Shown: positions 1 through 64,000 of the stretch, piece after piece | How positions within the stretch are numbered: the stretch's first letter is position 1 | Layout: each line of letters begins with the position of its first letter | Assembly: GCA_963785755.1 (NCBI GenBank) | Contig: CAWAXG010000068.1 | Span: 46,594-110,593, forward strand | Direction: 5' to 3' | Source of the DNA: an uncultured Acidobacteriota bacterium | Lineage (GTDB): Bacteria > Acidobacteriota > Vicinamibacteria > Vicinamibacterales > 2-12-FULL-66-21 | DNA: 64,000 nucleotides | Notes under the pieces: generated by a model | Told to the model about the DNA's origin: nothing | Database searches by the model: none | The model's input: only the letters and a program-made list of their open reading frames with translations | Program-made: the position numbers and the translations under genes

Positions 1-363
1 CTCTGGCACACAAGCGCGCCGCGGTCGAACCGCTGAACCCCCGACCCCGAGGCCAGGTCTCAACCGGCTGTAACAGGCCGTGACGGACTGGCGTTTCCGA
101 AGGTGGGCGGTCCTCGATCCATTCACGTCAGTGGAGCCACTCCCAGCCACTGGCCCAGATAAACGCCATGAAGGTCGCGGTCATTTATCGATTGCTGCTC
201 ACGTCTTTGCGTCGCGTCCCGCCCGCTGGCGGCGGTCCGGGCGCCGGTGGCAACGGTCGGCCAGATCACGGATCCTTCTGGCGCGGTCGAGGCGCGGGTG
301 GAATTCTGAAAATGGCGCAAAGCATCTGATGAACGTCGCGGCAGCCACGGTGGTGGCTCGACC

Positions 364-2953
364 ATGAGGGCGCTCGACCGGGCGATTGTGCTCGCCTGCC
401 TGCTGACGGCCGTGGCGCCGGCGATGACCTATGCGCAGGAGGCCGCAGTTCTGACGCTGCACACCTCCAGGCGAGACACCAGCGCAACGGCCTCCGTGGA
501 TCTGGCGATTCAGCGGGTCCTCGCTCGAGATCTGAAGGGCGGCTTCGACTACTACAACGAGTACATCGATTTCGCGCGCTTTACCGATCCCGAGTACCGC
601 CCGGCATTCCGCGACTTCCTCGCGCTGAAGTACAGGCACCAGCCAATCAGCGTTGTGATTGCGACCACCAGGGTCAGTGTGGACTTCGTTCGGGATTTTG
701 GACAGGAGCTGTTTCCAGGGGCCGCGTTCGTTGTCCAGATGAGCAGTACCTGGTGCGCCCGTGCCTCACTCCACCGGCATCTTCACCAGAATCGACATGG
801 CGCGAACGATGACGCTCGTCGGCCGGTTGCAGCCGGAGGTCAGGCGCATCGTCGTCGTCAGTGGGGCCTCGGCATTCGACAAGTCCTACGAAGATATCGC
901 TCGCGAACAGTTCGCTGCCATGCCGGGGCGCTTAGAGTTCACGTACTGGTCCGGGTTGGCGATGACGGACCTGCTCGCGCGTGTGAAGACCCTGCCTCCG
1001 GACGCGGCGCTGTTCTACGTGTCGATCGCGCAGGATGGCACCGGTGCGCGATTCCTTCCCGATGCGAATCTGGCCCCGGTCGTCTCCTCGGCCAGCGTAC
1101 CGACCTACACCTGGAACAGCGTCGCGAGGGGACGCGGCATCATCGGCGGCAGCCTGATGAGCAACGAGATCATCGCCGAGCGGCTCGGGGACCTGGCCGT
1201 ACGCCTGCTGCGAGGAGAAACGCCGGAGAGCATTCCGATCGTCGAGATCGATCCCTACGAAGACGAGGTCGATTGGCGGCAATTGCTGCGCTGGAACATC
1301 AGCGAGGCCCGACTGCCGCAGGGCGTGACGGTCCGCTTTCGTGAACCAAGCCTGTGGAACCGCTACAAAGGCTACGTCGTTGCAGCTGTCGTGCTCCTGG
1401 CGTTGCAGACGGCGCTGATCGGCGCGCTGCTCGTTAATCGGGCGAGACGCCGCCGCGTCGAGAACGCGCTGCGCGAGAGCGAGGAACGGTTCCGAGTGAT
1501 GGCGGACACGGCGCCGATGCTGGTCTGGCGTTCCAATGCGAACAAGGAATGCGACTTCTTCAACCAGGCCTGGCTCCTGTTCCGCGGACGCACGTTTGCG
1601 GAGGAGCTGGGTTACGGTTGGGCCCAGGGAGTCCACAGCGCGGATCTCGAGCGCTGCCTGCTGACCTACACCCGCGCGTTCGACGCGCGCGAGCCCTTCC
1701 GCATGGAGTACCGGCTCCTGCGCGCGGACGGCCAGTACCGCTGGGTGCTGGACATCGGCGTGCCGCGGATTGCGCCTGACGGCCAGTTCGAGGGCTACAT
1801 CGGATCCTGTGTGGACATCACCGACCGGCGCGACGCCGAGGAGGCGCTCCACGAGAGCGAACGGCGGTATGCGCTCGCGACTGCCGCGGGCGGCGTCGGC
1901 GTCTGGGACTGGAACCTGGAGACGAACGAGATCTACATTGACCCCGAGCTGAAGAGAATCCTCGGCTTTGACGATGCCGAGATTCGCAACCATATCGATG
2001 ACTGGGGTGCCCGCGTCCACCCGGACGATCGCGAGGCCGTCATGATCCAGGCCCAGGCCTGCATCGACGGTCGCGTCGAGGCCTACGAGGTCGAGCACCG
2101 GATGCTCCACAAGAATGGCGGGGTGCGCTGGTTCCTCGCCCGGGGGTCGATCATCCGGCAGTCCGACGGCAGCGCGCACCGGATGGTCGGCACCGACACC
2201 GATATCACGCACCGCAAGCAGGCAGAGGCGGAGTTGCTCGAGAACGAGGCGGCGTTGCGAAAGAGCTTCGAGCAGAACCGGGACCTCGCCGGCCGGCTGA
2301 TCGCCGCCCAGGAGGCGGAGCGAACCCGCATCGCGCGCGACCTCCACGACGACGTCAGTCAGCAGCTTGCCGCGCTCGCGATCGCGTTGAGCGGAGTGAG
2401 ACGCCGCATCAACCAGAATGAGACTGGTCGCGATCTCGACGAGGCGCTCACCATGCTTCAGCACAGCACCGTCACGCTCGCCCAGGACATCAGGAGTCTC
2501 TCTCACCAGCTGCATCCGGGCGTACTCCAGCATGCCGGCCTCGTCGCCGCCTTGAAGGCGCATTGCGCCGAGTTTCAACGGCTTCAGGGGGTCGCCGTCA
2601 CTTTCGGCGCCGACGACGGCATCGACACCGTCACGAGCGACGTGGCGTTGTGCTTCTACCGGGTCACACAGGAGGCGCTCACCAACACCGCTCGCCACGC
2701 ACGCGCGCGGTCCGTCCAGGTTCAGCTCACCCGGCAGCCGGACAGCATCCGTCTCGCGGTCGAAGACGACGGCGTCGGGTTCGAGCCGACCCGCCGGCGG
2801 AACGGCGGCCTGGGACTGCGCAGCATCGACGAGCGCGTCCGTGTCGCCAAGGGCACGTTCGCGCTCGAGTCACAGCCCGGCCGGGGCACGCGGCTGACCA
2901 TTCAAATTCCGCTGTCGGCGGCTCGAACAATCGATCGGATCGGACAGGCGTAG
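364..2953 (+). pseudogene. Sensor histidine kinase (SBP-like periplasmic sensor domain, PAS x2, HisKA_3, HATPase_c); reading frame broken once (true pseudogene or sequencing indel)
   Basis: ORF 364..1344 carries the signal peptide MRALDRAIVLACLLTAVAPAMTYAQE and the start of the periplasmic domain. ORF 761..2953 carries the rest. They are consecutive pieces of one protein in frames 1 and 2. Frame 2 opens after TGA 740-742, so the +1 shift lies at about 743-760. Downstream features: TM segment YVVAAVVLLALQTALIGALLV, two PAS-like blocks, HisKA_3 box ERTRIARDLHDDVSQQL, and HATPase_c (VEDDGVGF, GGLGLRSI). Confidence 0.85.
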
Positions 2954-2980
2954 GCCTGGGGAGGACTCCTGGCGGAGGTT

Positions 2981-3613
2981 ATGCGACGCGCTACAGTACT
3001 CATCGCCGACGATCACGCGATCGTCTCAGAAGGCCTGGCCAGGCTGCTCACGGATCAATTCGACGTGGTCGGCACCGTGAAAGACGCCAGCAACCTGCTC
3101 GAAGCCGCGGCCCGGCTGCGGCCGGACATCATCATCACCGACATCTCCATGCCCGGTCTCAGCGGGATCGAGGCCCTGCGCCGGCTGAAGAACGACAAGA
3201 TCGAGAGCAAGGTCATCGTGCTGACCATGCACGCCGACGCCGAAGTGGCGACCGAGGCGATGCGCGCCGGGGCCTCGGGATTCCTGGTCAAGCTGGCGGC
3301 CGGCGACGAGCTGGTGACGGCGATCAACGAAGTGTTACAGGGCCGCCTCTACCTGACGCCCGCCGTGACGAGGGACGTCATCGCCCGGATGACGGAGACC
3401 CGGAAGACTCCCGAAGTCCAGCTGACGCCGCGCCAGCGCGAGGTCCTGACGCTCATCACCGAAGGGCGGCGAATGAAGGAAATCGCGGCCATTCTGCAAC
3501 TCTCGACTCGGACCGTCGAAACCCACAAATACGAGATGATGCAGGCGCTCGGCGTGCAGTCCACCGCCGAGCTCGTTCGGTACGCGATCCAGCACGGCAT
3601 CGTGGCCGGATGA
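2981..3613 (+). CDS. NarL/LuxR-family response regulator (REC + LuxR HTH)
   Basis: REC domain (VLIADDH, DIIITDISMPGLSG, VIVLTMH) and C-terminal LuxR-type HTH (LTPRQREVLTLITEGRRMKEIAAILQLSTRTVETHK). It starts 28 nt after the HisKA_3 kinase, so it is the likely cognate partner. Confidence 0.93.
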   Translation: MRRATVLIADDHAIVSEGLARLLTDQFDVVGTVKDASNLLEAAARLRPDIIITDISMPGLSGIEALRRLKNDKIESKVIVLTMHADAEVATEAMRAGASGFLVKLAAGDELVTAINEVLQGRLYLTPAVTRDVIARMTETRKTPEVQLTPRQREVLTLITEGRRMKEIAAILQLSTRTVETHKYEMMQALGVQSTAELVRYAIQHGIVAG

Positions 3614-3779
3614 CCGGGGACCAGGCTCAAGCTGTATCCGGGTAATACATTCTCAGTATTCTTACGGACCCCACCTCAGTATCTTTTCCATACGAACTCC
3701 GTAGTTCTGCGCTATCGCGCTGCCGACCCCCCAGCTAGAATCCCTGCGTTGCACGTCCACCAACCAGTGACACCGGGGT

Positions 3780-5402
3780 ATGTGTATGCAGGTCGTAGCT
3801 TTCTCGTCAACACGGCTGGATTCGGATGAAGAGCTGCAGCGGTTCGAGCGGCTCGCGTCGACCATGTCGTCCCAGTTCGCGCGGCTGCACGTGGAGCAGA
3901 TCGGGCCTGCCATCGTCGGCGCTCTCGAGCAGATCGCCCGCGTCATCGACGTCGAAACCTGCGCGCTGGTCGAGCTCACGCAGGCACAGGCGATCACCGC
4001 CGTGCACGCCTGGCCGGCTGACGGCGCGGCCTTCGGCCCGGACGGCCCTGACGGACACGTGCCGCGGTGGCTGCTCGATCGCCTGGCACGCTGTGAAGTC
4101 GTCCCGGTGTCACATACCGATGATCTGCCGCTCGACGACCGTGACGCATCGTCACGGTCGGGAGGATGGTCGGGGCTGGCCATTCCGGTGCAGGTCGCGG
4201 GTGAAGTGGTCTGTGCCTTGATCGTCTGGACGCAGAGCTGGCGGCGATGGCCGGAGCCGGTCGTCGAGCGCGTGCGGCTCCTTGCCGAGATCCTTGGCGT
4301 GGCGCTGCAGCGATGCCGTCACGAGGCGGCGCTGCGGGCCAGTCTGGAGACCATCGAACGGCTCAATGCACGTCTGGCGGCCGACAACAGCTACCTGCAG
4401 GAAGAGATCAAGACCTACCACGACTTCGACGATATCGTCGGCGAGGGCCCGGCATTGCGGCTGGCGCTGACGCGTCTGGGCCAGGTCGCCCCGATGAACG
4501 CGTCGGTGCTGCTCCTCGGCGAAACCGGGACCGGCAAGGAACTGTTCGCGCGAGCGTTGCACGATCGCAGCCGCCGTCGGATGCGCGCGCTGGTTCGCGT
4601 CAACTGCGCGGCCCTGCCACCCACGCTGGTCGAAAGCGAGCTGTTCGGGCACGAAAAAGGCGCCTTCACCGGCGCTGTCTCCATGCGCCAGGGCCGCTTC
4701 GAGCTCGCCGACGGTGGAACCATCTTCCTCGACGAGATCGGCGATCTGCCACACGAAATCCAGGTGAAGCTGCTGAGGGTGCTGCAGGAAGGGGAATTCG
4801 AACGCGTCGGCTCGTCGCGCACCAAGAAGGTGGACGTCCGGGTGATCGCCGCAACCCATCGCGACCTCGAGGCGGACGTCGCCGACGGACGTTTTCGCGC
4901 CGATCTCTACTATCGCCTGAGTGTGTTTCCGATTTACCTGCCGGCGCTTCGCGAGCGGCGTGACGACATCCCGTCGCTGGTGTGGTTCTTCATTCACCGG
5001 CATCAGCGCGAACTGGGACGGCGGATCACGAAAGTACCGCAGGCGGTCATGCACGCGCTGCAGCAGCACGCCTGGCCGGGCAACGTCCGCGAACTGGAGA
5101 ACGTCATCGAGCGGGCGATGATTCAGTCGACCGGCGACACGCTGCAGCTCGATGAAGCGTTCGCCCGGCCGCGGCGTCAAGCGATCGACGAGGCCGGGCC
5201 GATCGGCGATACCCTCGACGCGATTCAGCGGGCCCACATCGAATCGGTGCTGCTCGAATGCGGCTGGCGGATCAACGGGACGAACAACGCGGCCGAGCGT
5301 CTCGGCCTGCATCCCAACACGCTCCGCTTCCGCATGAAGAAGCTGGGCATCATGTCGCCCGAGCGCCGGGCCCGCGAGGGCTCGAGCCTGCCCATGAACT
5401 GA
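3780..5402 (+). CDS. Sigma-54-dependent transcriptional activator with N-terminal GAF-like domain
   Basis: AAA+ sigma-54 interaction domain: Walker A GETGTGKE, ESELFGHEKGAFTGA (GAFTGA loop), Walker B TIFLDEIG. C-terminal Fis-type HTH: NNAAERLGLHPNTLRFRMKKLG. Confidence 0.93.
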   Translation: MCMQVVAFSSTRLDSDEELQRFERLASTMSSQFARLHVEQIGPAIVGALEQIARVIDVETCALVELTQAQAITAVHAWPADGAAFGPDGPDGHVPRWLLDRLARCEVVPVSHTDDLPLDDRDASSRSGGWSGLAIPVQVAGEVVCALIVWTQSWRRWPEPVVERVRLLAEILGVALQRCRHEAALRASLETIERLNARLAADNSYLQEEIKTYHDFDDIVGEGPALRLALTRLGQVAPMNASVLLLGETGTGKELFARALHDRSRRRMRALVRVNCAALPPTLVESELFGHEKGAFTGAVSMRQGRFELADGGTIFLDEIGDLPHEIQVKLLRVLQEGEFERVGSSRTKKVDVRVIAATHRDLEADVADGRFRADLYYRLSVFPIYLPALRERRDDIPSLVWFFIHRHQRELGRRITKVPQAVMHALQQHAWPGNVRELENVIERAMIQSTGDTLQLDEAFARPRRQAIDEAGPIGDTLDAIQRAHIESVLLECGWRINGTNNAAERLGLHPNTLRFRMKKLGIMSPERRAREGSSLPMN

Positions 5403-5452
5403 GGGGATCCCGAGGTGTGGGGGGCCCACATGCGATCGTCGTGCGGCTTCGA

Positions 5453-6382
5453 TCAGCGCGGCGAAGGGATCCGGTACCGCGCGAGCACGGCCGTGGCGTC
5501 GTCCACGCCGCCGCGGGCGGCCGCGAGATCGATGAGCGCCGTGCACTGATCGTCGAGACGGCGAGGCTGCGCGAGGAAGTCCGCGATGATCTCGTCGTCG
5601 AGCGGGTCGGTCACGCCGTCCGTGCACAACAGAATCATGTCGTTGTCGCACAGGCCCAGTCGCTCGACGTCGACGGCCGGCGGCTGGCCCGCGCCGATCG
5701 CATCGGTCAGGATGTGGCGCAGGTCCTGGGCCGCCGTGCCGACCGGCACCGGCCCGGCGGCCTCGTGGAGCCGCTGATCGAGTGTCTGGTCGCGGGTCAG
5801 CTGCGTGAGCTCGCCGTCGCGATAGAGATACGCCCGGGAATGGCCGACGTGCGCGTAGAACAGCTCGCTCCCCGCGCTGAACGCCGCGGTCAGGGTCGTG
5901 CACATGCCGGTCAGCAGCGGGTTCGTCCGGCTGCGCCGCTCGACGGCATGCGCCGCGCGCAGATAGAACCACTCCGCGCGGTTGATGATCTCCTCGGCCA
6001 TCGAACCGTCTACGCGCAGGTTCCACTTGCCGAAATGGATCGCGAGGTGCGCCAGCGTGCTGACGGCGATCCGGCTGGCGAGGCCACCCGCCCCCATGTT
6101 GCCGGCGCCGTCGGCTACGACCATCGCATACCCGTGTTCCTCGAACCGTGCCGGCAGGTCTCCCTCGGGCAGGGTCGTCGCCACGACTTCCTGGTGCCGG
6201 CCGAGACGGAGAATCAGCATGTGGTCCTCGCTCGCCGGCCGGAGCCGGCCGGGACGCGAGTGACACCCGAATTCCACCTCCACGACCGCCGACAGTGGCT
6301 GGAAATCGGCCGCATCGAGGATCGGCGAGAGCATCTTCCGGCGCTCCGCTGCGGGCGACGGTTCCGGTTTCGCTTCATTCAT
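5453..6382 (-). CDS. PP2C-family Ser/Thr protein phosphatase
   Basis: PP2C-like motifs MVVADGAGNMGAGGLAS, LLCTDGVTDPL and DDATAVL. Start placed at ATG 6382 (MNEAKPE). The remaining upstream part of ORF 5453..6802 is Arg/Gly-rich and overlaps the neighbouring gene. Confidence 0.85.
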   Translation of the reverse strand: MNEAKPEPSPAAERRKMLSPILDAADFQPLSAVVEVEFGCHSRPGRLRPASEDHMLILRLGRHQEVVATTLPEGDLPARFEEHGYAMVVADGAGNMGAGGLASRIAVSTLAHLAIHFGKWNLRVDGSMAEEIINRAEWFYLRAAHAVERRSRTNPLLTGMCTTLTAAFSAGSELFYAHVGHSRAYLYRDGELTQLTRDQTLDQRLHEAAGPVPVGTAAQDLRHILTDAIGAGQPPAVDVERLGLCDNDMILLCTDGVTDPLDDEIIADFLAQPRRLDDQCTALIDLAAARGGVDDATAVLARYRIPSPR

Positions 6383-6408
6383 CGCGCCCTGCTTTCCGCT
6401 TGCGGCAG

Positions 6409-7756
6409 CTAGACCGCCGCCTGTTGCGGCTGCTTCGCTTCGGTGAGCTGCTTGTACGCCCGCCCGACCTGCCACGCAAGCACCAGCCATACGACAACGA
6501 TCGCGGCATTCACGGCCGCGAAGCCACGCGGCCGGAACATGAACACCGTCGTGCCCAGGAAGACCAGCAGCGCCGACAGCACGTCGCCCATTCGCACGAA
6601 GAAGGAATCGATCGCCTGCTTGGCGCTGAACTTCTGCTCGTAGGTGCAGGGCAGGAACAGCATGTTCCGGACGGTGTTGTTGAGTGAGTAATCGGTGGCG
6701 TTCTCCGCCACCTTCGCCGAGAGGACGGCCATCAGCGCGGGAAAGAACACCAGAATGTTGTAGGCGCCGAGGGAAATCATCGGCAGGATCATCACCGCCC
6801 ACGGAATCCCCAGGTGCTTGACCACGCGCGAGACGACGAAGAGCTGCAGGAGCAGCCCCAGCACGTTGACGTAGGTGAAGTACTTCGAATAGAAATCGCC
6901 AATCAGCTGCCCTTCCGTGAGGCCGTTGGCCTGCCCGCTGGCGATCTGCGCGGCCGCCGTTTCCTTCACGATGCTGCCGAGGATGTACTCGCCGGTGGTG
7001 TTGACCCAGTTGAGCAGCATGAGCATGAGCGCCATCAGGAGCAGGTAGCGGGTGCGGAAGACCATCGCGAACGCGTTCTCACCCGAGCTCTTGCGGGCTT
7101 CCACGGGCGCCCGCCGCCGCCGCCGGCCGCCGGCCGCCTTCTTTCCGATCGACCACGTTCGTGATGAACAGCTGCAGCGCGAGAACCGCGCCGCCGGCCA
7201 GCATCAGCTGATACACGCCGAGCGGTTCGATCAGACGGTCGGCGGTGCCCGCGCCGACCGCGGCGCCGAGCGACGCGCCAAAGCCGACGATGACGAACAA
7301 CCGGAGACCCTGCTCCTTGGTGTACACGTCGTTGGCGAACGACCAGAACTGCGCGACGACCATCAGGTTGAAGATCCCGATCCACATGAAGAACACGATC
7401 GCGAGCGGCACCTGGAACTGGGCCAGGACGTAGAAGACCGCCACGCAGGCGATGAAGAACAGCGTCACCATGTTGATCAGCCGCATCCGCGGGAACCGCG
7501 CGACGAGACGGCCGTAGTACGGCACGACGAACGCCAGCAGCACAACCTGCCCCGCCGACATGTAGCTCTTGAGCTCCGCCGACCCCTCGCCCAGGATCAG
7601 CGCCTCGCGGACGGGCTTCAGCATGTAGTACGACATGAGGATCAGGAACACGTTCAGTGCGAGCAGCAGCGCCGTCATCCCTTCCCCGGGATGCACGTCC
7701 GTGAAGAGGCCGAGAAAGCGCTCGAGAGCCGACCGATCAGAAGTTTTGGTTGTCAC
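6409..7756 (-). pseudogene. ATP/ADP-translocase-like (TLC / Npt1-Npt2 family) MFS-type transporter, split by one frameshift
   Basis: ORF 7079..7756 is the N-terminal half (LILMSYYMLKPVREALIL, FWSFANDVYTKEQG). ORF 6409..7104 is the C-terminal half (LLNWVNTTGEYILGS, NNTVRNMLFLPCTYEQKF). They are adjacent halves of one transporter in different frames. The junction lies in the (GCC/GCG)n tract at 7104-7135. Confidence 0.7.
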
Positions 7757-7760
7757 GGTT

Positions 7761-9905
7761 TCACTCCACCCAATGCAGCACGTCGCGAATTACGGACCAA
7801 CGCGGCGGCCGGCCGGCCGGGTCCTGGCCAAGTATCCAGTAGCGATAGAGCGCGTCAAGCGTCCCGTCCTTCTTCTTCAAATCGATCCAGGTATTGATGA
7901 AGGTCGCGAACGACTGATCGTGGCGCGCGATGGGATAGGCGAGCGGCACCTTGACGATGCCGGGCTCGGGAACGACGACCGAATATTCAGGGTACATCAG
8001 CGTCCAGGCCGAGCCTCGCTCCGCGGGAAACGCCAGGGCGACGACGTCGGGCGGGAACGCCTTCAACAGCTCGACGAAATCGGTCACCGGACGCAGCGTC
8101 GCCTTGGGCGCGCGGAGGCGCAGTTTCTCGAGGTAGTAGGGAACGTTCGGGACGGCGAGGGTAATCGGTCCCATTGCGCGGATGCCGTCCCAGGTCGCGA
8201 ACCGTTCGCGCGCCGAATCGTGGACGATGAACGCGAGGGTTTCGTCGAGGTAGCCGGTTGACATCAGGGTGCGACTGGCGCGATCGGGGGTGACGACCAC
8301 GCCGGACATCACGATGTCGCAATGACCCTGCGCGAGCGCCCCGTCCAGTCCGTCGCGCGCCACCGGCACCAGATCGAGCCGCAATTGCAGCTCCGCCGCC
8401 AGCCGATGCGCGAGCTCGATGTCGAACCCCACCAGCTCGTTCCGGCCGTTGAAGAACGCGAACGGCAGCGAGTCGGGGAGAAATCCGACCCGCAGGCTGC
8501 CGCGGGCGCGAATCGCCTCGAGCTCGCTCGCGCCATCGGGCGCCGCTGGCGCCGGCGACGCACCGGCAAGCACCACGGCGCTCGTGGTTTCGCGCAGAAG
8601 ATGCATCCCTGCCAGCACTTTGTCCTTCGTGTATGCCTGATCGAGGATACTCGCGAACACGACGCGAGTGCCACCGATGACGCTAACGGTCAAAGCGGCG
8701 GTCACGACCGCGTAGCGTACGAGCCGGCGCCGGTTCCATTCCACGAGTCCCACCATGGCGCAGGTGCCGAGCAGCGCCACCGTCAGCGTGTGCACCGCGG
8801 CGACGAGCGTGCCGAAGCGGGAATTGATGACGCCGCTCGCCAGGAACAGCTGAAACGCATCGGCTGGAATGCGGAAGAGATCGAGGAGGAACGGCACCGC
8901 GACATTGAGACTGCCGAAGAAGGTCACCAGCCCGGTGAGGGCGAGCCGCGGATAGTCCGCCACACTGACGACCGCGTCGGAGAACCACCCGGCGAAGAGC
9001 ACGAAACTGATCGACAACAGCTTCCCGGTGTGAGGGAAGTTGAACGACGCCGGGACGATGACGTCCGGCAGCGACGCGGCGGCCGAATCGGCCGGGCGGA
9101 TCCGTGCGATCAGCGTCTTGCTGGATTCGATCAGCACCGGCAGGACGATGAACAGGTCGCCGGCGACGAAGGCCGTCACCAGCGCATCCCGGGTGAGGCT
9201 GAAGATCTCCCGCACCCGGATCGGCGTCAACGCGGCAACCAGGCCAGGGAGGACCCACAGACTCACCAGGAGCGCGACCAGCACATAGCTGATCAGATAC
9301 ACCTGCAGCCGTCCGAGCTGTTCGAAGCTCAAGGTGCCGGCAGCCGTGGCGGCGATGGCAAAGAGGCCGTACGGCGTGAGCCGCGTGATGAATCGAGTCA
9401 GGCGGGACAGCGCGTCCCCGACGATGCCGAGCACGTCGAGCAGCACCTGTTTCCGTTCGACGCCGATCAGCGCCGCGCCAAGGAGCACCGAGAACAGCAC
9501 GACGGCCGGGACGACGTTGTTCGCGAGTGAATTGAACGGATTCGAGGGAATGTAGAGATCGACGAAGTTGAACGCCGGCCGGCGCTCGACCAGCGTCGTG
9601 CTGAAGAAGCTGGCGTTCTGCACCTGAGGAAACGAGAGCGGAATCGCGAACGTGAAGGCCAGCGCAAGCAGCCACAAGCCGGCCAGGACCGCGCCGGTCT
9701 TGACGCCGAGCACGCGCGCGTCCTCATACCGGAGCCGGCCAAGGCTGCCGACGATCGACACGGTGACGTACGGCAGGACCGTCATCTGCAGCAGCTTGAC
9801 GAAGCCGTCGGCCGCCCATCGGAAGATCGCCGCTCGCTCTCCGAGAAACAGCCCGACGACGACGCCGGTCGCCAGACCCACGAGAATCCGCTTGGAAAAG
9901 GACAT
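7761..9905 (-). CDS. Dicarboxylate/amino acid:cation symporter (DAACS) domain fused to a C-terminal family-3 solute-binding domain
   Basis: The N-terminal ~430 aa are polytopic and resemble the sodium:dicarboxylate symporter family. The C-terminal ~250 aa are SBP_bac_3-like (LRVGFLPDSLPFAFFNGRNELVGFDIELAHRLA, DIVMSGVVVTPDRA). It is a single uninterrupted 714-aa ORF. Confidence 0.8.
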   Translation of the reverse strand: MSFSKRILVGLATGVVVGLFLGERAAIFRWAADGFVKLLQMTVLPYVTVSIVGSLGRLRYEDARVLGVKTGAVLAGLWLLALAFTFAIPLSFPQVQNASFFSTTLVERRPAFNFVDLYIPSNPFNSLANNVVPAVVLFSVLLGAALIGVERKQVLLDVLGIVGDALSRLTRFITRLTPYGLFAIAATAAGTLSFEQLGRLQVYLISYVLVALLVSLWVLPGLVAALTPIRVREIFSLTRDALVTAFVAGDLFIVLPVLIESSKTLIARIRPADSAAASLPDVIVPASFNFPHTGKLLSISFVLFAGWFSDAVVSVADYPRLALTGLVTFFGSLNVAVPFLLDLFRIPADAFQLFLASGVINSRFGTLVAAVHTLTVALLGTCAMVGLVEWNRRRLVRYAVVTAALTVSVIGGTRVVFASILDQAYTKDKVLAGMHLLRETTSAVVLAGASPAPAAPDGASELEAIRARGSLRVGFLPDSLPFAFFNGRNELVGFDIELAHRLAAELQLRLDLVPVARDGLDGALAQGHCDIVMSGVVVTPDRASRTLMSTGYLDETLAFIVHDSARERFATWDGIRAMGPITLAVPNVPYYLEKLRLRAPKATLRPVTDFVELLKAFPPDVVALAFPAERGSAWTLMYPEYSVVVPEPGIVKVPLAYPIARHDQSFATFINTWIDLKKKDGTLDALYRYWILGQDPAGRPPRWSVIRDVLHWVE

Positions 9906-10216
9906 GCCTCGCCAGCTGCCAGACGGAGCAAGAATGCCGCCGCCCGGGAACAGTCTTCGCAGGCGCTTTCAGAGGTGCACCGAGACCGGCGTGACGTCCG
10001 TTTACCGCTGGCCGTCATGGCCCTCACGAAATGCGGTGACACCACGGCCCGCGGGGCGTCAGCCGTGCCCGCAGCGACGGGCCGCTGGACCGCAACGCGC
10101 CATCTTCCGCGCCTTTCCGCTATCATCGCCGGCGCCGGGTTCAGGCATGTACGTTGCCTCAGTGGCTGCCGCGGTCCGCTCTCCGTTCGTTCGTCTGTTT
10201 CAGACAGAGGTTCTTC

Positions 10217-10714
10217 ATGCATAGTCTTGCCTGCGCGCTCGTCCTGGCCCTGTTCACGCCTCAAGCCATCGGAGAGGTCGAGACTCAGTTCGACAAGGCA
10301 GCGAACTTCAGCGCGTTTCGCACCTACTCGTGGAGCAAGGGGCATGAGGCCTTTGACCCCGCCGCGCACAAGATGATCACCGAGGCCATCGATGCCGAGA
10401 TGACCGGTCTCGGCTTCACGAAAGCGGATGCCGGCAAGGCAGATGTGCTCCTGACCTATCACTCGGTGCGCAGCTCCGAGGTCGATCTGAAGGCGCTGGA
10501 CAAGCTGGGGCCGGGTCAGGACGCGGCTTCCGCCACCAAGATTCTCGGACGGCTGGCCGTGGTCCTCTCCAACCCGACCTCGAGGGCCACCCTCTGGAGT
10601 GCGGGCACCCGTCGTCGGCTGAGCGACGATCCAGCGAAGTGGAAGGACGAAGTGCTTCGAGCGGTGCAGGCGTTGTTCGACACCTACCCGGGGCGCAAGA
10701 AAGGCGGGAAATAG
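10217..10714 (+). CDS. DUF4136-family lipoprotein/secreted protein
   Basis: ATG 10217 is preceded by AGAGG. Signal peptide MHSLACALVLALFTPQA. DUF4136-like FSAFRTYSWSKG motif. Paralogue of 24131..24754. Confidence 0.75.
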   Translation: MHSLACALVLALFTPQAIGEVETQFDKAANFSAFRTYSWSKGHEAFDPAAHKMITEAIDAEMTGLGFTKADAGKADVLLTYHSVRSSEVDLKALDKLGPGQDAASATKILGRLAVVLSNPTSRATLWSAGTRRRLSDDPAKWKDEVLRAVQALFDTYPGRKKGGK

Positions 10715-10719
10715 CAGCA

Positions 10720-12397
10720 GTGGTCATCCACGCGCTCACCACCCGCCCGCGTACGGCCTGGCGCGTCGCCGTTGTCGCCGCCACGCTGGCGATCTGCGCC
10801 CCTCGCCTGTCGGCGCAGGGACAGCCAGCGGCGGGACCCGACCTGTCGCAGATCGTCTCGAGCGCGACGGTCGGCGAACCGTTCGTTCTGGAATACAACA
10901 ATCGCCCCATCACTGTTCTGCGGGCGACCATCCTGTCACGTTCCGCCGCAGACCGGGCCGCAGCCGCGGTCGGGAACATCGAGCGGGCGGTGCGCGAGGG
11001 TGTCCGGGGCCCGGTCACGACGCGTACGCTGCAGGATGTGACCATCGTCTCGATCGGTTCGCGGGACATCTTCGCCATCCTCCCGCAGGACCTCGATCAG
11101 CTCACCGGAGAGACACGGGAGAGCAAGGCCGCGGAAGCCGTGCCGCGCCTCGAGCAGGCGATCACGGAAGCGATCGAGCTGCGAACGCCCCGTCTCCTGC
11201 TCAAGGGTGCGGCCCTGGCCCTTCTGGCGACGGTGCTGTTCGGACTCCTCTTCGTCCTGGCCTGGCGGACATATCGGACCCTGGCCGTGCGGCTGCCGAG
11301 CGGCGCCGAACGGAAGCTCCATCAGCTCGCGGCGGGCAATGTCGCGCTGATCAAGGCGTCGCACGCGTCCGACGCTCCTGAGATTCGCCGTTCGGATCGC
11401 CTTCGTGATCGTGTCGCTGACGCTCACCTACATGTGGCTGACGTTCACCTTACGGCGCTTTCCATATACGCGACCGTGGGGTGAATCACTGCGCGCATTC
11501 CTGATCGAGCGCCTCACTGCGATGGGCCTCATGATCGCCGGCGCGATCCCCAATCTCTTCACCGTGCTGCTGATCGTGCTGCTGACCCGCTTTGCGGTGA
11601 AGCTCGCGCACGCCTTCTTCGACTCGGTCCGGGAAGGACGAGTGGACCTGCCCTATGTCCATCCCGAAACCGCACTGCCGACGCGGCGGATCGTCACCAC
11701 GCTGTTCTGCCTGCTCGGATTGGTCGTGGCTTACCCGTACCTTCCCGGCAGCGGCTCTGACGCCTTCAAGGGCCTGAGCGTGTTCGTCGGACTGGTGCTG
11801 TCGCTCGGCTCGAGCGGGGTCGTCAATCAGTTGATGAGCGGCCTGACGCTCACCTATTCGCGCGCCATGCGTCCGGGGGACTTCGTCCGAATCGGCGAAG
11901 TCGAGGGGACCATCACGCAGCTCGGCGGGCTGTCGACGAAGATCAAGACCCCACGCGGCGAGGAAGTGACGATCCCGAACGCCGTGGTGATGGGGCAGGT
12001 GACGACCAACTTCTCACGCTTCGCCGAGACCGACGGCGTCTACACCGCGACGTCTCTCACCATCGGCTACGACACCCCCTGGCGCCAGGTCCACGCCCTG
12101 CTGCTGCTTGCGGCGGAACGAACGCCAGGGATCCGCTCGCAGCCGAAGCCCGCCGTCAGACAGACCGCGCTGCAGGACTTCTACGTCCAATACACATTGC
12201 TGGTCAGTCTCGAGCAGCCGCATCTTCGCGCGCCGACCCTCGACGCGCTGCATGGCAATATCCAGGATGCGTTCAACGAATACGGCGTCCAGATCATGTC
12301 GCCGAACTACGAGGCCGATCCGGCGGGCCCCAAGGTGGTCCCGCCCGAGCAGTGGTATGCGGCACCCGCCAAGCCGGCGGTCGCCGAGCGCGTGTAG
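10720..12397 (+). pseudogene. Mechanosensitive ion channel (MscS family) with large N-terminal periplasmic domain; one frameshift
   Basis: ORF 10639..11484 holds the signal peptide and periplasmic domain and has an in-frame GTG at 10720. ORF 11405..12397 holds the TM helices and MscS beta-domain (GDFVRIGEVEGTITQLGGLSTKIKTPRGEEVTIPN). They are consecutive. Frame 2 opens at 11351, so the shift lies at about 11351-11380. Confidence 0.8.
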
Positions 12398-12528
12398 ACC
12401 TAGCCAGGCTCGCACTCCAGACCATCGAGCCTCCGCGCTCGCTCGGTCGCATGTCGTTGATAACGTCGCGCTGGCGCGAGGACGGCTTGACCCGGAAACT
12501 TATCATTACGCAGAAGGAGCGTCAGCCT

Positions 12529-13503
12529 CTAACGCGCCCACGCGTAGTTGTAGCCGACGGCAATCGAGGTGAAGTCGGCGCCGATTGTGGTGAACGCCCC
12601 TCGGCTGACGGACATGCGGATCGCCTGCCCGCGGGTGAATGCCCTTGAAAACGTGGCGCCGATTCGTGAGTTGCGCTGCAGGTCGAGGTTCTGTCGCCCG
12701 CCGATCGTCGTCCGTCCCCCGGTGAAGTAATTGGCATCCCCCGCCAGCCACATGGTGCGCGTGAACCGGTACGTGACATGGAGCTGCGTCGCGACAATCG
12801 GATCCTGCTCACGAGTGCGTCCGCCGACGAAGTCCGTGTTGTCCGTGAAGAACCAGACCCCGGCCATGGCCTCCACGACCCACTTGCCGAAGGCGTGCGA
12901 GACGCCGACCTCCGGCTTGAGCGACCAGCGATTGGTTCCAAGGTTGATCAGCCTCGCCGGATCGTATTGTCCGAGGGGCGGCGCGGCGGTCAGGCTGACG
13001 CCGACAATGGTCTGCAGACGATACGAGGCGAACGCCTTGGGCGTCATCGCCGGCGCCCCATAGAGGTTCATCGCCAGTCGCATTCTCGGATCGCCCAGTC
13101 CGAACCGGGTGACCTCAGCGGGTTCGCCCAGGTAGAGGCCTTCCACGTGGCCGCCAACCATGGGCACCACCACGCCCGCATTGGCCGACCGTCCCGCCAG
13201 GCTGAACACCCGCGTGAACGCGAACGCGGTGGTGTTGATCCTGGCACTCGCCTCATCGATGGGTGCCGCGGGATCGAACGCCAGATCGCCCCAGTTGAAG
13301 TTGTTGATGGCAGTGATGATGTGCAACCCGGTCGGGAGCGGCCAGTAGGCGCCGGGCTCGAGCTCCTGCGCCGATCCGGACACCGGCATCAGGAGGAGCC
13401 CGAGTGCGGCGGCGGTGCAGAGGAAGGATGCGCCCGGACGCCGCCTCACGTGCGATCTACTGGAAGCCAGGGTCGATCCATCGCCAACACTGCCTCCATC
13501 CAT
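12529..13503 (-). CDS. Outer-membrane beta-barrel transporter (MetA-pathway/phenol-degradation-like family)
   Basis: Signal peptide ending in SGSAQE. Alternating beta-strand pattern with terminal aromatic residues (SIAVGYNYAWAR). Resembles the Phenol_MetA_deg family. The exact start is uncertain. Confidence 0.7.
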   Translation of the reverse strand: MDGGSVGDGSTLASSRSHVRRRPGASFLCTAAALGLLLMPVSGSAQELEPGAYWPLPTGLHIITAINNFNWGDLAFDPAAPIDEASARINTTAFAFTRVFSLAGRSANAGVVVPMVGGHVEGLYLGEPAEVTRFGLGDPRMRLAMNLYGAPAMTPKAFASYRLQTIVGVSLTAAPPLGQYDPARLINLGTNRWSLKPEVGVSHAFGKWVVEAMAGVWFFTDNTDFVGGRTREQDPIVATQLHVTYRFTRTMWLAGDANYFTGGRTTIGGRQNLDLQRNSRIGATFSRAFTRGQAIRMSVSRGAFTTIGADFTSIAVGYNYAWAR

Positions 13504-13554
13504 TCGCTCCTCAACCGCTGCGGCCTACGCCTGTGTGAATCGTCCCGGGAGTGA

Positions 13555-13585
13555 CCACCGGTGCGGGCTAAATCCGCACCGGTGG
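13555..13585 (-). terminator. Perfect 12-bp stem hairpin downstream of the sulfatase gene
   Basis: CCACCGGTGCGG-gctaaat-CCGCACCGGTGG lies 10 nt past the sulfatase stop (13595). There is no clear U-tract, so an intrinsic-terminator call is tentative. Confidence 0.4.
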
Positions 13586-13594
13586 CGACTGGAG

Positions 13595-15972
13595 CTATTG
13601 CCGCGCCATCGCGATGCGCAGCCGTTCTTCTGGCGAGATGAAATGGTCCGCGTCCTGGGCGTCTTTGTCCAGGTCGATCTGCACCCAGTTGATCTTCCCG
13701 TTGAACCGGCTGGAGTGGGCGTCGTAGTCGGGGCTGACGCTCGTGCCCGACTCGTAGCCGATGTCGGTCGTCTCGTCCGCCGAGAAGACGAACCCTTGCG
13801 TCTGGTCGACCCGGCCCTTCCCTACTGCCTTGCCGTCGCAGTAGAGCGTGACGTTGCCGCCTTTGCCCGGACCGCCGCCGTCATAGGCGAACTCCATACG
13901 CACCTGGGTTTTTCCAGCAGGAATGGGGCTGGAGGATTCGACCTCGTACGACGTGATGCCGAGCACGTTGTAGACGAATTTGGCTTTGCCGCCCTTGGCG
14001 TAGAGGCTCCAGCCGCCGAATCGGCCGCCCTGCGCGATCAGCACGCCTTCGGCACCCTTGGCGGGCACGTCGAGATCGGCGGTGACGGCGAACGACTTGT
14101 TCTTGACGCTGACGACGCTGTTCTCGGAGAGGCGGCCCATCCCGGCAAACAGCAGCTGCCGGTTCCCCTTGATCAGCGCCGGTCGGCCGGCCATCTCGGG
14201 CACGAAGCGCTCGATCTGGCGGTCGTCGAGCGGCAGCACGTTGTACTTGACCGCTTCGATCAGCCACAGCCGCTGCAGCTCGTGGAGCTTCTCGGGCATC
14301 TTCTTCGACAGGTCGTTGGCCTGCGTCCAGTCCTTGCTGCCGTCGTACAGCTCCCACACATCGTCGTCGAAGGCCGGCATCTTCTCGCCGCCCATTGCCC
14401 ACGGCGTGCGGTGCTTGGTTACCGCGCTCCAGCCTTTGTGATAGATGCCGCGGTTGCAGAACATCTCGAAGTACTGCGTCTCGTGCCGTTCTGCCGCTTT
14501 CGCGTCGTTGAAGCTGTAGAGCATGCTGGTGCCTTCGTACGGGCTCTGCTGCACGCCGTTGACCATCGTCGGCTCGGGGAGGCCGGCTGCTTCCAGCACC
14601 GTCGGGGCAAGGTCGATCACGTGGCTGAACTGATGACGCACGCCGCCCTTTTCTTTGATGCCGTTTGGCCAGTGCACGATCGTGCCGTTGCGGGTCCCGC
14701 CCCAGTGCGACGCGACCTGCTTCGTCCACTGATAGGGGGAATCCATCGCCCAGGCCCAGCCCACGGCAAAGTGGCCGTACCAATCCCTCGCCGCCGAACT
14801 CCTCGAGCTTCGACATCATGAACTCGGGTGTCTCGAGAGCAGCCATGCCGTTGAAGTTCGCCATCTCGTTGAAGGCGCCCTGGAGCGTGCCCTCAGCCGA
14901 CGCGCCGTTGTCGCCGATGATGTAATAGATCAGCGTGTCGTCGAGCACTTCGATGATCCTTGAGCGCGTCGATCAACCGTCCCAGGTGATGGTCGGTGTG
15001 CTCCATGAATGCCGCGTACACTTCCATCTCGCGCTCGAGCACCGGCTTGAGCTTGGGATCCATGGCATCCCAGGCTGGAATGGCGGCGTGCCGCGGCGTC
15101 AGCTCGGCGTCGGCGCCGATCACCCCCAGTTTCTTTTGCTGGTTGAACGTGATCTCGCGCTGCTTGTCCCAGCCGTGGGCGAACTTGCCCTTGTACTTGT
15201 CGATCCACTCCTTCGGGACGTGATGCGGCGCGTGCGTGGCTCCCGGCGCGAAGTAGATGAAGAACGGCTTGTCTGGCAGCAGCGCTTTCTGCTGGCGCGT
15301 CCAGGCGATCGCCTTATCGGTCAGGTCTTCGGTCAGGTGATAGCCCTCGGCGGGCGTTTTGGGCGGCTCGATCGGCGTCGTCCCCTCATAGAGCGCAGGG
15401 TCCCACTGGTTGTTCTCGCCGCCGATGAAGCCGTAGAAGTACTCGAACCCGCCACCGCCGGTCGGCCACGCGCTGAACGGTCCTGCCGGACTGGTCTGCC
15501 ACACCGGGACCTCGTGGCATTTGCCGAACTGCGCCGTCGAGTAGCCATTGAGCTTGAGGGTGAGTGGGAGAGGCGCCTTGGTGTTGGGTAGCACGGAGCT
15601 GTAGCCTGGCGCGGCCGTTGCGATCTCGGTGATGCCGCCCATGCCGACCGAGTGGTGGTTGCGCCCGGTGAGCAGCGCCTGCCGGGTGGGCGAGCACAAG
15701 GCGGTCGTGTGGAAGCGCGTGTACTTCAGCCCGCCCTTTGCGAGCTTCTCGATGTTCGGGGTCTGGCACGGACCGCCAAACGCGCTCGTCGCGCCGTATC
15801 CCACATCGTCGATGAGGATCACCAGTACATTGGGCGCGCCCTTGGGCGGCCGCACGTCCTTGATCGGCGGGAACTTCGTGTCCCGATCCTTCGCGTCATA
15901 CGTGATCAAGCCCGGGTGCTGAATGTCGGGAATCGGGAGGTTCGAACGGTTGACGTCGTTGCGGTTGCTCAT
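13595..15972 (-). pseudogene. Arylsulfatase (Cys-type, formylglycine-dependent), interrupted by two frameshifts
   Basis: Three consecutive pieces in three frames: 14893..15972 (LVILIDDVGYG, CSPTRQALLTGRN sulfatase signature), 13881..14948 (LDDTLIYYIIGDNGAS), and 13595..14764 (GWAWAMDSPYQWTKQVASHWGGTRNG). Junctions lie at about 14948-14960 and 14765-14795. Confidence 0.88.
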
Positions 15973-16047
15973 GCACCTAGCTCCAAGAAGATGAAAGAAC
16001 TGATTCGGGAATGGATCGCCAATACCGGGACAGATCCCGATCCACGC

Positions 16048-17748
16048 TCAGCCGAGCGACGTGGGTCGGCCAGATCGACGGGGCAAGAAACGGTCCAGCA
16101 GCCGACGCACACAATCTCGCGGAAAACCTTCGCAACGGCGCGCCGTGAGTGAAGGGTCCCATCCGCCGTCACGACATGCCGTTAGCGCGCCTCCCTTCCT
16201 CGTCTTCGTTCTGGGCGTACGCGAGCTTGCCGCTGTGCACCAGACGCCGGGGCGGAACGCGAACTCGCCACCAACCGCGAGCGATTTGCGTCGACGTGCT
16301 CCCGGTCGACGCATACGAGGTAACGCCTTCAATGAGTGGCTGGGTTGTTGTGGAGTGGAGGGCTGCGCCTGCTGCAGTCCTCCGCCGTGGCAGTGCTTGA
16401 ACTTGCGCCCGCTTCCACAGGGACAGGGATCATTGCGCCCGCAGGCGCCGTAAGTCTTGCGCAGCCGCTCCGCCTCTTCGGCGGCGAGCAGCGCCATCAC
16501 TTCGTCCGCGTAGTGCCCGCGGCGCAGCAGATCGGCCATGAGCCGCATCGGCCGATCGACGTGATGGAAGAAGGCTTTGTAGCCGGCGCAGAGATAGTTC
16601 AGGCCGGGCTCGCCATCCGGCGTGGCGATGAAGCGATTCTTGGGACATTCCCCGTGGCACGCGAACCGCACGTCGCACTCACGGCAGTAGCGAGGGAGGG
16701 TGTCGCGCTTGGCGTTCCCGAAGAGGCGCTGCTGATCGGACGAGACGAGCTGCAGCATGTGCACCTTGCGGATGTTCCCGAGCAGATGCTTCGGCTCGAC
16801 GAAGTGATCGCAGGAATAGAGATCGCCGTTGTGCTCCAGCGCGACGGCGCTGCCGCAGGTTTCGGCAAAGATGCACATGCCAGCCTGGACGCCGGTCCAG
16901 GAGGCCAGGGCGGCGTCGAACATCTGCACGAAGACCGACCCGACGTCCGCCTTGATCCATTCATCGAAGACGCCGGTCAGGAATGCGCCCCATTGCTCCG
17001 GGGTCACACTGCGGTCGGTGACGTCGTGGCCGTCCTGCAGGTAGAGGGGCCGCGGATCGCTGCCCCGGGCGCCCCATCCAAGGTTGGCCAGCGGCAGCAT
17101 CTCCTTCGTCACGCGCTCGACGATCGGGATGAACTGGATGAAATGCGTGCCCACGTCGTCTCGAAGAAAGCGGTAGACCTCGAGCGGATGGCCGGCGTTG
17201 GCGGCATTGACGGTGGTGAGGACGTTGAACTCGACGCCATGCTCCTGCATCAGGCGGGCGGCCCGCATGACCTTGTCGAACGTCGGACGTCCTCCCTTGT
17301 CGACGCGATAGCAATCGTGCATCTCGCGCGGGCCGTCCAGGCTGAGACCGACCAGGAACCGGTAGTCGCGGAAGAACTCACACCATTCGTCGGTGAGCTC
17401 CGTGCCGTTGGTCTGGATCGTGTGCTCGATGGAGGTCCCGGGCGTGCGGTATTTCTGCACGTACTCGATTGCCCGCCGGAAGAAGTCGAGCCCCATGAGC
17501 GTTGGTTCGCCGCCCTGCCAGGCGATGGTGATGTCGGGGCCCGGCTGCGATTCGAGGAGCTGCCGGATGTACACCTCGAGCAGGTCGTCCGCCATGCGGA
17601 ATCGATCGCCGGGATACAGCATCTCCTTGGACAGGAAGAAGCAGTACTTGCAGTCGAGATTGCAGATGGCGCCAGTCGGCTTCGCGAGCACGTGAAAATG
17701 ACGCAGCGTGCTCGCGATCGGCAGCCTCGGCTCAGCGGCGGTGATCAT
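16048..17748 (-). CDS. Anaerobic sulfatase-maturating enzyme (radical SAM/SPASM) with C-terminal SEC-C motif; 3' end doubtful
   Basis: CNLDCKYCF radical-SAM cluster motif, Cys-rich SPASM region (CDHF, CRECDVRFACHGECPKNR) and SEC-C motif CPCGSGRKFKHCH. The last ~110 aa are Arg-rich low-complexity sequence, so the real stop is probably near 16380 and has been lost or shifted. Confidence 0.85.
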   Translation of the reverse strand: MITAAEPRLPIASTLRHFHVLAKPTGAICNLDCKYCFFLSKEMLYPGDRFRMADDLLEVYIRQLLESQPGPDITIAWQGGEPTLMGLDFFRRAIEYVQKYRTPGTSIEHTIQTNGTELTDEWCEFFRDYRFLVGLSLDGPREMHDCYRVDKGGRPTFDKVMRAARLMQEHGVEFNVLTTVNAANAGHPLEVYRFLRDDVGTHFIQFIPIVERVTKEMLPLANLGWGARGSDPRPLYLQDGHDVTDRSVTPEQWGAFLTGVFDEWIKADVGSVFVQMFDAALASWTGVQAGMCIFAETCGSAVALEHNGDLYSCDHFVEPKHLLGNIRKVHMLQLVSSDQQRLFGNAKRDTLPRYCRECDVRFACHGECPKNRFIATPDGEPGLNYLCAGYKAFFHHVDRPMRLMADLLRRGHYADEVMALLAAEEAERLRKTYGACGRNDPCPCGSGRKFKHCHGGGLQQAQPSTPQQPSHSLKALPRMRRPGARRRKSLAVGGEFAFRPGVWCTAASSRTPRTKTRKGGALTACRDGGWDPSLTARRCEGFPRDCVRRLLDRFLPRRSGRPTSLG

Positions 17749-18200
17749 GTCGTCCCCTGATGGTCCGCATGGTCAGGCGAGAGCGTTGACGCCTGCTTCT
17801 TCGCCTTGGTAAGAAAACAGCTTCCGCACCACGGCTCGACCTCCTGCCCGGTGCACCCGTGTTCAGTCGATTCCCGTGGGACAGCAAGAAAATGGCCGCG
17901 ACGTAACCCGGTTCGGCGGCCTGAAATGCGCCGTTGCCCCGCCTGATGACGACTGGCCCGCGCGTGACCAACCGCCCGCGTCACTGCGGGTCGTCAGGGC
18001 GCTCACAAGATGCCGTTACCGATCGCCTGACCGCAGCATCCACGGGGGTCCGGAGGCCGGTTTCAGCGGCATGCCGGTTGCTCATCACCAGATTCTTCCG
18101 CCTCACCAGCTGCGGAAGGCCACCAGGCCTTGTCCGCGAAGCGTGCGCGCGATGGCGGAAGGCGGAAGCCATAGATCTCGTGAGGCGCGAAGGATTCGAT

Positions 18201-18761
18201 ATGACGCTCGCATCGATTGGAACCGGCCGCCGGCTCATCGACCCTGCGCGCCGCGCTGACCTGGCCAGCCTTGGCGTGGTCCTCACAGCCACTGCCGGAT
18301 TCAGCAGCGCCCCGCGTCAGCGGCAGGGGGGACCTGTCGATCAGGGAAGAGGATCGCTGACGGCCGCGCGCAAGTTTCTCGAGGGCCGGTGGTCGCTGGA
18401 GTCGTTCGAGGTCTACCCGGAAGGCAAAGCGCCGATCGCCTTGAAAGGGAGCGGCACGCTGTCCTATGACAACTTCGGGAATCTGAAGGTGGACATTCGC
18501 GCCGACCAGGCAACAGGGGATCTGCTCCGCGCCGCCGGCATCGACATCCGCGACGGCGTAATCTCGTCAGACGGACGCACGGCCGTCGACATGCAGAACC
18601 GCACCCTCACCTACGTCGTCACTGGACAGACTCCGAACACTGGACCGCTGGCGCTCAATCGTCCGCGGCACTGGCAGGTCGAAGGCGATCTGCTCACCCT
18701 GACGACGAAAGACGACGCCGGCAAGCCGCTGTCGATCGGCCGCTGGAGAAAGAGCCCGTAG
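18201..18761 (+). CDS. Lipocalin-like domain protein
   Basis: ATG 18201. GRWSLESFEVYPEGK...GTLSYDNFGNLKV...LTYVV...WQVEGDLLTLT pattern typical of the lipocalin-like (YceI/DUF-type) domain. Confidence 0.6.
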   Translation: MTLASIGTGRRLIDPARRADLASLGVVLTATAGFSSAPRQRQGGPVDQGRGSLTAARKFLEGRWSLESFEVYPEGKAPIALKGSGTLSYDNFGNLKVDIRADQATGDLLRAAGIDIRDGVISSDGRTAVDMQNRTLTYVVTGQTPNTGPLALNRPRHWQVEGDLLTLTTKDDAGKPLSIGRWRKSP

Positions 18762-18810
18762 CTCGCAATCGGCGAGCATCGCAGATTCGGCAATTCGAAG
18801 GAGGTTTCCC

Positions 18811-19389
18811 TTGCGGTTACGCTGTGCTGCAACTCTCGTCCTGCTCGCGGGTGCTGTCGCCACCGGTTCGGCCCAGACCGCCAGCCGCCACGTCGGCGCG
18901 CCGGAGACATTCAGCGCGAACGCCAACGTCGCCAAACCCGGGACCGGCGCCATTGCCGCGACCATACAAGTCCACATCGAGCGATACACGCCGGACGCGG
19001 ACCGCAACGCCGTGCAGTCCGCTCTGGCCCAGGGATATCCGGTTTTCCTGACCGCTTTGCGCAAGGCGCCCGAAGTCGGGTACGTGCAATTGGGCGATCA
19101 GAAGACGCCCATCCGCTGGGCGCGTCAGACCGCAACCCCTAAGGGCCGCACGATCGTCGTCGTCACGGACAAGCCGGTGTTCTTCGTCGGCGGTGGCGCC
19201 ACGGATGCCAAGCCGCGCGCCGGGTACGAGGTCGCCGTGATCCAGCTGGAGGTCGACGACATCGGGCTCGGCACCGGCACGATGGCGGCCGCCGCACGCG
19301 TGAAGCCGGGCGGCGACACCGGTGTTCGCATCGACGACTACGCGGAAGCTCCGGTCAAGCTGGTCACGGTCAGCAGAAAGATCAAGTAG
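18811..19389 (+). CDS. Hypothetical secreted protein
   Basis: TTG start preceded by GAAGGAGG. Signal peptide MRLRCAATLVLLAGAVATGSAQ. No recognisable family. Confidence 0.6.
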   Translation: MRLRCAATLVLLAGAVATGSAQTASRHVGAPETFSANANVAKPGTGAIAATIQVHIERYTPDADRNAVQSALAQGYPVFLTALRKAPEVGYVQLGDQKTPIRWARQTATPKGRTIVVVTDKPVFFVGGGATDAKPRAGYEVAVIQLEVDDIGLGTGTMAAAARVKPGGDTGVRIDDYAEAPVKLVTVSRKIK

Positions 19390-19421
19390 CAGGCTTCGAC
19401 TCGCTCCGCGAGTCGAAGGCG

Positions 19422-19808
19422 TCACGCCCTGGCAATGACGCCCATGAGCGCGGCGACGCCGAGCACAGCGATGAGCGCCGCAACCGGCCCGGCGACCGAT
19501 TTGGGGATTGTTCCGTATTCCTGTTTCATCAGCCGGAGGCTCTCGTGGTGCTGGAGCCCAGCGAGCAACAAGGCCACCAGCCCCGTCCCAATCATGAGGA
19601 TCGCGAACCCGCGCGGACCGATCAGCCGCTGCGGCGGCACCGGTCCCTTCAGCTCCAGCTGGAAGAACTTGTAAATGGTGAACCCGAACGAGATCAGCGA
19701 CGCCGCGGTCCTGATCCAGGCCATCATCGTCCGCTCATACGCGAGCCGCGTGCGATCGATCGCCAGACGCGTGCCCGTGTCGAGCGTCGGCGGGTTCGAC
19801 GGCGTCAT
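19422..19808 (-). CDS. DUF202 (YidH-like) membrane protein
   Basis: LAYERTMMAWIRTAASLISFGF motif plus two further TM helices. Confidence 0.75.
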   Translation of the reverse strand: MTPSNPPTLDTGTRLAIDRTRLAYERTMMAWIRTAASLISFGFTIYKFFQLELKGPVPPQRLIGPRGFAILMIGTGLVALLLAGLQHHESLRLMKQEYGTIPKSVAGPVAALIAVLGVAALMGVIARA

Positions 19809-19919
19809 GGCCTGGAGGCTCCTCGAGCGGCGCGGCTCGAACTGCGGATCAACATCGGGCCGGTCACGCGGCCCATCAGGTGCTCGTAAAAGCGACTGAA
19901 CACGTCGTCCATCGGATGC

Positions 19920-20285
19920 CTACCTCTGCGCCCCCCGTTCGGCGCGGCCGCCCTCCGCCACGGTCCATGGCCAGCGACCCTCGATCTCGACCACCAGCGA
20001 CCAGCTCAGAAACGTCCGCACGATCACGAGCAGCGCGAGGATGCCGACGTTCGTGAGCGAGGCTTCGAGCGTCACCGTGCGGACGATGTCTGCAGCGACG
20101 AGGAACTCGAGGCCGAGCAGCAAGGCTCTGGCGAGCTGCGCCTTGTACTGCTCATAGGCGTCGTCGAGGCGCTGCTGGATGTGAAGGAGGAATCGTCCGG
20201 TGCCATGGACGATGGCGATGATGATAATCGCGACGGCCAGCACCTCGATGGCGGTGGCGGCGAGCTCGATCCATTCCCTGACCAT
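19920..20285 (-). CDS. DUF1622 membrane protein
   Basis: Small 3-TM protein with EVLAVAIIIIAIVHG and LLLGLEFLVAADIVRTV, as recalled for DUF1622. Confidence 0.65.
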   Translation of the reverse strand: MVREWIELAATAIEVLAVAIIIIAIVHGTGRFLLHIQQRLDDAYEQYKAQLARALLLGLEFLVAADIVRTVTLEASLTNVGILALLVIVRTFLSWSLVVEIEGRWPWTVAEGGRAERGAQR

Positions 20286-20383
20286 GAGCCGGTTACTTGC
20301 CTGCGCCGAGCTGACGGCGTGCCCGCACGATCAATCGGCGCTCCGGTGAGACCCGCGTCACAACGAGCTCCCCACGGAACCGC

Positions 20384-20668
20384 TCATCGCTTCCCACCTG
20401 GTCCGCGCATCCGCGCTCTCCACGGGGACTCGAGCTGCAACCGGATGTATCCCGGCACGCCGGTGAGCGTGGCGCCGCGCGCCTCGACGCGCTGAATGGC
20501 TTCGAGCCCGGCGGCGTCGGCCGACACGAGGTCTGTCAGATCCAGCTGCAGCGGGCCGGGCTCGCTGCAGGCAATCAGCAGCTCAGGGACCTGCGCTTCG
20601 CCGAGGCGGCCTGCCAGACGCACGACCCGTCGATCCTGTTCCTGCGCCACGCCAATCCAGCAGTCCAC
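20384..20668 (-). CDS. Short STAS-like (anti-sigma-antagonist-like) protein
   Basis: VVRLAGRLGEAQVPELL...LQLDLTDLVSADAAGLEAI pattern. Weak call. Confidence 0.4.
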   Translation of the reverse strand: MDCWIGVAQEQDRRVVRLAGRLGEAQVPELLIACSEPGPLQLDLTDLVSADAAGLEAIQRVEARGATLTGVPGYIRLQLESPWRARMRGPGGKR

Positions 20669-20975
20669 GATCGAGAGCTGATCGCAAGACTGACGCCGTC
20701 ACCAGCGGGAGGCTCGGAGATGTCACTAAGTCCAGTCCGCGCGTGATTTGCACGTCCGGGCCGGGCCGGCAGGTACTGCCGGCGGTGGTCAAGGTCACGA
20801 CATGCCGTGATCGAGTCTCGAAACGTTGGGACGGCAGCGCGGCGAAGCTCCCGGTTTCGCCAGCCACACGCGAGGGTCGCGACAGAACGCGTCACGGAAC
20901 CGCTGATTCGCGAGAACGTCCGACTGTCGGACCGTCTCTTGCACAGGTCCGGAATGACTCGTTGGTGTGTGCGAA

Positions 20976-21085
20976 GGGGTCGGATCTTGTATTTCAACAT
21001 GTGCTCTGCCCTGGTCTGAGTCGAGGCTGTCAGTAGCGAACCAAGGACTTTGGGTGGCACATGTTGAAATACAAGACCTGACCCC
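20976..21085. repeat. 110-nt imperfect palindrome: 29-nt AT-rich inverted arms around a 52-nt spacer
   Basis: Left arm 20976-21004 is GGGGTCGGATCTTGTATTTCAACATGTGC. Right arm 21057-21085 is GCACATGTTGAAATACAAGACCTGACCCC. The inner 19 nt match perfectly (CTTGTATTTCAACATGTGC). It lies 125 nt upstream of the Omp85-like gene. Confidence 0.8.
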
Positions 21086-21210
21086 TTCAGGAGCTTCCAG
21101 GGCGCGATCCGTTGCGGGATTCTCCCGGCCGGCACGTTCGACGGGCCTTCCTGGCCGGTCGGGAACACGCACGGCGGAGGGCGACGTCGGCGACGTCAAG
21201 GAGGGCCGGC

Positions 21211-22419
21211 ATGATCAAGTTGAGCGGCTTCTGGAGAGTGACTGCGGTCACTGCCGCCGTCGTCGTCGCAGGCGCGACGATGGCCGGCGCTCAGGAGCCG
21301 GAATCACGCGCGGCGGCGATTGCTGCCGAGCAGGCGGAGAAAGCGGCAAAGCTGGCGCCCTATGTACCCAGCGGCGCCGAGCGATTGCTGACCCGTGTCC
21401 GTGAGAAGCTGCTCGAGTCTCCATCGGGCTTCTATCCCTGGTTTGGCAGCGTGTATGGCGGTGGCGGCTTCACGCTCGGCGCCGGGTACCGGCGGTTCTA
21501 CGGGGACCGCACGAGATGGGACCTCGGCGGCATGTACTCGCTGAAAAGCTACAAGCTGCTCGAACTGAGCACGTCGTCGCTCGGCCACGCCACGGGCCGT
21601 CTCGATCTTTACGGGCGGGTCGGCTGGAGAGACGCGACGCAGGTCGCGTATCACGGTCTCGGCATCGACAGTCCAGAGGATGGCAGCAACTTCCGCATGA
21701 AGCAGCTGTACACCGGCGGCAATCTCGGTCTGCGTCCCGTTCCCTGGGTGGTGTTCGGCGCCGGCATGATGCTCGAGGACTTCACCCTCGAGGAAGGTCA
21801 AGGGGCCGACCCGTCGATCGAGACGATACACACGCCAGACACCGCGCCAGGTCTCGGGGCGAATCCAACCTTCCTGCACGCGACCGGGTCAGCCGGCATC
21901 GACTGGCGTCCCTCACCCGGCTACGCCCGGCGCGGAGGTCTCTACGAAATCTCGTACCACAACTACGCCGATCGCGACAGCACCCACAGCTTCGATCGCG
22001 TCGACGCCGAGATCGTCCAGCACGTGCCGATCCTTCGCGAAAACTGGGTAATCTCGCTGCACGGCCGTCTCCAGTCCACTCTCGATGACGAGGATATCGT
22101 GCCGTACTTCCTGCTGCCGGCGCTCGGCAGCGGCAGCACCCTGCGCGGCTATACCAGCTGGCGCTTTCGCGATCGGCAGAGCCTTCTCCTGTCGGGAGAA
22201 TGGCGCTGGATTCCGAACCGGCTCGGCCTGGACATGGCCATCTTCTATGACACCGGGAAGGTCACCAGCCGTTTTCGGGAGTTGAGTCTCGACGGCATGA
22301 AGAGCAACGTCGGCGTCGGGGTTCGCTTCCACGGCCCTCTCTCCACGCCGCTGCGGATCGAGCTCGCGCGTGGCAGTGAAGGATTCAATCTCGTGTTCTC
22401 CGGAAGTGCGGCATTCTGA
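21211..22419 (+). CDS. Omp85/BamA-type outer-membrane beta-barrel (surface antigen D15 family), no obvious POTRA
   Basis: ATG 21211 preceded by AAGGAGGG. Signal peptide ending in AGAQE. C-terminal barrel motifs (GSTLRGY, VGVGVRF) and terminal F. Confidence 0.75.
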   Translation: MIKLSGFWRVTAVTAAVVVAGATMAGAQEPESRAAAIAAEQAEKAAKLAPYVPSGAERLLTRVREKLLESPSGFYPWFGSVYGGGGFTLGAGYRRFYGDRTRWDLGGMYSLKSYKLLELSTSSLGHATGRLDLYGRVGWRDATQVAYHGLGIDSPEDGSNFRMKQLYTGGNLGLRPVPWVVFGAGMMLEDFTLEEGQGADPSIETIHTPDTAPGLGANPTFLHATGSAGIDWRPSPGYARRGGLYEISYHNYADRDSTHSFDRVDAEIVQHVPILRENWVISLHGRLQSTLDDEDIVPYFLLPALGSGSTLRGYTSWRFRDRQSLLLSGEWRWIPNRLGLDMAIFYDTGKVTSRFRELSLDGMKSNVGVGVRFHGPLSTPLRIELARGSEGFNLVFSGSAAF

Positions 22420-22454
22420 TTCCGGCGACACTCACACAGGAGCAACGCACGGCC

Positions 22455-24134
22455 GTGACTGTTCTGACCCGCACTCTCACCTTGACCCTCGCGCTCTCGA
22501 GCGCGCTCGCGGCCATCACCCTGCCGATCTCTGGCGCCGGACGGAAGTTCTACAACGACGATCCGCTCGCGCGCGAGCCGGAAACGCAGGACGCGTCGGC
22601 GGCCCAGGAGCAGGAGATCGACCTCTTCTTCGATCTCGCGCTCAATCTCTTCGGGAATCCTGGCGATCGGACGCCAGACGTCCGGGCGCGCAACGTCAAC
22701 ACGATCGACGAGGTCCCGGACTCAGGCTGGTTCACGAACCGCATACTTGCCCGGCCGGTGACCACCGCCGAGGCCACGCGCGGCCCGCTCACCAACGACG
22801 GTCCCGTGCCCGGCGTCTGGTCGGTCACGCGCCCGAAGGAAGTCGGATTCGCGCCTGGATTCACGATGCAGGATTCGAAGGGGACGACGTGGTTCGTGTC
22901 GTTCGATGCCCGCGGGTACCCCGAAGCGGCGACGGGTGCTCTCCTCGTGGCGAACAAGATCTTCTGGACACTCGGCTACTGGCAGGTCGAAAACTACCTC
23001 ATTACCGTACAACCTGATCAGCTGGTCGTCGCCGACACCGCGACCATCCGCCCACCGTCCAACATCGTCCGCCGGATGAAAGCGAGCGATCTCGAGGATG
23101 TGCTGCGGCGGGCCCACCGCAACGCCGACGGAACGTATCGGGCGGTCGCCGCGCGTGCCGTGCCCGGCAAACCCCTGGGCGGCTTCCGCTATCACGGCAC
23201 CCGCCCCGACGATCCGAATGACGTGGTGCCGCACGAGCACCGCCGCGAGCTCAGGGCGCTCAAGGTCTTCGGCGCGTGGACCAACCTCGTGGACATGAAA
23301 GCCGGGAATACTCTCGACGTGCTGGTCACGGACGGCGGCCGCAGCGTCGTCCGCCACTATCTTCAGGACGTCGGATCGACGTTCGGCACCGGCGCGAACG
23401 GACCGCGCGAGTACGACGAGGGATGGGAATACCTCTATGAGGGCGACCTGACCAGGAAGCGTCTCTTCCGCATGGGGTTCTACTTCCACCCGTGGCAGAC
23501 CGTGCGCTACGACGAGTACCCATCGATAGGACGCTTCGAGGCCGGCTACTTCGATCCGTTGGAGTGGCGTCCCAGAGTGCCCACGGCGGCACTCCGGCAC
23601 ACGCGGGCGGACGATACGTTCTGGGCGGCGCGGCGCGTCATGGCGTTCTCCGACGAGCTGATCCGCGCTATCGTGAAGACCGGCGCCTACAGCGATCCGA
23701 ATGCAGAGGCACATCTCGTCGAGATGCTCATCCAGCGGCGGGACAAGATCGGCTTCACCTATCTGGCCGCGATCAACCCGGCCGTCAACTTTGCCCTCGA
23801 CGACAGCGGCCGCCTGACGTTCGTGAATGCGGCGGTCGCGGCCGGTGTGGCCAAGCCACCGGCCGGTGGCTATATGGTCCAGTGGTCGACGTTCGACAAC
23901 AACACTGGCACGGCTTCGGCGATCGGCTCGCCGACCGCCGTCAGCACGACGGAGTCGCGTGCGCCTGGGGCACTTCCGGGCGCCGGCTTCTTGAAACTCG
24001 GGATCAGCGCAGTTCAGTCGGAACACGCGTCGTGGGCGACGCCGGTCGATGTCTACTTCCGCCGCGCGGCGGCCGGCTGGTCGCTCGTCGGCGTGGATCG
24101 CCTGCCCACGGTCGCGGCGAAGCCGCAGTCATGA
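22455..24134 (+). CDS. Secreted hypothetical protein with protein-kinase-like catalytic-loop motifs
   Basis: Signal peptide MTVLTRTLTLTLALSSALAAITLPISG. VFGAWTNLVDMKAGN (D-x-K-x-x-N, D at 23292-23294), followed 25 aa later by QDVGSTFG (DFG-like, D at 23367-23369). Confidence 0.7.
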   Translation: MTVLTRTLTLTLALSSALAAITLPISGAGRKFYNDDPLAREPETQDASAAQEQEIDLFFDLALNLFGNPGDRTPDVRARNVNTIDEVPDSGWFTNRILARPVTTAEATRGPLTNDGPVPGVWSVTRPKEVGFAPGFTMQDSKGTTWFVSFDARGYPEAATGALLVANKIFWTLGYWQVENYLITVQPDQLVVADTATIRPPSNIVRRMKASDLEDVLRRAHRNADGTYRAVAARAVPGKPLGGFRYHGTRPDDPNDVVPHEHRRELRALKVFGAWTNLVDMKAGNTLDVLVTDGGRSVVRHYLQDVGSTFGTGANGPREYDEGWEYLYEGDLTRKRLFRMGFYFHPWQTVRYDEYPSIGRFEAGYFDPLEWRPRVPTAALRHTRADDTFWAARRVMAFSDELIRAIVKTGAYSDPNAEAHLVEMLIQRRDKIGFTYLAAINPAVNFALDDSGRLTFVNAAVAAGVAKPPAGGYMVQWSTFDNNTGTASAIGSPTAVSTTESRAPGALPGAGFLKLGISAVQSEHASWATPVDVYFRRAAAGWSLVGVDRLPTVAAKPQS

Positions 24135-24754
24135 GAGGATTACCGAAAATGAGATGTCGGCACAGGGCACGGACCGTTCTGATCGGGGTCTGCAGCCTGC
24201 TGGCTGTGGCGGCCGCGGCTCAGAAGATCAGCGTCGATTCGCACCGCGACGACCGCGCGGATTTTTCGAAGATCCAGACCTATACCTGGCTGCCGACGCC
24301 GCCGGCGAAGACGAATATCGCCCCGGATGCCGTGACGAATCCGAACATGTCCCAGAAAGTCCTCGGCCCTCACATCATCGCCGCCGTGGATCGGCAGTTG
24401 ACACTTCGCGGACTGAAGCGCATCGAAGAGGGACAACCGGATATCAAGGTGGTCTACTACGCGTCTCTCAACGTCAACGTGAGCGCGGCCGAACTGGGCA
24501 GCTACTACCAATACACCACCGGATGGGCGACGCTGCCGCTCGGAGCCGCGCCCACATCGAGCTTCGAGATCCTCGAACGTGGCACGATCGTCATCGATGT
24601 GATCGCGCCCGGCTCGAACACCGCGATCTGGCGGGGAACCGTCGCCACGAACGTCGATCACGAGAACACGCACGAGAAGCGGGTCGAGCGGATCAATGAG
24701 GCCATGACCCGCGTGTTCGAGCGGTTTCCGGTCCGGCCTGCTCGCCAGCGCTGA
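24131..24754 (+). CDS. DUF4136-family lipoprotein/secreted protein
   Basis: ATG 24131 overlaps the upstream stop (ATGA). Signal peptide and FSKIQTYTWLP motif. Paralogue of 10217..10714. Confidence 0.75.
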   Translation: MRGLPKMRCRHRARTVLIGVCSLLAVAAAAQKISVDSHRDDRADFSKIQTYTWLPTPPAKTNIAPDAVTNPNMSQKVLGPHIIAAVDRQLTLRGLKRIEEGQPDIKVVYYASLNVNVSAAELGSYYQYTTGWATLPLGAAPTSSFEILERGTIVIDVIAPGSNTAIWRGTVATNVDHENTHEKRVERINEAMTRVFERFPVRPARQR

Positions 24755-24774
24755 GTTCGGGGGAGACACGGCCG

Positions 24775-26266
24775 ATGTCGTCCTTTCGGCGCATGCCCCA
24801 TCACCGTGTTGTGGCCGTCATGCTGACGGTCCTGGCGTTCACGGTCCAGGCACGCGCGCAGCAACCCGCGGCCTCCACCGGCCCGCAGACGCCAACCGAT
24901 GCGGCCGGCTTGTCACGCCTGATTCTCGAGCAGCGGCAGATCCTCGACGCGCAGACTCGTTTGATCGAGGAACTGACGAAGCGGCTCGACGAGACCAGCA
25001 AGACGGTCGCGGAAAGCCAGCGACGCATCGCCGAACTCGAGCAGAACGCATCGGCGTCGGCGCCACAGGTGCAGGAACGGCTCAAGGAGATCGAGCAGTC
25101 CATTCGCGTCCTGCCGGAGCTGGCCGCGAAGGAACTGAAAGAAACCACCGAGTTTCCCGGATCGTTCAAGATTCCTGGATCCGAGGCGTCGATCCGCTTC
25201 GGCGGGCAGGTGCGAACCCTGCTCGGTACGCAACATCGGGGCGCTCGGTACCGAGGATCGGTTCGTCACATCCTCGATCCCGATCGAAGGCACACCCGAA
25301 GCCGGCAAGCCCTCACGGACGACGCTCACGGCGAACCCGAGCCGGCTCGAGACCGACTTTCGAACGCCGACCGCTGTGGGGCCCCTTCGCGCATTTCTCT
25401 CGGGCGATTTCGCCGGCAGCAATCGCAGCTATCGCCTGCGCCATGCGTTCGGGCAGTGGCGGGGATTCCTGATCGGTCACACCTGGTCGGCATTCTCCGA
25501 TCCCGAGGCGGAGCCCGATGGCCTGGACTTCGAAGGACTGAACGCGATTTCGTTGTTCCGCCAGCCTGGGATTCGCTGGACGCATCCGTTCGGCAGCCGC
25601 TACGAGCTTGCGTTCGCGCTCGAGAATCCGTCGCCCGACATCACCGGCGCGTCGGGCGTCAATCAGGTTCCCGACGTCATCGCACGCGTGCGATTCAACG
25701 CCGAGGAGAAGCCTTCCGCCAATCGCATCCTCTTCCGTGGCGGGGGCCATACACAGGCGGCGTTGCTGTTCAGACAGCTGCGCGGCGAGCCGAACGATCT
25801 GCCCAATCACATCCTGTCCACTGGAGGGATCGGCGTCCATTTCAGCGGCCGCCTGCACGCTCCGTGGAGGAGCCAGGATTTTCTCAAGTTCGCGACCGCT
25901 GCCGGAACGGGGATCGGACGGTACATCACCGATCTGGGCACCCTCGGCGGTCAGGATGCCGTTTACGACGCCGAGGGAAATCGGCTCATCGCGCTGCCCG
26001 TCTACTCGACGTACATCGGCTATGAACACTGGTGGACGGAGGCGCTGCGCTCGACCGCGACCTTCGGCGCCGTGTTCGTCGACAACCTCGAGATTCAGGC
26101 GGCCGACGCGCTGCATCAGACCACCCGGGCCAGCTTCAACCTTTCCTGGTCACCGATTCCGAGGATCGATCTGATTGCCGAGTTCCTCTCGGGACGCCGG
26201 GTCAACAAGGATCGCCAGGATGGCCACGCCGGTCAGCTGCAGCTCGGGTGGATTTTTCGATTCTGA
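24775..26266 (+). pseudogene. DcaP-like outer-membrane porin (N-terminal coiled coil + barrel), one frameshift
   Basis: ORF 24775..26025 gives the signal peptide, coiled coil and IRFGGQVRTLL. Frame 2 then continues from 25226 with VRNIGALGTEDRF... through ORF 25376..26266, ending in GWIFRF. The junction is at CTCGGTAC 25222-25229, and deleting one G restores the frame. Confidence 0.8.
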
Positions 26267-26370
26267 AGATTGCCGGCGGGCCGGCCAAATCCACGAGCCA
26301 CTGAGCCCGATCACAAAATGCCGTGATCTCCCCTGACTCCGCGGCGGGTCGATCAATACTCAAGAGTCAT

Positions 26371-26966
26371 ATGGATCCGATGTTCGTTCCCGATGTCGAA
26401 CGCAACCCGCAACCTGGACCCTACCGGGCGCTGATCGAGCAGATGCAGGCGCAAGGCGCCGAGTATCCCCAGATCTGGCACCTCTTCGCCTATCTGCCGT
26501 CGGCGACCGAGCATCTCGCGCGCTTCACGCAGCAGATCCTTCGTGGTCCGGCGCCGCTCAGTCCCGGCCTGCGCGAGCTGATCGCGGCCTATACGTCGCA
26601 GCGCAACCACTGCCCGTTTTGACTGAAGTCGCACGCCGCAGTTGCGGCGGAACTGCTTGGCGATGCCGCGCTCGTGGAGTCGGTCATGACCGACCTCGAG
26701 ACGTCGTCGCTGGACGAGCGGCACAAGGCGCTGTTCCGGTTCATCGACAAGGTGAACCACGATTCGCCGCGAATCACGCACGCCGATCTCGATACCGCGC
26801 GCGCCGCCGGCTGGGACGATGAAGCGCTGTACTTCGCCATCACCGTCTGCGCCCTGTTCAATTTCTACAATCGCTGGATCGATGCGACCGGTGTGCACGC
26901 CCTGTCCGACGAAGCACACCGGCAGGGAGGCAAACGCTCGGCGCAGTACGGTACGTTCGCAGCTGA
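26371..26966 (+). CDS. AhpD/carboxymuconolactone-decarboxylase-like peroxidase-related protein, candidate selenoprotein (TGA 26620-26622 read as Sec); 3' end needs a frame correction
   Basis: ORFs 26323..26622 and 26674..27282 share one frame and are separated only by TGA. The TGA sits where the second Cys of the CxxC motif belongs (NH-C-P-F-TGA-L-K-S-H). A hairpin lies 11 nt downstream. The uncorrected frame runs on to 27282 over the convergent gene. An alternative frame gives ...QYGYVRS-TGA at 26964-26966, which matches the family length of about 195 aa. Confidence 0.7.
26627..26654 (+). promoter_or_regulatory. Candidate bacterial SECIS stem-loop
   Basis: Stem CGCCGC (26634-26639), loop AGTT, stem GCGGCG (26644-26649). 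Extended by C26632:G26650 with A26633 bulged, and by AGT26627-29:ACT26652-54. The upper stem starts exactly 11 nt after the UGA and the loop contains GU. Confidence 0.55.
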
Positions 26967-27004
26967 TCGCGGACCGTTCCGGCTCGGGGCGGTGGCGGAT
27001 CGGT

Positions 27005-28930
27005 TCAGTTCCGAGGCAGCGCGTACACGACGATTCCGATCGGTCCCGAGCCGGCTGGCGGGTTCGGGCCAGGGGCGCCACCGCGTTGTCCGCCGCCCCC
27101 TCGACCACCGGCAGTGGAGGCCGTCACGAGCAGGTACTGGCGGCCGCCAAGCTCGTACATCGACGGCCCGCCCGTCGACAACCCACCGAGCTGCAACTCC
27201 GATAACTGCCGGCCGCTGCTGCTGTCGTAGATGTGCACCTTGCGATCGGCAGCGGTGGCGAACAGGAGTCCTGTTGCCGTGACGATGAGGCCTCCTTTGA
27301 TGCTCGCGGCCGTACCCGTTCCTGACACACCCTGACCGACGAGGCGCAGATCATCGCCGAGCCCGATCTGCCATTTGATCGTGCCTTCGTTGAGATCGTA
27401 GGCCGTCAACGTCGTGTACGGCGGTTTGACGATCGTCGGGTAGAGCCCGAACCCCTCGGTGACGTACCGGCCTTCCTTGACCACGTCCTGCTGGCCACCC
27501 CGTCCGGCGCGCGTCTCGCCCGGTTTCATCAGCCGGATGATCGTGGGAACGTTGAAGCCGATGACATAGACGCTGCCGTCCGACGGGTGGCCGGCGGTGC
27601 TGCCCCAGTTCGATCCGCCCTGATTGCCCGGCATGTGGATCACGTCCTCGAACCCAATCGGTGTGAATGGGCCGTCGTTCCTGGCCTTCAGGATGCGCTG
27701 CCTGAACTGCTCGCGCTCCTCGGGCGTCAGGATGTACGGATTCAGATCCTCCACCGTGAACTTCTGCCGCGAGAAGGGGGGCGGTGCCGTCGGAAACGGC
27801 TGCGTCGGCCAGAGGCTCTCACCGGGCACCGTCGTGCTCTGCGGCACGGGGCGCTCCTCGATCGGCCAGATCGGCTGACCGGTGACTCGATCGAACACGT
27901 ACAGGTAGCCGGTCTTGCTGGCCATCGCGACTACGTCAACCGTCCGGCCGTTGTGGCGGATGGTCGTCAGCTGCGGAGAGGAATTGTTGTCGAGGTCCCA
28001 GATGTCATGGTGGACGGTCTGGAAGTGCCAGAGGCGTTTGCCGGTCCTGACATCGAGGGCGATGAGGCAGTCGGCGAAGAGGTTGGCTCCTTTCCGGTTG
28101 CCGCCGTAGAAGTTGTACTTGGCGCTGCCGGTCGGCACGTAGATGATGCCGCGCTTCTCGTCGATCGACTGCTCACCCCAGTTGTTCGCGCCGCCGACGG
28201 TCTTCCAGGCATCCTCGGGCCAGGTGTCGTAGCCGAACTCGCCGGGGCGGGGAACGGTGTGAAAGGTCCACACCAGCGCGCCCGTGCGTACGTCGAACGC
28301 GCGAATGTCTCCCGGCGCCGACGCATACTCCTGGTTGGTCGCCGATCCCATGACGATGAGATTCTCGAAGACCCGTCCCGGTGTCCGGGTCTGCTGGTTG
28401 ATCGTCGCCGGATCGCGGTCCAGACCGACCCGGAGATCGACCTTCCCGTTGACGCCGAACGAGGTTATCGGCTCGCCGGTGAGCGCATCGAGCTCCTGGA
28501 GGAAGTTGCTCGCGCTGAAGATCAGCCGGCGATCCTTCCCGTCCTTGCTCTCCCAGTAGTTCACGCCGCGGCTGTTGAAGTTCTCCACACCCTCGTGGAT
28601 CCAGATCTGCTTGCCGGTTGCCGCGTCGAGCGCAACGAAGGACCCGTTCGGCCCGCGGCCGTAGACCGTGCCGCGTACGACGAGAGGATTGAAGTCGGTC
28701 TGGCCGGCCGGATAGACCCAGGCGACCTCCAGCCGGTTGACGTTCGCCTTGGTGATCTCGGTTGCGGCGACGAACCGTGAGCTATCCGCACCACCGGCGT
28801 AATCGCGCCATTCGCGTGGGCCCTGACCGGACACCGCCAGTCCGGACGCGACCGCCAGCGCCAGGATCATGGCTCCCTTTCCGAAACCGGCCGTACTCCG
28901 TGGTGTGGACAAATCCCGTTCACTGCCCAT
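27005..28930 (-). CDS. PQQ-dependent dehydrogenase (quinoprotein, beta-propeller)
   Basis: Signal peptide. Repeated W-containing propeller motifs (LEVAWVY, ALDAATGKQIWIH, ALDVRTGKRLWHF, AYDLNEGTIKWQ). Confidence 0.85.
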   Translation of the reverse strand: MGSERDLSTPRSTAGFGKGAMILALAVASGLAVSGQGPREWRDYAGGADSSRFVAATEITKANVNRLEVAWVYPAGQTDFNPLVVRGTVYGRGPNGSFVALDAATGKQIWIHEGVENFNSRGVNYWESKDGKDRRLIFSASNFLQELDALTGEPITSFGVNGKVDLRVGLDRDPATINQQTRTPGRVFENLIVMGSATNQEYASAPGDIRAFDVRTGALVWTFHTVPRPGEFGYDTWPEDAWKTVGGANNWGEQSIDEKRGIIYVPTGSAKYNFYGGNRKGANLFADCLIALDVRTGKRLWHFQTVHHDIWDLDNNSSPQLTTIRHNGRTVDVVAMASKTGYLYVFDRVTGQPIWPIEERPVPQSTTVPGESLWPTQPFPTAPPPFSRQKFTVEDLNPYILTPEEREQFRQRILKARNDGPFTPIGFEDVIHMPGNQGGSNWGSTAGHPSDGSVYVIGFNVPTIIRLMKPGETRAGRGGQQDVVKEGRYVTEGFGLYPTIVKPPYTTLTAYDLNEGTIKWQIGLGDDLRLVGQGVSGTGTAASIKGGLIVTATGLLFATAADRKVHIYDSSSGRQLSELQLGGLSTGGPSMYELGGRQYLLVTASTAGGRGGGGQRGGAPGPNPPAGSGPIGIVVYALPRN

Positions 28931-29055
28931 CGACGCGTCCTCCTCAGGCGCCCGGGGCCGGACAAAGCATTCGCCCGGTCAAGCCTGGGCAACACTACAC
29001 CAGGACAGGTCGAGTGCGCTCGTCCGGGGTCGAGGGGCGCAGGTTGAAGAGGAAA

Positions 29056-29442
29056 TCAGAATTCGGTGGGCTCGATCAGCTGACATGCCTCGAGGCGGTT
29101 CCCGTCCAGATCCCAGAAGGTGAAGCATCGCAGCCGGGACAGGTCTCGCAGTTCGGAGGTCGCGACGCCACGAGCCATCAGCTCGGTCCGCTGGGCGGCC
29201 GCGTCGGTCGCTTCGAAGACCGGAAACGTGCTCGCCATGTCTGGTGCCGCGCCCACTTCGTCAGGTCGCAGCTGCCAGAGCGCCAGGGAATCACCGCGTC
29301 CCATGTCGAGCACGGCGATACCGGCGGCGCAATCTTCGAACAGAACACGGAAGCCGAGCCGCGTCCGGTACCACTCCACCGCCGCCGCGCGATCCTGAAC
29401 CCGTATCACGACGCTGTCTATCCGGTAGAACAACAGGAACAC
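29056..29442 (-). CDS. VOC/glyoxalase-family protein
   Basis: IDSVVIRVQDRAAAVEWYRTRLGF and FWDLDGNRLE motifs. GTG start. Confidence 0.75.
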   Translation of the reverse strand: MFLLFYRIDSVVIRVQDRAAAVEWYRTRLGFRVLFEDCAAGIAVLDMGRGDSLALWQLRPDEVGAAPDMASTFPVFEATDAAAQRTELMARGVATSELRDLSRLRCFTFWDLDGNRLEACQLIEPTEF

Positions 29443-29567
29443 CTACGCCGAAGACATGTTCGTGCAACGATCCGCAGATCGGCAGACCGCCGCAGGCCCC
29501 CGCCACTATAAGAGGGGCGTCCGCATGCGATATTGATTCGGATCAAACCGAGGCGCGGAAATGTCGG

Positions 29568-30290
29568 TTAAAGGGCCGCCGCGAGCTTCTCGAGCCGGCG
29601 CCGATCGACGATCCGCACGAGGTGGCGGCCCTCGAACTTGACGAATCCGCGCCGCTCGAGATCCGCTGAGGCCCGGCTCATGGCCTCGAGCGAGAGTGCG
29701 AGGAAGTCCGCGATGTCCGACCGGCTCATGACCAGCGGCACACGGTTCGGATCCGCATCGCGGCCGCCCAGGTGATCGCGAAGCATGATCAGGAACATTG
29801 CGAGCCGGCCGGCCGCGTCCCGCCGGCCGATCGCCATGGCCCGGCGCTGTGCTTCCCGGAGCTCGTGCGTGACCTTGCACAGGAAGGCGAGCTGCAGCTC
29901 GGGATCGCGCCGCAGCACCTCGGTGAGCGTGTCGAGCGGAAAACGGTACAGCGTCACCGGCGTGATCGCCTGGGTCGAGTTGACGTAGCGTCCGTTCTCG
30001 GCGAGTCCAAAGATGTCGCCGGGAAACAGGAACGTGGCGATCCGCCGCTTGCCGCTCGGCAGATCGCGGAACGACTTGACCGCTCCCTGCGAGTTCAGAA
30101 ACAGCCACCGCGCCGGCGATTCCGCTTCGAACAGGGTCATGCGCGCGGGCAGCCGAAGCCGTGTCGCGAGGTGCGTCAGCTGCTCACGCTGCGCGTCGGT
30201 CAGCAACGGGCCCGCCGGCGCGGACGTGCCGAGGAAGTGCGTCGCTCGAATCGAGAGCGTGCGATCGGCTGGTCCAGAGCGTTTGGTCAC
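29568..30290 (-). CDS. Crp/Fnr-family transcriptional regulator
   Basis: cNMP-binding-like N-terminal domain (LFPGDIFGL) and C-terminal HTH (SRSDIADFLALSLEAMSRASADLERRG). Confidence 0.88.
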   Translation of the reverse strand: MTKRSGPADRTLSIRATHFLGTSAPAGPLLTDAQREQLTHLATRLRLPARMTLFEAESPARWLFLNSQGAVKSFRDLPSGKRRIATFLFPGDIFGLAENGRYVNSTQAITPVTLYRFPLDTLTEVLRRDPELQLAFLCKVTHELREAQRRAMAIGRRDAAGRLAMFLIMLRDHLGGRDADPNRVPLVMSRSDIADFLALSLEAMSRASADLERRGFVKFEGRHLVRIVDRRRLEKLAAAL

Positions 30291-30687
30291 TGGTCACCCT
30301 CAGCCCCGATGTCTCAGCTCATCCAAAGGGGGATACGTCGAAGATTACTGCATTGTGCGGCTGCGCTTGAAGCCCGAAGTGCAGGCAAGGAATGCGTCGT
30401 GATTAACAGGGAGGAAGGGAGGGAAAATCAGGGATCGTTGATGCTGTAGCGATAGGAAACCTTGTCGGGTGCGACGACCTGGATTTCATGATTCGTGACG
30501 TTGGTCGTCCCGGTGGGTACGCCCGTCAGCAGGACGCCACTCTGGCCACGCAGCGATGAAGACGTGATGGAGGCGAAGAGGATCGCGACGAACAGCAGCA
30601 GGCGACTGCGGAGAAGCCGCGAGGAAGTGTGCCACTGTCGGAGAGGATGCCTGCACGCGTGTCGTGTTTTCGGCCGGATGCCTGACC

Positions 30688-30727
30688 TTAAACAAAACGG
30701 CCCTGAACAGGCATGCTGTTCAGGGCC
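30688..30727 (-). terminator. Rho-independent terminator after tRNA-Pro (T-rich runs on both sides, possibly bidirectional)
   Basis: 12-bp perfect stem GGCCCTGAACAG / CTGTTCAGGGCC (30699-30710 / 30716-30727). On the minus strand it is followed by GTTTTGTTT. On the plus strand it is followed by GGATTTTGATT. Confidence 0.8.
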
Positions 30728-30737
30728 GGATTTTGAT

Positions 30738-30814
30738 TGGTCGGGATGACAGGATTCGAACCTGCGACCCCCTGACCCCCAGTCAGGTGCGCTACCAGGC
30801 TGCGCTACATCCCG
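30738..30814 (-). tRNA. tRNA-Pro (anticodon GGG)
   Basis: The reverse complement folds as a cloverleaf: acceptor CGGGATG/CATCCCG, D-arm GCGC-AGCCTGGTA-GCGC, anticodon arm CCTGA-CTGGGGG-TCAGG, T-arm with GTTCGAAT, and an encoded CCA. 77 nt. Confidence 0.95.
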
Positions 30815-30820
30815 AATCGC

Positions 30821-31270
30821 CTACGTTTTCTTCCGTCGCGACTTGCTGACGGTCGCGACCTTCAGCTGGAACGTCTCCTCCGGTGGCGGCGCCGGCCGGC
30901 CGGCCAGCATCGCCGACAGCTCGCGGAGGCCCCGCCTCACGTGCAGGATCCGCTCGCGGGCGTCGGCGCCGAACAACTCGGCGACCTCCGCAAGGGCGCC
31001 GCTGCCGTCTGGCTGTTCCTCGCTGAGCTTGCGCCTGGCGCCTGCGAGGGTGAGCCCTTCGACATACAGCAGATGCTTCAACCGCAGCACCCGCTCCACG
31101 TCGGCCCGCCGATACACGCGAGGGCCGCCCTCGGTTTTCGCGACCCCGAGGTCCGGGAACTCGGCTTCCCACGACCTCAGCACATACGGCTGGACCTTGG
31201 CAATCTCGCAGACCTCAGGCTGCCGGAACAGCGAGCGGTTGGGGATTTCGACCGGGTCTGCTGTGGGCAT
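30821..31270 (-). CDS. MerR-family transcriptional regulator
   Basis: ATG 31270 (MPTADPV). N-terminal MerR-type HTH (FRQPEVCEIAKVQPYVLRSWEAEF...RVYRRADVERVLRLKHLL). Confidence 0.8.
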   Translation of the reverse strand: MPTADPVEIPNRSLFRQPEVCEIAKVQPYVLRSWEAEFPDLGVAKTEGGPRVYRRADVERVLRLKHLLYVEGLTLAGARRKLSEEQPDGSGALAEVAELFGADARERILHVRRGLRELSAMLAGRPAPPPEETFQLKVATVSKSRRKKT

Positions 31271-31308
31271 GAGGTGTTGGCGCAAGTATATCAGAGCAAT
31301 TCGTGGAG

Positions 31309-31734
31309 TTATCCGGTGCGCCGCGCGCCCGCCGCCTCGTCCAGCACCTCGCGAACCCGCCGCGCCAGCGTGATCGGCGTGAACGGCTTCTCGAGCAATG
31401 CCACGCCCTCCTCCCGGACTCACGGCTCGCGGACCTGTTTTTCATCCTCGACGAGCAGGATCGTCTCGCTGCCGCGGGCGCCTTCCTCCTTATCGGGCGC
31501 GACGGCGATGTCCTTTTCGGAGACGAGAGGAAGCGAAATGCTGAAGGTCGATCCCCTGTCCAGACCGGAGCTGACCCGGATGTCGCCGCCGGATTGTTTG
31601 ATGATTCCGCAGACGGTCGACAGCCCGAGGCCTGTCCCCTTCCCCATTTCCTTGGTCGTGAAAAAGGGCTCGAAGATGCGCTCGATGACGTCGGGGGACA
31701 TGCCGGTGCCGGTTTCATCCGCGGCACCGATCAT
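31309..31734 (-). pseudogene. Remnant of a hybrid histidine kinase / response regulator (5'-truncated, internally deleted)
   Basis: It begins inside HATPase_c (DETGTGM = G1 box, GKGTGLGLS = G2 box). It continues into the start of a receiver domain ([12 protein letters not shown]), then an in-frame TGA (31420-31422), then directly the receiver C-terminus (GVALLEKPFTPITLARRVREVL). About 90 aa of the receiver and everything upstream of the G1 box are missing. Confidence 0.75.
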
Positions 31735-33080
31735 TTCTCCCGCCGCCTCACGTGAATCCGGATCGGAGTACCCATCAGCCCGAACGACTCGCGCAGGCGA
31801 TTCATCAGGAAGCGCTCGTACGAGAAGTGGAATTCGGTGGCGACGTTGGTGAAGAACACGAATGTCGGCGGCGAGACACCGGTCTGCGCCGCATACAGGA
31901 TTCGCACTTCCCTCCGGCCCGGGCTCGTGGGCGGATGTGCGACGCTGACCGCGGCGACGAAGCGATTGAGCTCCGAGGTCGAGATGCGGCGCGCGCGGGC
32001 GGCCGCCACCTTGTCGATGGTCTCGATCACCTTCGACGTGCGTTCCCCGGTCGTCGCGGAGATGTGAAGCACCTGCGCGTATTCGAGGAACTTCACCTGC
32101 CGCCGAAGCTTCTCGTCGAACTCCTTCGAGAAATCAGCGCCCCGCCCTTTCATCAGATCCCACTTGTTCGCAGCGATGACGATCCCGCACCCTGCCTTCT
32201 CGGCCTCGCCGGCAATCGCGGCATCCTGATCGGTTGCCCCCTCAGTCGAGTCGATAACCAGCACCGCGACGTCCGCCTGCTCGATCGCCCGGCGTGCCAC
32301 CAGGACCGACACGGCCTCGACCTGACCGGATCTCGCGACTCGACCCGGCCGCCGAATGCCGGCCGTGTCGACGATGCGGAATGTTCGTTTGTGCCATTTC
32401 AGGACGGCATCGACCGTATCTCGAGTGGTCCCGGGGAACTCGCTGACGATCGATCGCTCTTCCCGCAGCAAGCGATTGAGCAGTGACGACTTGCCGACAT
32501 TGGGCCGGCCCACGATCGCCACTTTCGTCTCGTCCTCGACCTCGGAGGCCGCACTGTCTTTGCGAGACGGCAGCCGGCTCGTGACTTCATCCAGCAGATC
32601 GCCAACGCCGTCGCCGTGCTCGGAGGCGATTTCCACGACTGGATCGAACCCCAGCCGGTAGAACTCGAGGGCCCGTCCCCGGGCGCGCTTGTCGTCGGTC
32701 TTGTTGACCGCCAGGACGACCGGCGCGGAGACCAATCTCAGAGCCGAAGCGATCTCCTGGTCGGCCGGGACCAGCCCCTCGCGTCCGTCGACCACGAACA
32801 CGAGCACATCGGCCGTCTTGAGCGCCCTCCGGCCCTGCTGCACGACGAGCTCATGCAGCGGATCGGTGCTGGCACCGAACATCCCGCCAGTATCGACGAG
32901 ACGGAACGTCGTCCCCTGCCACTCGGCGGGGAGCGAGTTCACGTCCCTCGTCGTGCCCGCGATTGGCGTGACGATGGCGCGGCGGGAATCGGTGATGCGG
33001 TTGAAGAGCGTCGATTTGCCGACGTTCGGCCGGCCGACCAGCACGACCGTAGGGGCGGCCGACGCGCGTTTCAGAGGCAT
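31731..33080 (-). CDS. der: Ribosome-associated GTPase Der (EngA), tandem GTPase domains + KH-like
   Basis: Two G domains (GRPNVGKST...DTGG and GRPNVGKSS...DTAG, NKTD/NKWD). Confidence 0.95.
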
Positions 33081-33106
33081 TCTGGAATTGTTACTTAGAC
33101 CGAAGC

Positions 33107-33135
33107 TTGACAGCGTAAGTGTTTCTATCTATAGT
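33107..33135 (+). promoter_or_regulatory. Sigma-70-type promoter for the IHF/HU-like gene
   Basis: TTGACA (33107-33112), a 17-nt spacer, then TATAGT (33130-33135). It lies ~30 nt upstream of RBS GAGGAG and ATG 33164. Confidence 0.6.
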
Positions 33136-33163
33136 GGTTATAAATACTGAGGAGCGCCTAAGC

Positions 33164-33436
33164 ATGATCAAAGTTGACATTGTCAACGAGGTGTCCAAAG
33201 TGGCCGACATCACCAAGGTGAAGGCCGAGGTGGCAGTGGACGCCGTGTTCGATGCGATGCGACTGTCGATGCAGCGCGGTGAGCGAATCGAGCTGCGGGG
33301 CTTTGGCGTCTTCCAGGTGAAGCCACGAAAGCGCGGAATCGGTCGTAACCCCCGGACGGGGAAGGAAGTTCGCATTCCTCCCGGGCGAACGATTCGATTC
33401 AAGCCAGGCAAAGACTTGCAGAACATCGGAGGCTGA
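33164..33436 (+). CDS. Integration host factor / HU-family DNA-binding protein
   Basis: ERIELRGFGVFQVKPRKRGIGRNPRTGKEVRIPPGRTIRFKPGK is the typical IHF/HU beta-arm. ATG 33164 follows TGAGGAG. Confidence 0.9.
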   Translation: MIKVDIVNEVSKVADITKVKAEVAVDAVFDAMRLSMQRGERIELRGFGVFQVKPRKRGIGRNPRTGKEVRIPPGRTIRFKPGKDLQNIGG

Positions 33437-33456
33437 TCGGTCCTCGACCGCCCGCC

Positions 33457-34434
33457 TTGTCGAACGACTCGCAGCTCAATTCACCCCTCTATCCGTATTC
33501 GGAAACACCGCGGCCGCGCTACCCGGCGGCGAGCGAGCATCCGCGTAGCGGCGATCGTGCGTGGCTCCATCTGCTCCTGTTCATCCTGACGCTGCTCACC
33601 GCAACCTACGCGGGCACAGGACATTACCGGGCATTCATCTCCGACTTCGACAGACCGCTCGACCTTGCGCTGTTTCTGAACGGTCTATGGTACAGCGGAA
33701 CCATTCTCGCGATTCTGACGGCGCACGAGATGGGTCACTACCTCTATTGCCGCCGCTACGACCTGGACGCATCGCTCCCTTACTTCCTGCCCGCGCCGCT
33801 CCTGCTTACAGGGACACTCGGCGCCGTGATCCGGATCAGGGAACCGTTCCACACCAGGACCCAGCTCTTCGACGTCGGCATCGCCGGTCCGCTCGCCGGG
33901 CTGATCGTGTTGATTCCAGCGCTCTTCTACGGACTGAATCTGTCGACGATCGTGCCAAGCCCGACCGACGGCGTGGTGCTGTATCTCGGTGAGCCGCTGC
34001 TCTTTCAGTGGGCGGCATACCTCATCCTCGGTCCCATCGCCGACGGTCAGACGATCAACATCCACCCGATCGTCTTTGCGTGCTGGTTCGGCATGCTGGC
34101 GACGGCGCTGAACCTGGTGCCTTTCGGGCAATTCGACGGCGGGCACATCCTTTACGCGGTGTTCGGCGACCGCGTCGCCCGGCAGGTCTCGGCGCTGGCC
34201 GTCCTGATGTCGGCCGGTCTGGTCGCGCTTTCGTGGACGTGGGTGCTGCCGGCGGTACTCATGGCGGTCATGTGGCGCCTCATGGGTCTGCGGCATCCGT
34301 CACCTCTCAACCCGTATGAGCCGCTGGCGCGCGGGCGCATCGTCCTGGCGGTCATCGCTCTCATCGCTTTCGCGGTCTGCTTTACGCCTGCGCCGCTTCG
34401 GATCGCCGAGCTCGTCACGACCGCTTCGCGGTAG
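33457..34434 (+). CDS. Site-2 protease family (M50) membrane metalloprotease
   Basis: HEMGHY zinc motif in a TM helix. Multiple TM segments. FDGGH-type motif (FGQFDGGHILY). Confidence 0.85.
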   Translation: MSNDSQLNSPLYPYSETPRPRYPAASEHPRSGDRAWLHLLLFILTLLTATYAGTGHYRAFISDFDRPLDLALFLNGLWYSGTILAILTAHEMGHYLYCRRYDLDASLPYFLPAPLLLTGTLGAVIRIREPFHTRTQLFDVGIAGPLAGLIVLIPALFYGLNLSTIVPSPTDGVVLYLGEPLLFQWAAYLILGPIADGQTINIHPIVFACWFGMLATALNLVPFGQFDGGHILYAVFGDRVARQVSALAVLMSAGLVALSWTWVLPAVLMAVMWRLMGLRHPSPLNPYEPLARGRIVLAVIALIAFAVCFTPAPLRIAELVTTASR

Positions 34435-34445
34435 TTTCTCCTCTC

Positions 34446-36947
34446 TCAGAGCACGCTGACCGGATCGACGTCGACGATCGTGCGCCGCTTGATCTCCGGA
34501 CGCGCTTCGAGCGCCGCCAGGACCGCCTTGCGCATCGTCGACCGGTGCAACCCCTTCACGAAAAACTGCGCGCGGTGCTCTCCCTTCAATCTGCTGAGCG
34601 GCGCCGGCGCGGGGCCGAGGACACGGTACGGTTCCCCCGAGCCTCTGACAGCGCCGACGAGATCAGCGGCGTCGGCCATCGCCGCCTCGAGCGTGCCGGC
34701 CTTGACCACGGCGTTGATCAGCGCCACTGCCGGGGGATACCGCATGGACCGCCGGAAATCGAGCTCCTCGCGATAGAACGTGAGGTAGTCCTGCCGGCAT
34801 GCATGTCGGATGCTGTAGTGATCCGGATGAATGGTCTGGACGATCGCTTCTCCGGCGATTTCACCTCGTCCCGCCCGGCCCGCAACCTGCGTGAGCAGCT
34901 GGAACGTCCGCTCCCCTGCTCGAAAGTCGGCGAGCCCGAGACCGACATCGGCGGAGACGACGCCGACCAGCGTCACCTGCGGAAAGTCGTGGCCCTTGGC
35001 GATCATCTGTGTCCCGATCAGGATGTCGATCTCGCCCGCGGCGAACCGGCCCAGGAGCGCGGTGATCGCGCCGCGCCGGCGGATGGTATCCCGGTCGACC
35101 CGCGCGACGCGCGCGCCGGGGAACAGGGCCTGGACCTCGGCTTCCACGCGCTCCGTGCCAAAGCCGATCTGCTCGAGATACGGTCCGGCACAGTGCCCGC
35201 ACGCCGTCGGCACCTTGATCGAATAGTTGCAATAGTGGCAGCGGGCTCGCCGCGCCGCGCGATGGACGGTCAGCGTGACACTGCAGTTCGGGCAATCGAA
35301 CGTGGCGCCGCACTGCCTGCAGAACACCGACGTGGCGAAGCCGCGCCGGTTGAGCAGTACCATCGCCTGCTCGCCGCGCTCGAGCCGGGAGCGGATCGCG
35401 TCGGCGAGCGGCTCGCTGATGATCACGTCCGCTCCCCGGGCGGCGAACTCCTGCCGCATGTCGACGACGCGGACGCTCGCCATCGGCCGATCGAGCACCC
35501 GCTTCTGCAGCGAGACCAGCGTGTAGCGGCCGTTCTCCGCGTTGTGATAGCTCTCGAGCGACGGCGTCGCCGAGCCGAGCACGACCAGCGCCTGCAAACG
35601 CTGCCCGCGCAGCACGGCAACGTCTCTTCCGTGATACCTCGGACTCTCTTCCTGCTTGAACGAGCTGTCGTGTTCCTCATCGACGACAATCAGGCCGAGG
35701 TCTTTCACTGGCGCGAAGACGGCGGATCTCGTTCCGACCACGACACTGACGTCGCCGCGCCGGATCCGATGCCACTGATCGTGGCGCTCGCCATCGGAGA
35801 GGCCGCTGTGCTGGATGGCCACCCGGTCGCGAAAGACGGAATGGAACGCCCCCGCGACCGCAGGCGTGAGGGCGATCTCCGGCACCAGGACCAGAACTCC
35901 CCTTCCCGTCGCCGCGACGTGCTGCGCGAGGCGGAGATACAACTCGGTCTTTCCGCTGCCCGTCACGCCGTGCAGCAGCGCTGCGGCAAATGCGCCGGAC
36001 GACGACAGTGCCCGCAGCCGATCGAGTGCGTCCGACTGTTCCGGCGTCAGGGTGATACGGCGATCGGGACCCGAGTCGTGCCTGATCGCATGACCGAACG
36101 GGTCCCGCTCGACGCGCCGCCGGCTGATCGACACCAGCCCCAGTGCCGCGAGCCGCTGCACGGTCGCGGCCGTCAGCCCCCGCTCGTTCAATTCACGCGC
36201 GTCGAGCCCGTCCGCTGCCCCAGCCAGTAACGCCAGCGTCTCCGTCTGTCGCGGACCCAGCCGCGGCCCGGGCGCATCATCCTCCTCGGCTTCGACGTCA
36301 GCGAATTCATGCGGCGCGAGCACGCGGGCCGCGGATCTCACGGCGTGGGACGCATGGACGTCGAGACCCTGAGCGGTTATGGTCGCGACACGAACGGTAC
36401 GAAATGCGGACGCCTGGCCCTGCAGCGGACGGGAAATCGCGAGCAGCCCTTCCCGTTCGAGCGCCAGCAGAGCCGCCCGTGCAGCGCGTCCCCTGCCAAC
36501 CAGGCTGCCGACGCGGACCGGCTTGTCTCCCTTCAACTCCTCGAGCAAATCACGCCGCACTCCACGTTCGATCAGCAGACGGGCGTGGCCGGCATCGGTG
36601 ATTTGCGCGTGCCGCTCGCTCTCGACCCATGCCCGTGGCGGCATCGCGGCCGCGATGGCTTCTCCCGGGCCGCACGCATAGTAGTCGGCTACCCACAGCG
36701 CGAGCGCGACCACCTCTTCCGGAAGAAACGCCTCGTCATCGAGGACGTCGACGATGTCCCTGGTCGCCGCGGGCGCTGTGGATTCGAGGTCCGAGGCGAC
36801 GGCGGAGACGACGACGCCGGTGACGATGCGGTTGCCAAGCGGGGCGAGCACGCGCGCGCCGATCCTGGGATCGGGCAGTTCGTCGGGAATGCTGTAGGTC
36901 AGGGCCTCGAGCGTTGGGACCGCAACGGCCACGCGAATCTGGCGCAT
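34446..36947 (-). CDS. priA: Primosomal protein N' (replication restart helicase PriA)
   Basis: Walker A GVTGSGKTE, DEEHD box, and Cys-rich zinc region CRQCGATFDCPNCSVTLTVHRAARRARCHYCNY. Confidence 0.95.
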   Translation of the reverse strand: MRQIRVAVAVPTLEALTYSIPDELPDPRIGARVLAPLGNRIVTGVVVSAVASDLESTAPAATRDIVDVLDDEAFLPEEVVALALWVADYYACGPGEAIAAAMPPRAWVESERHAQITDAGHARLLIERGVRRDLLEELKGDKPVRVGSLVGRGRAARAALLALEREGLLAISRPLQGQASAFRTVRVATITAQGLDVHASHAVRSAARVLAPHEFADVEAEEDDAPGPRLGPRQTETLALLAGAADGLDARELNERGLTAATVQRLAALGLVSISRRRVERDPFGHAIRHDSGPDRRITLTPEQSDALDRLRALSSSGAFAAALLHGVTGSGKTELYLRLAQHVAATGRGVLVLVPEIALTPAVAGAFHSVFRDRVAIQHSGLSDGERHDQWHRIRRGDVSVVVGTRSAVFAPVKDLGLIVVDEEHDSSFKQEESPRYHGRDVAVLRGQRLQALVVLGSATPSLESYHNAENGRYTLVSLQKRVLDRPMASVRVVDMRQEFAARGADVIISEPLADAIRSRLERGEQAMVLLNRRGFATSVFCRQCGATFDCPNCSVTLTVHRAARRARCHYCNYSIKVPTACGHCAGPYLEQIGFGTERVEAEVQALFPGARVARVDRDTIRRRGAITALLGRFAAGEIDILIGTQMIAKGHDFPQVTLVGVVSADVGLGLADFRAGERTFQLLTQVAGRAGRGEIAGEAIVQTIHPDHYSIRHACRQDYLTFYREELDFRRSMRYPPAVALINAVVKAGTLEAAMADAADLVGAVRGSGEPYRVLGPAPAPLSRLKGEHRAQFFVKGLHRSTMRKAVLAALEARPEIKRRTIVDVDPVSVL

Positions 36948-36950
36948 CGC

Positions 36951-37784
36951 CTATCGCGACGGCCGTGGAGACGACGCCGGCGCCGGAGGCTCCCGGTCGA
37001 GAAGCGCGAGCGCCTTCTTCAAGTCGTCCCACGCTTCCCGCTTGTACCCTGGACTCCGGAGCAGAAAGGAAGGATGGAACGTGGGGATCAGCTTCGCGCC
37101 GCGATAGTCGTAAACCCGCCCGCGCAGGCGGGAGATTGGATCGTTTGTCTTCAGCAGCGTCCGCGCGGCGAACGCGCCCAGCGCGATGATGACTTTCGGC
37201 TGGATCGACGCAATCTGCCGGAAGAGGAACGGCTCGCATTGCTCGATCTCGTCCGGCTCGGGATTGCGGTTGTTCGGCGGCCGGCACTTCAGCACGTTCG
37301 CGATGTACACGTCGCTGCGGTTGAATCCCATCGCCTCGATCATCTTGGTCAGCAGCTGCCCCGCGCGTCCAACGAAGGGCTCGCCCTGGATGTCTTCGTC
37401 GGCGCCGGGCGCCTCGCCCACGAACATCAGATCCGCCGATGGATTGCCGACGCCGAACACAATCTGCTTCCGGCCGAGGCCGTGCAGCTTGCAGCGGGTG
37501 CAATCGCCCAGATCTTCGCGGATGAGAGTCAGTGACTCTCGCAAGGCGTGCGCAGTCGGGATCGGTGATCGGTGATCGGGGATCGCTGGACTATCGGGAC
37601 TGATGAGATCCGGATCCGCCTCGGTTTCACCGCTCTGCTCGTCGATCCCCGATCCCAGATCACCGATCCCCGGTTGGGCGGATCTCAGTTCTTCCCGGCG
37701 TCTCCATGACGCGTCGCGACTGATGCCCGTCACGCCGAGCTCAGAGAAAAAGCGAAGGTGTTCAGCGAGGTCGGATTGGGACAT
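36951..37784 (-). CDS. Uracil-DNA glycosylase, family 4, with N-terminal extension and repeat-encoded linker
   Basis: [16 protein letters not shown] and HPSFLLR motifs. Start chosen at ATG 37784 ([13 protein letters not shown]). ATG 37820 is an in-frame alternative that lies inside the GTGCT repeat region. Confidence 0.88.
37558..37671. repeat. Two inverted arrays of four GATC-containing heptamers
   Basis: GATC occurs at 37560, 37567, 37574 and 37581 (ATCGGTG-type units) and at 37644, 37651, 37658 and 37665 (GATCNCC-type units, the reverse complement). Two further GATC sites lie at 37607 and 37613. The arms form a ~28-nt imperfect inverted repeat. Confidence 0.85.
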
Positions 37785-37788
37785 GGGA

Positions 37789-37890
37789 AACGTGCTGCGT
37801 GCCGAGTGCTGCGTGCTCACGTGCTCTACATGCTATGTGCTCACGCGCCTCACGTGCTTGTCGTGCGACGTGCTTTTCGTGCGACGTGCT
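37789..37890. repeat. Cluster of same-orientation GTGCT / ACGTGCT short repeats between coaBC and UDG
   Basis: GTGCT occurs at 37792, 37806, 37813, 37821, 37837, 37854, 37870 and 37886. Tandem TCGTGCGACGTGCT at 37861-37874 and 37877-37890. GTGCTGCGTGC at 37792-37802 and 37806-37816. Confidence 0.8.
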
Positions 37891-37926
37891 AACTGTGGCG
37901 GGCTCTGCCGTCGGCGCACACATTGA

Positions 37927-39129
37927 CTACTTGCTCGTCATCGGCGCGAGGAGCGCCTCGGCTCGATCCAGGATGATTGCCGCGAGCACCGTCTTCGGTC
38001 CGCTGGCGAAGGGCTCGATGCCGTCACGGCTGATGATCGTCGCGGCGTTCAGGTCCGAGTCGAACCCGACGCCTTCGGTGGAGATGTCGTTCGCGACGAT
38101 CAGATCGGCGCCTTTGCGGAGCAGCTTCTGCCGGCCGCGTTCGACCGGATCGCCGCTTTCCGCCGCGAACCCGACGAGCACGGGTCTGGCGCGGTCCGCT
38201 CGCGCTTTACCGAGCGCCGCGAGAATGTCCGTGGTACGGACGAGCGACAAGTCGAGCGGGCCGTCGGTCTTTTCGATCTTGCCGGGGCGCCGCTCGGGCG
38301 TATAGTCCGCCACCGCCGCGGCCATGATCACCATGTCGGCCTCGACGGCGTGCCGCTGGACGGCGGTATTCATCTGCTCGGCATTCCTGACGCGCAGCAG
38401 CTCGACGCCGGCCGGCGGCGGCAGCGTCGCTGGCCCCGAGACGAGAATGACCCGCGCGCCGCGCCGGACTGCTTCCGCCGCGATCGCGTATCCCATCTTG
38501 CCGCTCGATCGATTCCCGATGTACCGCACGTCGTCGATATCTTCGTAGGTAGGCCCGGCGGTCACGACGACGAGGCGTCCAAGGAGCGAGCCGGCGGGCT
38601 GAAGCACGCGTTCGGCGGCTTCGACGATCTCGTCCGGCTCCGCGAGCCGGCCTTTGCCGATCCAGCCGCAGGCGAGATAACCGGCGCCGGGCTCGACGAA
38701 TCGCACGCCACGGGCCGCCAACGTCGCCAGGTTGGCCCGCACGGCCTCGTGCTCGAGCATGTTGGTATTCATGGCCGGCGCCATGAGCACTGGTGCGCGC
38801 GTCGCCAGATACAGCGCGCTCAGGAAGTCGTCGGCAATGCCGTTGGCGAACTTGCCGATGATGTTCGCCGTCGCCGGCGCGACCAGCAGCAGGCTGATGT
38901 CGGTGGCGAGCGAGATGTGCTCGATGTCCGCGTTGGCGCCGGGGCTCCACTGGCTCGTGACGACCCGGCGGCGGGTAATCGCTTCGAACGTCAGCTCACC
39001 GACGAAGCGCCGGGCCGATCGGGTCATGATCGCGGCGACGTCGTGCCCCCGCTTCTGCAGCCCGCGGGCGACCTCGATCGCCTTGTACGCGCCGATGCCT
39101 CCCGAAACCCCCAACCCTACGAGCGCCAT
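37927..39129 (-). CDS. coaBC: Bifunctional phosphopantothenoylcysteine decarboxylase / phosphopantothenate-cysteine ligase
   Basis: N-terminal flavoprotein domain (GVSGGIGAYKA, PAMNTNM) and C-terminal CoaB domain (ITAGPT-like VTAGPTYEDIDDVRYIGNRSSGKMG). Confidence 0.95.
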   Translation of the reverse strand: MALVGLGVSGGIGAYKAIEVARGLQKRGHDVAAIMTRSARRFVGELTFEAITRRRVVTSQWSPGANADIEHISLATDISLLLVAPATANIIGKFANGIADDFLSALYLATRAPVLMAPAMNTNMLEHEAVRANLATLAARGVRFVEPGAGYLACGWIGKGRLAEPDEIVEAAERVLQPAGSLLGRLVVVTAGPTYEDIDDVRYIGNRSSGKMGYAIAAEAVRRGARVILVSGPATLPPPAGVELLRVRNAEQMNTAVQRHAVEADMVIMAAAVADYTPERRPGKIEKTDGPLDLSLVRTTDILAALGKARADRARPVLVGFAAESGDPVERGRQKLLRKGADLIVANDISTEGVGFDSDLNAATIISRDGIEPFASGPKTVLAAIILDRAEALLAPMTSK

Positions 39130-39197
39130 ACTCCGCCTCCGGCCCCTCCCGATGTTGGCAATGCCGACGATCGTGCCGATGCGTTGCGTACAGCCGT

Positions 39198-39380
39198 CTA
39201 TTCGTCCTCGGCAGGCTGCAGCCTGCGGACGTGGCCCTGCTTGATCTCGAGCGCCGCCAGACGGGCCGGCTTCTCGGGACCATCGACCCGCGGCGTGCAG
39301 CCACGAAGCAACTGCCGCGCGCGAGCGCCGGCGAGAATCACGAATTCGAACGCGTTCGTCACTTCCGTCTTGTCGGCCAT
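39198..39380 (-). CDS. rpoZ: DNA-directed RNA polymerase subunit omega
   Basis: 60-aa protein MADKTEVTNAFEFVILAGARARQLL. ATG 39380 lies 3 nt after the gmk stop. Conserved gmk-rpoZ order. Confidence 0.85.
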   Translation of the reverse strand: MADKTEVTNAFEFVILAGARARQLLRGCTPRVDGPEKPARLAALEIKQGHVRRLQPAEDE

Positions 39381-39382
39381 TT

Positions 39383-40021
39383 TCAACCCTTCTGCTGGAA
39401 TGTCTTGACGATTCTCTCCGCTTCCGGCCGCGCCGAGCGGAGGCGCGTTCGTTCCGCGAGAACGATTGCCCGCAACCGTTCCACGCACGCCTCGAGCTCG
39501 TCGTTCACGATCACGTAGTCGTACTCGTCGAACGCCGCGACTTCCGCGCGCGCCGTCTCGAGACGGCGCTGCATGGCATCTTCCGGATCCTTGCTGCGTC
39601 CTCGCAACCGCTGCTCGAGCACCGCGAACGATGGCGGCATGACGAAAACGGCGACGGTGCCCGTGAACCGTGTACGGACCTGCCGAGCGCCCTGTACGTC
39701 GATGACGAGCACGAGGTCCCGGCCCGTGGCGAGGTGACACTCCGCATCGGCCGCAGACGTCCCGTAGAGGTTGCCGAACACGTCCGCCCATTCCAGAAAG
39801 GCGTCCGCCGCAATCATCTCCTCGAAGCGAGAACGGGATACGAAATTATAGTCCACGCCGTCGCTCTCGCCCGGCCGGGCCGCCCGGGACGTGTACGACC
39901 GGGACAGAGCCAGATCCGAAACGACGTGCACGAGACGCTCGACCACCGTGGTCTTGCCGGTGCCCGAGGGCGCCGACACGACGAAGAGAAGACCGCGCCG
40001 GGACGGCCCCTCACTCGACAT
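39383..40021 (-). CDS. gmk: Guanylate kinase
   Basis: P-loop SAPSGTGKTT. YTSRAARPGESDGVDYNFVS. EWADVFGNLYGT. Confidence 0.95.
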   Translation of the reverse strand: MSSEGPSRRGLLFVVSAPSGTGKTTVVERLVHVVSDLALSRSYTSRAARPGESDGVDYNFVSRSRFEEMIAADAFLEWADVFGNLYGTSAADAECHLATGRDLVLVIDVQGARQVRTRFTGTVAVFVMPPSFAVLEQRLRGRSKDPEDAMQRRLETARAEVAAFDEYDYVIVNDELEACVERLRAIVLAERTRLRSARPEAERIVKTFQQKG

Positions 40022-40910
40022 TCTGCACCTGTTCCCGCATCTTCTCGAGTTCCGCCTTCAGCGTGACGATCAGCTCCGACACCGCCGGTCCCTCGGCCTT
40101 CGAGCCGGTCGTGTTCACTTCCCGGTTCATTTCCTGCAGCAGAAAGTCCAGCTTCCGGCCGCACGGTTCCGGCGAGTCGGTCAGCGCCTGCCAGTGTTCC
40201 AGGTGCCCCCTGAACCGGACCACCTCTTCCGTGATATCGGATCGGCCGACGAACCGCGCAATCTCCTGCGCCACCAGCGTTTCGTCCACCATCGCATCCG
40301 CCCGCAGCTCGCGGACGCGATCGCCGAGCCGGACGCGGAGCGTCTCGAGCGCCTGCTCCGCGCAGGCGGCAACCTTGTCGAACAGCTCCGCCAGCAGCCT
40401 CCGCCGCGCATCGAGCTCGGCGCGCAAGAAGCCGCCTTCGCGGGACCGCATCGCATCCAGATCGTCGAGCGCGGCTCCCAGTGCTTCCTCTACCCGCGAT
40501 ATCAGGCGAGCCGTCTGCTCGTCATCGCCGCCGCGCTCCTCCACTTTCTCGCGGATGGCCAGCGCCTGCGGAAAGCGCAGGAGGTCGCCGGGTGTCATCG
40601 TGCCCTGGATGTGCCCCTGCTCGCGCGCGCGGTCGAGAGCCGCACCCAACGCCTGCAGAAACGGCTCGTTCAGCTCGACCTCCAGGCCTGGGACCCGGCG
40701 CTGTTGAACCGTGACCGTCACTTCGACCCGGCCCCGCGCGACACGCTGCTGGACGAGCGACCGGAGCTTCGACTCGACCGGCGCCAGCATCTGCGGCAAC
40801 CGCAACTGCAGGTCCAGAAACCGGTGATTCACCGCACGGATGGTGACCCCGATGGTCGCCGCGTCGTCATCACGCGTCAGCGACGAGAAGCCGGTCATGC
40901 TCTTGATCAT
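40011..40910 (-). CDS. yicC: YicC-family stress-induced protein
   Basis: MIKSMTGF start (ATG 40910). SVNHRFLD-like AVNHRFLDLQLRLP. C-terminal EMNREVNTTGSKA and EKMREQVQNVE. Confidence 0.9.
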   Translation of the reverse strand: MIKSMTGFSSLTRDDDAATIGVTIRAVNHRFLDLQLRLPQMLAPVESKLRSLVQQRVARGRVEVTVTVQQRRVPGLEVELNEPFLQALGAALDRAREQGHIQGTMTPGDLLRFPQALAIREKVEERGGDDEQTARLISRVEEALGAALDDLDAMRSREGGFLRAELDARRRLLAELFDKVAACAEQALETLRVRLGDRVRELRADAMVDETLVAQEIARFVGRSDITEEVVRFRGHLEHWQALTDSPEPCGRKLDFLLQEMNREVNTTGSKAEGPAVSELIVTLKAELEKMREQVQNVE

Positions 40911-40929
40911 GCGTCGTGTGCGTTCCTGC

Positions 40930-42702
40930 CTACTTGACCGGCGCCGGCGCTTCCGGTTCTCGCTCGAATTTCTGCCTCGCGTACAGCTTCCCATAGACGC
41001 TGTCCGGATTCGCGAGCAGCTCGTCATGGCGTCCGATCTCCGCCACCCGCCCGCGTTCCAGTGCAACCACCACGTCGGCCCGGCGGACCGTCGAGAGCCG
41101 ATGGGCGATGACGAACGCGGTGCGGTTCCGCATCAGATTCGCGAGCGCGTCCTGAACCAGCTGCTCGGACTCGGCGTCCAGCGCGGACGTCGCCTCGTCC
41201 AGGATCAGAATCGGCGAGTTCTTGAGCAGCGCGCGGGCGATCGCGAGGCGCTGCCGCTGCCCGCCCGACAGCTTCTGGCCGCGCTCGCCGATTCGCGTTT
41301 CGTAGCCGTGCGGCTGTTGAAGGATGAACTCGTGCGCGTGAGCCGCGCACGCCGCCGCCTCGATCTCCCGGCTCGAGGCGGCCGGGGATCCGTAGGCGAT
41401 GTTGAGCGCGATGGTGTCGTCGAACAGCACCGTTTCCTGAGTGACGATCCCGACCTGCGCCCGAAGCGAACGCAGCGTGACGTCGCGGATGTCGACGTCG
41501 TCGATCAGCACCGCGCCCGAGGTCACGTCGTAGAAGCGCGGAATGAGGTTGACCAGCGTGGTCTTGCCGGCGCCGCTCAGGCCGACGATGGCCACGACCT
41601 GCCCGGCTCCGACACGGAACGAAACGTCGCGCAGAATCGGCGTCGCCGCGTCGTCGTCGTAGGCAAACGCCACGTTTCGGAACTCGACGCTCCGGCGAAC
41701 GGGCGCCAGCGCCGCCGCGCCTTCACGCTCCTTGACCTCGGTATGCCGATCGAGGAGGTGAAAGATACGCTCCGAGGCCGCCATCGCCTGCTGGAGGTTC
41801 GTGTTGACGCGGCTCAGCTTCTTGATCGGCGTGTACATCATGAACGCCGCGAAGATGAACGCAAGGAAGACCCCCTGCGACGTCTCGCCGCCGGAGATGC
41901 GCGTGCTCCCGTACCAGATCAGCGCGACGACCGCGAGGCCACCGAGAAACTCCATCAGCGGCGGCAGCAGCGCGACGGTGCTCGTGATCTTGAGGTTCGT
42001 GCGATACAGCAGCTCCGCGGCGCTCGCGAACCGGCGGCTCTCGTGCGCCTCGGTGCCGAAGCCCTTGACGATGCGGTGGCCGGTGAACGCCTCGGCCGCG
42101 AGGTGCGAAAGGTGCTCGAGCTGCTCCTGGCTCCTCCGGGTGCTGCGGCGGACCCGCTGGCCGAGCCGTACCAGCGGATAGACCACGATGGGCGCGCCAG
42201 TCACGAACACCAGGGCGAGGTTGTGATCCCAATAGAACAACAGAGAGGCGTATCCGAAGAGCGCGAGACCCTCGCGCAGGAGATCGCCGGCCGTCTCGGA
42301 TACCGCCTGTTGAACCTGGGACACGTCGTTGGTGATTCGCGACATCAGCTGCCCGGTGGAACGGCGGCTGAAGAACGCGGCCGACTGATCGAGGATGTGC
42401 TTGAACAGCTGGTTGCGAAGGTCGCGCACCACGCGCTGACCGATGTCGGTCATCAGGTAAGCCGACAGATACGCGCCGAGCCCTTTGCCCAGATACGCAA
42501 TCAGCACCGCCACCGACCAGAACATCAGATCCTGAGGCAGCGTCGGGGACTGGGTCGGCTGCAGGCCGTCGTCGATGATCGGCTTGATCAGGAATGCCAC
42601 GCCTGCGGATGCGACGGCATACAACAGCATCGCCAGGAAGGCGACGGCGAACCGTCCCTTGTAGCGGCTGGTGTAGCCGAGCAGGCGAGGAAGCGGATTC
42701 AC
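40930..42702 (-). CDS. ABC transporter, fused permease/ATPase (MsbA-like lipid/polysaccharide exporter)
   Basis: Six-TM N-terminal domain. Walker A GLSGAGKTT, signature LSGGQRQR, Walker B ILILDEATSALD. Confidence 0.9.
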   Translation of the reverse strand: MNPLPRLLGYTSRYKGRFAVAFLAMLLYAVASAGVAFLIKPIIDDGLQPTQSPTLPQDLMFWSVAVLIAYLGKGLGAYLSAYLMTDIGQRVVRDLRNQLFKHILDQSAAFFSRRSTGQLMSRITNDVSQVQQAVSETAGDLLREGLALFGYASLLFYWDHNLALVFVTGAPIVVYPLVRLGQRVRRSTRRSQEQLEHLSHLAAEAFTGHRIVKGFGTEAHESRRFASAAELLYRTNLKITSTVALLPPLMEFLGGLAVVALIWYGSTRISGGETSQGVFLAFIFAAFMMYTPIKKLSRVNTNLQQAMAASERIFHLLDRHTEVKEREGAAALAPVRRSVEFRNVAFAYDDDAATPILRDVSFRVGAGQVVAIVGLSGAGKTTLVNLIPRFYDVTSGAVLIDDVDIRDVTLRSLRAQVGIVTQETVLFDDTIALNIAYGSPAASSREIEAAACAAHAHEFILQQPHGYETRIGERGQKLSGGQRQRLAIARALLKNSPILILDEATSALDAESEQLVQDALANLMRNRTAFVIAHRLSTVRRADVVVALERGRVAEIGRHDELLANPDSVYGKLYARQKFEREPEAPAPVK

Positions 42703-43409
42703 TCGGTAAACCGGAACTTGAGCAGAACCCAGAGCGCGACGAATCCATCCAGCCAGGTGATCTTCTTGCCCTCGTCGTAGCCGCGGCCGTCGTAGGTGAT
42801 CGGCACCTCGTAGACGCGATAGTGGCGCTTGAAGATCTTCGCCGTCAGCTCGGGCTCGATGCCGAATCCGTTGGCCTCGAGCGTCATCGAGCGAAGCACC
42901 TCCGTCCGCATGACCTTGTAGCAGGTCTCCATGTCGGACAGCATGGTGTTGTAGAGGATGTTGGTGACCAGCGTCAGGAACCGGTTGCCGGCGTAATGGG
43001 TGAACATGAACACCCGATGCCGGCCGAGGAAGCGCGAGCCGTAGACGACATCGGCGCGTCCTTCGCAGATCAGTTCGATGAGCTGGGGAAACTCCTCCGG
43101 CGAGTACTCGAGGTCGGCGTCCTGGATGACCACGATATCGCCGGTCACTTCCTGAAAGCCCCGCCGGAGCGCCGCTCCCTTGCCGCCGTTCTGGGTCTGG
43201 AAGAACAGCTTGAACTTCAGCTCCTCGGCAAGCTTCGACAGGATGTCCCGCGTGCCGTCTTTCGAGCCGTCGTCGACGACGATGAGCTCGGTTCTAATCG
43301 GGACGGCCAGCACGCGCCGGATGATCTCTTCGATTGTCGTGCGCTCGTTGTAGCAGGGCATCACGACCGACAGCAGCGGATCGGTCAACTGGCCGCGCAA
43401 CCGTGACAT
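42699..43409 (-). CDS. Family-2 glycosyltransferase (polyprenol-phosphate glycosyltransferase-like)
   Basis: LSVVMPCYNE, VVDDGSKDGT and IQDADLEY motifs. The stop overlaps the ABC gene start. Confidence 0.88.
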   Translation of the reverse strand: MSRLRGQLTDPLLSVVMPCYNERTTIEEIIRRVLAVPIRTELIVVDDGSKDGTRDILSKLAEELKFKLFFQTQNGGKGAALRRGFQEVTGDIVVIQDADLEYSPEEFPQLIELICEGRADVVYGSRFLGRHRVFMFTHYAGNRFLTLVTNILYNTMLSDMETCYKVMRTEVLRSMTLEANGFGIEPELTAKIFKRHYRVYEVPITYDGRGYDEGKKITWLDGFVALWVLLKFRFTE

Positions 43410-44423
43410 CTACGCATTCACCTTTGCTGAGTAGCCTTCGGGATGGCGCTCACGCCAGCGCCACGCCGTTTCGACGATCGTGTCGAGATCCTCGTACCGC
43501 GGCGACCATCCGAGCTCGCGCCGGATGCGTTCGCTCGACGCGAACAGGATGGCCGGGTCTCCTTCACGCCTCGGACCAGCCGTGTACGGCACCTTCCCCC
43601 CGTCACCCGTTCCACCGAATCGAGGATCGCGCGAACGGACGTCGGCCGGCCGTTGCCCAGGTTGTACACCGTCGTGGCCGCGCCAGCCCGGAGCCCGTTC
43701 AATGCCGCCAGGTGGGCCGCCGCCAGATCGGTGACGTGCACGTAGTCCCGCAGGCACGTGCCGTCCGGCGTGGCGTAATCTTCTCCGAAGACCTCGAAGC
43801 TGTCACGGCCGAGTGCGGCATCGATCGCTCGCGGGATGACGTGCCCTTCGGGAGTGTGATCCTCGCCGAGCACGCCGTCCGGATCCGCCCCGGCAGCATT
43901 GAAATAGCGCAACGATATCGAATGGAGGCCGTAGGCCCTCGCATAGTGCGCGAGCGCACGCTCGACGGCCAGTTTGGTGTCGCCGTACGGATTGATGGGA
44001 GTGGTCGGATGGTCTTCCGTGATGGGAGTGGCCAGCGCGATTCCCGAAAACGGCCGCGGTCGACGAAAACACCAGGTGCTTCGCCCCGCCGGCGAGCATC
44101 GCATCCAGCACCGACAACGAGCCCTGGACATTGTTCCGGTAGTAGGCGGCAGGATTCCGGACCGATTCGCCGACCGACAGAGACGCGGCGAAGTGCATGA
44201 CCGCATCGACGCCATGGGCGCGAATCGTGTCCAGGAGGCGCTTGGTATCCAGCACATCTCCTTCGACGACCCGCGCATCGGCGCCGCCGGCACGCTGCGC
44301 GGCTTCGCGATGCCCGGCCGAGAGGTTGTCGTAAACCACAACCGGGTGGCCGGCCTCGACCAGGGCCTTTACTGCGTGACTGCCGATGTAGCCTGCGCCA
44401 CCGGTGACCAGGACAGCGCTCAC
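43410..44423 (-). pseudogene. galE: UDP-glucose 4-epimerase, interrupted by two frameshifts
   Basis: Three frame pieces. (1) The GTG 44423 piece: VLVTGGAGYIGSH...STAAVFG. (2) The middle piece: TPITEDHPTTPINPYGDTKLAVE...LRYFNAAGADP...NLGNG. (3) The C-terminal piece: [30 protein letters not shown]. Junctions lie at about 44030-44050 (GGG run) and 43596-43601 (G6/C6 run). Confidence 0.88.
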
Positions 44424-45718
44424 GGCCGCCCCATCGAGTAATACGTGAACCCGTGCGAGCGGATCTGATCGGGATTGTAGATGTTGCGTCCGTCGAAGAT
44501 GATGGGGCCGCGCATGAGCTTTCGCATACGCGCGTGATCGGGTTCGCGGAATTCGTTCCACTCGGTCACGATCACGAGGGCATCGGCGCCAGTCAGCGCG
44601 GCATAGCTGTTGTTCGCGAAGGTGATGTCGGAGCCGAAGATCGTCTTTGCGACTTTCATGGCTTCGGGATCGTAGGCCTGCACGGTCGCCCCGGCGGCCA
44701 GCAGTCCTTTGATGAGCGGCACCGACGGAGCTTCGCGCATGTCATCGGTGCGCGGCTTGAACGCGAGCCCCCACACGGCGATCCGCTTCCCCTTCAGCGA
44801 TCCGAAATGCGTCTTCAACTTCTCGAGGAGCCGCAGTTTCTGCCGGTCGTTGACCGATTCGACGGCCTGCAGAATCTTGAAGTCATAGCTCCTGGTGGCC
44901 GCGAACTGCAGCATCGCCTTCACGTCCTTGGGAAAGCAGCTGCCGCCGTAGCCGACGCCCGGGAATAGGAACGACGGACCGATCCGGCGATCGGAGGCCA
45001 CCGCACGGCGGACCTGATCGACGTTGGCGCCAACCGCTTCGCAGACATTCGCGACTTCGTTCATGAACGAGATCCGGGTCGCCAGCATGGCGTTCGCGGC
45101 GTACTTGCACAGCTCCGCGCTGGCGCAGTCCATCAGCATGATTGGCGCGCCGGTCCGTGTGAATGGGGAATAGAGCTCCTGCATCAGCTCCGCCGCCCGG
45201 GGATCCTCGGCGCCGATCACCACGCGATCCGGCTTCATGAAATCGTCGATGGCGGCGCCCTGCTTCAGGAACTCGGGGTTGCTGACGACACTGAAGGGGT
45301 GCGTTGTCTCGCGGCGGACGACTTCCCGCACCTTGGCGGCCGTGCCGACAGGGACCGTGCTCTTGTTGACGATGACCTTGTAGCCATTCATCGCCCGGGC
45401 CAGGTCGCGAGCCACTCCCATGACGTGCTGCAAATCGGCGGAACCGTCCTCGCCGGTCGGGGTTCCCACGGCGATGAAAATGATCTGGGAGCTGCGGACG
45501 CCGCGATCGAGGGCGGTCGTGAAGGTGAGGCGCTTTTCGGCGGTGTTACGGCGGACCAGCTCCTCGAGTCCCGGCTCGTAAATCGGAATCTTGCCGCGCT
45601 GCAGCGCGCGGACCTTGGCTGGCTCCTTGTCCACGCAGATGACCGTGTTGCCGTTCTCCGCCAGGCAGGCCCCTGCCACGAGCCCGACATATCCGCTTCC
45701 CACCACCGCGATTTTCAT
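44420..45718 (-). CDS. ugd: UDP-glucose 6-dehydrogenase
   Basis: MKIAVVGSGYVGLV Rossmann motif. Catalytic GGSCFPKD. GTGA overlap with the galE start. Confidence 0.95.
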   Translation of the reverse strand: MKIAVVGSGYVGLVAGACLAENGNTVICVDKEPAKVRALQRGKIPIYEPGLEELVRRNTAEKRLTFTTALDRGVRSSQIIFIAVGTPTGEDGSADLQHVMGVARDLARAMNGYKVIVNKSTVPVGTAAKVREVVRRETTHPFSVVSNPEFLKQGAAIDDFMKPDRVVIGAEDPRAAELMQELYSPFTRTGAPIMLMDCASAELCKYAANAMLATRISFMNEVANVCEAVGANVDQVRRAVASDRRIGPSFLFPGVGYGGSCFPKDVKAMLQFAATRSYDFKILQAVESVNDRQKLRLLEKLKTHFGSLKGKRIAVWGLAFKPRTDDMREAPSVPLIKGLLAAGATVQAYDPEAMKVAKTIFGSDITFANNSYAALTGADALVIVTEWNEFREPDHARMRKLMRGPIIFDGRNIYNPDQIRSHGFTYYSMGRP

Positions 45719-45850
45719 TCGTGCCGTCTCTCCCCAGTGTGCAAATCCTTAAAACTAGCACAGCAGCAAAAACATAGTCAAGCTATTGAAGAGCAAGGAG
45801 TTGCCGTCGTCCCGCGGAGCTCAGGACCACTGTGGTACGATGCCCGCCGC

Positions 45851-46969
45851 GTGCGGATCCTGCTCGATTATCGGCCCGCTCTCAGGGAGCGCACCGGCGT
45901 CGGCCAGTACGTGCACGAAATCGCGACCGCGCTGCAGCCCCTGCTGTCCGCGGAGGACTCGCTCGTCCTCTTCTCCAGCTCCTGGAAGGATCGGCTCGGG
46001 ACCAATTCGGTGAGCGGCGCCGTCCAGGTCGACGCGCGAATCCCCGTCAGGACGTTGAACTTCGCCTGGCACCGGTTCGAGTGGCCGCCGGTTGACCTGA
46101 TCGCCGGTCCGGTGGACGTCGCGCACTCCTTCCATCCGCTGATGATGCCCGCCCGGGGTGCGGCCAGGGTAATCACCATCCACGACCTCGACTTCCTGGA
46201 CCACCCCGACCGGACGCGGGCTGAAATCCGGCGTGACTATGGCCGGCTCGCGGCGATCCACTCGGCGCGCGCCAATCTCGTCGTCGTGAATTCCCACTAC
46301 ACCGCTGGCAGCGTCGAAGCTCGTCTGGGCGTTGCCCGAGATCGGCTGGTCGTCTGCAGGCCGGGCGCGCCGGCCACGTGGGTTCCGCGTGACCCGCCCA
46401 ACGTCACCGGGCCCCTGCTGTTCGTGGGCACGATTGAGCCGCGAAAGAACCTGCCGGTGCTCTTCTCGGCGTTCGAACGACTGGTCCAGGTGAGACCCGG
46501 CACCCCGCCGCTCATTCTCGCCGGCAAGACCGTCGAGCAATCGAAGGCGATCCTCGACATCATCGGCACACGCCCCACGCTGGCCGCCAATGTTCGATAC
46601 CTGGGATACGTCAGCGACGAGGAGCGGATCAGTCTCTACCGCGAAGCTTCCATGCTCATCCTGCCTTCGCTCGAGGAAGGATTCGGCATGACCGCACTCG
46701 AGGCGATGCACATGGGCCTCCCGGTCGTGGCATCGAACCGCGGCGCACTCCCCGAGGTGCTGGGCAATGCCGGCACCCTCGTCGACCCATCGAACCCCGA
46801 AGCGCTGGCGGCAGCGATCGCCGAGCTGCTCGACAATCCCGCCATGCGAGGAGCGCGCGCGGAGACGGGACGCGTTCGCGCGAGCCAGTTCACGTGGGCT
46901 TCGAGCGCGGGTCACCTGCTCGAGGGCTACCGACGGGTCCTGTCGCGGCGGACCGAGGTGGCGTGCTGA
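45851..46969 (+). CDS. Family-4 (GT-B) glycosyltransferase
   Basis: VRILLDYRP N-terminus (GTG 45851). C-terminal EEGFGMTALEAMHMGLPVVAS motif (E-x7-E type). Confidence 0.85.
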   Translation: MRILLDYRPALRERTGVGQYVHEIATALQPLLSAEDSLVLFSSSWKDRLGTNSVSGAVQVDARIPVRTLNFAWHRFEWPPVDLIAGPVDVAHSFHPLMMPARGAARVITIHDLDFLDHPDRTRAEIRRDYGRLAAIHSARANLVVVNSHYTAGSVEARLGVARDRLVVCRPGAPATWVPRDPPNVTGPLLFVGTIEPRKNLPVLFSAFERLVQVRPGTPPLILAGKTVEQSKAILDIIGTRPTLAANVRYLGYVSDEERISLYREASMLILPSLEEGFGMTALEAMHMGLPVVASNRGALPEVLGNAGTLVDPSNPEALAAAIAELLDNPAMRGARAETGRVRASQFTWASSAGHLLEGYRRVLSRRTEVAC

Positions 46970-48051
46970 GAATCGGGGTCGATGCGCGTGAGGTCCTCGG
47001 CGATGCGACAGGTGTCGGCCGGTATCTCGGCGAACTGCTGCGCCGCTGGACTGCGCGATCGGATGCGGCCACCCGCCGCTTCGTGCTCTACAGCCCTGAA
47101 CCGATCCCGCTCGCCCTTCCCGCGACCGCCGTCGAGCATCGGATAATCACCGGCGGCCGCGGCACCTGGTGGGAACAGACGGCGCTCCGGCGAGCCGTCC
47201 GACGCGATCCGCTCGATGTCTTCTTCGCGCCGGCGTACACCGCGCCTCTGGGCCTGAGCGTTCCGCTTGCCGTCACCATTCACGACGTGTCGTTTCACGC
47301 GCATCCGGAATGGTTCCGTTTTCGCGAAGGGCTGCGGCGGCGCTGGCTGACGTCGCGCGCGGCCTCGACCGCGGCGACCATCTTCACGGACTCGCTGTTC
47401 TCGCGGGACGAGATCGAGGCTCACCTGCGCGTCCCCCGTTCGCGCATCCAGGTCATTCCACCGGGGCTCAGCCCGCGCCACCTGCAGGCTCCAGCGGCAG
47501 CGCGGCGCGAGCGCCTCGTGCTGTTCGTGGGTTCGATCTTCAACCGGCGGCGGGTACCGCAGCTGATCGAGGCATTCGCACGGGCGACGGCGAACATGAG
47601 CGATGCGCGGCTGGTCATCGTTGGCGACAACCGGACCTGGCCGCCGCAGGATCTCGCCGCGGTGATCGAGCGGCACGGCGCGGCGGGCCGTGTGGATCTC
47701 CTCAACTATGTAGACGACGGGCAGCTGGCATCGCTGTACTCGCGGGCCGCGGTGTTCGCGTTCCTCTCGGAGTACGAGGGATTCGGGTTGACGCCGCTCG
47801 AGGCTCTCGCCGCCGGCGTCCCGATTGTCGTCCTGGATACGCCGGTGGCGCGGGAGGTGTACGGACCAGCGGCCCAGTACGTCGCGGCAGCCGACATGGA
47901 CGGAACGGCGCAGGCGCTGCGTTCGCATCTGAGCAGTCCGGACGAGGCCGCTTCCAGGATGGCCGAGGCCCGAGCGGTGCTGGCACGGTTCTCGTGGGAA
48001 CACGCCGCGGAAAAGACCTTGAGCGAGCTCGAGCGGATCGCACGGCGATGA
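46963..48051 (+). CDS. Family-4 (GT-B) glycosyltransferase
   Basis: GTG 46963 overlaps the upstream stop. LRIGVDAREV N-terminus. YEGFGLTPLEALAAGVPIVV. Confidence 0.85.
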   Translation: MLRIGVDAREVLGDATGVGRYLGELLRRWTARSDAATRRFVLYSPEPIPLALPATAVEHRIITGGRGTWWEQTALRRAVRRDPLDVFFAPAYTAPLGLSVPLAVTIHDVSFHAHPEWFRFREGLRRRWLTSRAASTAATIFTDSLFSRDEIEAHLRVPRSRIQVIPPGLSPRHLQAPAAARRERLVLFVGSIFNRRRVPQLIEAFARATANMSDARLVIVGDNRTWPPQDLAAVIERHGAAGRVDLLNYVDDGQLASLYSRAAVFAFLSEYEGFGLTPLEALAAGVPIVVLDTPVAREVYGPAAQYVAAADMDGTAQALRSHLSSPDEAASRMAEARAVLARFSWEHAAEKTLSELERIARR

Positions 48052-48875
48052 CGGCACCCCAGCTGTCGATTGTCATCGTGAGCTTCAACACCCGGGACGA
48101 TCTCGAGCGCTGCCTCGAGTCGCTCACCACCAACCCTCCCGCCGTTCCCCACGACATCGTCGTGGTCGACAACGCGTCGCGCGACGGGAGCCCTGACGCC
48201 GTCAGAGCGCGCTGGCCGGCGATCCAGGTCCTCGTGCAGTCGCGCAACCTCGGATTCGCGGCCGCGAACAACATCGGCATTCGAGCCACCACTGGCGAGC
48301 TCGTGCTGCTGCTGAACAGCGACACGCTCGTCCGGCGGGGCGCGCTGGATACGCTGGTCGCGAGGCTGCGGGAACGGACGGAAGCGGGCGTCGCCGGACC
48401 GAGACTCGTCGACGCGGCCGGCCGGGTCGAGCTCTCGTTCGGCCCGATGATCTCTCCGGTCGCCGAACTGCGCCAGAAGCTCGTGATGCTGCTGCATCAG
48501 CGCCGCTTCGGTCCGGTCTCGAAGCGGGTCGAACGCGCCACCAGCACGGAACGGTTCGTCGACTGGGTGAGCGGCGCGGCGCTGCTGGTGCACCGCCGCG
48601 ACGCGGAAGCGGTTGGCCTGCTCGACGAACGATATTTTCTCTACACCGAGGACGTCGATTTCTGCGCGGCGATCCGCGCGCGCGGCCGGCGCGTGCTGTT
48701 CACGCCAGCCGCGACCATTACGCACCTCCGCGGCCGATCGCGCGCCACCGCGGCCGCGCCCATGAATGTGGCGTATCGGCGCAGCCAGATCACCTTCTAC
48801 GAGAAGCATCACCCGAGGTGGGCGAAATGGCTGCGCCGCTACCTGCGGGCTAAAGGACAACTGCCGCCGGACTGA
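48048..48875 (+). CDS. Family-2 glycosyltransferase
   Basis: ATG 48048 overlaps the upstream stop (ATGA). LSIVIVSFNTRDDL, VVDNASRDGS, LLNSDT and YTEDVDFC motifs. Confidence 0.88.
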   Translation: MTAPQLSIVIVSFNTRDDLERCLESLTTNPPAVPHDIVVVDNASRDGSPDAVRARWPAIQVLVQSRNLGFAAANNIGIRATTGELVLLLNSDTLVRRGALDTLVARLRERTEAGVAGPRLVDAAGRVELSFGPMISPVAELRQKLVMLLHQRRFGPVSKRVERATSTERFVDWVSGAALLVHRRDAEAVGLLDERYFLYTEDVDFCAAIRARGRRVLFTPAATITHLRGRSRATAAAPMNVAYRRSQITFYEKHHPRWAKWLRRYLRAKGQLPPD

Positions 48876-48934
48876 GCCGATCCCGGCGCGCAGCCACCGG
48901 AAGCCGTGCGGTTCATACGATAAGATTCGTCGAA

Positions 48935-50047
48935 GTGCGAATTGCCATCGATGCCCGCAAGCTGCGCGACTATGGGATCGGCACCTATATCCGCAACCTG
49001 CTGCGCCACCTCGCGCGTATAGACGACAAGACCGAATACGTCGTGCTGTGCCGCGAGGGAGATCGGGCGTTTGCGGCGGAGCTTGGCGAGAATTTCCGGG
49101 CGGTGCCGGAGCGCTCGCGCGGCTACTCGGTTCGCGAGCAGATTGCCGTTCCGATGGATCTGCGCCGCGAAGGTGCGGATCTGTTCCATGCGCCGCACTA
49201 CGTGCTGCCGCCGCTGACGCCGTGCCGGTCGGTCGTCACGATTCACGACTGCATCCACTTGAGATTTCCGCAGTATCTTCCGAACCGGCTCGGCTATGCT
49301 TACGCCCGCGCGGCGCTCTGGATCGCCGCCCACCGCTCTTCGCGCGTGCTGACGGTTTCGGAAGCGTCGAAGCGTGACATCCTCCGCTACTTCCACGTGC
49401 CGGACTCGAAGATCGTGGTCATTCACAACGCCATCGACGAGCGGTTCAACGAGGAGCCGCCCGCCGATGAGGTGATGCGGGTCCGCGAACGCTATCAGCT
49501 GAACGATCCGTTCGTCCTGTATGCCGGCAACATCAAGCCGCACAAGAACCTCGAGCGGCTGATCGAAGCGTTTCACACGATCCGACGCGGCGAGTTCGAG
49601 CACGTGAAGCTCCTGATCATCGGCGACGAGATCTCGAAGTACGCGGCGCTTCGCCGCACGGTGCACCGCTACAAGCTGCACAAGCACGTCCGGTTCTTCG
49701 GCTTCGTCCCCGACTCGACGCTGGCGATCCTGTACCGCCTGGCACGCGTTTTCGTGTTCCCCTCGTTATATGAAGGGTTCGGGCTGCCGCCGCTCGAAGC
49801 CATGGCGAGCGGTACGCCGGTCATCACCTCGAACGTCTCGTCGCTGCCCGAGGTCGTCGGCGATGCCGCCATGCTGATCGATCCGTACGAACCGGACGCG
49901 ATTGCCGGGGCCATGCGGCGGGTGCTGGCCGACGATCGGCTGCGTGACGACATGCGCGAGCGCGGCCTGGCCCGCGTTCGCGAGTTTTCGTGGGATCGAT
50001 CCGTCCGTCGCGTCCGCGAGATTTACGAAGAGGTGCTGGCCGAGTGA
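48935..50047 (+). CDS. Family-4 (GT-B) glycosyltransferase
   Basis: [11 protein letters not shown]-terminus (GTG start). [21 protein letters not shown]. Confidence 0.88.
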
Positions 50048-50111
50048 GACCTCCAACCCGCCAGGACCGAACCGCTGCCCCGGCAGCCTGCCCGATTCCA
50101 CGTTCTGCAGC

Positions 50112-51387
50112 ATGCGCGTAGCCCTGGTCCACGACTGGCTGACCGGCATGCGGGGCGGTGAGAAGGTGTTGGACGCGATCTGCGAGCTGTTTCCGGACGC
50201 GCCGCTCTACACGCTCGTCCACGTTCCGGGGACCGTATCACCCCGAATCGAGGCCCGTCAGATCGTCACCTCGCTGGCCCAGCGTCTCCCTTCACCCCGG
50301 CGGTTCTACCGCCACTATCTCCCGCTCTACCCTCTGGCGGTCGAGCTCTTCGACCTCGATCGGTTCGACCTCGTCATCAGCAGCAGCCACTGCGCGGTGA
50401 AGTCGGTCGTGACGCCGAGCCGGGCAGTTCACGTCTGCTACTGCCATTCACCGATGCGCTATGCCTGGGATCAGTTCGACTCGGTACTTCGGGCCGGATC
50501 AGGTCGGCGTGGCGGCCAACTGGATCCTTCGCCGGGTGCTGCGTCAGCTGGCCCGCTGGGATGCCGCGACCGCGGGTCGCGTAGACCGCTTTCTCGCGAA
50601 CTCTCAATATGTTGCGGGCAGGATCCGCCGATACTATAATCGCGGGTCGACCATTGTGTATCCTCCAGTAGACACTGACTTCTACAGCCTCCAGCGCCAG
50701 CCGAGCTCGCCCAGCTTTCTCATCGTGTCTGCGCTCGTGCCGTACAAGCGCCTCGATATCGCCATCGAGAGCTGCCGGCGCGTCGGCGTGCCGCTGAGAA
50801 TCGTCGGTATCGGACCGGAACTGTCGCGTTTGCAAGCAATTGCCGGCCCCGACGTCGAGTTCCTCGGAAGCCAGTCCGATGACAGAATCCGGGAGCTTTA
50901 CCGCCAATCGAGCGCCACGCTTCTCCCCGGCGTCGAAGATTTCGGCATCGTCCCGGTTGAAGCTCAAGCCTGCGGCTGTCCTGTGGTCGCCCGCGACCTC
51001 GGCGGCGCCCGCGAGACCGTCCTCGACGGTGTGACCGGCGTGCTGGTCAATGAGCCCTCGACCGAAGCCTTCGCTGACGGCCTGTCGCGCGTGCTCCAGA
51101 CCTCCTTCGACCCCGAGAAGGTTCGCGCCAACGCGCTCCGCTTCTCGAGACAGCAGTTTCTCTCGACGTTCAAAGCTGCGATCGAGGACGCGCTCGCCGA
51201 AAGAAGGAGCCAGGGCCGAGTGGCACGAGCGGCCGGCCCTGAACAAGCCGCAAGCCGGGCGCGATTGACGCAAAGCAACGATCCTGAAGAAGCCGCAAGC
51301 CAAGCGCGATTGATGCAAGACGACGATCCTGAAGCCGCAAGCCAGGCCCCATTGGTACAAAAGGCCGATCGCGAGAACAAACAATGA
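50112..51387 (+). pseudogene. Family-4 (GT-B) glycosyltransferase with one frameshift and a repeat-encoded C-terminal tail
   Basis: The ATG 50112 piece (MRVALVHDWLTGMRGGEKV...YAWDQFDS) continues in frame +1 as YFGPDQVG...EDFGIVPVEAQACGCPVVA. The junction is at CTCGGTAC 50480-50487, and deleting one G restores the frame. Confidence 0.82.
51238..51369 (+). repeat. Tandem repeat, three units of 45/45/42 nt
   Basis: Units at 51238-51282, 51283-51327 and 51328-51369 (CCTGAA(G/C)AAGCCGCAAGCC..GCGCGATTGA.GCAA....ACGAT). They encode PE(E)AASQARL.Q..D x3 at the 3' end of the GT gene. Confidence 0.85.
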
Positions 51388-52829
51388 TGCGGCGGTATAA
51401 CCGTCTGCTCGTCGCCTTTTACCTGATTAGCGATGCCCTGCTCGGTATGGCTGCCTTCGCGCTCGCCTACTTCCTGCGTTTCGAGGGACCCGTCGCGGAC
51501 ATCATCCCGCCAGTCAAAGGCGTGCCGCAGTTCAAGTACTACGCGTTGATGCTGCCCTTCATCGGCGCGCTCGTCCCGGTCGCGTTTCACGTCCAGGGGT
51601 TGTATCGACTGCGGCGGGGCCGTACGCGTCTCGACGACTTTTTTGCCGTCTTCGTCGGGAGCATTCTCGCCGTTGTCGTCGGCGTGTTTGCAACGCTGTA
51701 CATCGGCGCCTATTTCCTCCCCGAGCATCTGAAGGATGCCGGCGTCCACGAAGTCTCCCAGGTCGGCTGGGCGCTCTTCCTGTTTGTCAATGTGGTGTTC
51801 GCCTACACCTCGCGCGAGATGGTCCGCGAGTTCCTCGAGCGGCGCTGGAAGGCCGGCATCGGCCTGAAGCGGGTGCTGATCGCCGGCGCCGGCGATCTCG
51901 GGCGCATGGTGGCGGACAAGGTCCTGGAGCACCGCGAACTGGGCTTCAAGGTCCTCGGATTCATCGACGATCGCGCGACCGGCGATCACATCGGCTACCG
52001 CGGGCTGCCGCTCCTCGGATCTCTCGCCGACGCCGACGAAATCATGAAGCGCGAACGCATCGACCACCTTTACGTCGCGCTGCCGCTCGAAGAGCACGTC
52101 AAGATGCTCAGTCTCGTCGAGGTGACCAACCGTGAAGGTGTCGACCTGCACGTCGTCCCCGACCTGCTGCAGTTCATTGCGTTGCGCGCGCGCCTGGAGA
52201 ACCTCGACGGCGTTCCGATCATCAGCCTGAACGACGTTCCGCTCCGCGGATTCAACAGCATTCTCAAGCGCGCCATCGACATCGCGATCTCGGGGACCGT
52301 CCTGCTGTGCACGTCGGTGCTGTTCGGGGGTATCGCGATCCTGATCAGGGCGACAACGAGAGGGCCGGTCTACTATCGCCAGGAGCGCATGGGGCTCGAC
52401 GGCAAGGCGTTCCAGGTTCTCAAGTTCCGGTCCATGTACGAGGGGGCGGAAGACGAAACCGGACCGATCTGGGCGCGCGACAACGACCCCCGCTGCACGC
52501 CAATCGGCCGGTGGCTGCGCCTCTTCGATCTGGACGAGTTGCCGCAGCTCTGGAACGTGCTCCGCGGGGACATGTCCATCGTCGGGCCCCGCCCGGAACG
52601 GCCCTACTTCGTCGAGCAGTTCAAGCACCGGATTCCGCAATACATGCTGCGGCACAAGGTGAAGTCGGGCATCACCGGCTGGGCGCAGGTCAACGGCTGG
52701 CGAGGCAACACGTCGCTCGAGAAGCGGATCGAATACGATCTGTATTACATTGAGAACTGGTCGGTCGGCCTCGATCTGAAGATCATGTGGCTGACGCTGG
52801 TTCGCGGCCTCCAGAAGCACGCGTACTGA
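51384..52829 (+). CDS. Undecaprenyl-phosphate hexose-1-phosphate transferase (WcaJ/EpsB-like priming sugar transferase)
   Basis: N-terminal TM helices, central NAD/CoA-binding-like domain ([10 protein letters not shown]), and C-terminal bacterial sugar transferase domain ([36 protein letters not shown]). Confidence 0.92.
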
Positions 52830-52917
52830 ATCTTGTAATCAGCCAAAGGCCAATCACCGATCGCCGAGTCGCCGGCCGGACCGGCAATTCAGCCGTGTCG
52901 GTCAACTGCACACATCG

Positions 52918-53853
52918 ATGCCCAGAGTTGTCATTACCGGCGCCGCCGGCTTCATCGGATCTCACCTGTCGGAAAAGCTGCTCGACCGGGGCTACTCGGT
53001 AGTCGGCATCGACAACCTCCTGACCGGCTCGACGGCGAACATCGCGCACCTGTCGAACCGCGATTTCGTCTTCATCAAGCACGATGTCACCAACTACATC
53101 TTCGTCGAAGGCAAAGTCGACGCGGTGCTGCACTGGGCCAGCCCGGCGAGCCCGATCGACTATCTCGAGCTGCCGATTCCGACCTTGAAGGTTGGCGCGC
53201 TCGGCACCCACAAGGCGCTTGGCCTGGCGAAAGAGAAACAGGCGCGATTCGTCCTGGCCTCGACCTCGGAGGTCTACGGCGATCCGCTCGAGCACCCGCA
53301 GAAGGAGAGCTACTGGGGCAACGTCAATCCCATCGGTCCGCGCGGCGTCTACGACGAAGCCAAGAGGTTTGCCGAGGCGATCACGACCGCGTACCATCGC
53401 TTTCACGGGCTCGACACGAAGATCGTCCGCATCTTCAACACCTACGGACCGCGGATGCGGCTGCACGATGGCCGCGCGGTTCCGGCGTTCATGAGCCAGG
53501 CGCTGCGCGGCGAGGACGTCACCATCTTCGGCAGCGGCCAGCAGACCCGCAGCTTCTGCTACGTCAGCGATCTGGTCGAAGGCGTCATTCGCTTGATGGA
53601 GTCGAACCTCAACGATCCTGTCAACATCGGCAACCCGCATGAGATGACGATCGAGCAGATCGCCAGGGCGATCATCCAGCTGACGGGCTCGAAGAGCCGG
53701 ATCGTCTATCGCCCGCTGCCCGAAGACGACCCGAAAGTGCGGCAACCGGACATCACGAAAGCGCGCACGCTGCTCGGCTGGGAACCCACGGTCTCCCTGG
53801 AAGAGGGGCTGGTGAAGACCCTCGACTACTTCCGGGGGCAGGTCGGCGGCTGA
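52918..53853 (+). CDS. UDP-glucuronate decarboxylase (UDP-xylose synthase-like SDR)
   Basis: [27 protein letters not shown] catalytic motif. [10 protein letters not shown]. Confidence 0.88.
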
Positions 53854-53856
53854 CCT

Positions 53857-53874
53857 AGGGGCATCCCTGCCCCT
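53857..53874. terminator. Short hairpin between convergent genes
   Basis: AGGGGCA-tccc-TGCCCCT lies 4 nt after the decarboxylase stop. Weak, with no strong U-tract. Confidence 0.3.
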
Positions 53875-53899
53875 TCGCGCGACCCGCGAGGCGCGGCTT

Positions 53900-54472
53900 C
53901 TAGGACTGTTTCGGGCGGGGCGCCTGCGAGCCGTGGATCCCGAATACCTGAATCAGATAGTGAAACGCTGAAATCAGCGTGATCGCGAGCGATGCCCAGA
54001 CGAACGCCGTGACGACGTCGCTTTTCTCTTCGAGATAGTTGAAATACAGGGTCACGACACCGGTGAGGATGTAGGTGGCGGTGGCGATCTTGCCGAAGAT
54101 CGAGGGCCGGAACGTCCGCGGCCCGACGGCGAGGTTGATCACGGCGACGGTGAGCACAATCGCGACGTCGCGGCTGATGACCAGGACGGTGAACCAGATC
54201 GGCAGCCGGTTCGCGGACCCGATGTCGGGCAGCGTCAGGACGATGAACATCGTGACGAGCAACAGCTTGTCGGCCATCGGATCGAGCCAGGCCCCGAGCG
54301 TGGTCTTCTGTCCGGTGGCGCGGGCGATCAGCCCGTCGAGCAGGTCGGTCAGGCCGGCGACGAGAAATGTGGTGAGGGCCCAGCCCTGGTGGCCGTAGAG
54401 GAGGAGAATGACGAACGCCGGAATCAGCAACATCCGGAGGATGGTGAGCTGGTTCGCCGCCGTCAGATTCAT
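53900..54472 (-). CDS. pgsA: CDP-diacylglycerol--glycerol-3-phosphate 3-phosphatidyltransferase (CDP-alcohol phosphatidyltransferase family)
   Basis: DGLIARATGQKTTLGAWLDPMADKLL, which matches the D-G-x2-A-R-x8-G-x3-D-x3-D motif. Confidence 0.88.
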   Translation of the reverse strand: MNLTAANQLTILRMLLIPAFVILLLYGHQGWALTTFLVAGLTDLLDGLIARATGQKTTLGAWLDPMADKLLLVTMFIVLTLPDIGSANRLPIWFTVLVISRDVAIVLTVAVINLAVGPRTFRPSIFGKIATATYILTGVVTLYFNYLEEKSDVVTAFVWASLAITLISAFHYLIQVFGIHGSQAPRPKQS

Positions 54473-55827
54473 GGACCCGTTCGGCCTCCCAGCTCCTGAA
54501 GTTTCACCAGCGCGGCGACGGCCTCGGCGCCGGTAACCGGTGGCGTCAGATCGAAAGCGCCGTTCTCGCGGGTTGTCATCACCCCGGCTTCCACGACCAG
54601 GGATACGGCGGCGTAGCTGAGGTGCCGCGGGCCGACATCGGCGAACTTGCGCTGGCCGCTGTTGCGCCAGGAAGCCGCAAGCTGCGGACTGCGGGCCGCG
54701 ATGATCTCCAGGACGCGGCCCGCCGCGTCGGCGAGATCCGCCCGGCGCACGATCTGCTCCGGCTGAAAGGTGTGATTCGGATACACCTCCATCACGCCGG
54801 AACGGGCGACCGAGAGAATGTGCGATGCCGCCCAGCTGCCCCTCGTGTCCGTGATCACGACGGCACTGACCCGGCGCGCTTTCACGAGGAGATCGTCGAG
54901 CCGCACCGCGAGCAGCGCCGCCAGCTGTGCGCGCGTGACAGCCGGTGAGCTCTCGATGCTGCGATATTCCGGCGGCATCGCCTCGAAGGCGACGCGCGAT
55001 CGCAGTGCCGCGATCCTCTCAGGAAGAACCTCTCCCGGCTGCAGCGCCGCGGCGGCACTGAGCGCCTCGAGCGCCTTCGCGACGTCTCCCTGAGCCTCGT
55101 AGAGATCCCCCAGCAGGATCAGCCCGCGAGCGTCCTCGGGTTCGAGCTCGACTGCCTTGCGCGCGGAGTCCAGCCCCGGCTCGATGTTTCCCGCCTTCCG
55201 TTCGACTTCGGCGAGCTCGCGCAGCAGGAACGCGCTGGCCGGCGAGGCATCGACGAGTGTGCGATAGGCCGCTCGCGCTTCGTCAAGCCTGCCAGCGGCA
55301 GCCAGTTTTCGCGCGTTTCCGATGTCCTCCTGCTGGTTGCGGAAGCGCAAGACCTCCAGGCGGCTCCGAAGGACGCCAAGCCCGGGATCGGCGGTCAGCG
55401 CAGCTTCGATACTCGCGACCGCTTCGTCAACCTCCCCCATCCCCAGCAACGCCTCGGCGCGGCCTGCGAGCGCCGGCGCATACCGGGGATTGGCGACTAC
55501 CGCGCGGTCGAAATGCAGCAGCGAATCCTTGTGTTTCTTGGCGGCGAGCGCGACATACCCGAGTCCGACTTCGGCTGGATAGAACGTCGCGGCCTGCCGC
55601 AGCGCCGACGCGAAGTTGCGCTCGGCCGCGCGCAGGTCACCAGCCTGAAGCCACTCCCATGCGATGTGGTGGCGCTCGAGCGCCGCCGGCGTGCCGAGCC
55701 CTGGCGGCGGCTGGGGCTGGACGAAGTCCGGGAACTTCGGCGACGTGACCGCCGGGGGCAGCGGCGCGGTTTTCGGCGCACACCCGGTCACCACCACCAT
55801 GAGCGTCAGGACGGCGGCTGCCTTCAT
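54469..55827 (-). CDS. TPR-repeat lipoprotein with C-terminal SLH-like domains
   Basis: Lipobox-like LMVVVTGC. TPR repeats through ~aa 270. SLH-like segments (VTRAQLAALLAVRL; FADVGPRHLSYAAVSLVVEAGVMTTRENGAFDLTPPVTGAEAVAALVKL). Confidence 0.75.
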   Translation of the reverse strand: MKAAAVLTLMVVVTGCAPKTAPLPPAVTSPKFPDFVQPQPPPGLGTPAALERHHIAWEWLQAGDLRAAERNFASALRQAATFYPAEVGLGYVALAAKKHKDSLLHFDRAVVANPRYAPALAGRAEALLGMGEVDEAVASIEAALTADPGLGVLRSRLEVLRFRNQQEDIGNARKLAAAGRLDEARAAYRTLVDASPASAFLLRELAEVERKAGNIEPGLDSARKAVELEPEDARGLILLGDLYEAQGDVAKALEALSAAAALQPGEVLPERIAALRSRVAFEAMPPEYRSIESSPAVTRAQLAALLAVRLDDLLVKARRVSAVVITDTRGSWAASHILSVARSGVMEVYPNHTFQPEQIVRRADLADAAGRVLEIIAARSPQLAASWRNSGQRKFADVGPRHLSYAAVSLVVEAGVMTTRENGAFDLTPPVTGAEAVAALVKLQELGGRTGP

Positions 55828-57119
55828 GCCTGACCTCTCACGTCCTGGAACCGTGACAGAAGGCGGCGCGGGATCTCCGCTTCAATCGCGATCGAGCCGT
55901 CGGTCGTGACGTGGCGGAGGATACGGCCCAGCCGATACAACTCCGCGACACGTTCGCGGGTGTCGTGGCCGCTCGAGGCAAATGCCACGCTGACCCGTGC
56001 GGTGTCGAGCGCGAGCCGGGTTTCCATCGCGGCAATCAGCTCGTCCCGCCCCTGACCGGTCAGCGCGGAGACACACAACCCGCCGGGATACATGCCCGCG
56101 ATCCGCTGCCGTTCGACCGCGTCAATCCGATCGCACTTGTTGAACACTTCGACGGCCGGCACCTTCTCGGCGCCGACCTCGGAGAGCACGCTGCGTACGG
56201 CGTCCATGTGCCGCTCCCGATCGGGAGACGAAGCATCGATCACGTGCAGCAGCAGGTCCGCCGCCGCGACTTCTTCGAGGGTAGCCCGGAAGGCGGCAAC
56301 AAGCGAGTGCGGCAGCCGCTCGATGAACCCGACCGTGTCGGACACCAGCAACTCACGGCGATCGCGCAGCTTCACCCTGCGGATGAGCGGATCCAGCGTC
56401 ACGAACAGCGCATTCGATGCCACCGCGTCGTCGCCGGTCAACAGATTGAACAGCGTCGTCTTGCCGGCGTTCGTGTAGCCGACGAGCGCAACGGTCGGTA
56501 CGGCCGCCTTGTGCCGCCGTTCGCGCAGCTGAGACCGCCTCCGGCGGACGACGTCGATCTCCTGCGAGAGCACGCTGATGCGGTGGCGGATGCGCCGCCG
56601 ATCGGTTTCGAGCTTCGTTTCGCCAGGGCCGCGCGTGCCGATGCCGCCACCGAGACGTGACAGCGCGTCATTCGCGCCGACCAGGCGCGGCAGCAGGTAC
56701 TTGAGCTGAGCGAGCTCCACCTGCAGCTTGCCTTCTCTCGTTCGTGCGCGGCTGGCAAAAATATCGAGGATGAGCTGCGTCCGGTCCAGCACCTTGCATT
56801 CGAGCGCCGCTTCGAGATTGCGCAGTTGCGCGGGCGACAGCTCGTTGTCGAAGACGACCAACGACACGTCGGCCTCGTCGCACGCGAGCCGCAACGACTC
56901 GACCTTTCCACTTCCGAGAAAGGTCGCCGGGTCCGGCTTGGGCCGTTCCTGCAGCACGCGGACCACGACATCGGCACCGGCAGCCGCGGCAAGACCGGCG
57001 AGCTCGTCCAGCGAGTGTTCGGGATCGAAGTGTCGGGAGGATCGGCTGAACAGTCCGACGAGCGCCGCACGCTCCCGAGGCTCGGGCCCGCCCGATCGGG
57101 ATGACGAGGAGCGTGTCAC
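55824..57119 (-). CDS. hflX: GTPase HflX
   Basis: GTG 57119 overlaps the tsaC stop (GTGA). HflX N-domain (LDRTQLILDIFASRARTREGKLQVELAQL). G domain GYTNAGKTTLFN, DTVGF, NKCD. Confidence 0.92.
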   Translation of the reverse strand: MTRSSSSRSGGPEPRERAALVGLFSRSSRHFDPEHSLDELAGLAAAAGADVVVRVLQERPKPDPATFLGSGKVESLRLACDEADVSLVVFDNELSPAQLRNLEAALECKVLDRTQLILDIFASRARTREGKLQVELAQLKYLLPRLVGANDALSRLGGGIGTRGPGETKLETDRRRIRHRISVLSQEIDVVRRRRSQLRERRHKAAVPTVALVGYTNAGKTTLFNLLTGDDAVASNALFVTLDPLIRRVKLRDRRELLVSDTVGFIERLPHSLVAAFRATLEEVAAADLLLHVIDASSPDRERHMDAVRSVLSEVGAEKVPAVEVFNKCDRIDAVERQRIAGMYPGGLCVSALTGQGRDELIAAMETRLALDTARVSVAFASSGHDTRERVAELYRLGRILRHVTTDGSIAIEAEIPRRLLSRFQDVRGQA

Positions 57120-57742
57120 TTGAGCGATTCTAGCACGCGGTCCCACGCGACCGCCCCGGCGCGGTGCAGCACCGGAACACTCCGTACGATCTCGACGATG
57201 GTCGACGGCGGACCGCCGGGCGAGGGGCCTCCATCGACGACGACATCGATCCGATCGGTGAACGCCGCTTCGACTTCCGCGGCGGTGATCGCGGGCGGCC
57301 GTCCTGAGATATTCGCGCTGGTCGCGGTAATGCACCCGCCGAAGAGCCGGGCCAACGCACGCGCGACGAGATGGGAAGGAACGCGGACGCCGACGGTGTG
57401 GATGCCGCCGGACAGCCGCCCCGACAGTTCCGGCGCCGCCGGCACGACGATCGTCAGGGCGCCTGGCCAGAATGCCTCGGCGAGGCGTCTTTCGACGGGA
57501 CCAAACGCTCCTGCTCTTTCAGCCTGCGCGGAATCCGCCGCGATCAGCGCAACCGGCCATGACGCGTCGCGCTCTTTCACGGTGAAGAGTCGATCGACTG
57601 CCTCGTCGCTCCGGGGATCGACGGCGAGTCCATACGCGGTCTCCGTCGGATATCCAACGATTCCCCCCTGCCTGATGACCTCGACCGCCTCCTGAATGAG
57701 CCGTTTGTCGGGTTCGGAGGGATCGACGGTGTATCGCCGCAT
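57116..57742 (-). CDS. tsaC: L-threonylcarbamoyladenylate synthase (TsaC/YrdC family)
   Basis: ATG 57742 (MRRYTVD). YPTETAYGLAVDP, SANISGRP and STIVE motifs. Confidence 0.9.
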   Translation of the reverse strand: MRRYTVDPSEPDKRLIQEAVEVIRQGGIVGYPTETAYGLAVDPRSDEAVDRLFTVKERDASWPVALIAADSAQAERAGAFGPVERRLAEAFWPGALTIVVPAAPELSGRLSGGIHTVGVRVPSHLVARALARLFGGCITATSANISGRPPAITAAEVEAAFTDRIDVVVDGGPSPGGPPSTIVEIVRSVPVLHRAGAVAWDRVLESLK

Positions 57743-58959
57743 CACAGTTCCTCGACAGACGGCGTGGTCGGTTCTTCGACGGGTGCGATCACCATCAGAC
57801 GAGAAACGACGATCGCCACCACGACAAGACCGAACAGATCGAGGAGAAAGACGGCGCGGATCGTCGTCGCTGCCAGAAACCCACTGATGATTGGGCTCAG
57901 GGCGAGCCCGGTCAGCGAAGCCGTGGTGAGAAGGCCGAACCCCGCGCCCCGGGCCGTCGCCGGCATCACGCTGCTCGCGGCGGTATACGTACTCGTCGTC
58001 GCAACCCCCATCGCGATGCCGAACAATGGCGACGCCACGAACAACCAGCCCACTCGTGGCGCGATCACGTAGAGCAGTGCGCCGACGGCGCCGGCTGCCG
58101 CGCTTCCAGCAATGACCTTGCGCGGCGAGGCGTGATGCAGAAGCCATCCGCACAGCTGGTTGCCGAGCGCGCCCGAGGCCGCTGCGATGGAGAAGAGAAT
58201 GCCCGCGACGAGCGGCACGCGGTCCACGCTCGTGCCGAGCTCTGCCACATACAGAGGCAGCACCGGACCGAAGCTCCGGTCGATGAACTGCAGACTGAAG
58301 ACCACCGCCATCAGCAGAACGAAGTTCTCGAAGGCCAGCACGTTCCTGAAGCTGATACGTTCGTGCGAGCTGCGTTTGTTGACATGGTGAACGAGCCGCT
58401 CGTCGTAGGTGAAGAATACGACTACCAGCGCCGCAACGTAGAAACAGGACGTGAACAGGAACGCGTTCCTGAGCCCGACCAGCTGCGCGACGATGCCGCC
58501 GATGATCGGTCCGAGCGCAGGCCCGAGTCGCTGCGCGGTCTGCACGATCCCGATTGCATACGCGGTTTTCTCACGCGGCGCGGATTCGGCGGCCATCGTG
58601 ATCGCGAGGGCACCGTAGCCGGCGAACAATCCCTGGACCGCGCGCAGCGCGAACACGTGCCAGGCTTGCGTGACATACGCCATGCCCGCCATGAGGAAGA
58701 TGAAGCTCACGAGCGAGCGCTCGACCATGATCTTCCGCCCGAAGCGATCGGAGAGCCGGCCCCAGAAGGGCGCGAGCATCGCCGTCATCGCCGGGGTGAC
58801 ACCGAGGCTCAGGCCCGACCACAAAGCGACTTCGCCGACGTCGGCGACGCCAAGCTGCTGGAGATAGATGGGCAGGAACGGCATCACGAGCGTAAAGCCG
58901 GTGAAGCCGACGAAAGTCGCGGTCGCCACCGCGAACACATTCCGCTGCCACGAAGCCAC
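57742..58959 (-). CDS. MFS transporter
   Basis: 12-TM pattern. MFS signature GRLSDRFGRK. The stop overlaps the tsaC start by 1 nt. Confidence 0.88.
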   Translation of the reverse strand: MASWQRNVFAVATATFVGFTGFTLVMPFLPIYLQQLGVADVGEVALWSGLSLGVTPAMTAMLAPFWGRLSDRFGRKIMVERSLVSFIFLMAGMAYVTQAWHVFALRAVQGLFAGYGALAITMAAESAPREKTAYAIGIVQTAQRLGPALGPIIGGIVAQLVGLRNAFLFTSCFYVAALVVVFFTYDERLVHHVNKRSSHERISFRNVLAFENFVLLMAVVFSLQFIDRSFGPVLPLYVAELGTSVDRVPLVAGILFSIAAASGALGNQLCGWLLHHASPRKVIAGSAAAGAVGALLYVIAPRVGWLFVASPLFGIAMGVATTSTYTAASSVMPATARGAGFGLLTTASLTGLALSPIISGFLAATTIRAVFLLDLFGLVVVAIVVSRLMVIAPVEEPTTPSVEEL

Positions 58960-58982
58960 GGGTCAGGCGCGAGCGATTCCGC

Positions 58983-59972
58983 TCAGAATCGCACCCGGAC
59001 GACGCCGGACTGTTTGACGTGAATCGTGTCGACGAACCGGATGCGAGGCGGCCGGCTCTGCATGACCAGCGAATGCGTCCGGATGCCGTCGCCGAAGAAG
59101 CGCACGCCCTTCATCAATGTTCCTTCGGTCACGCCGGTGGCGGCGAAGATGATCGAGTCGCCCGACGCGAGATCCTTCGACGTGTAGATCTTGCGGAAGT
59201 CATGCACGCCCATGGCGCGACAGCGCTCCTCGTGCTCCGGCTTGCTCACGACGAGCCGGGCGTAGATCTCGCCGTTCAGACAGCGCATCGCGGCCGCCGT
59301 CAGCACGCCTTCGGGGGCCCCGCCAGTGCCCATCACGGCGTGTACGCCGGATCCCACGACCGCCGCCGCGATGCCGGCCGACAGATCTCCATCTCCAATC
59401 AAACGTATCCTCGCGCCGGTCGCCCGAATCTCTTCAATCAACTTCTCGTGCCGCGGCCGCTCGAGCACGATGATGACGAGCTCTTCGACCCGGCGCTCCA
59501 GGCACCGCGCGATCGCGTGAAGATTGTCCGCGACGGGCGCATCGAGGCTGACCGCGTTCCTGGCGCTCGGTCCGACGACGAGCTTCTCCATGTAGAGGTC
59601 GGGCGCATGGAGCAGGCCGCCTTCGTCGGCGGCAGCGAGCACCGCCATGGCATTGGGCGCTCCCGTGGCGCAGAGGTTCGTGCCTTCCAGCGGATCGACC
59701 GCAATATCGACCCGCGGCAGATCGAGCCCCGCGCCTCCCTTCCGCGCCGCGATCCCGACCTTTTCGCCGATGAACAGCATCGGCGCCTCGTCGCGCTCTC
59801 CTTCCCCGATGACGATGGTGCCGTCGATCGGGACGCTGTCGAGGCACTGGCGCATGGCTTCGACGGCGGCCTGATCCGACCCGTGCCCATCCCCCTGACC
59901 CATCGTGTGCGCGCACGCAATCGCCGCCTGCTCGACGACGCTGAGGAATTCGAGCGAGAGGTCGGAGTCCAT
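58983..59972 (-). CDS. glpX: Class II fructose-1,6-bisphosphatase (GlpX type)
   Basis: [27 protein letters not shown] and [10 protein letters not shown] motifs. Confidence 0.93.
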
Positions 59973-59976
59973 CGCC

Positions 59977-61182
59977 TCAGCCTTTCGCGATCGCCGGCAG
60001 CTCGCAGCGCATCGGACGATCGGAGCGGAAGCCGAGGACGTAGTCGGCCTGCATCAGCTTGTGGATCTCTCGCGTCCCTTCGTAGATCACCGCCCCCTTG
60101 CAGTTGCGGTAGAAGCGGCCGACCGGATATTCGTCCGAATAGCCGTTGGCGCCATGGACCTGCACCGCATCCCCGGCGGCACGCTCCGAGGCGACGGTCG
60201 CGAACCATTTCGCGAGTCCGGTCTCGCGCGTATTGCGCCGCCCCCGGTTCTTCAGGAATCCTGCGCGCATCCAGAGCAGGCGCGACGTCTGATAGTCGCA
60301 CTCCATCTGCGCAATCATTTCCTTGACCAGCTGGTGCTCCGCGATCGGAACCCCAAAGGTCTTGCGCTCCTTCGCATACTTGCTGCTCGCGTCGCGGCAC
60401 GCCCGGATCAAGCCCGTCGCGCCGGCCGCAACCGTATAGCGTCCCTGGTCCAGCGCGAACATCGCGACCTTGAAACCTTCTCCCGGTTTGCCGACGAGAT
60501 TCGCCTCCGGGACCTCGACCTCCTCCATCTTGAAGAACCCGGTGTTGCCGGCGAGGATGCCCCACTTCTCCTTGAGCGTGCCGCTCGAGAATCCCTTGAA
60601 GCCGCGCTCGATCATGAACGCGCTGATTCCCGTCGTATCGCGCGCCTTTTTCTTGTCGAGATCGGTCCACGCGAAGACGAGGAAGTTGTCGGCCACGTCG
60701 GCGAGCGAGATCCACATCTTTTCGCCGGTGAGGAAATACCGATCGCCGCGTTTCACAGCCACGGTCTGGATTCCACGCACGTCGCTGCCAGCCGACGGCT
60801 CGGTGAGACCGTAGGTGGCGATCTTCTTTCCCTGCGCCTGGGGGATGAGGTAGCGCTGCTTCTGGTCCTCACTGCCCCACGCCAGGAGCGTCAGGCAGTT
60901 CAGGCCGGCATGGACGGACATGATCACCCGGAGCGAAGTGTCGACGTACTCCAGTTCCTCGCTGATGATGCCAAGGCTGATGTAGTCCATCCCGGCGCCG
61001 CCGTACTCGGCCGGGACGGAGCATCCCAGCAGGCCGAGCCCGGCCATTTTGGGCAGGATGGCGGGATCGAAACGGTGCTGCCGGTCGAGTTCCCGAATCT
61101 TCGGGGCCACTTCGCGCGCCCCCCATTCGCGGACCGATTGTTCGAGCAGCTGCTGTTCGTCGGTCAAGTCGAGATCGATCAT
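59977..61182 (-). CDS. Acyl-CoA dehydrogenase family protein
   Basis: ATG 61182 ([13 protein letters not shown]). [18 protein letters not shown]-type C-terminal motif ([11 protein letters not shown]). Confidence 0.92.
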
Positions 61183-61284
61183 GAACGCGTCCTTTTGCGG
61201 AATATGAACGGAATATTGTAATTCAGCCGGCACCGCGAGCCCGCGGCCACACCCCCGCCTCCGACTCCTGTATTCTTTGGAGTT

Positions 61285-62076
61285 ATGCGTCCGGTAATCG
61301 CGCTGCTCAGCGACTTTGGGACCCGCGACCACTATGCGGGCACGATGAAAGGAGTGATGCTCACCATCTGTCCGGATGCCACGCTGGTGGACATCACCCA
61401 CGACGTGCCCCCACATGACGTGCTGGACGGCGCCCTGCAACTGGCGGCTGCGGCGCGCTACTTTCCCGCCGGCACGATCTTCCTGGCGGTCGTCGACCCC
61501 GGCGTCGGCAGCAGCCGCCGCGGCATCGCGGCGGAAGCCGGGGACTATCGATTCGTCGCGCCCGACAACGGCGTGCTGACCGCGGTCTTCCGCGAATGGC
61601 CGCCCAAGAAGATCGTCGAGCTGACCGAGCGCCGCTACGCGCGTCCGACGGTCAGCCGGACCTTCGAGGGGCGCGATCGGTTTGCCCCGGCGGCCGGCTG
61701 GCTGGCGAAAGGCATCCAGCTGACGGCGCTCGGTCGCCCGGCACCCGACTATCACAAGCTCGATATTCCGCTGCCTCAGATCGACGAGGCGACGATCAAC
61801 GGAGTGGTGTTGCGAATCGACCGCTTCGGCAATCTCGTGACCAACATCGATCGCCGGTCAGTGGAATCCGCGGCGCGCTCGGGCACGATGGCGGTGTCGG
61901 CCGGCGGCCACACCGTCGGCCGCCTGGTCGCAACCTACGCCGACATTCAGCCGGGTGAGATCTGCGCGCTGTTCGGCAGCACCGATCACCTCGAGCTCGC
62001 GGCCAATTCCGAGAGCGCCGCCGATCGCCTGCAACTCGGGCGCGGCGCTCCGGTGGAAGTAAAGCGGACGACGTAG
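61285..62076 (+). CDS. SAM hydroxide adenosyltransferase / SAM-dependent chlorinase-fluorinase family (DUF62)
   Basis: IALLSDFGTRDHYAGTMKGVM, VVDPGVGSSRRGI and APDNGVL motifs. Confidence 0.85.
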   Translation: MRPVIALLSDFGTRDHYAGTMKGVMLTICPDATLVDITHDVPPHDVLDGALQLAAAARYFPAGTIFLAVVDPGVGSSRRGIAAEAGDYRFVAPDNGVLTAVFREWPPKKIVELTERRYARPTVSRTFEGRDRFAPAAGWLAKGIQLTALGRPAPDYHKLDIPLPQIDEATINGVVLRIDRFGNLVTNIDRRSVESAARSGTMAVSAGGHTVGRLVATYADIQPGEICALFGSTDHLELAANSESAADRLQLGRGAPVEVKRTT

Positions 62077-62106
62077 GGGAAGCTGCGAAGGGTGTAGTCC
62101 GGCGCT

Positions 62107-62778
62107 CTACGAGCTGGCGGGAGTGGTTTCCGCCTTCTTGCGCAAAAGCATCTCGCGGGTGTTGTTCTTCAGCAGGAACGAGTCCGACACGATCAGGCCG
62201 TCGAACATCCTGATGATGTCGCGATTCTGGAGCGCCTGCTTCTTGCCGCCGGCACCGGCGTGATAGCGGTGTCGCAGGCTCTTCTCGTCGACGATCTCGA
62301 ACTTCGTGAACGCCGATCGTTCGACTGCCGACGTGCAGAAGAAGCCCATGACGACGCCGCCGGGCCGCAGCAGCCTCACGATCTGACGCGCCAGCGATTG
62401 GGACGCGTTCTTGTCGAGGAAATCGAACAGGTCCCAGCACAGGATGCCGTCGATGGTGCCGTCGCCGTGAGTAAAGCGCTTGTCGAAGGATCCGGCGAAG
62501 TCCTCGGGCCCCTTGCCCTTCAGGTGCCGGTCAACGTCGCCGAGCAGATCTTCGATGAACAGCTTGCAGCCCAGGCGCTCGCCGCAGAACTCGACGTTCG
62601 CGCCGATGACCGGTCCGAAATCCAGGAGAGTCGGCGCCTCACGATTCGTGAGCGCCGACACGAACTTCGGAAAGGCCTTCGAAGCGACAGTCGGTTCTTC
62701 GCTCGGGGCGAGCGCATCCCCCTTCCCCGAGGCGTCGGAGCGCTTACCGCCCCACTTGTTGAGTAGATCTGAGAGCAT
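62107..62778 (-). CDS. Class I SAM-dependent methyltransferase
   Basis: Motif I-like LLDFGPVIGANV and post-I/II ILCWDLFDFL...LLRPGGVV. Confidence 0.7.
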   Translation of the reverse strand: MLSDLLNKWGGKRSDASGKGDALAPSEEPTVASKAFPKFVSALTNREAPTLLDFGPVIGANVEFCGERLGCKLFIEDLLGDVDRHLKGKGPEDFAGSFDKRFTHGDGTIDGILCWDLFDFLDKNASQSLARQIVRLLRPGGVVMGFFCTSAVERSAFTKFEIVDEKSLRHRYHAGAGGKKQALQNRDIIRMFDGLIVSDSFLLKNNTREMLLRKKAETTPASS

Positions 62779-62865
62779 GGGTGTGCGAGGGGCCAGATCC
62801 CCATTTCGTCTCAGGCCCGTTGGTCGGGCGTTGAGCGAACCGGGATACGACCCCAGGCGTGGCTG

Positions 62866-63420
62866 TTATCGTGATACCGCGGCCGGAGCGGGCTGATTCG
62901 CCGCAGCTGGCGCGGCGCTCTTCTGCTGCTCCGACTTGCTGTCGCCGGCCTTGCTGCCACTCCGCTGCATGTCGATGCTGCCGCGGAAGTGGGCGCCCTC
63001 GGCGATGGCCACGCGCGGCGCCGTGATGTCGCCGTCCACGGACCCGTTGTCGCGAATCTCGACCTTCTCGGTGGCGGTGACGTTTCCTACCACTTCACCC
63101 AGAATGACGACGGATTTCGCAAACACCTGCGCCTTGATTTTCCCGTTCGGCCCGATCGTCAACACATTCTGCCGAAGCTCGATCTTCCCCTCAACCTGTC
63201 CCTCAATCGCCAGATCTTCGCTGCCGTTGAGCTCGCCCTTGATAATCACGGATTTGCCGATATTCACGGTCTTCTCCAGTCCGCGGTGGGTGTCAACGCT
63301 GGTTACAGGCTGGGGCCGCGCCGCCTCGGCGGCCGGCGGGGCTGATGCGGGCGCGGCGGTTGGGGCCGGAGCCGGCTGCGTCGAGCCGCCCGGCTTAACC
63401 GCTTCATCCCTTTTCCACAT
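62866..63420 (-). CDS. Bactofilin-family cytoskeletal protein
   Basis: Pro/Ala-rich termini flank a beta-helical core (IKGELNGSEDLAIEGQVEGKIEL...VILGEVVGNVTATEKVEIRDNGSVDGDITAPRVAIAEGAHFRGSIDM). Confidence 0.88.
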   Translation of the reverse strand: MWKRDEAVKPGGSTQPAPAPTAAPASAPPAAEAARPQPVTSVDTHRGLEKTVNIGKSVIIKGELNGSEDLAIEGQVEGKIELRQNVLTIGPNGKIKAQVFAKSVVILGEVVGNVTATEKVEIRDNGSVDGDITAPRVAIAEGAHFRGSIDMQRSGSKAGDSKSEQQKSAAPAAANQPAPAAVSR

Positions 63421-63575
63421 GTGGCACTCTCCACGAGTTCAAGATCACTATGCCTCCGCAGGGTGTCTGACGCTTCTGCCAGCGCAGCAGTCGGAGTATA
63501 CGAAACGGTATCTGACCGTGTCTAGTCCTTTTACTGCTGAGACTTAGCGCCAGTGCTATCATTGAGGGTCAGCCC

Positions 63576-64000
63576 ATGCGCGTGTACTTCGACCATAACG
63601 CGACCACCCCGGTCGACCCCTCAGTCGCCGACGTGGTCGTGCGCGTCCTCCGCGAAGATTACGGCAACGCGTCGAGCGTTCACCGGTTCGGGCAACAGGC
63701 CAAAGCCATCCTGGACGAGGCCCGAACCGCCGTCGCTCTTCTTATCGGCGCGGACCCGTCAGAAATTGCATTTACCAGCGGGGGAACCGAATCGGACAAT
63801 GCCGCGCTTCGCGGAGCCGCCGAAGCGCTGGAGCCGACCGGCCGCCGCCATCTCATCGCTACCGCGATCGAGCACGAGGCCGTCCTGGTGACCCTGAAGG
63901 CGCTGGCGCGACGGGGCTGGCGCACCACTCTCCTCCCCGTCGACGAGACGGCTATCGTGAGCCCGGGAGCGCTCGAAGCCGCGATCACCGACGACACCGC
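63576..64000 (+). CDS. Cysteine desulfurase (NifS/IscS family), 3'-truncated by the window edge
   Basis: Not in the ORF track because there is no stop before the edge. ATG 63576 follows TGAGGG. Translation: MRVYFDHNATTPVDPSVADVVVRVLREDYGNASSVHRFGQQAKAILDEARTAVALLIGADPSEIAFTSGGTESDN. Confidence 0.88.
   Translation, partial: MRVYFDHNATTPVDPSVADVVVRVLREDYGNASSVHRFGQQAKAILDEARTAVALLIGADPSEIAFTSGGTESDNAALRGAAEALEPTGRRHLIATAIEHEAVLVTLKALARRGWRTTLLPVDETAIVSPGALEAAITDDT

What the first reader, a model, noticed from the sequence alone, without database searches (positions are those of the whole stretch)
26371..26966. In-frame TGA replacing the second Cys of the CxxC motif in an AhpD/CMD-like protein, with a SECIS-like hairpin 11 nt downstream: candidate selenoprotein
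The ORF track shows two fragments, 26323..26622 and 26674..27282. Both are in the same frame (coordinates congruent to 1 mod 3), and TGA 26620-26622 is the only stop between them. Reading through gives ...LIAAYTSQRNH-C-P-F-[TGA]-L-K-S-H-AAVAAELLGD... In the carboxymuconolactone-decarboxylase/AhpD-like peroxidase-related family, the redox centre is C-x-x-C-x-x-x-H at exactly this position. The TGA therefore sits on a catalytic Cys column (CxxU).

Exactly 11 nt after the TGA is a perfect hairpin, CGCCGC-AGUU-GCGGCG (26634-26649), with GU in the loop. It is extendable through a bulged A and an AGU/ACU lower stem (26627-26654). This matches the geometry reported for the E. coli fdhF SECIS, where the upper stem-loop begins 11 nt from the UGA.

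Gene callers would report two hypothetical fragments or a pseudogene. No selA/selB/selC/selD is visible in this window.
Basis: partly seen in the sequence, partly recalled or inferred. Interest (0 to 1): 0.8.

Follow-up and report, generated by a model that had tools for sequence, protein, structure and literature searches.

The report
AhpD-like selenoprotein gene with SECIS hairpin
The in-frame TGA is almost certainly a genuine selenocysteine codon in a peroxidase-related (AhpD-like) redox enzyme of a soil Acidobacteriota bacterium, but this enzyme family has been known to contain selenocysteine since 2005, so it is a correct but ordinary find.

Summary
ATG 26371 opens a reading frame with one internal stop, TGA 26620-26622. 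Read through, the protein passes the NCBIfam cut-off for TIGR01926 (peroxidase-related enzyme). The TGA aligns with the second Cys of CxxCxxxH in Cys-containing homologues.

- All 80 best genome relatives (all but two labelled Acidobacteriota) and 40 metagenome relatives carry TGA at this codon.
- The part after the TGA shows the same codon-position diversity as the part before it.
- The hairpin CGCCGC-NGUN-GCGGCG sits 11 nt after the TGA in all of them. It is held at synonymous sites: 0-0.26 bit versus 1.36 elsewhere.
- The hairpin is absent from 39 Cys forms, including 13 that encode the same HAAVAAE peptide.
- Loop positions 1 and 4 covary perfectly (A..U 89, G..C 31).

AhpD-like CxxU selenoproteins are already catalogued: Sargasso Sea 2005, GOS 2008, and a 2026 review listing TIGR01926 CxxU. 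This is therefore a new member of a known kind.

Two caveats apply. No selA, selB, selD or tRNA-Sec lies in the window, so that test remains open. This copy also lacks one base at 26950-26951, which breaks the last four codons. Two other genes in the window are split in the same way, so an indel-prone assembly is likely.

The parts
26371..26966 (+). AhpD-like (TIGR01926) selenoprotein gene. As in all relatives it encodes about 198 aa. It needs UGA read-through at codon 84 and, in this copy, one restored base at 26950-26951.
   Evidence: TIGR01926 scores 93.2 bits against a cut-off of 81.8. Pfam CMD matches. Identity to 80 genome relatives is 73-88% aa and 71-84% nt. The start MDPMF aligns with MKPMF/MEPMF of homologues.
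26575..26577 (+). Glu69 codon. It lies 12 residues before Cys81, the position of the proton-relay Glu in AhpD (Glu118 in M. tuberculosis, Glu36 in PA0269).
   Evidence: The column is invariant in alignment A1. Spacing and role are taken from PMC3141380.
26611..26613 (+). Cys81 codon (TGC), the first residue of the C-P-F-U redox motif.
   Evidence: TGC or TGT in 82 of 82 Sec-type sequences. It aligns with the first Cys of CxxC.
26620..26622 (+). UGA codon 84, predicted selenocysteine. It replaces the second Cys of CxxC.
   Evidence: TGA in 122 of 122 Sec-type relatives. Cys (TGC/TGT) sits in the same column in 39 Cys forms and in PDB relatives.
26632..26634 (+). His88 codon (CAC) of the CxxUxxxH motif. 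Its first base can pair with G26650 and its last base opens the SECIS stem.
   Evidence: His is invariant. CAC occurs in 79 of 82. The C13-G31 pair is kept in 78 of 79.
26634..26649 (+). Core SECIS hairpin. The 6-bp G+C stem is 26634-26639 with 26644-26649. The apical AGUU is 26640-26643: 26640 and 26643 form a covarying R-Y pair, and G26641-U26642 lie at the apex. The hairpin lies inside the codons for H-A-A-V-A-A-E.
   Evidence: 96-100% of sequences pair at each stem position. Third-position entropy at stem codons is 0-0.26 bit, against a mean of 1.36 elsewhere. The hairpin is absent from Cys forms (Fisher p = 1e-24). Loop positions 1 and 4 covary A..U 89, G..C 31, mixed 0. The stem-loop starts 11 nt after the UGA, as in E. 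coli fdhF.
26627..26654 (+). Possible extended SECIS: the AGU/ACU lower stem, a small internal loop and a bulged A26633. It is only weakly supported.
   Evidence: Pairs 9-34 and 10-33 are unpaired in 11 and 14 of 79 sequences. RNAalifold keeps only the 6-bp core.
26950..26951 (+). Site of a 1-nt deletion in the Gly194 codon (GG-TAC where relatives have GGN TAC). It shifts the frame five codons before the native stop.
   Evidence: All 81 relatives end GY[VA]R[SK]* 112-122 codons after the TGA. The window alone runs 219 codons.
26964..26966 (+). Native stop codon (TGA) of the gene, reached only in the restored frame (…G Y V R S *).
   Evidence: DNA comparison with L002-L012.

Best explanation
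Positions 26371-26966 hold a gene for an AhpD-like thiol/selenol oxidoreductase (NCBIfam TIGR01926, 'peroxidase-related enzyme', CMD fold). Its active site is Cys81-Pro-Phe-Sec84-x-x-x-His88, with Glu69 as the relay residue.

Shown by comparative data: UGA 26620-26622 is translated, not used as a stop.

Inferred mechanism: a SelB-type elongation factor carrying Sec-tRNA(Sec) binds the mRNA hairpin that starts 11 nt downstream. This hairpin is a 6-bp G+C stem plus a covarying R-Y pair, presenting an apical G-U. Binding delivers selenocysteine to the ribosome while the UGA is in the A site.

Inferred function: by analogy with AhpD, the selenolate at position 84 is the attacking nucleophile and Cys81 resolves the selenenyl-sulfide. 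The enzyme would reduce a peroxiredoxin partner or a peroxide or disulfide substrate.

The copy in this window also carries a 1-nt deletion five codons before its stop. This is most probably an assembly error, because two other genes in the window are split in the same way.
For: Family and motif:
- TIGR01926 scores 93.2 bits against a cut-off of 81.8.
- PDB relatives 6K40, 3C1L, 2OYO and 2PFX match at E = 1e-16 to 1e-17, with CxxC aligned to C-P-F-[TGA].
- In the homologue alignment A1, most Cys-type forms have CxxC in that column; one has TQFC. Among the top 120 protein hits, 90 are CxxC, 4 are TxxC, and 21 are 'CxxW'.
- The W in one of these (P0002) is a TGA in the DNA.

Translation past the UGA:
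- TGA is present in 80 of 80 genome loci from different species, in L001, and in 40 metagenome loci.
- In all 81 relatives of the genome set (L001-L081) the frame stays open for 112-122 codons to a conserved GYVR[SK] end.
- Nucleotide diversity at codon positions 1/2/3 is 0.19/0.15/0.48 upstream and 0.18/0.14/0.46 downstream.
- 35 of 81 relatives end the same gene with TGA. Most high-GC3 ORFs in the window also end with TGA. UGA is therefore a normal stop in these organisms.

SECIS:
- Stem codons GCC, GCG and GCG are used in 79/82, 82/82 and 80/81 sequences. Their third-position entropy is 0.26, 0 and 0.10 bit. The mean for 31 other conserved four-fold codons is 1.36 bit, with a minimum of 0.65.
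- In 39 Cys forms the same codons show 1.7-2.0 bit. None has six Watson-Crick pairs. 13 of them encode the identical HAAVAAE/HAAIAAE peptide without conserving the hairpin: none has six Watson-Crick pairs and one, L092, pairs at all six positions with G·U.
- 114 of 122 Sec forms pair at all six positions, against 3 of 39 Cys forms (p = 1e-24).
- Loop ends covary A..U 89, G..C 31, mixed 0, with repeated switches between nearest neighbours.
- The closing pair C-G becomes U-A in three sequences.
- The G at loop position 2 is invariant in the 82-sequence alignment and present in every loop variant seen in all 122.
- E. coli fdhF has the same 11-nt spacing and a GGUC loop. GGUC is also the second commonest loop here.

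Lineage uses Sec:
- A deiodinase-like gene with UGA in GSYT-U-PPF lies next to the homologue in L058.
- Acidobacteria are listed with selenoproteins in PMC1794560.

Family already known as a selenoprotein.
Against: - No selA, selB, selD or tRNA-Sec was found in the 64-kb window or in about 1.3 Mb of flanks of relatives. The Sec machinery of this particular genome is therefore unverified.
- The hairpin alone is not statistically unusual in this GC-rich sequence.
- The six stem pairs show almost no compensatory change, so their support is conservation rather than covariation.
- No Rfam family matched.
- The E. coli-type bulged U17 is absent.
- This copy has a frameshift at 26950-26951. If real, it replaces the conserved C-terminal YVRS with a 112-residue extension. 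No read data are available to decide.
Confidence: 0.88

Rival explanations
1. The family is a selenoprotein family, but the copy in this window is a decaying pseudogene. On this view the 1-nt deletion at 26950-26951 is real and the product is C-terminally aberrant or unstable.
For: The window is the only one of 82 sequences with this frameshift. Gly194 is invariant and Tyr195 nearly invariant in homologues. The extended frame overlaps the convergent PQQ-dehydrogenase gene.
Against: The rest of the gene has no further defect and keeps all catalytic residues and the SECIS intact. Two other genes in the same 64 kb are split by single frameshifts: the DcaP porin near 25230 and an MFS/TLC transporter near 7100. 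That pattern is typical of residual indel errors in an assembly. The missing base falls in a GGN-T context, which could be a short homopolymer.
Confidence: 0.25
2. The UGA is read through, but not as selenocysteine. Candidates are Cys delivered by a tRNA(Sec)-like tRNA(Cys) with a SelB-like factor, or an acidobacterial allo-tRNA suppressor.
For: Such tRNAs exist. SelC*-type tRNA(Cys) may act as an opal suppressor in other phyla, and allo-tRNAs are frequent in Acidobacteria (PMC5389517). Nothing here identifies the inserted residue chemically.
Against: SelC* genes were not reported from Acidobacteria. The family, motif and position (CxxU in TIGR01926) are those of catalogued selenoproteins. The hairpin has the SelB-type geometry and apical GU. 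A relative carries a second classical selenoprotein gene.
Confidence: 0.04
3. The TGA is a nonsense mutation or a base-calling error (TGC to TGA), and the hairpin is a chance by-product of the Ala-rich peptide in GC-rich DNA.
For: A 6-bp hairpin follows about 5% of TGA trinucleotides in the window by chance. The assembly shows other defects.
Against: The same TGA is present in 122 of 122 related sequences from independent assemblies. The downstream half is under purifying selection. The hairpin is maintained at synonymous sites only where TGA is present.
Confidence: 0.01
4. UGA is reassigned genome-wide (code 4 or 25, Trp or Gly), as the JGI translations with W suggest.
For: 21 of the top 120 database proteins show W at this position.
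Against: The W is a gene-caller choice on short contigs. The DNA has TGA, and 35 of 81 relatives terminate this very gene with TGA. Most well-supported ORFs in the window end in TGA. Only one in-frame TGA in the whole window has coding signal on both sides.
Confidence: 0.01

Closest known systems
AhpD-like selenoprotein family: 'AhpD-like protein' / 'AhpD-like 1', COG2128, NCBIfam TIGR01926, motif CxxU (Zhang, Fomenko & Gladyshev 2005, PMC1088965; Zhang & Gladyshev 2008, PMC2398784; 2026 review PMC13188914)
   Same: It matches the same NCBIfam model above cut-off. It has the same CxxU motif, with Sec replacing the second Cys. A bacterial SECIS with a conserved G in the apical loop lies immediately downstream. 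Many Cys homologues exist.
   Different: The described members came mostly from marine metagenomes and a few Firmicutes or Deltaproteobacteria. This one belongs to a large soil Acidobacteriota clade (Vicinamibacterales, Bryobacterales, Terriglobia), in which every one of the 80 best species-level genomes has the Sec form. This copy has a 3' frameshift.
Mycobacterium tuberculosis AhpD and structural relatives (PA0269 / 2O4D; D. radiodurans DR1765 / 6K40; Mlr4105 / 3C1L; 2OYO, 2PFX)
   Same: It has the helix-turn-helix active site with Glu-(12 residues)-Cys-x-x-Cys-x-x-x-His, here Glu69, Cys81, Sec84 and His88. The expected role is as a thiol-dependent peroxidase or peroxiredoxin reductant. A DR1765 mutant is H2O2-sensitive.
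   Different: Sequence identity is low: 6K40 aligns over residues 58-175. The middle relay residue is Phe rather than His or Tyr. The second Cys is Sec. No ahpC or other fixed partner gene is adjacent: neighbours vary, with a TonB-dependent-receptor-like gene upstream in 17 of 80 loci.
E. coli fdhF SECIS
   Same: The stem-loop begins 11 nt after the UGA. Both have a 4-nt apical sequence containing G-U. The variant GGUC found in 31 of 122 sequences is identical to the fdhF loop.
   Different: There is no bulged U17 in the upper stem. The stem is a perfect 6-bp G+C helix, one base shorter on the 5' side, so the GU lies at positions 22-23 rather than 23-24. The lower stem is poorly conserved.
NF041238 AhpD_rel_CFYUT and NF041047 GSU3128-family (seleno)proteins
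   Same: They are CMD-fold proteins with CxxU.
   Different: The scores here are far below their cut-offs: 39.5 against 175 and 16.2 against 110. The window protein is not a member.

Membership tests
NCBIfam TIGR01926 peroxidase-related enzyme (AhpD-like protein) | Whole-protein HMM score above the curated cut-off | tested here: met
   93.2 bits against 81.8, covering profile positions 6-172 of 178. Scored with Cys in place of Sec.
NCBIfam TIGR01926 peroxidase-related enzyme (AhpD-like protein) | Active-site pattern Glu-x12-Cys-x-x-Cys/Sec-x-x-x-His | tested here: met
   Glu69, Cys81, TGA84 and His88 are present. Glu and His are invariant and Cys81 nearly so. The pattern is as described in PMC3141380.
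NCBIfam TIGR01926 peroxidase-related enzyme (AhpD-like protein) | All-helical AhpD/CMD fold | tested here: inconclusive
   Only sequence matches to solved AhpD-like structures were obtained (6K40, 3C1L, 2OYO, 2PFX; E = 1e-16 to 1e-17). No structure was predicted.
Bacterial selenoprotein gene | In-frame UGA aligned with Cys in homologues | tested here: met
Bacterial selenoprotein gene | UGA and downstream ORF conserved across species under purifying selection | tested here: met
   TGA in 122 of 122 sequences. Codon-position diversity is equal upstream and downstream.
Bacterial selenoprotein gene | SECIS hairpin directly downstream, with a G in the apical loop, conserved beyond coding constraint | tested here: met
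   The apical loop starts 17 nt after the UGA.
Bacterial selenoprotein gene | selA, selB, selC (tRNA-Sec) and selD present in the same genome | not testable with these tools
   None was found in the window or in the flanks of 80 relatives. The rest of the genome is not available. A relative (L058) has a second selenoprotein gene.
Bacterial selenoprotein gene | Selenium actually incorporated at the UGA | not testable with these tools
   This needs 75Se labelling or mass spectrometry.
E. coli fdhF-type SECIS | Upper stem-loop starting 11 nt after the UGA | tested here: met
   Window 26634; fdhF read from NC_000913.3.
E. coli fdhF-type SECIS | G-U in the apical loop | tested here: met
   G is invariant in the 82-sequence alignment and at loop position 2 in every loop variant among all 122. 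U follows it in 116 of 122, where the loop is AGUU or GGUC.
E. coli fdhF-type SECIS | Bulged U (U17) in the upper stem | tested here: not met
   The 6-bp stem is uninterrupted. The only candidate bulge is A26633, below the stem.
Rfam RNA families | Match to any curated covariance model | tested here: not met
   Only chance-level hits (E above 2) in 26400-26900.

The most novel reading that the evidence does not exclude
The UGA in this acidobacterial clade may not be decoded as selenocysteine by the canonical SelA/SelB/SelC/SelD pathway. It could instead be decoded by a Sec-like recoding system that inserts another residue, for example Cys through a tRNA(Sec)-like tRNA and a SelB-like factor, or an allo-tRNA suppressor of the kind common in Acidobacteria. 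The conserved 7-bp/GU hairpin would then be its recognition element.
Probability: 0.04. Interest if true: 0.6.

Novelty: new member of a known kind. Interest (0 to 1): 0.27.

Why it matters
For annotation, the two fragments 26323-26622 and 26674-27282 should be merged into one selenoprotein gene, 26371-26966, with a translation exception at 26620-26622. The gene should also be flagged for a probable indel at 26950-26951. The same correction applies to a large clade of soil Acidobacteriota genomes. There, gene callers split the gene or, in JGI data, translate the UGA as Trp.

Biologically, the result indicates that abundant soil Acidobacteriota (Vicinamibacterales, Bryobacterales, Terriglobia) spend selenium on an AhpD-like redox enzyme. 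It also gives a well-sampled natural SECIS: 122 sequences plus matched Cys-form controls. The constraint on synonymous sites and an R-Y covariation flanking the apical GU are unusually clear in this set.

It does not reveal a new kind of system.

Tried and rejected
1. Sequencing error or nonsense mutation at the TGA. Rejected because of universal conservation.

2. Genome-wide UGA reassignment, suggested by W in JGI proteins. Rejected because TGA is the normal stop, including for this gene in 35 relatives.

3. Hairpin forced by the HAAVAAE peptide. Rejected because 13 Cys forms encode the same peptide with free synonymous sites; none has six Watson-Crick pairs, though one (L092) pairs at all six positions with G·U.

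4. Folding energy as evidence. It is uninformative (z = 0.47).

5. Rfam. No SECIS or other family matched.

6. Search for selA, selB and selD (tblastn with the E. coli proteins) and tRNA-Sec (ARAGORN) in the window and in 1.3 Mb of relatives' flanks. Nothing was found. This says little, because so small a part of each genome was available.

7. Identifying the source contig by exact look-up of the neighbouring PQQ dehydrogenase. It is not on record.

8. Synteny. There is no nucleotide similarity to relatives outside the gene and no universally conserved neighbour, so no operon partner could be inferred.

9. Other selenoprotein genes in the window. A scan for in-frame TGA with coding signal on both sides found only this one.

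10. Suspected frameshifts in the glycosyltransferase cluster 45299-48875 and in coaBC/gmk/yicC 37927-41066. These proved to be separate intact genes.

Full report
**What is in the sequence**

ATG 26371 opens a + strand frame that reads MDPMFVPDVERNPQ…RELIAAYTSQRNHCPF, then TGA at 26620-26622, then LKSHAAVAAELLGD…. This TGA is the only stop between the two mechanical ORFs 26323-26622 and 26674-27282. The hairpin CGCCGC-AGTT-GCGGCG occupies 26634-26649 and starts exactly 11 nt after the TGA.

Taken alone, the hairpin is unremarkable. A 60-nt fold has z = 0.47 against dinucleotide shuffles. In this 65% GC window, 4.7% of all TGA trinucleotides are followed by a perfect 6-bp hairpin within 8-20 nt.

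**What the protein is**

With Cys substituted for the stop, the product scores 93.2 bits on NCBIfam TIGR01926 'peroxidase-related enzyme', against a cut-off of 81.8. It also matches Pfam CMD. The nearest solved structures are AhpD-like proteins: 6K40 (D. radiodurans DR1765), 3C1L, 2OYO and 2PFX, at E = 1e-16 to 1e-17. In these the query's C-P-F-[TGA] aligns with C-x-x-C.

In an alignment with 21 homologues the TGA column is the second Cys of CxxCxxxH in most of the Cys-type forms; one has TQFC. Glu69 and His88 are invariant and Cys81 is nearly invariant. Glu-x12-Cys-x-x-Cys-x-x-x-His is the AhpD proton-relay arrangement: Glu118, Cys130, Cys133 and His137 in M. tuberculosis, and Glu36, Cys48, Cys51 and His55 in PA0269 (PMC3141380).

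**The TGA is conserved and translated**

The closest database proteins, all from JGI, show Trp at this column. On the DNA of one of them the codon is TGA, so the W is a gene-caller choice.

A scan of one genome per species returned 80 loci. All but two are labelled Acidobacteriota (Vicinamibacterales, Bryobacterales, Terriglobia); the two exceptions are probably mis-binned contigs. They share 73-88% amino-acid identity with the window protein, and every one has TGA at this codon. A metagenome scan seeded with Cys forms added 40 more TGA forms and 35 Cys forms; with four Cys forms fetched earlier this makes 39.

In all 81 relatives of the genome set (L001-L081), the frame remains open for 112-122 codons after the TGA and ends at a conserved GY[VA]R[SK]-stop. 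Nucleotide diversity at codon positions 1, 2 and 3 is 0.19/0.15/0.48 before the TGA and 0.18/0.14/0.46 after it. The downstream half is therefore selected as protein.

UGA is not reassigned. 35 of the 81 relatives end this same gene with TGA. Most well-supported ORFs in the window end in TGA. This is the only in-frame TGA in the window with coding signal on both sides.

**The hairpin is a selected RNA element tied to the TGA**

Across 82 Sec-type sequences, the codons forming the stem are almost frozen: GCC in 79/82, GCG in 82/82 and GCG in 80/81. Their third-position entropy is 0.26, 0 and 0.10 bit. For 31 other conserved four-fold-degenerate codons of the same gene, the mean is 1.36 bit and the minimum 0.65. 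Each of the six stem pairs is formed in 96-100% of sequences, and most of the substitutions seen are wobble-compatible.

The control is decisive. In 39 Cys forms the same codons have 1.7-2.0 bit of third-position entropy, and none has six Watson-Crick pairs. 13 of them encode the identical peptide HAAVAAE or HAAIAAE without conserving the hairpin; none has six Watson-Crick pairs, and one (L092) pairs at all six positions with G·U. All six positions pair in 114 of 122 Sec forms against 3 of 39 Cys forms (Fisher p = 1e-24).

True covariation appears in two places.
- The closing pair C-G is U-A in three metagenome sequences.
- Loop positions 1 and 4 are A..U in 89 sequences and G..C in 31, and never mixed. 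The state differs between nearest neighbours in 16 of 122 cases, which implies repeated double changes. The p-value of 2e-29 is not corrected for phylogeny.

This suggests a seventh pair with the dinucleotide G-U at the apex. That G is invariant in the 82-sequence alignment and is present in every loop variant seen in all 122 sequences.

**Comparison with the E. coli element**

Read directly from the K-12 genome, fdhF has TGA, then 11 nt, then GGTTGCA-GGTC-TGCACC. The spacing is the same, and the GGUC loop is identical to the second commonest loop here. A review states that the upper stem-loop (nt 15-31), the bulged U17 and the apical G23/U24 are the SelB determinants (PMC8659212). The acidobacterial element lacks the bulged U, and its GU lies one position closer to the UGA. 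No Rfam model matched.

**Selenocysteine machinery**

No selA, selB, selD or tRNA-Sec was found in the window or in 1.3 Mb flanking the relatives. The rest of the genome could not be reached, so this defining feature is untested.

Indirect support comes from two sources. A Bryobacterales relative (L058) carries, next to its AhpD-like gene, a deiodinase-like gene (PF00837, 101 bits). It has an in-frame TGA in the classical GSYT-U-PPF motif. Acidobacteria are also listed among selenoprotein-containing phyla (PMC1794560).

A minor rival is read-through by a tRNA(Sec)-like tRNA(Cys) or an allo-tRNA suppressor. The latter are frequent in Acidobacteria (PMC5389517). Nothing here identifies the inserted residue chemically.

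**A defect in this copy**

Compared with every relative, the window lacks one base in the Gly194 codon: GG-TAC at 26950-26954, where relatives have GGN TAC. As the sequence stands, the frame runs to 27282 and overlaps the convergent PQQ dehydrogenase gene.

Two other genes in the window are split by single frameshifts. One is a DcaP-type porin (24775-26266, shift near 25230). The other is an MFS/TLC-like transporter (6409-7789, minus strand, shift near 7100). Other suspected cases turned out to be separate intact genes.

Residual indel errors in the assembly are the likeliest cause. A real inactivating mutation cannot be excluded without reads.

**Function and context**

No neighbour is conserved across the clade. 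A TonB-dependent-receptor-like gene lies upstream in 17 of 80 loci, and a PQQ dehydrogenase is adjacent in 5 loci, including the window. No peroxiredoxin partner can be named.

By analogy with AhpD, Sec84 is inferred to be the attacking nucleophile and Cys81 the resolving residue. A mutant of the nearest characterised structural relative, DR1765, is H2O2-sensitive (PMC8945050).

**Novelty**

AhpD-like proteins with CxxU were reported as selenoproteins from the Sargasso Sea in 2005: 27 sequences, COG2128 (PMC1088965). They were the fourth most abundant family in the GOS data: 299 sequences, 'AhpD-like 1' (PMC2398784). A 2026 review lists 'AhpD-like protein, TIGR01926, CxxU' (PMC13188914), and a 2026 database has the family as a browsable entry (PMC13326102).

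The finding is therefore correct, and a new member of a known kind. What is added here is the extent of the Sec form in soil Acidobacteriota and a well-controlled description of its compact SECIS.

Noticed in passing
window 26950-26951: There is a one-base deletion in the Gly194 codon of the selenoprotein gene, relative to all 81 relatives compared. The native stop would be TGA 26964-26966; the frame as sequenced runs to 27282.
   Followed up: yes
window 24775-26266 (+): A DcaP-type outer-membrane porin gene (coiled-coil N-terminus, C-terminal F) is split between two frames. The switch lies near 25230, from 'FGGQVRT' in one frame to 'IGALGTEDRFVTSSIP…' in another.
   Followed up: partly
window 6409-7789 (-): An MFS/TLC-like transporter is split into two overlapping ORFs in different frames. 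The N-terminal half matches TLC profile positions 6-110 and the C-terminal half 401-488. The shift lies near 7079-7140, in a G+C-rich loop. With the two items above, this points to an indel-prone assembly or several pseudogenes.
   Followed up: partly
L058 10611-11357 (-), TGA at 11025-11027: In a Bryobacterales MAG, a deiodinase-like thioredoxin-fold gene (PF00837, 101 bits) lies convergent and adjacent to the AhpD-like selenoprotein gene. It has an in-frame TGA in VFGSYT-U-PPF and a small hairpin with a GGU loop about 13 nt downstream.
   Followed up: partly
proteins P0001-P0041 (JGI), e.g. L001 909-911: JGI gene calls for this family translate the TGA as Trp (CPFW). 21 of the top 120 database hits show this. 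It hides the selenocysteine and could mislead motif analyses.
   Followed up: yes
L087 about 2001-2597 (Cys form, CPFC): One Cys-containing homologue keeps a near-SECIS hairpin, CGUCGC-CAUU-GCGGCG, at the same place. It may be a relic of a recent Sec-to-Cys conversion, or a pre-SECIS state.
   Followed up: no
proteins P0006, P0010, P0015, P0016, P0019: Homologues of 323-336 residues carry an extra N-terminal segment resembling the C-terminal half of the same domain. They have Cys, not Sec, at the motif (sequences seen for P0006 and P0010 only).
   Followed up: no
L009, L015: Two loci with the acidobacterial-type gene come from MAGs labelled Bifidobacteriaceae and Cyanobacteriota. These are probably mis-binned contigs.
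   Followed up: no
L002-L081, upstream of the gene: A TonB-dependent-receptor-like gene of about 1100-1200 residues (CarboxypepD_reg + OMP_b-brl_4) lies immediately upstream on the same strand in 17 of 80 loci, and also upstream of two Cys forms (L086, L087). In the window the upstream gene is also an outer-membrane protein (DcaP).
   Followed up: partly
window 30738-30814 (-): tRNA-Pro (GGG) is the only tRNA gene in the window.
   Followed up: no
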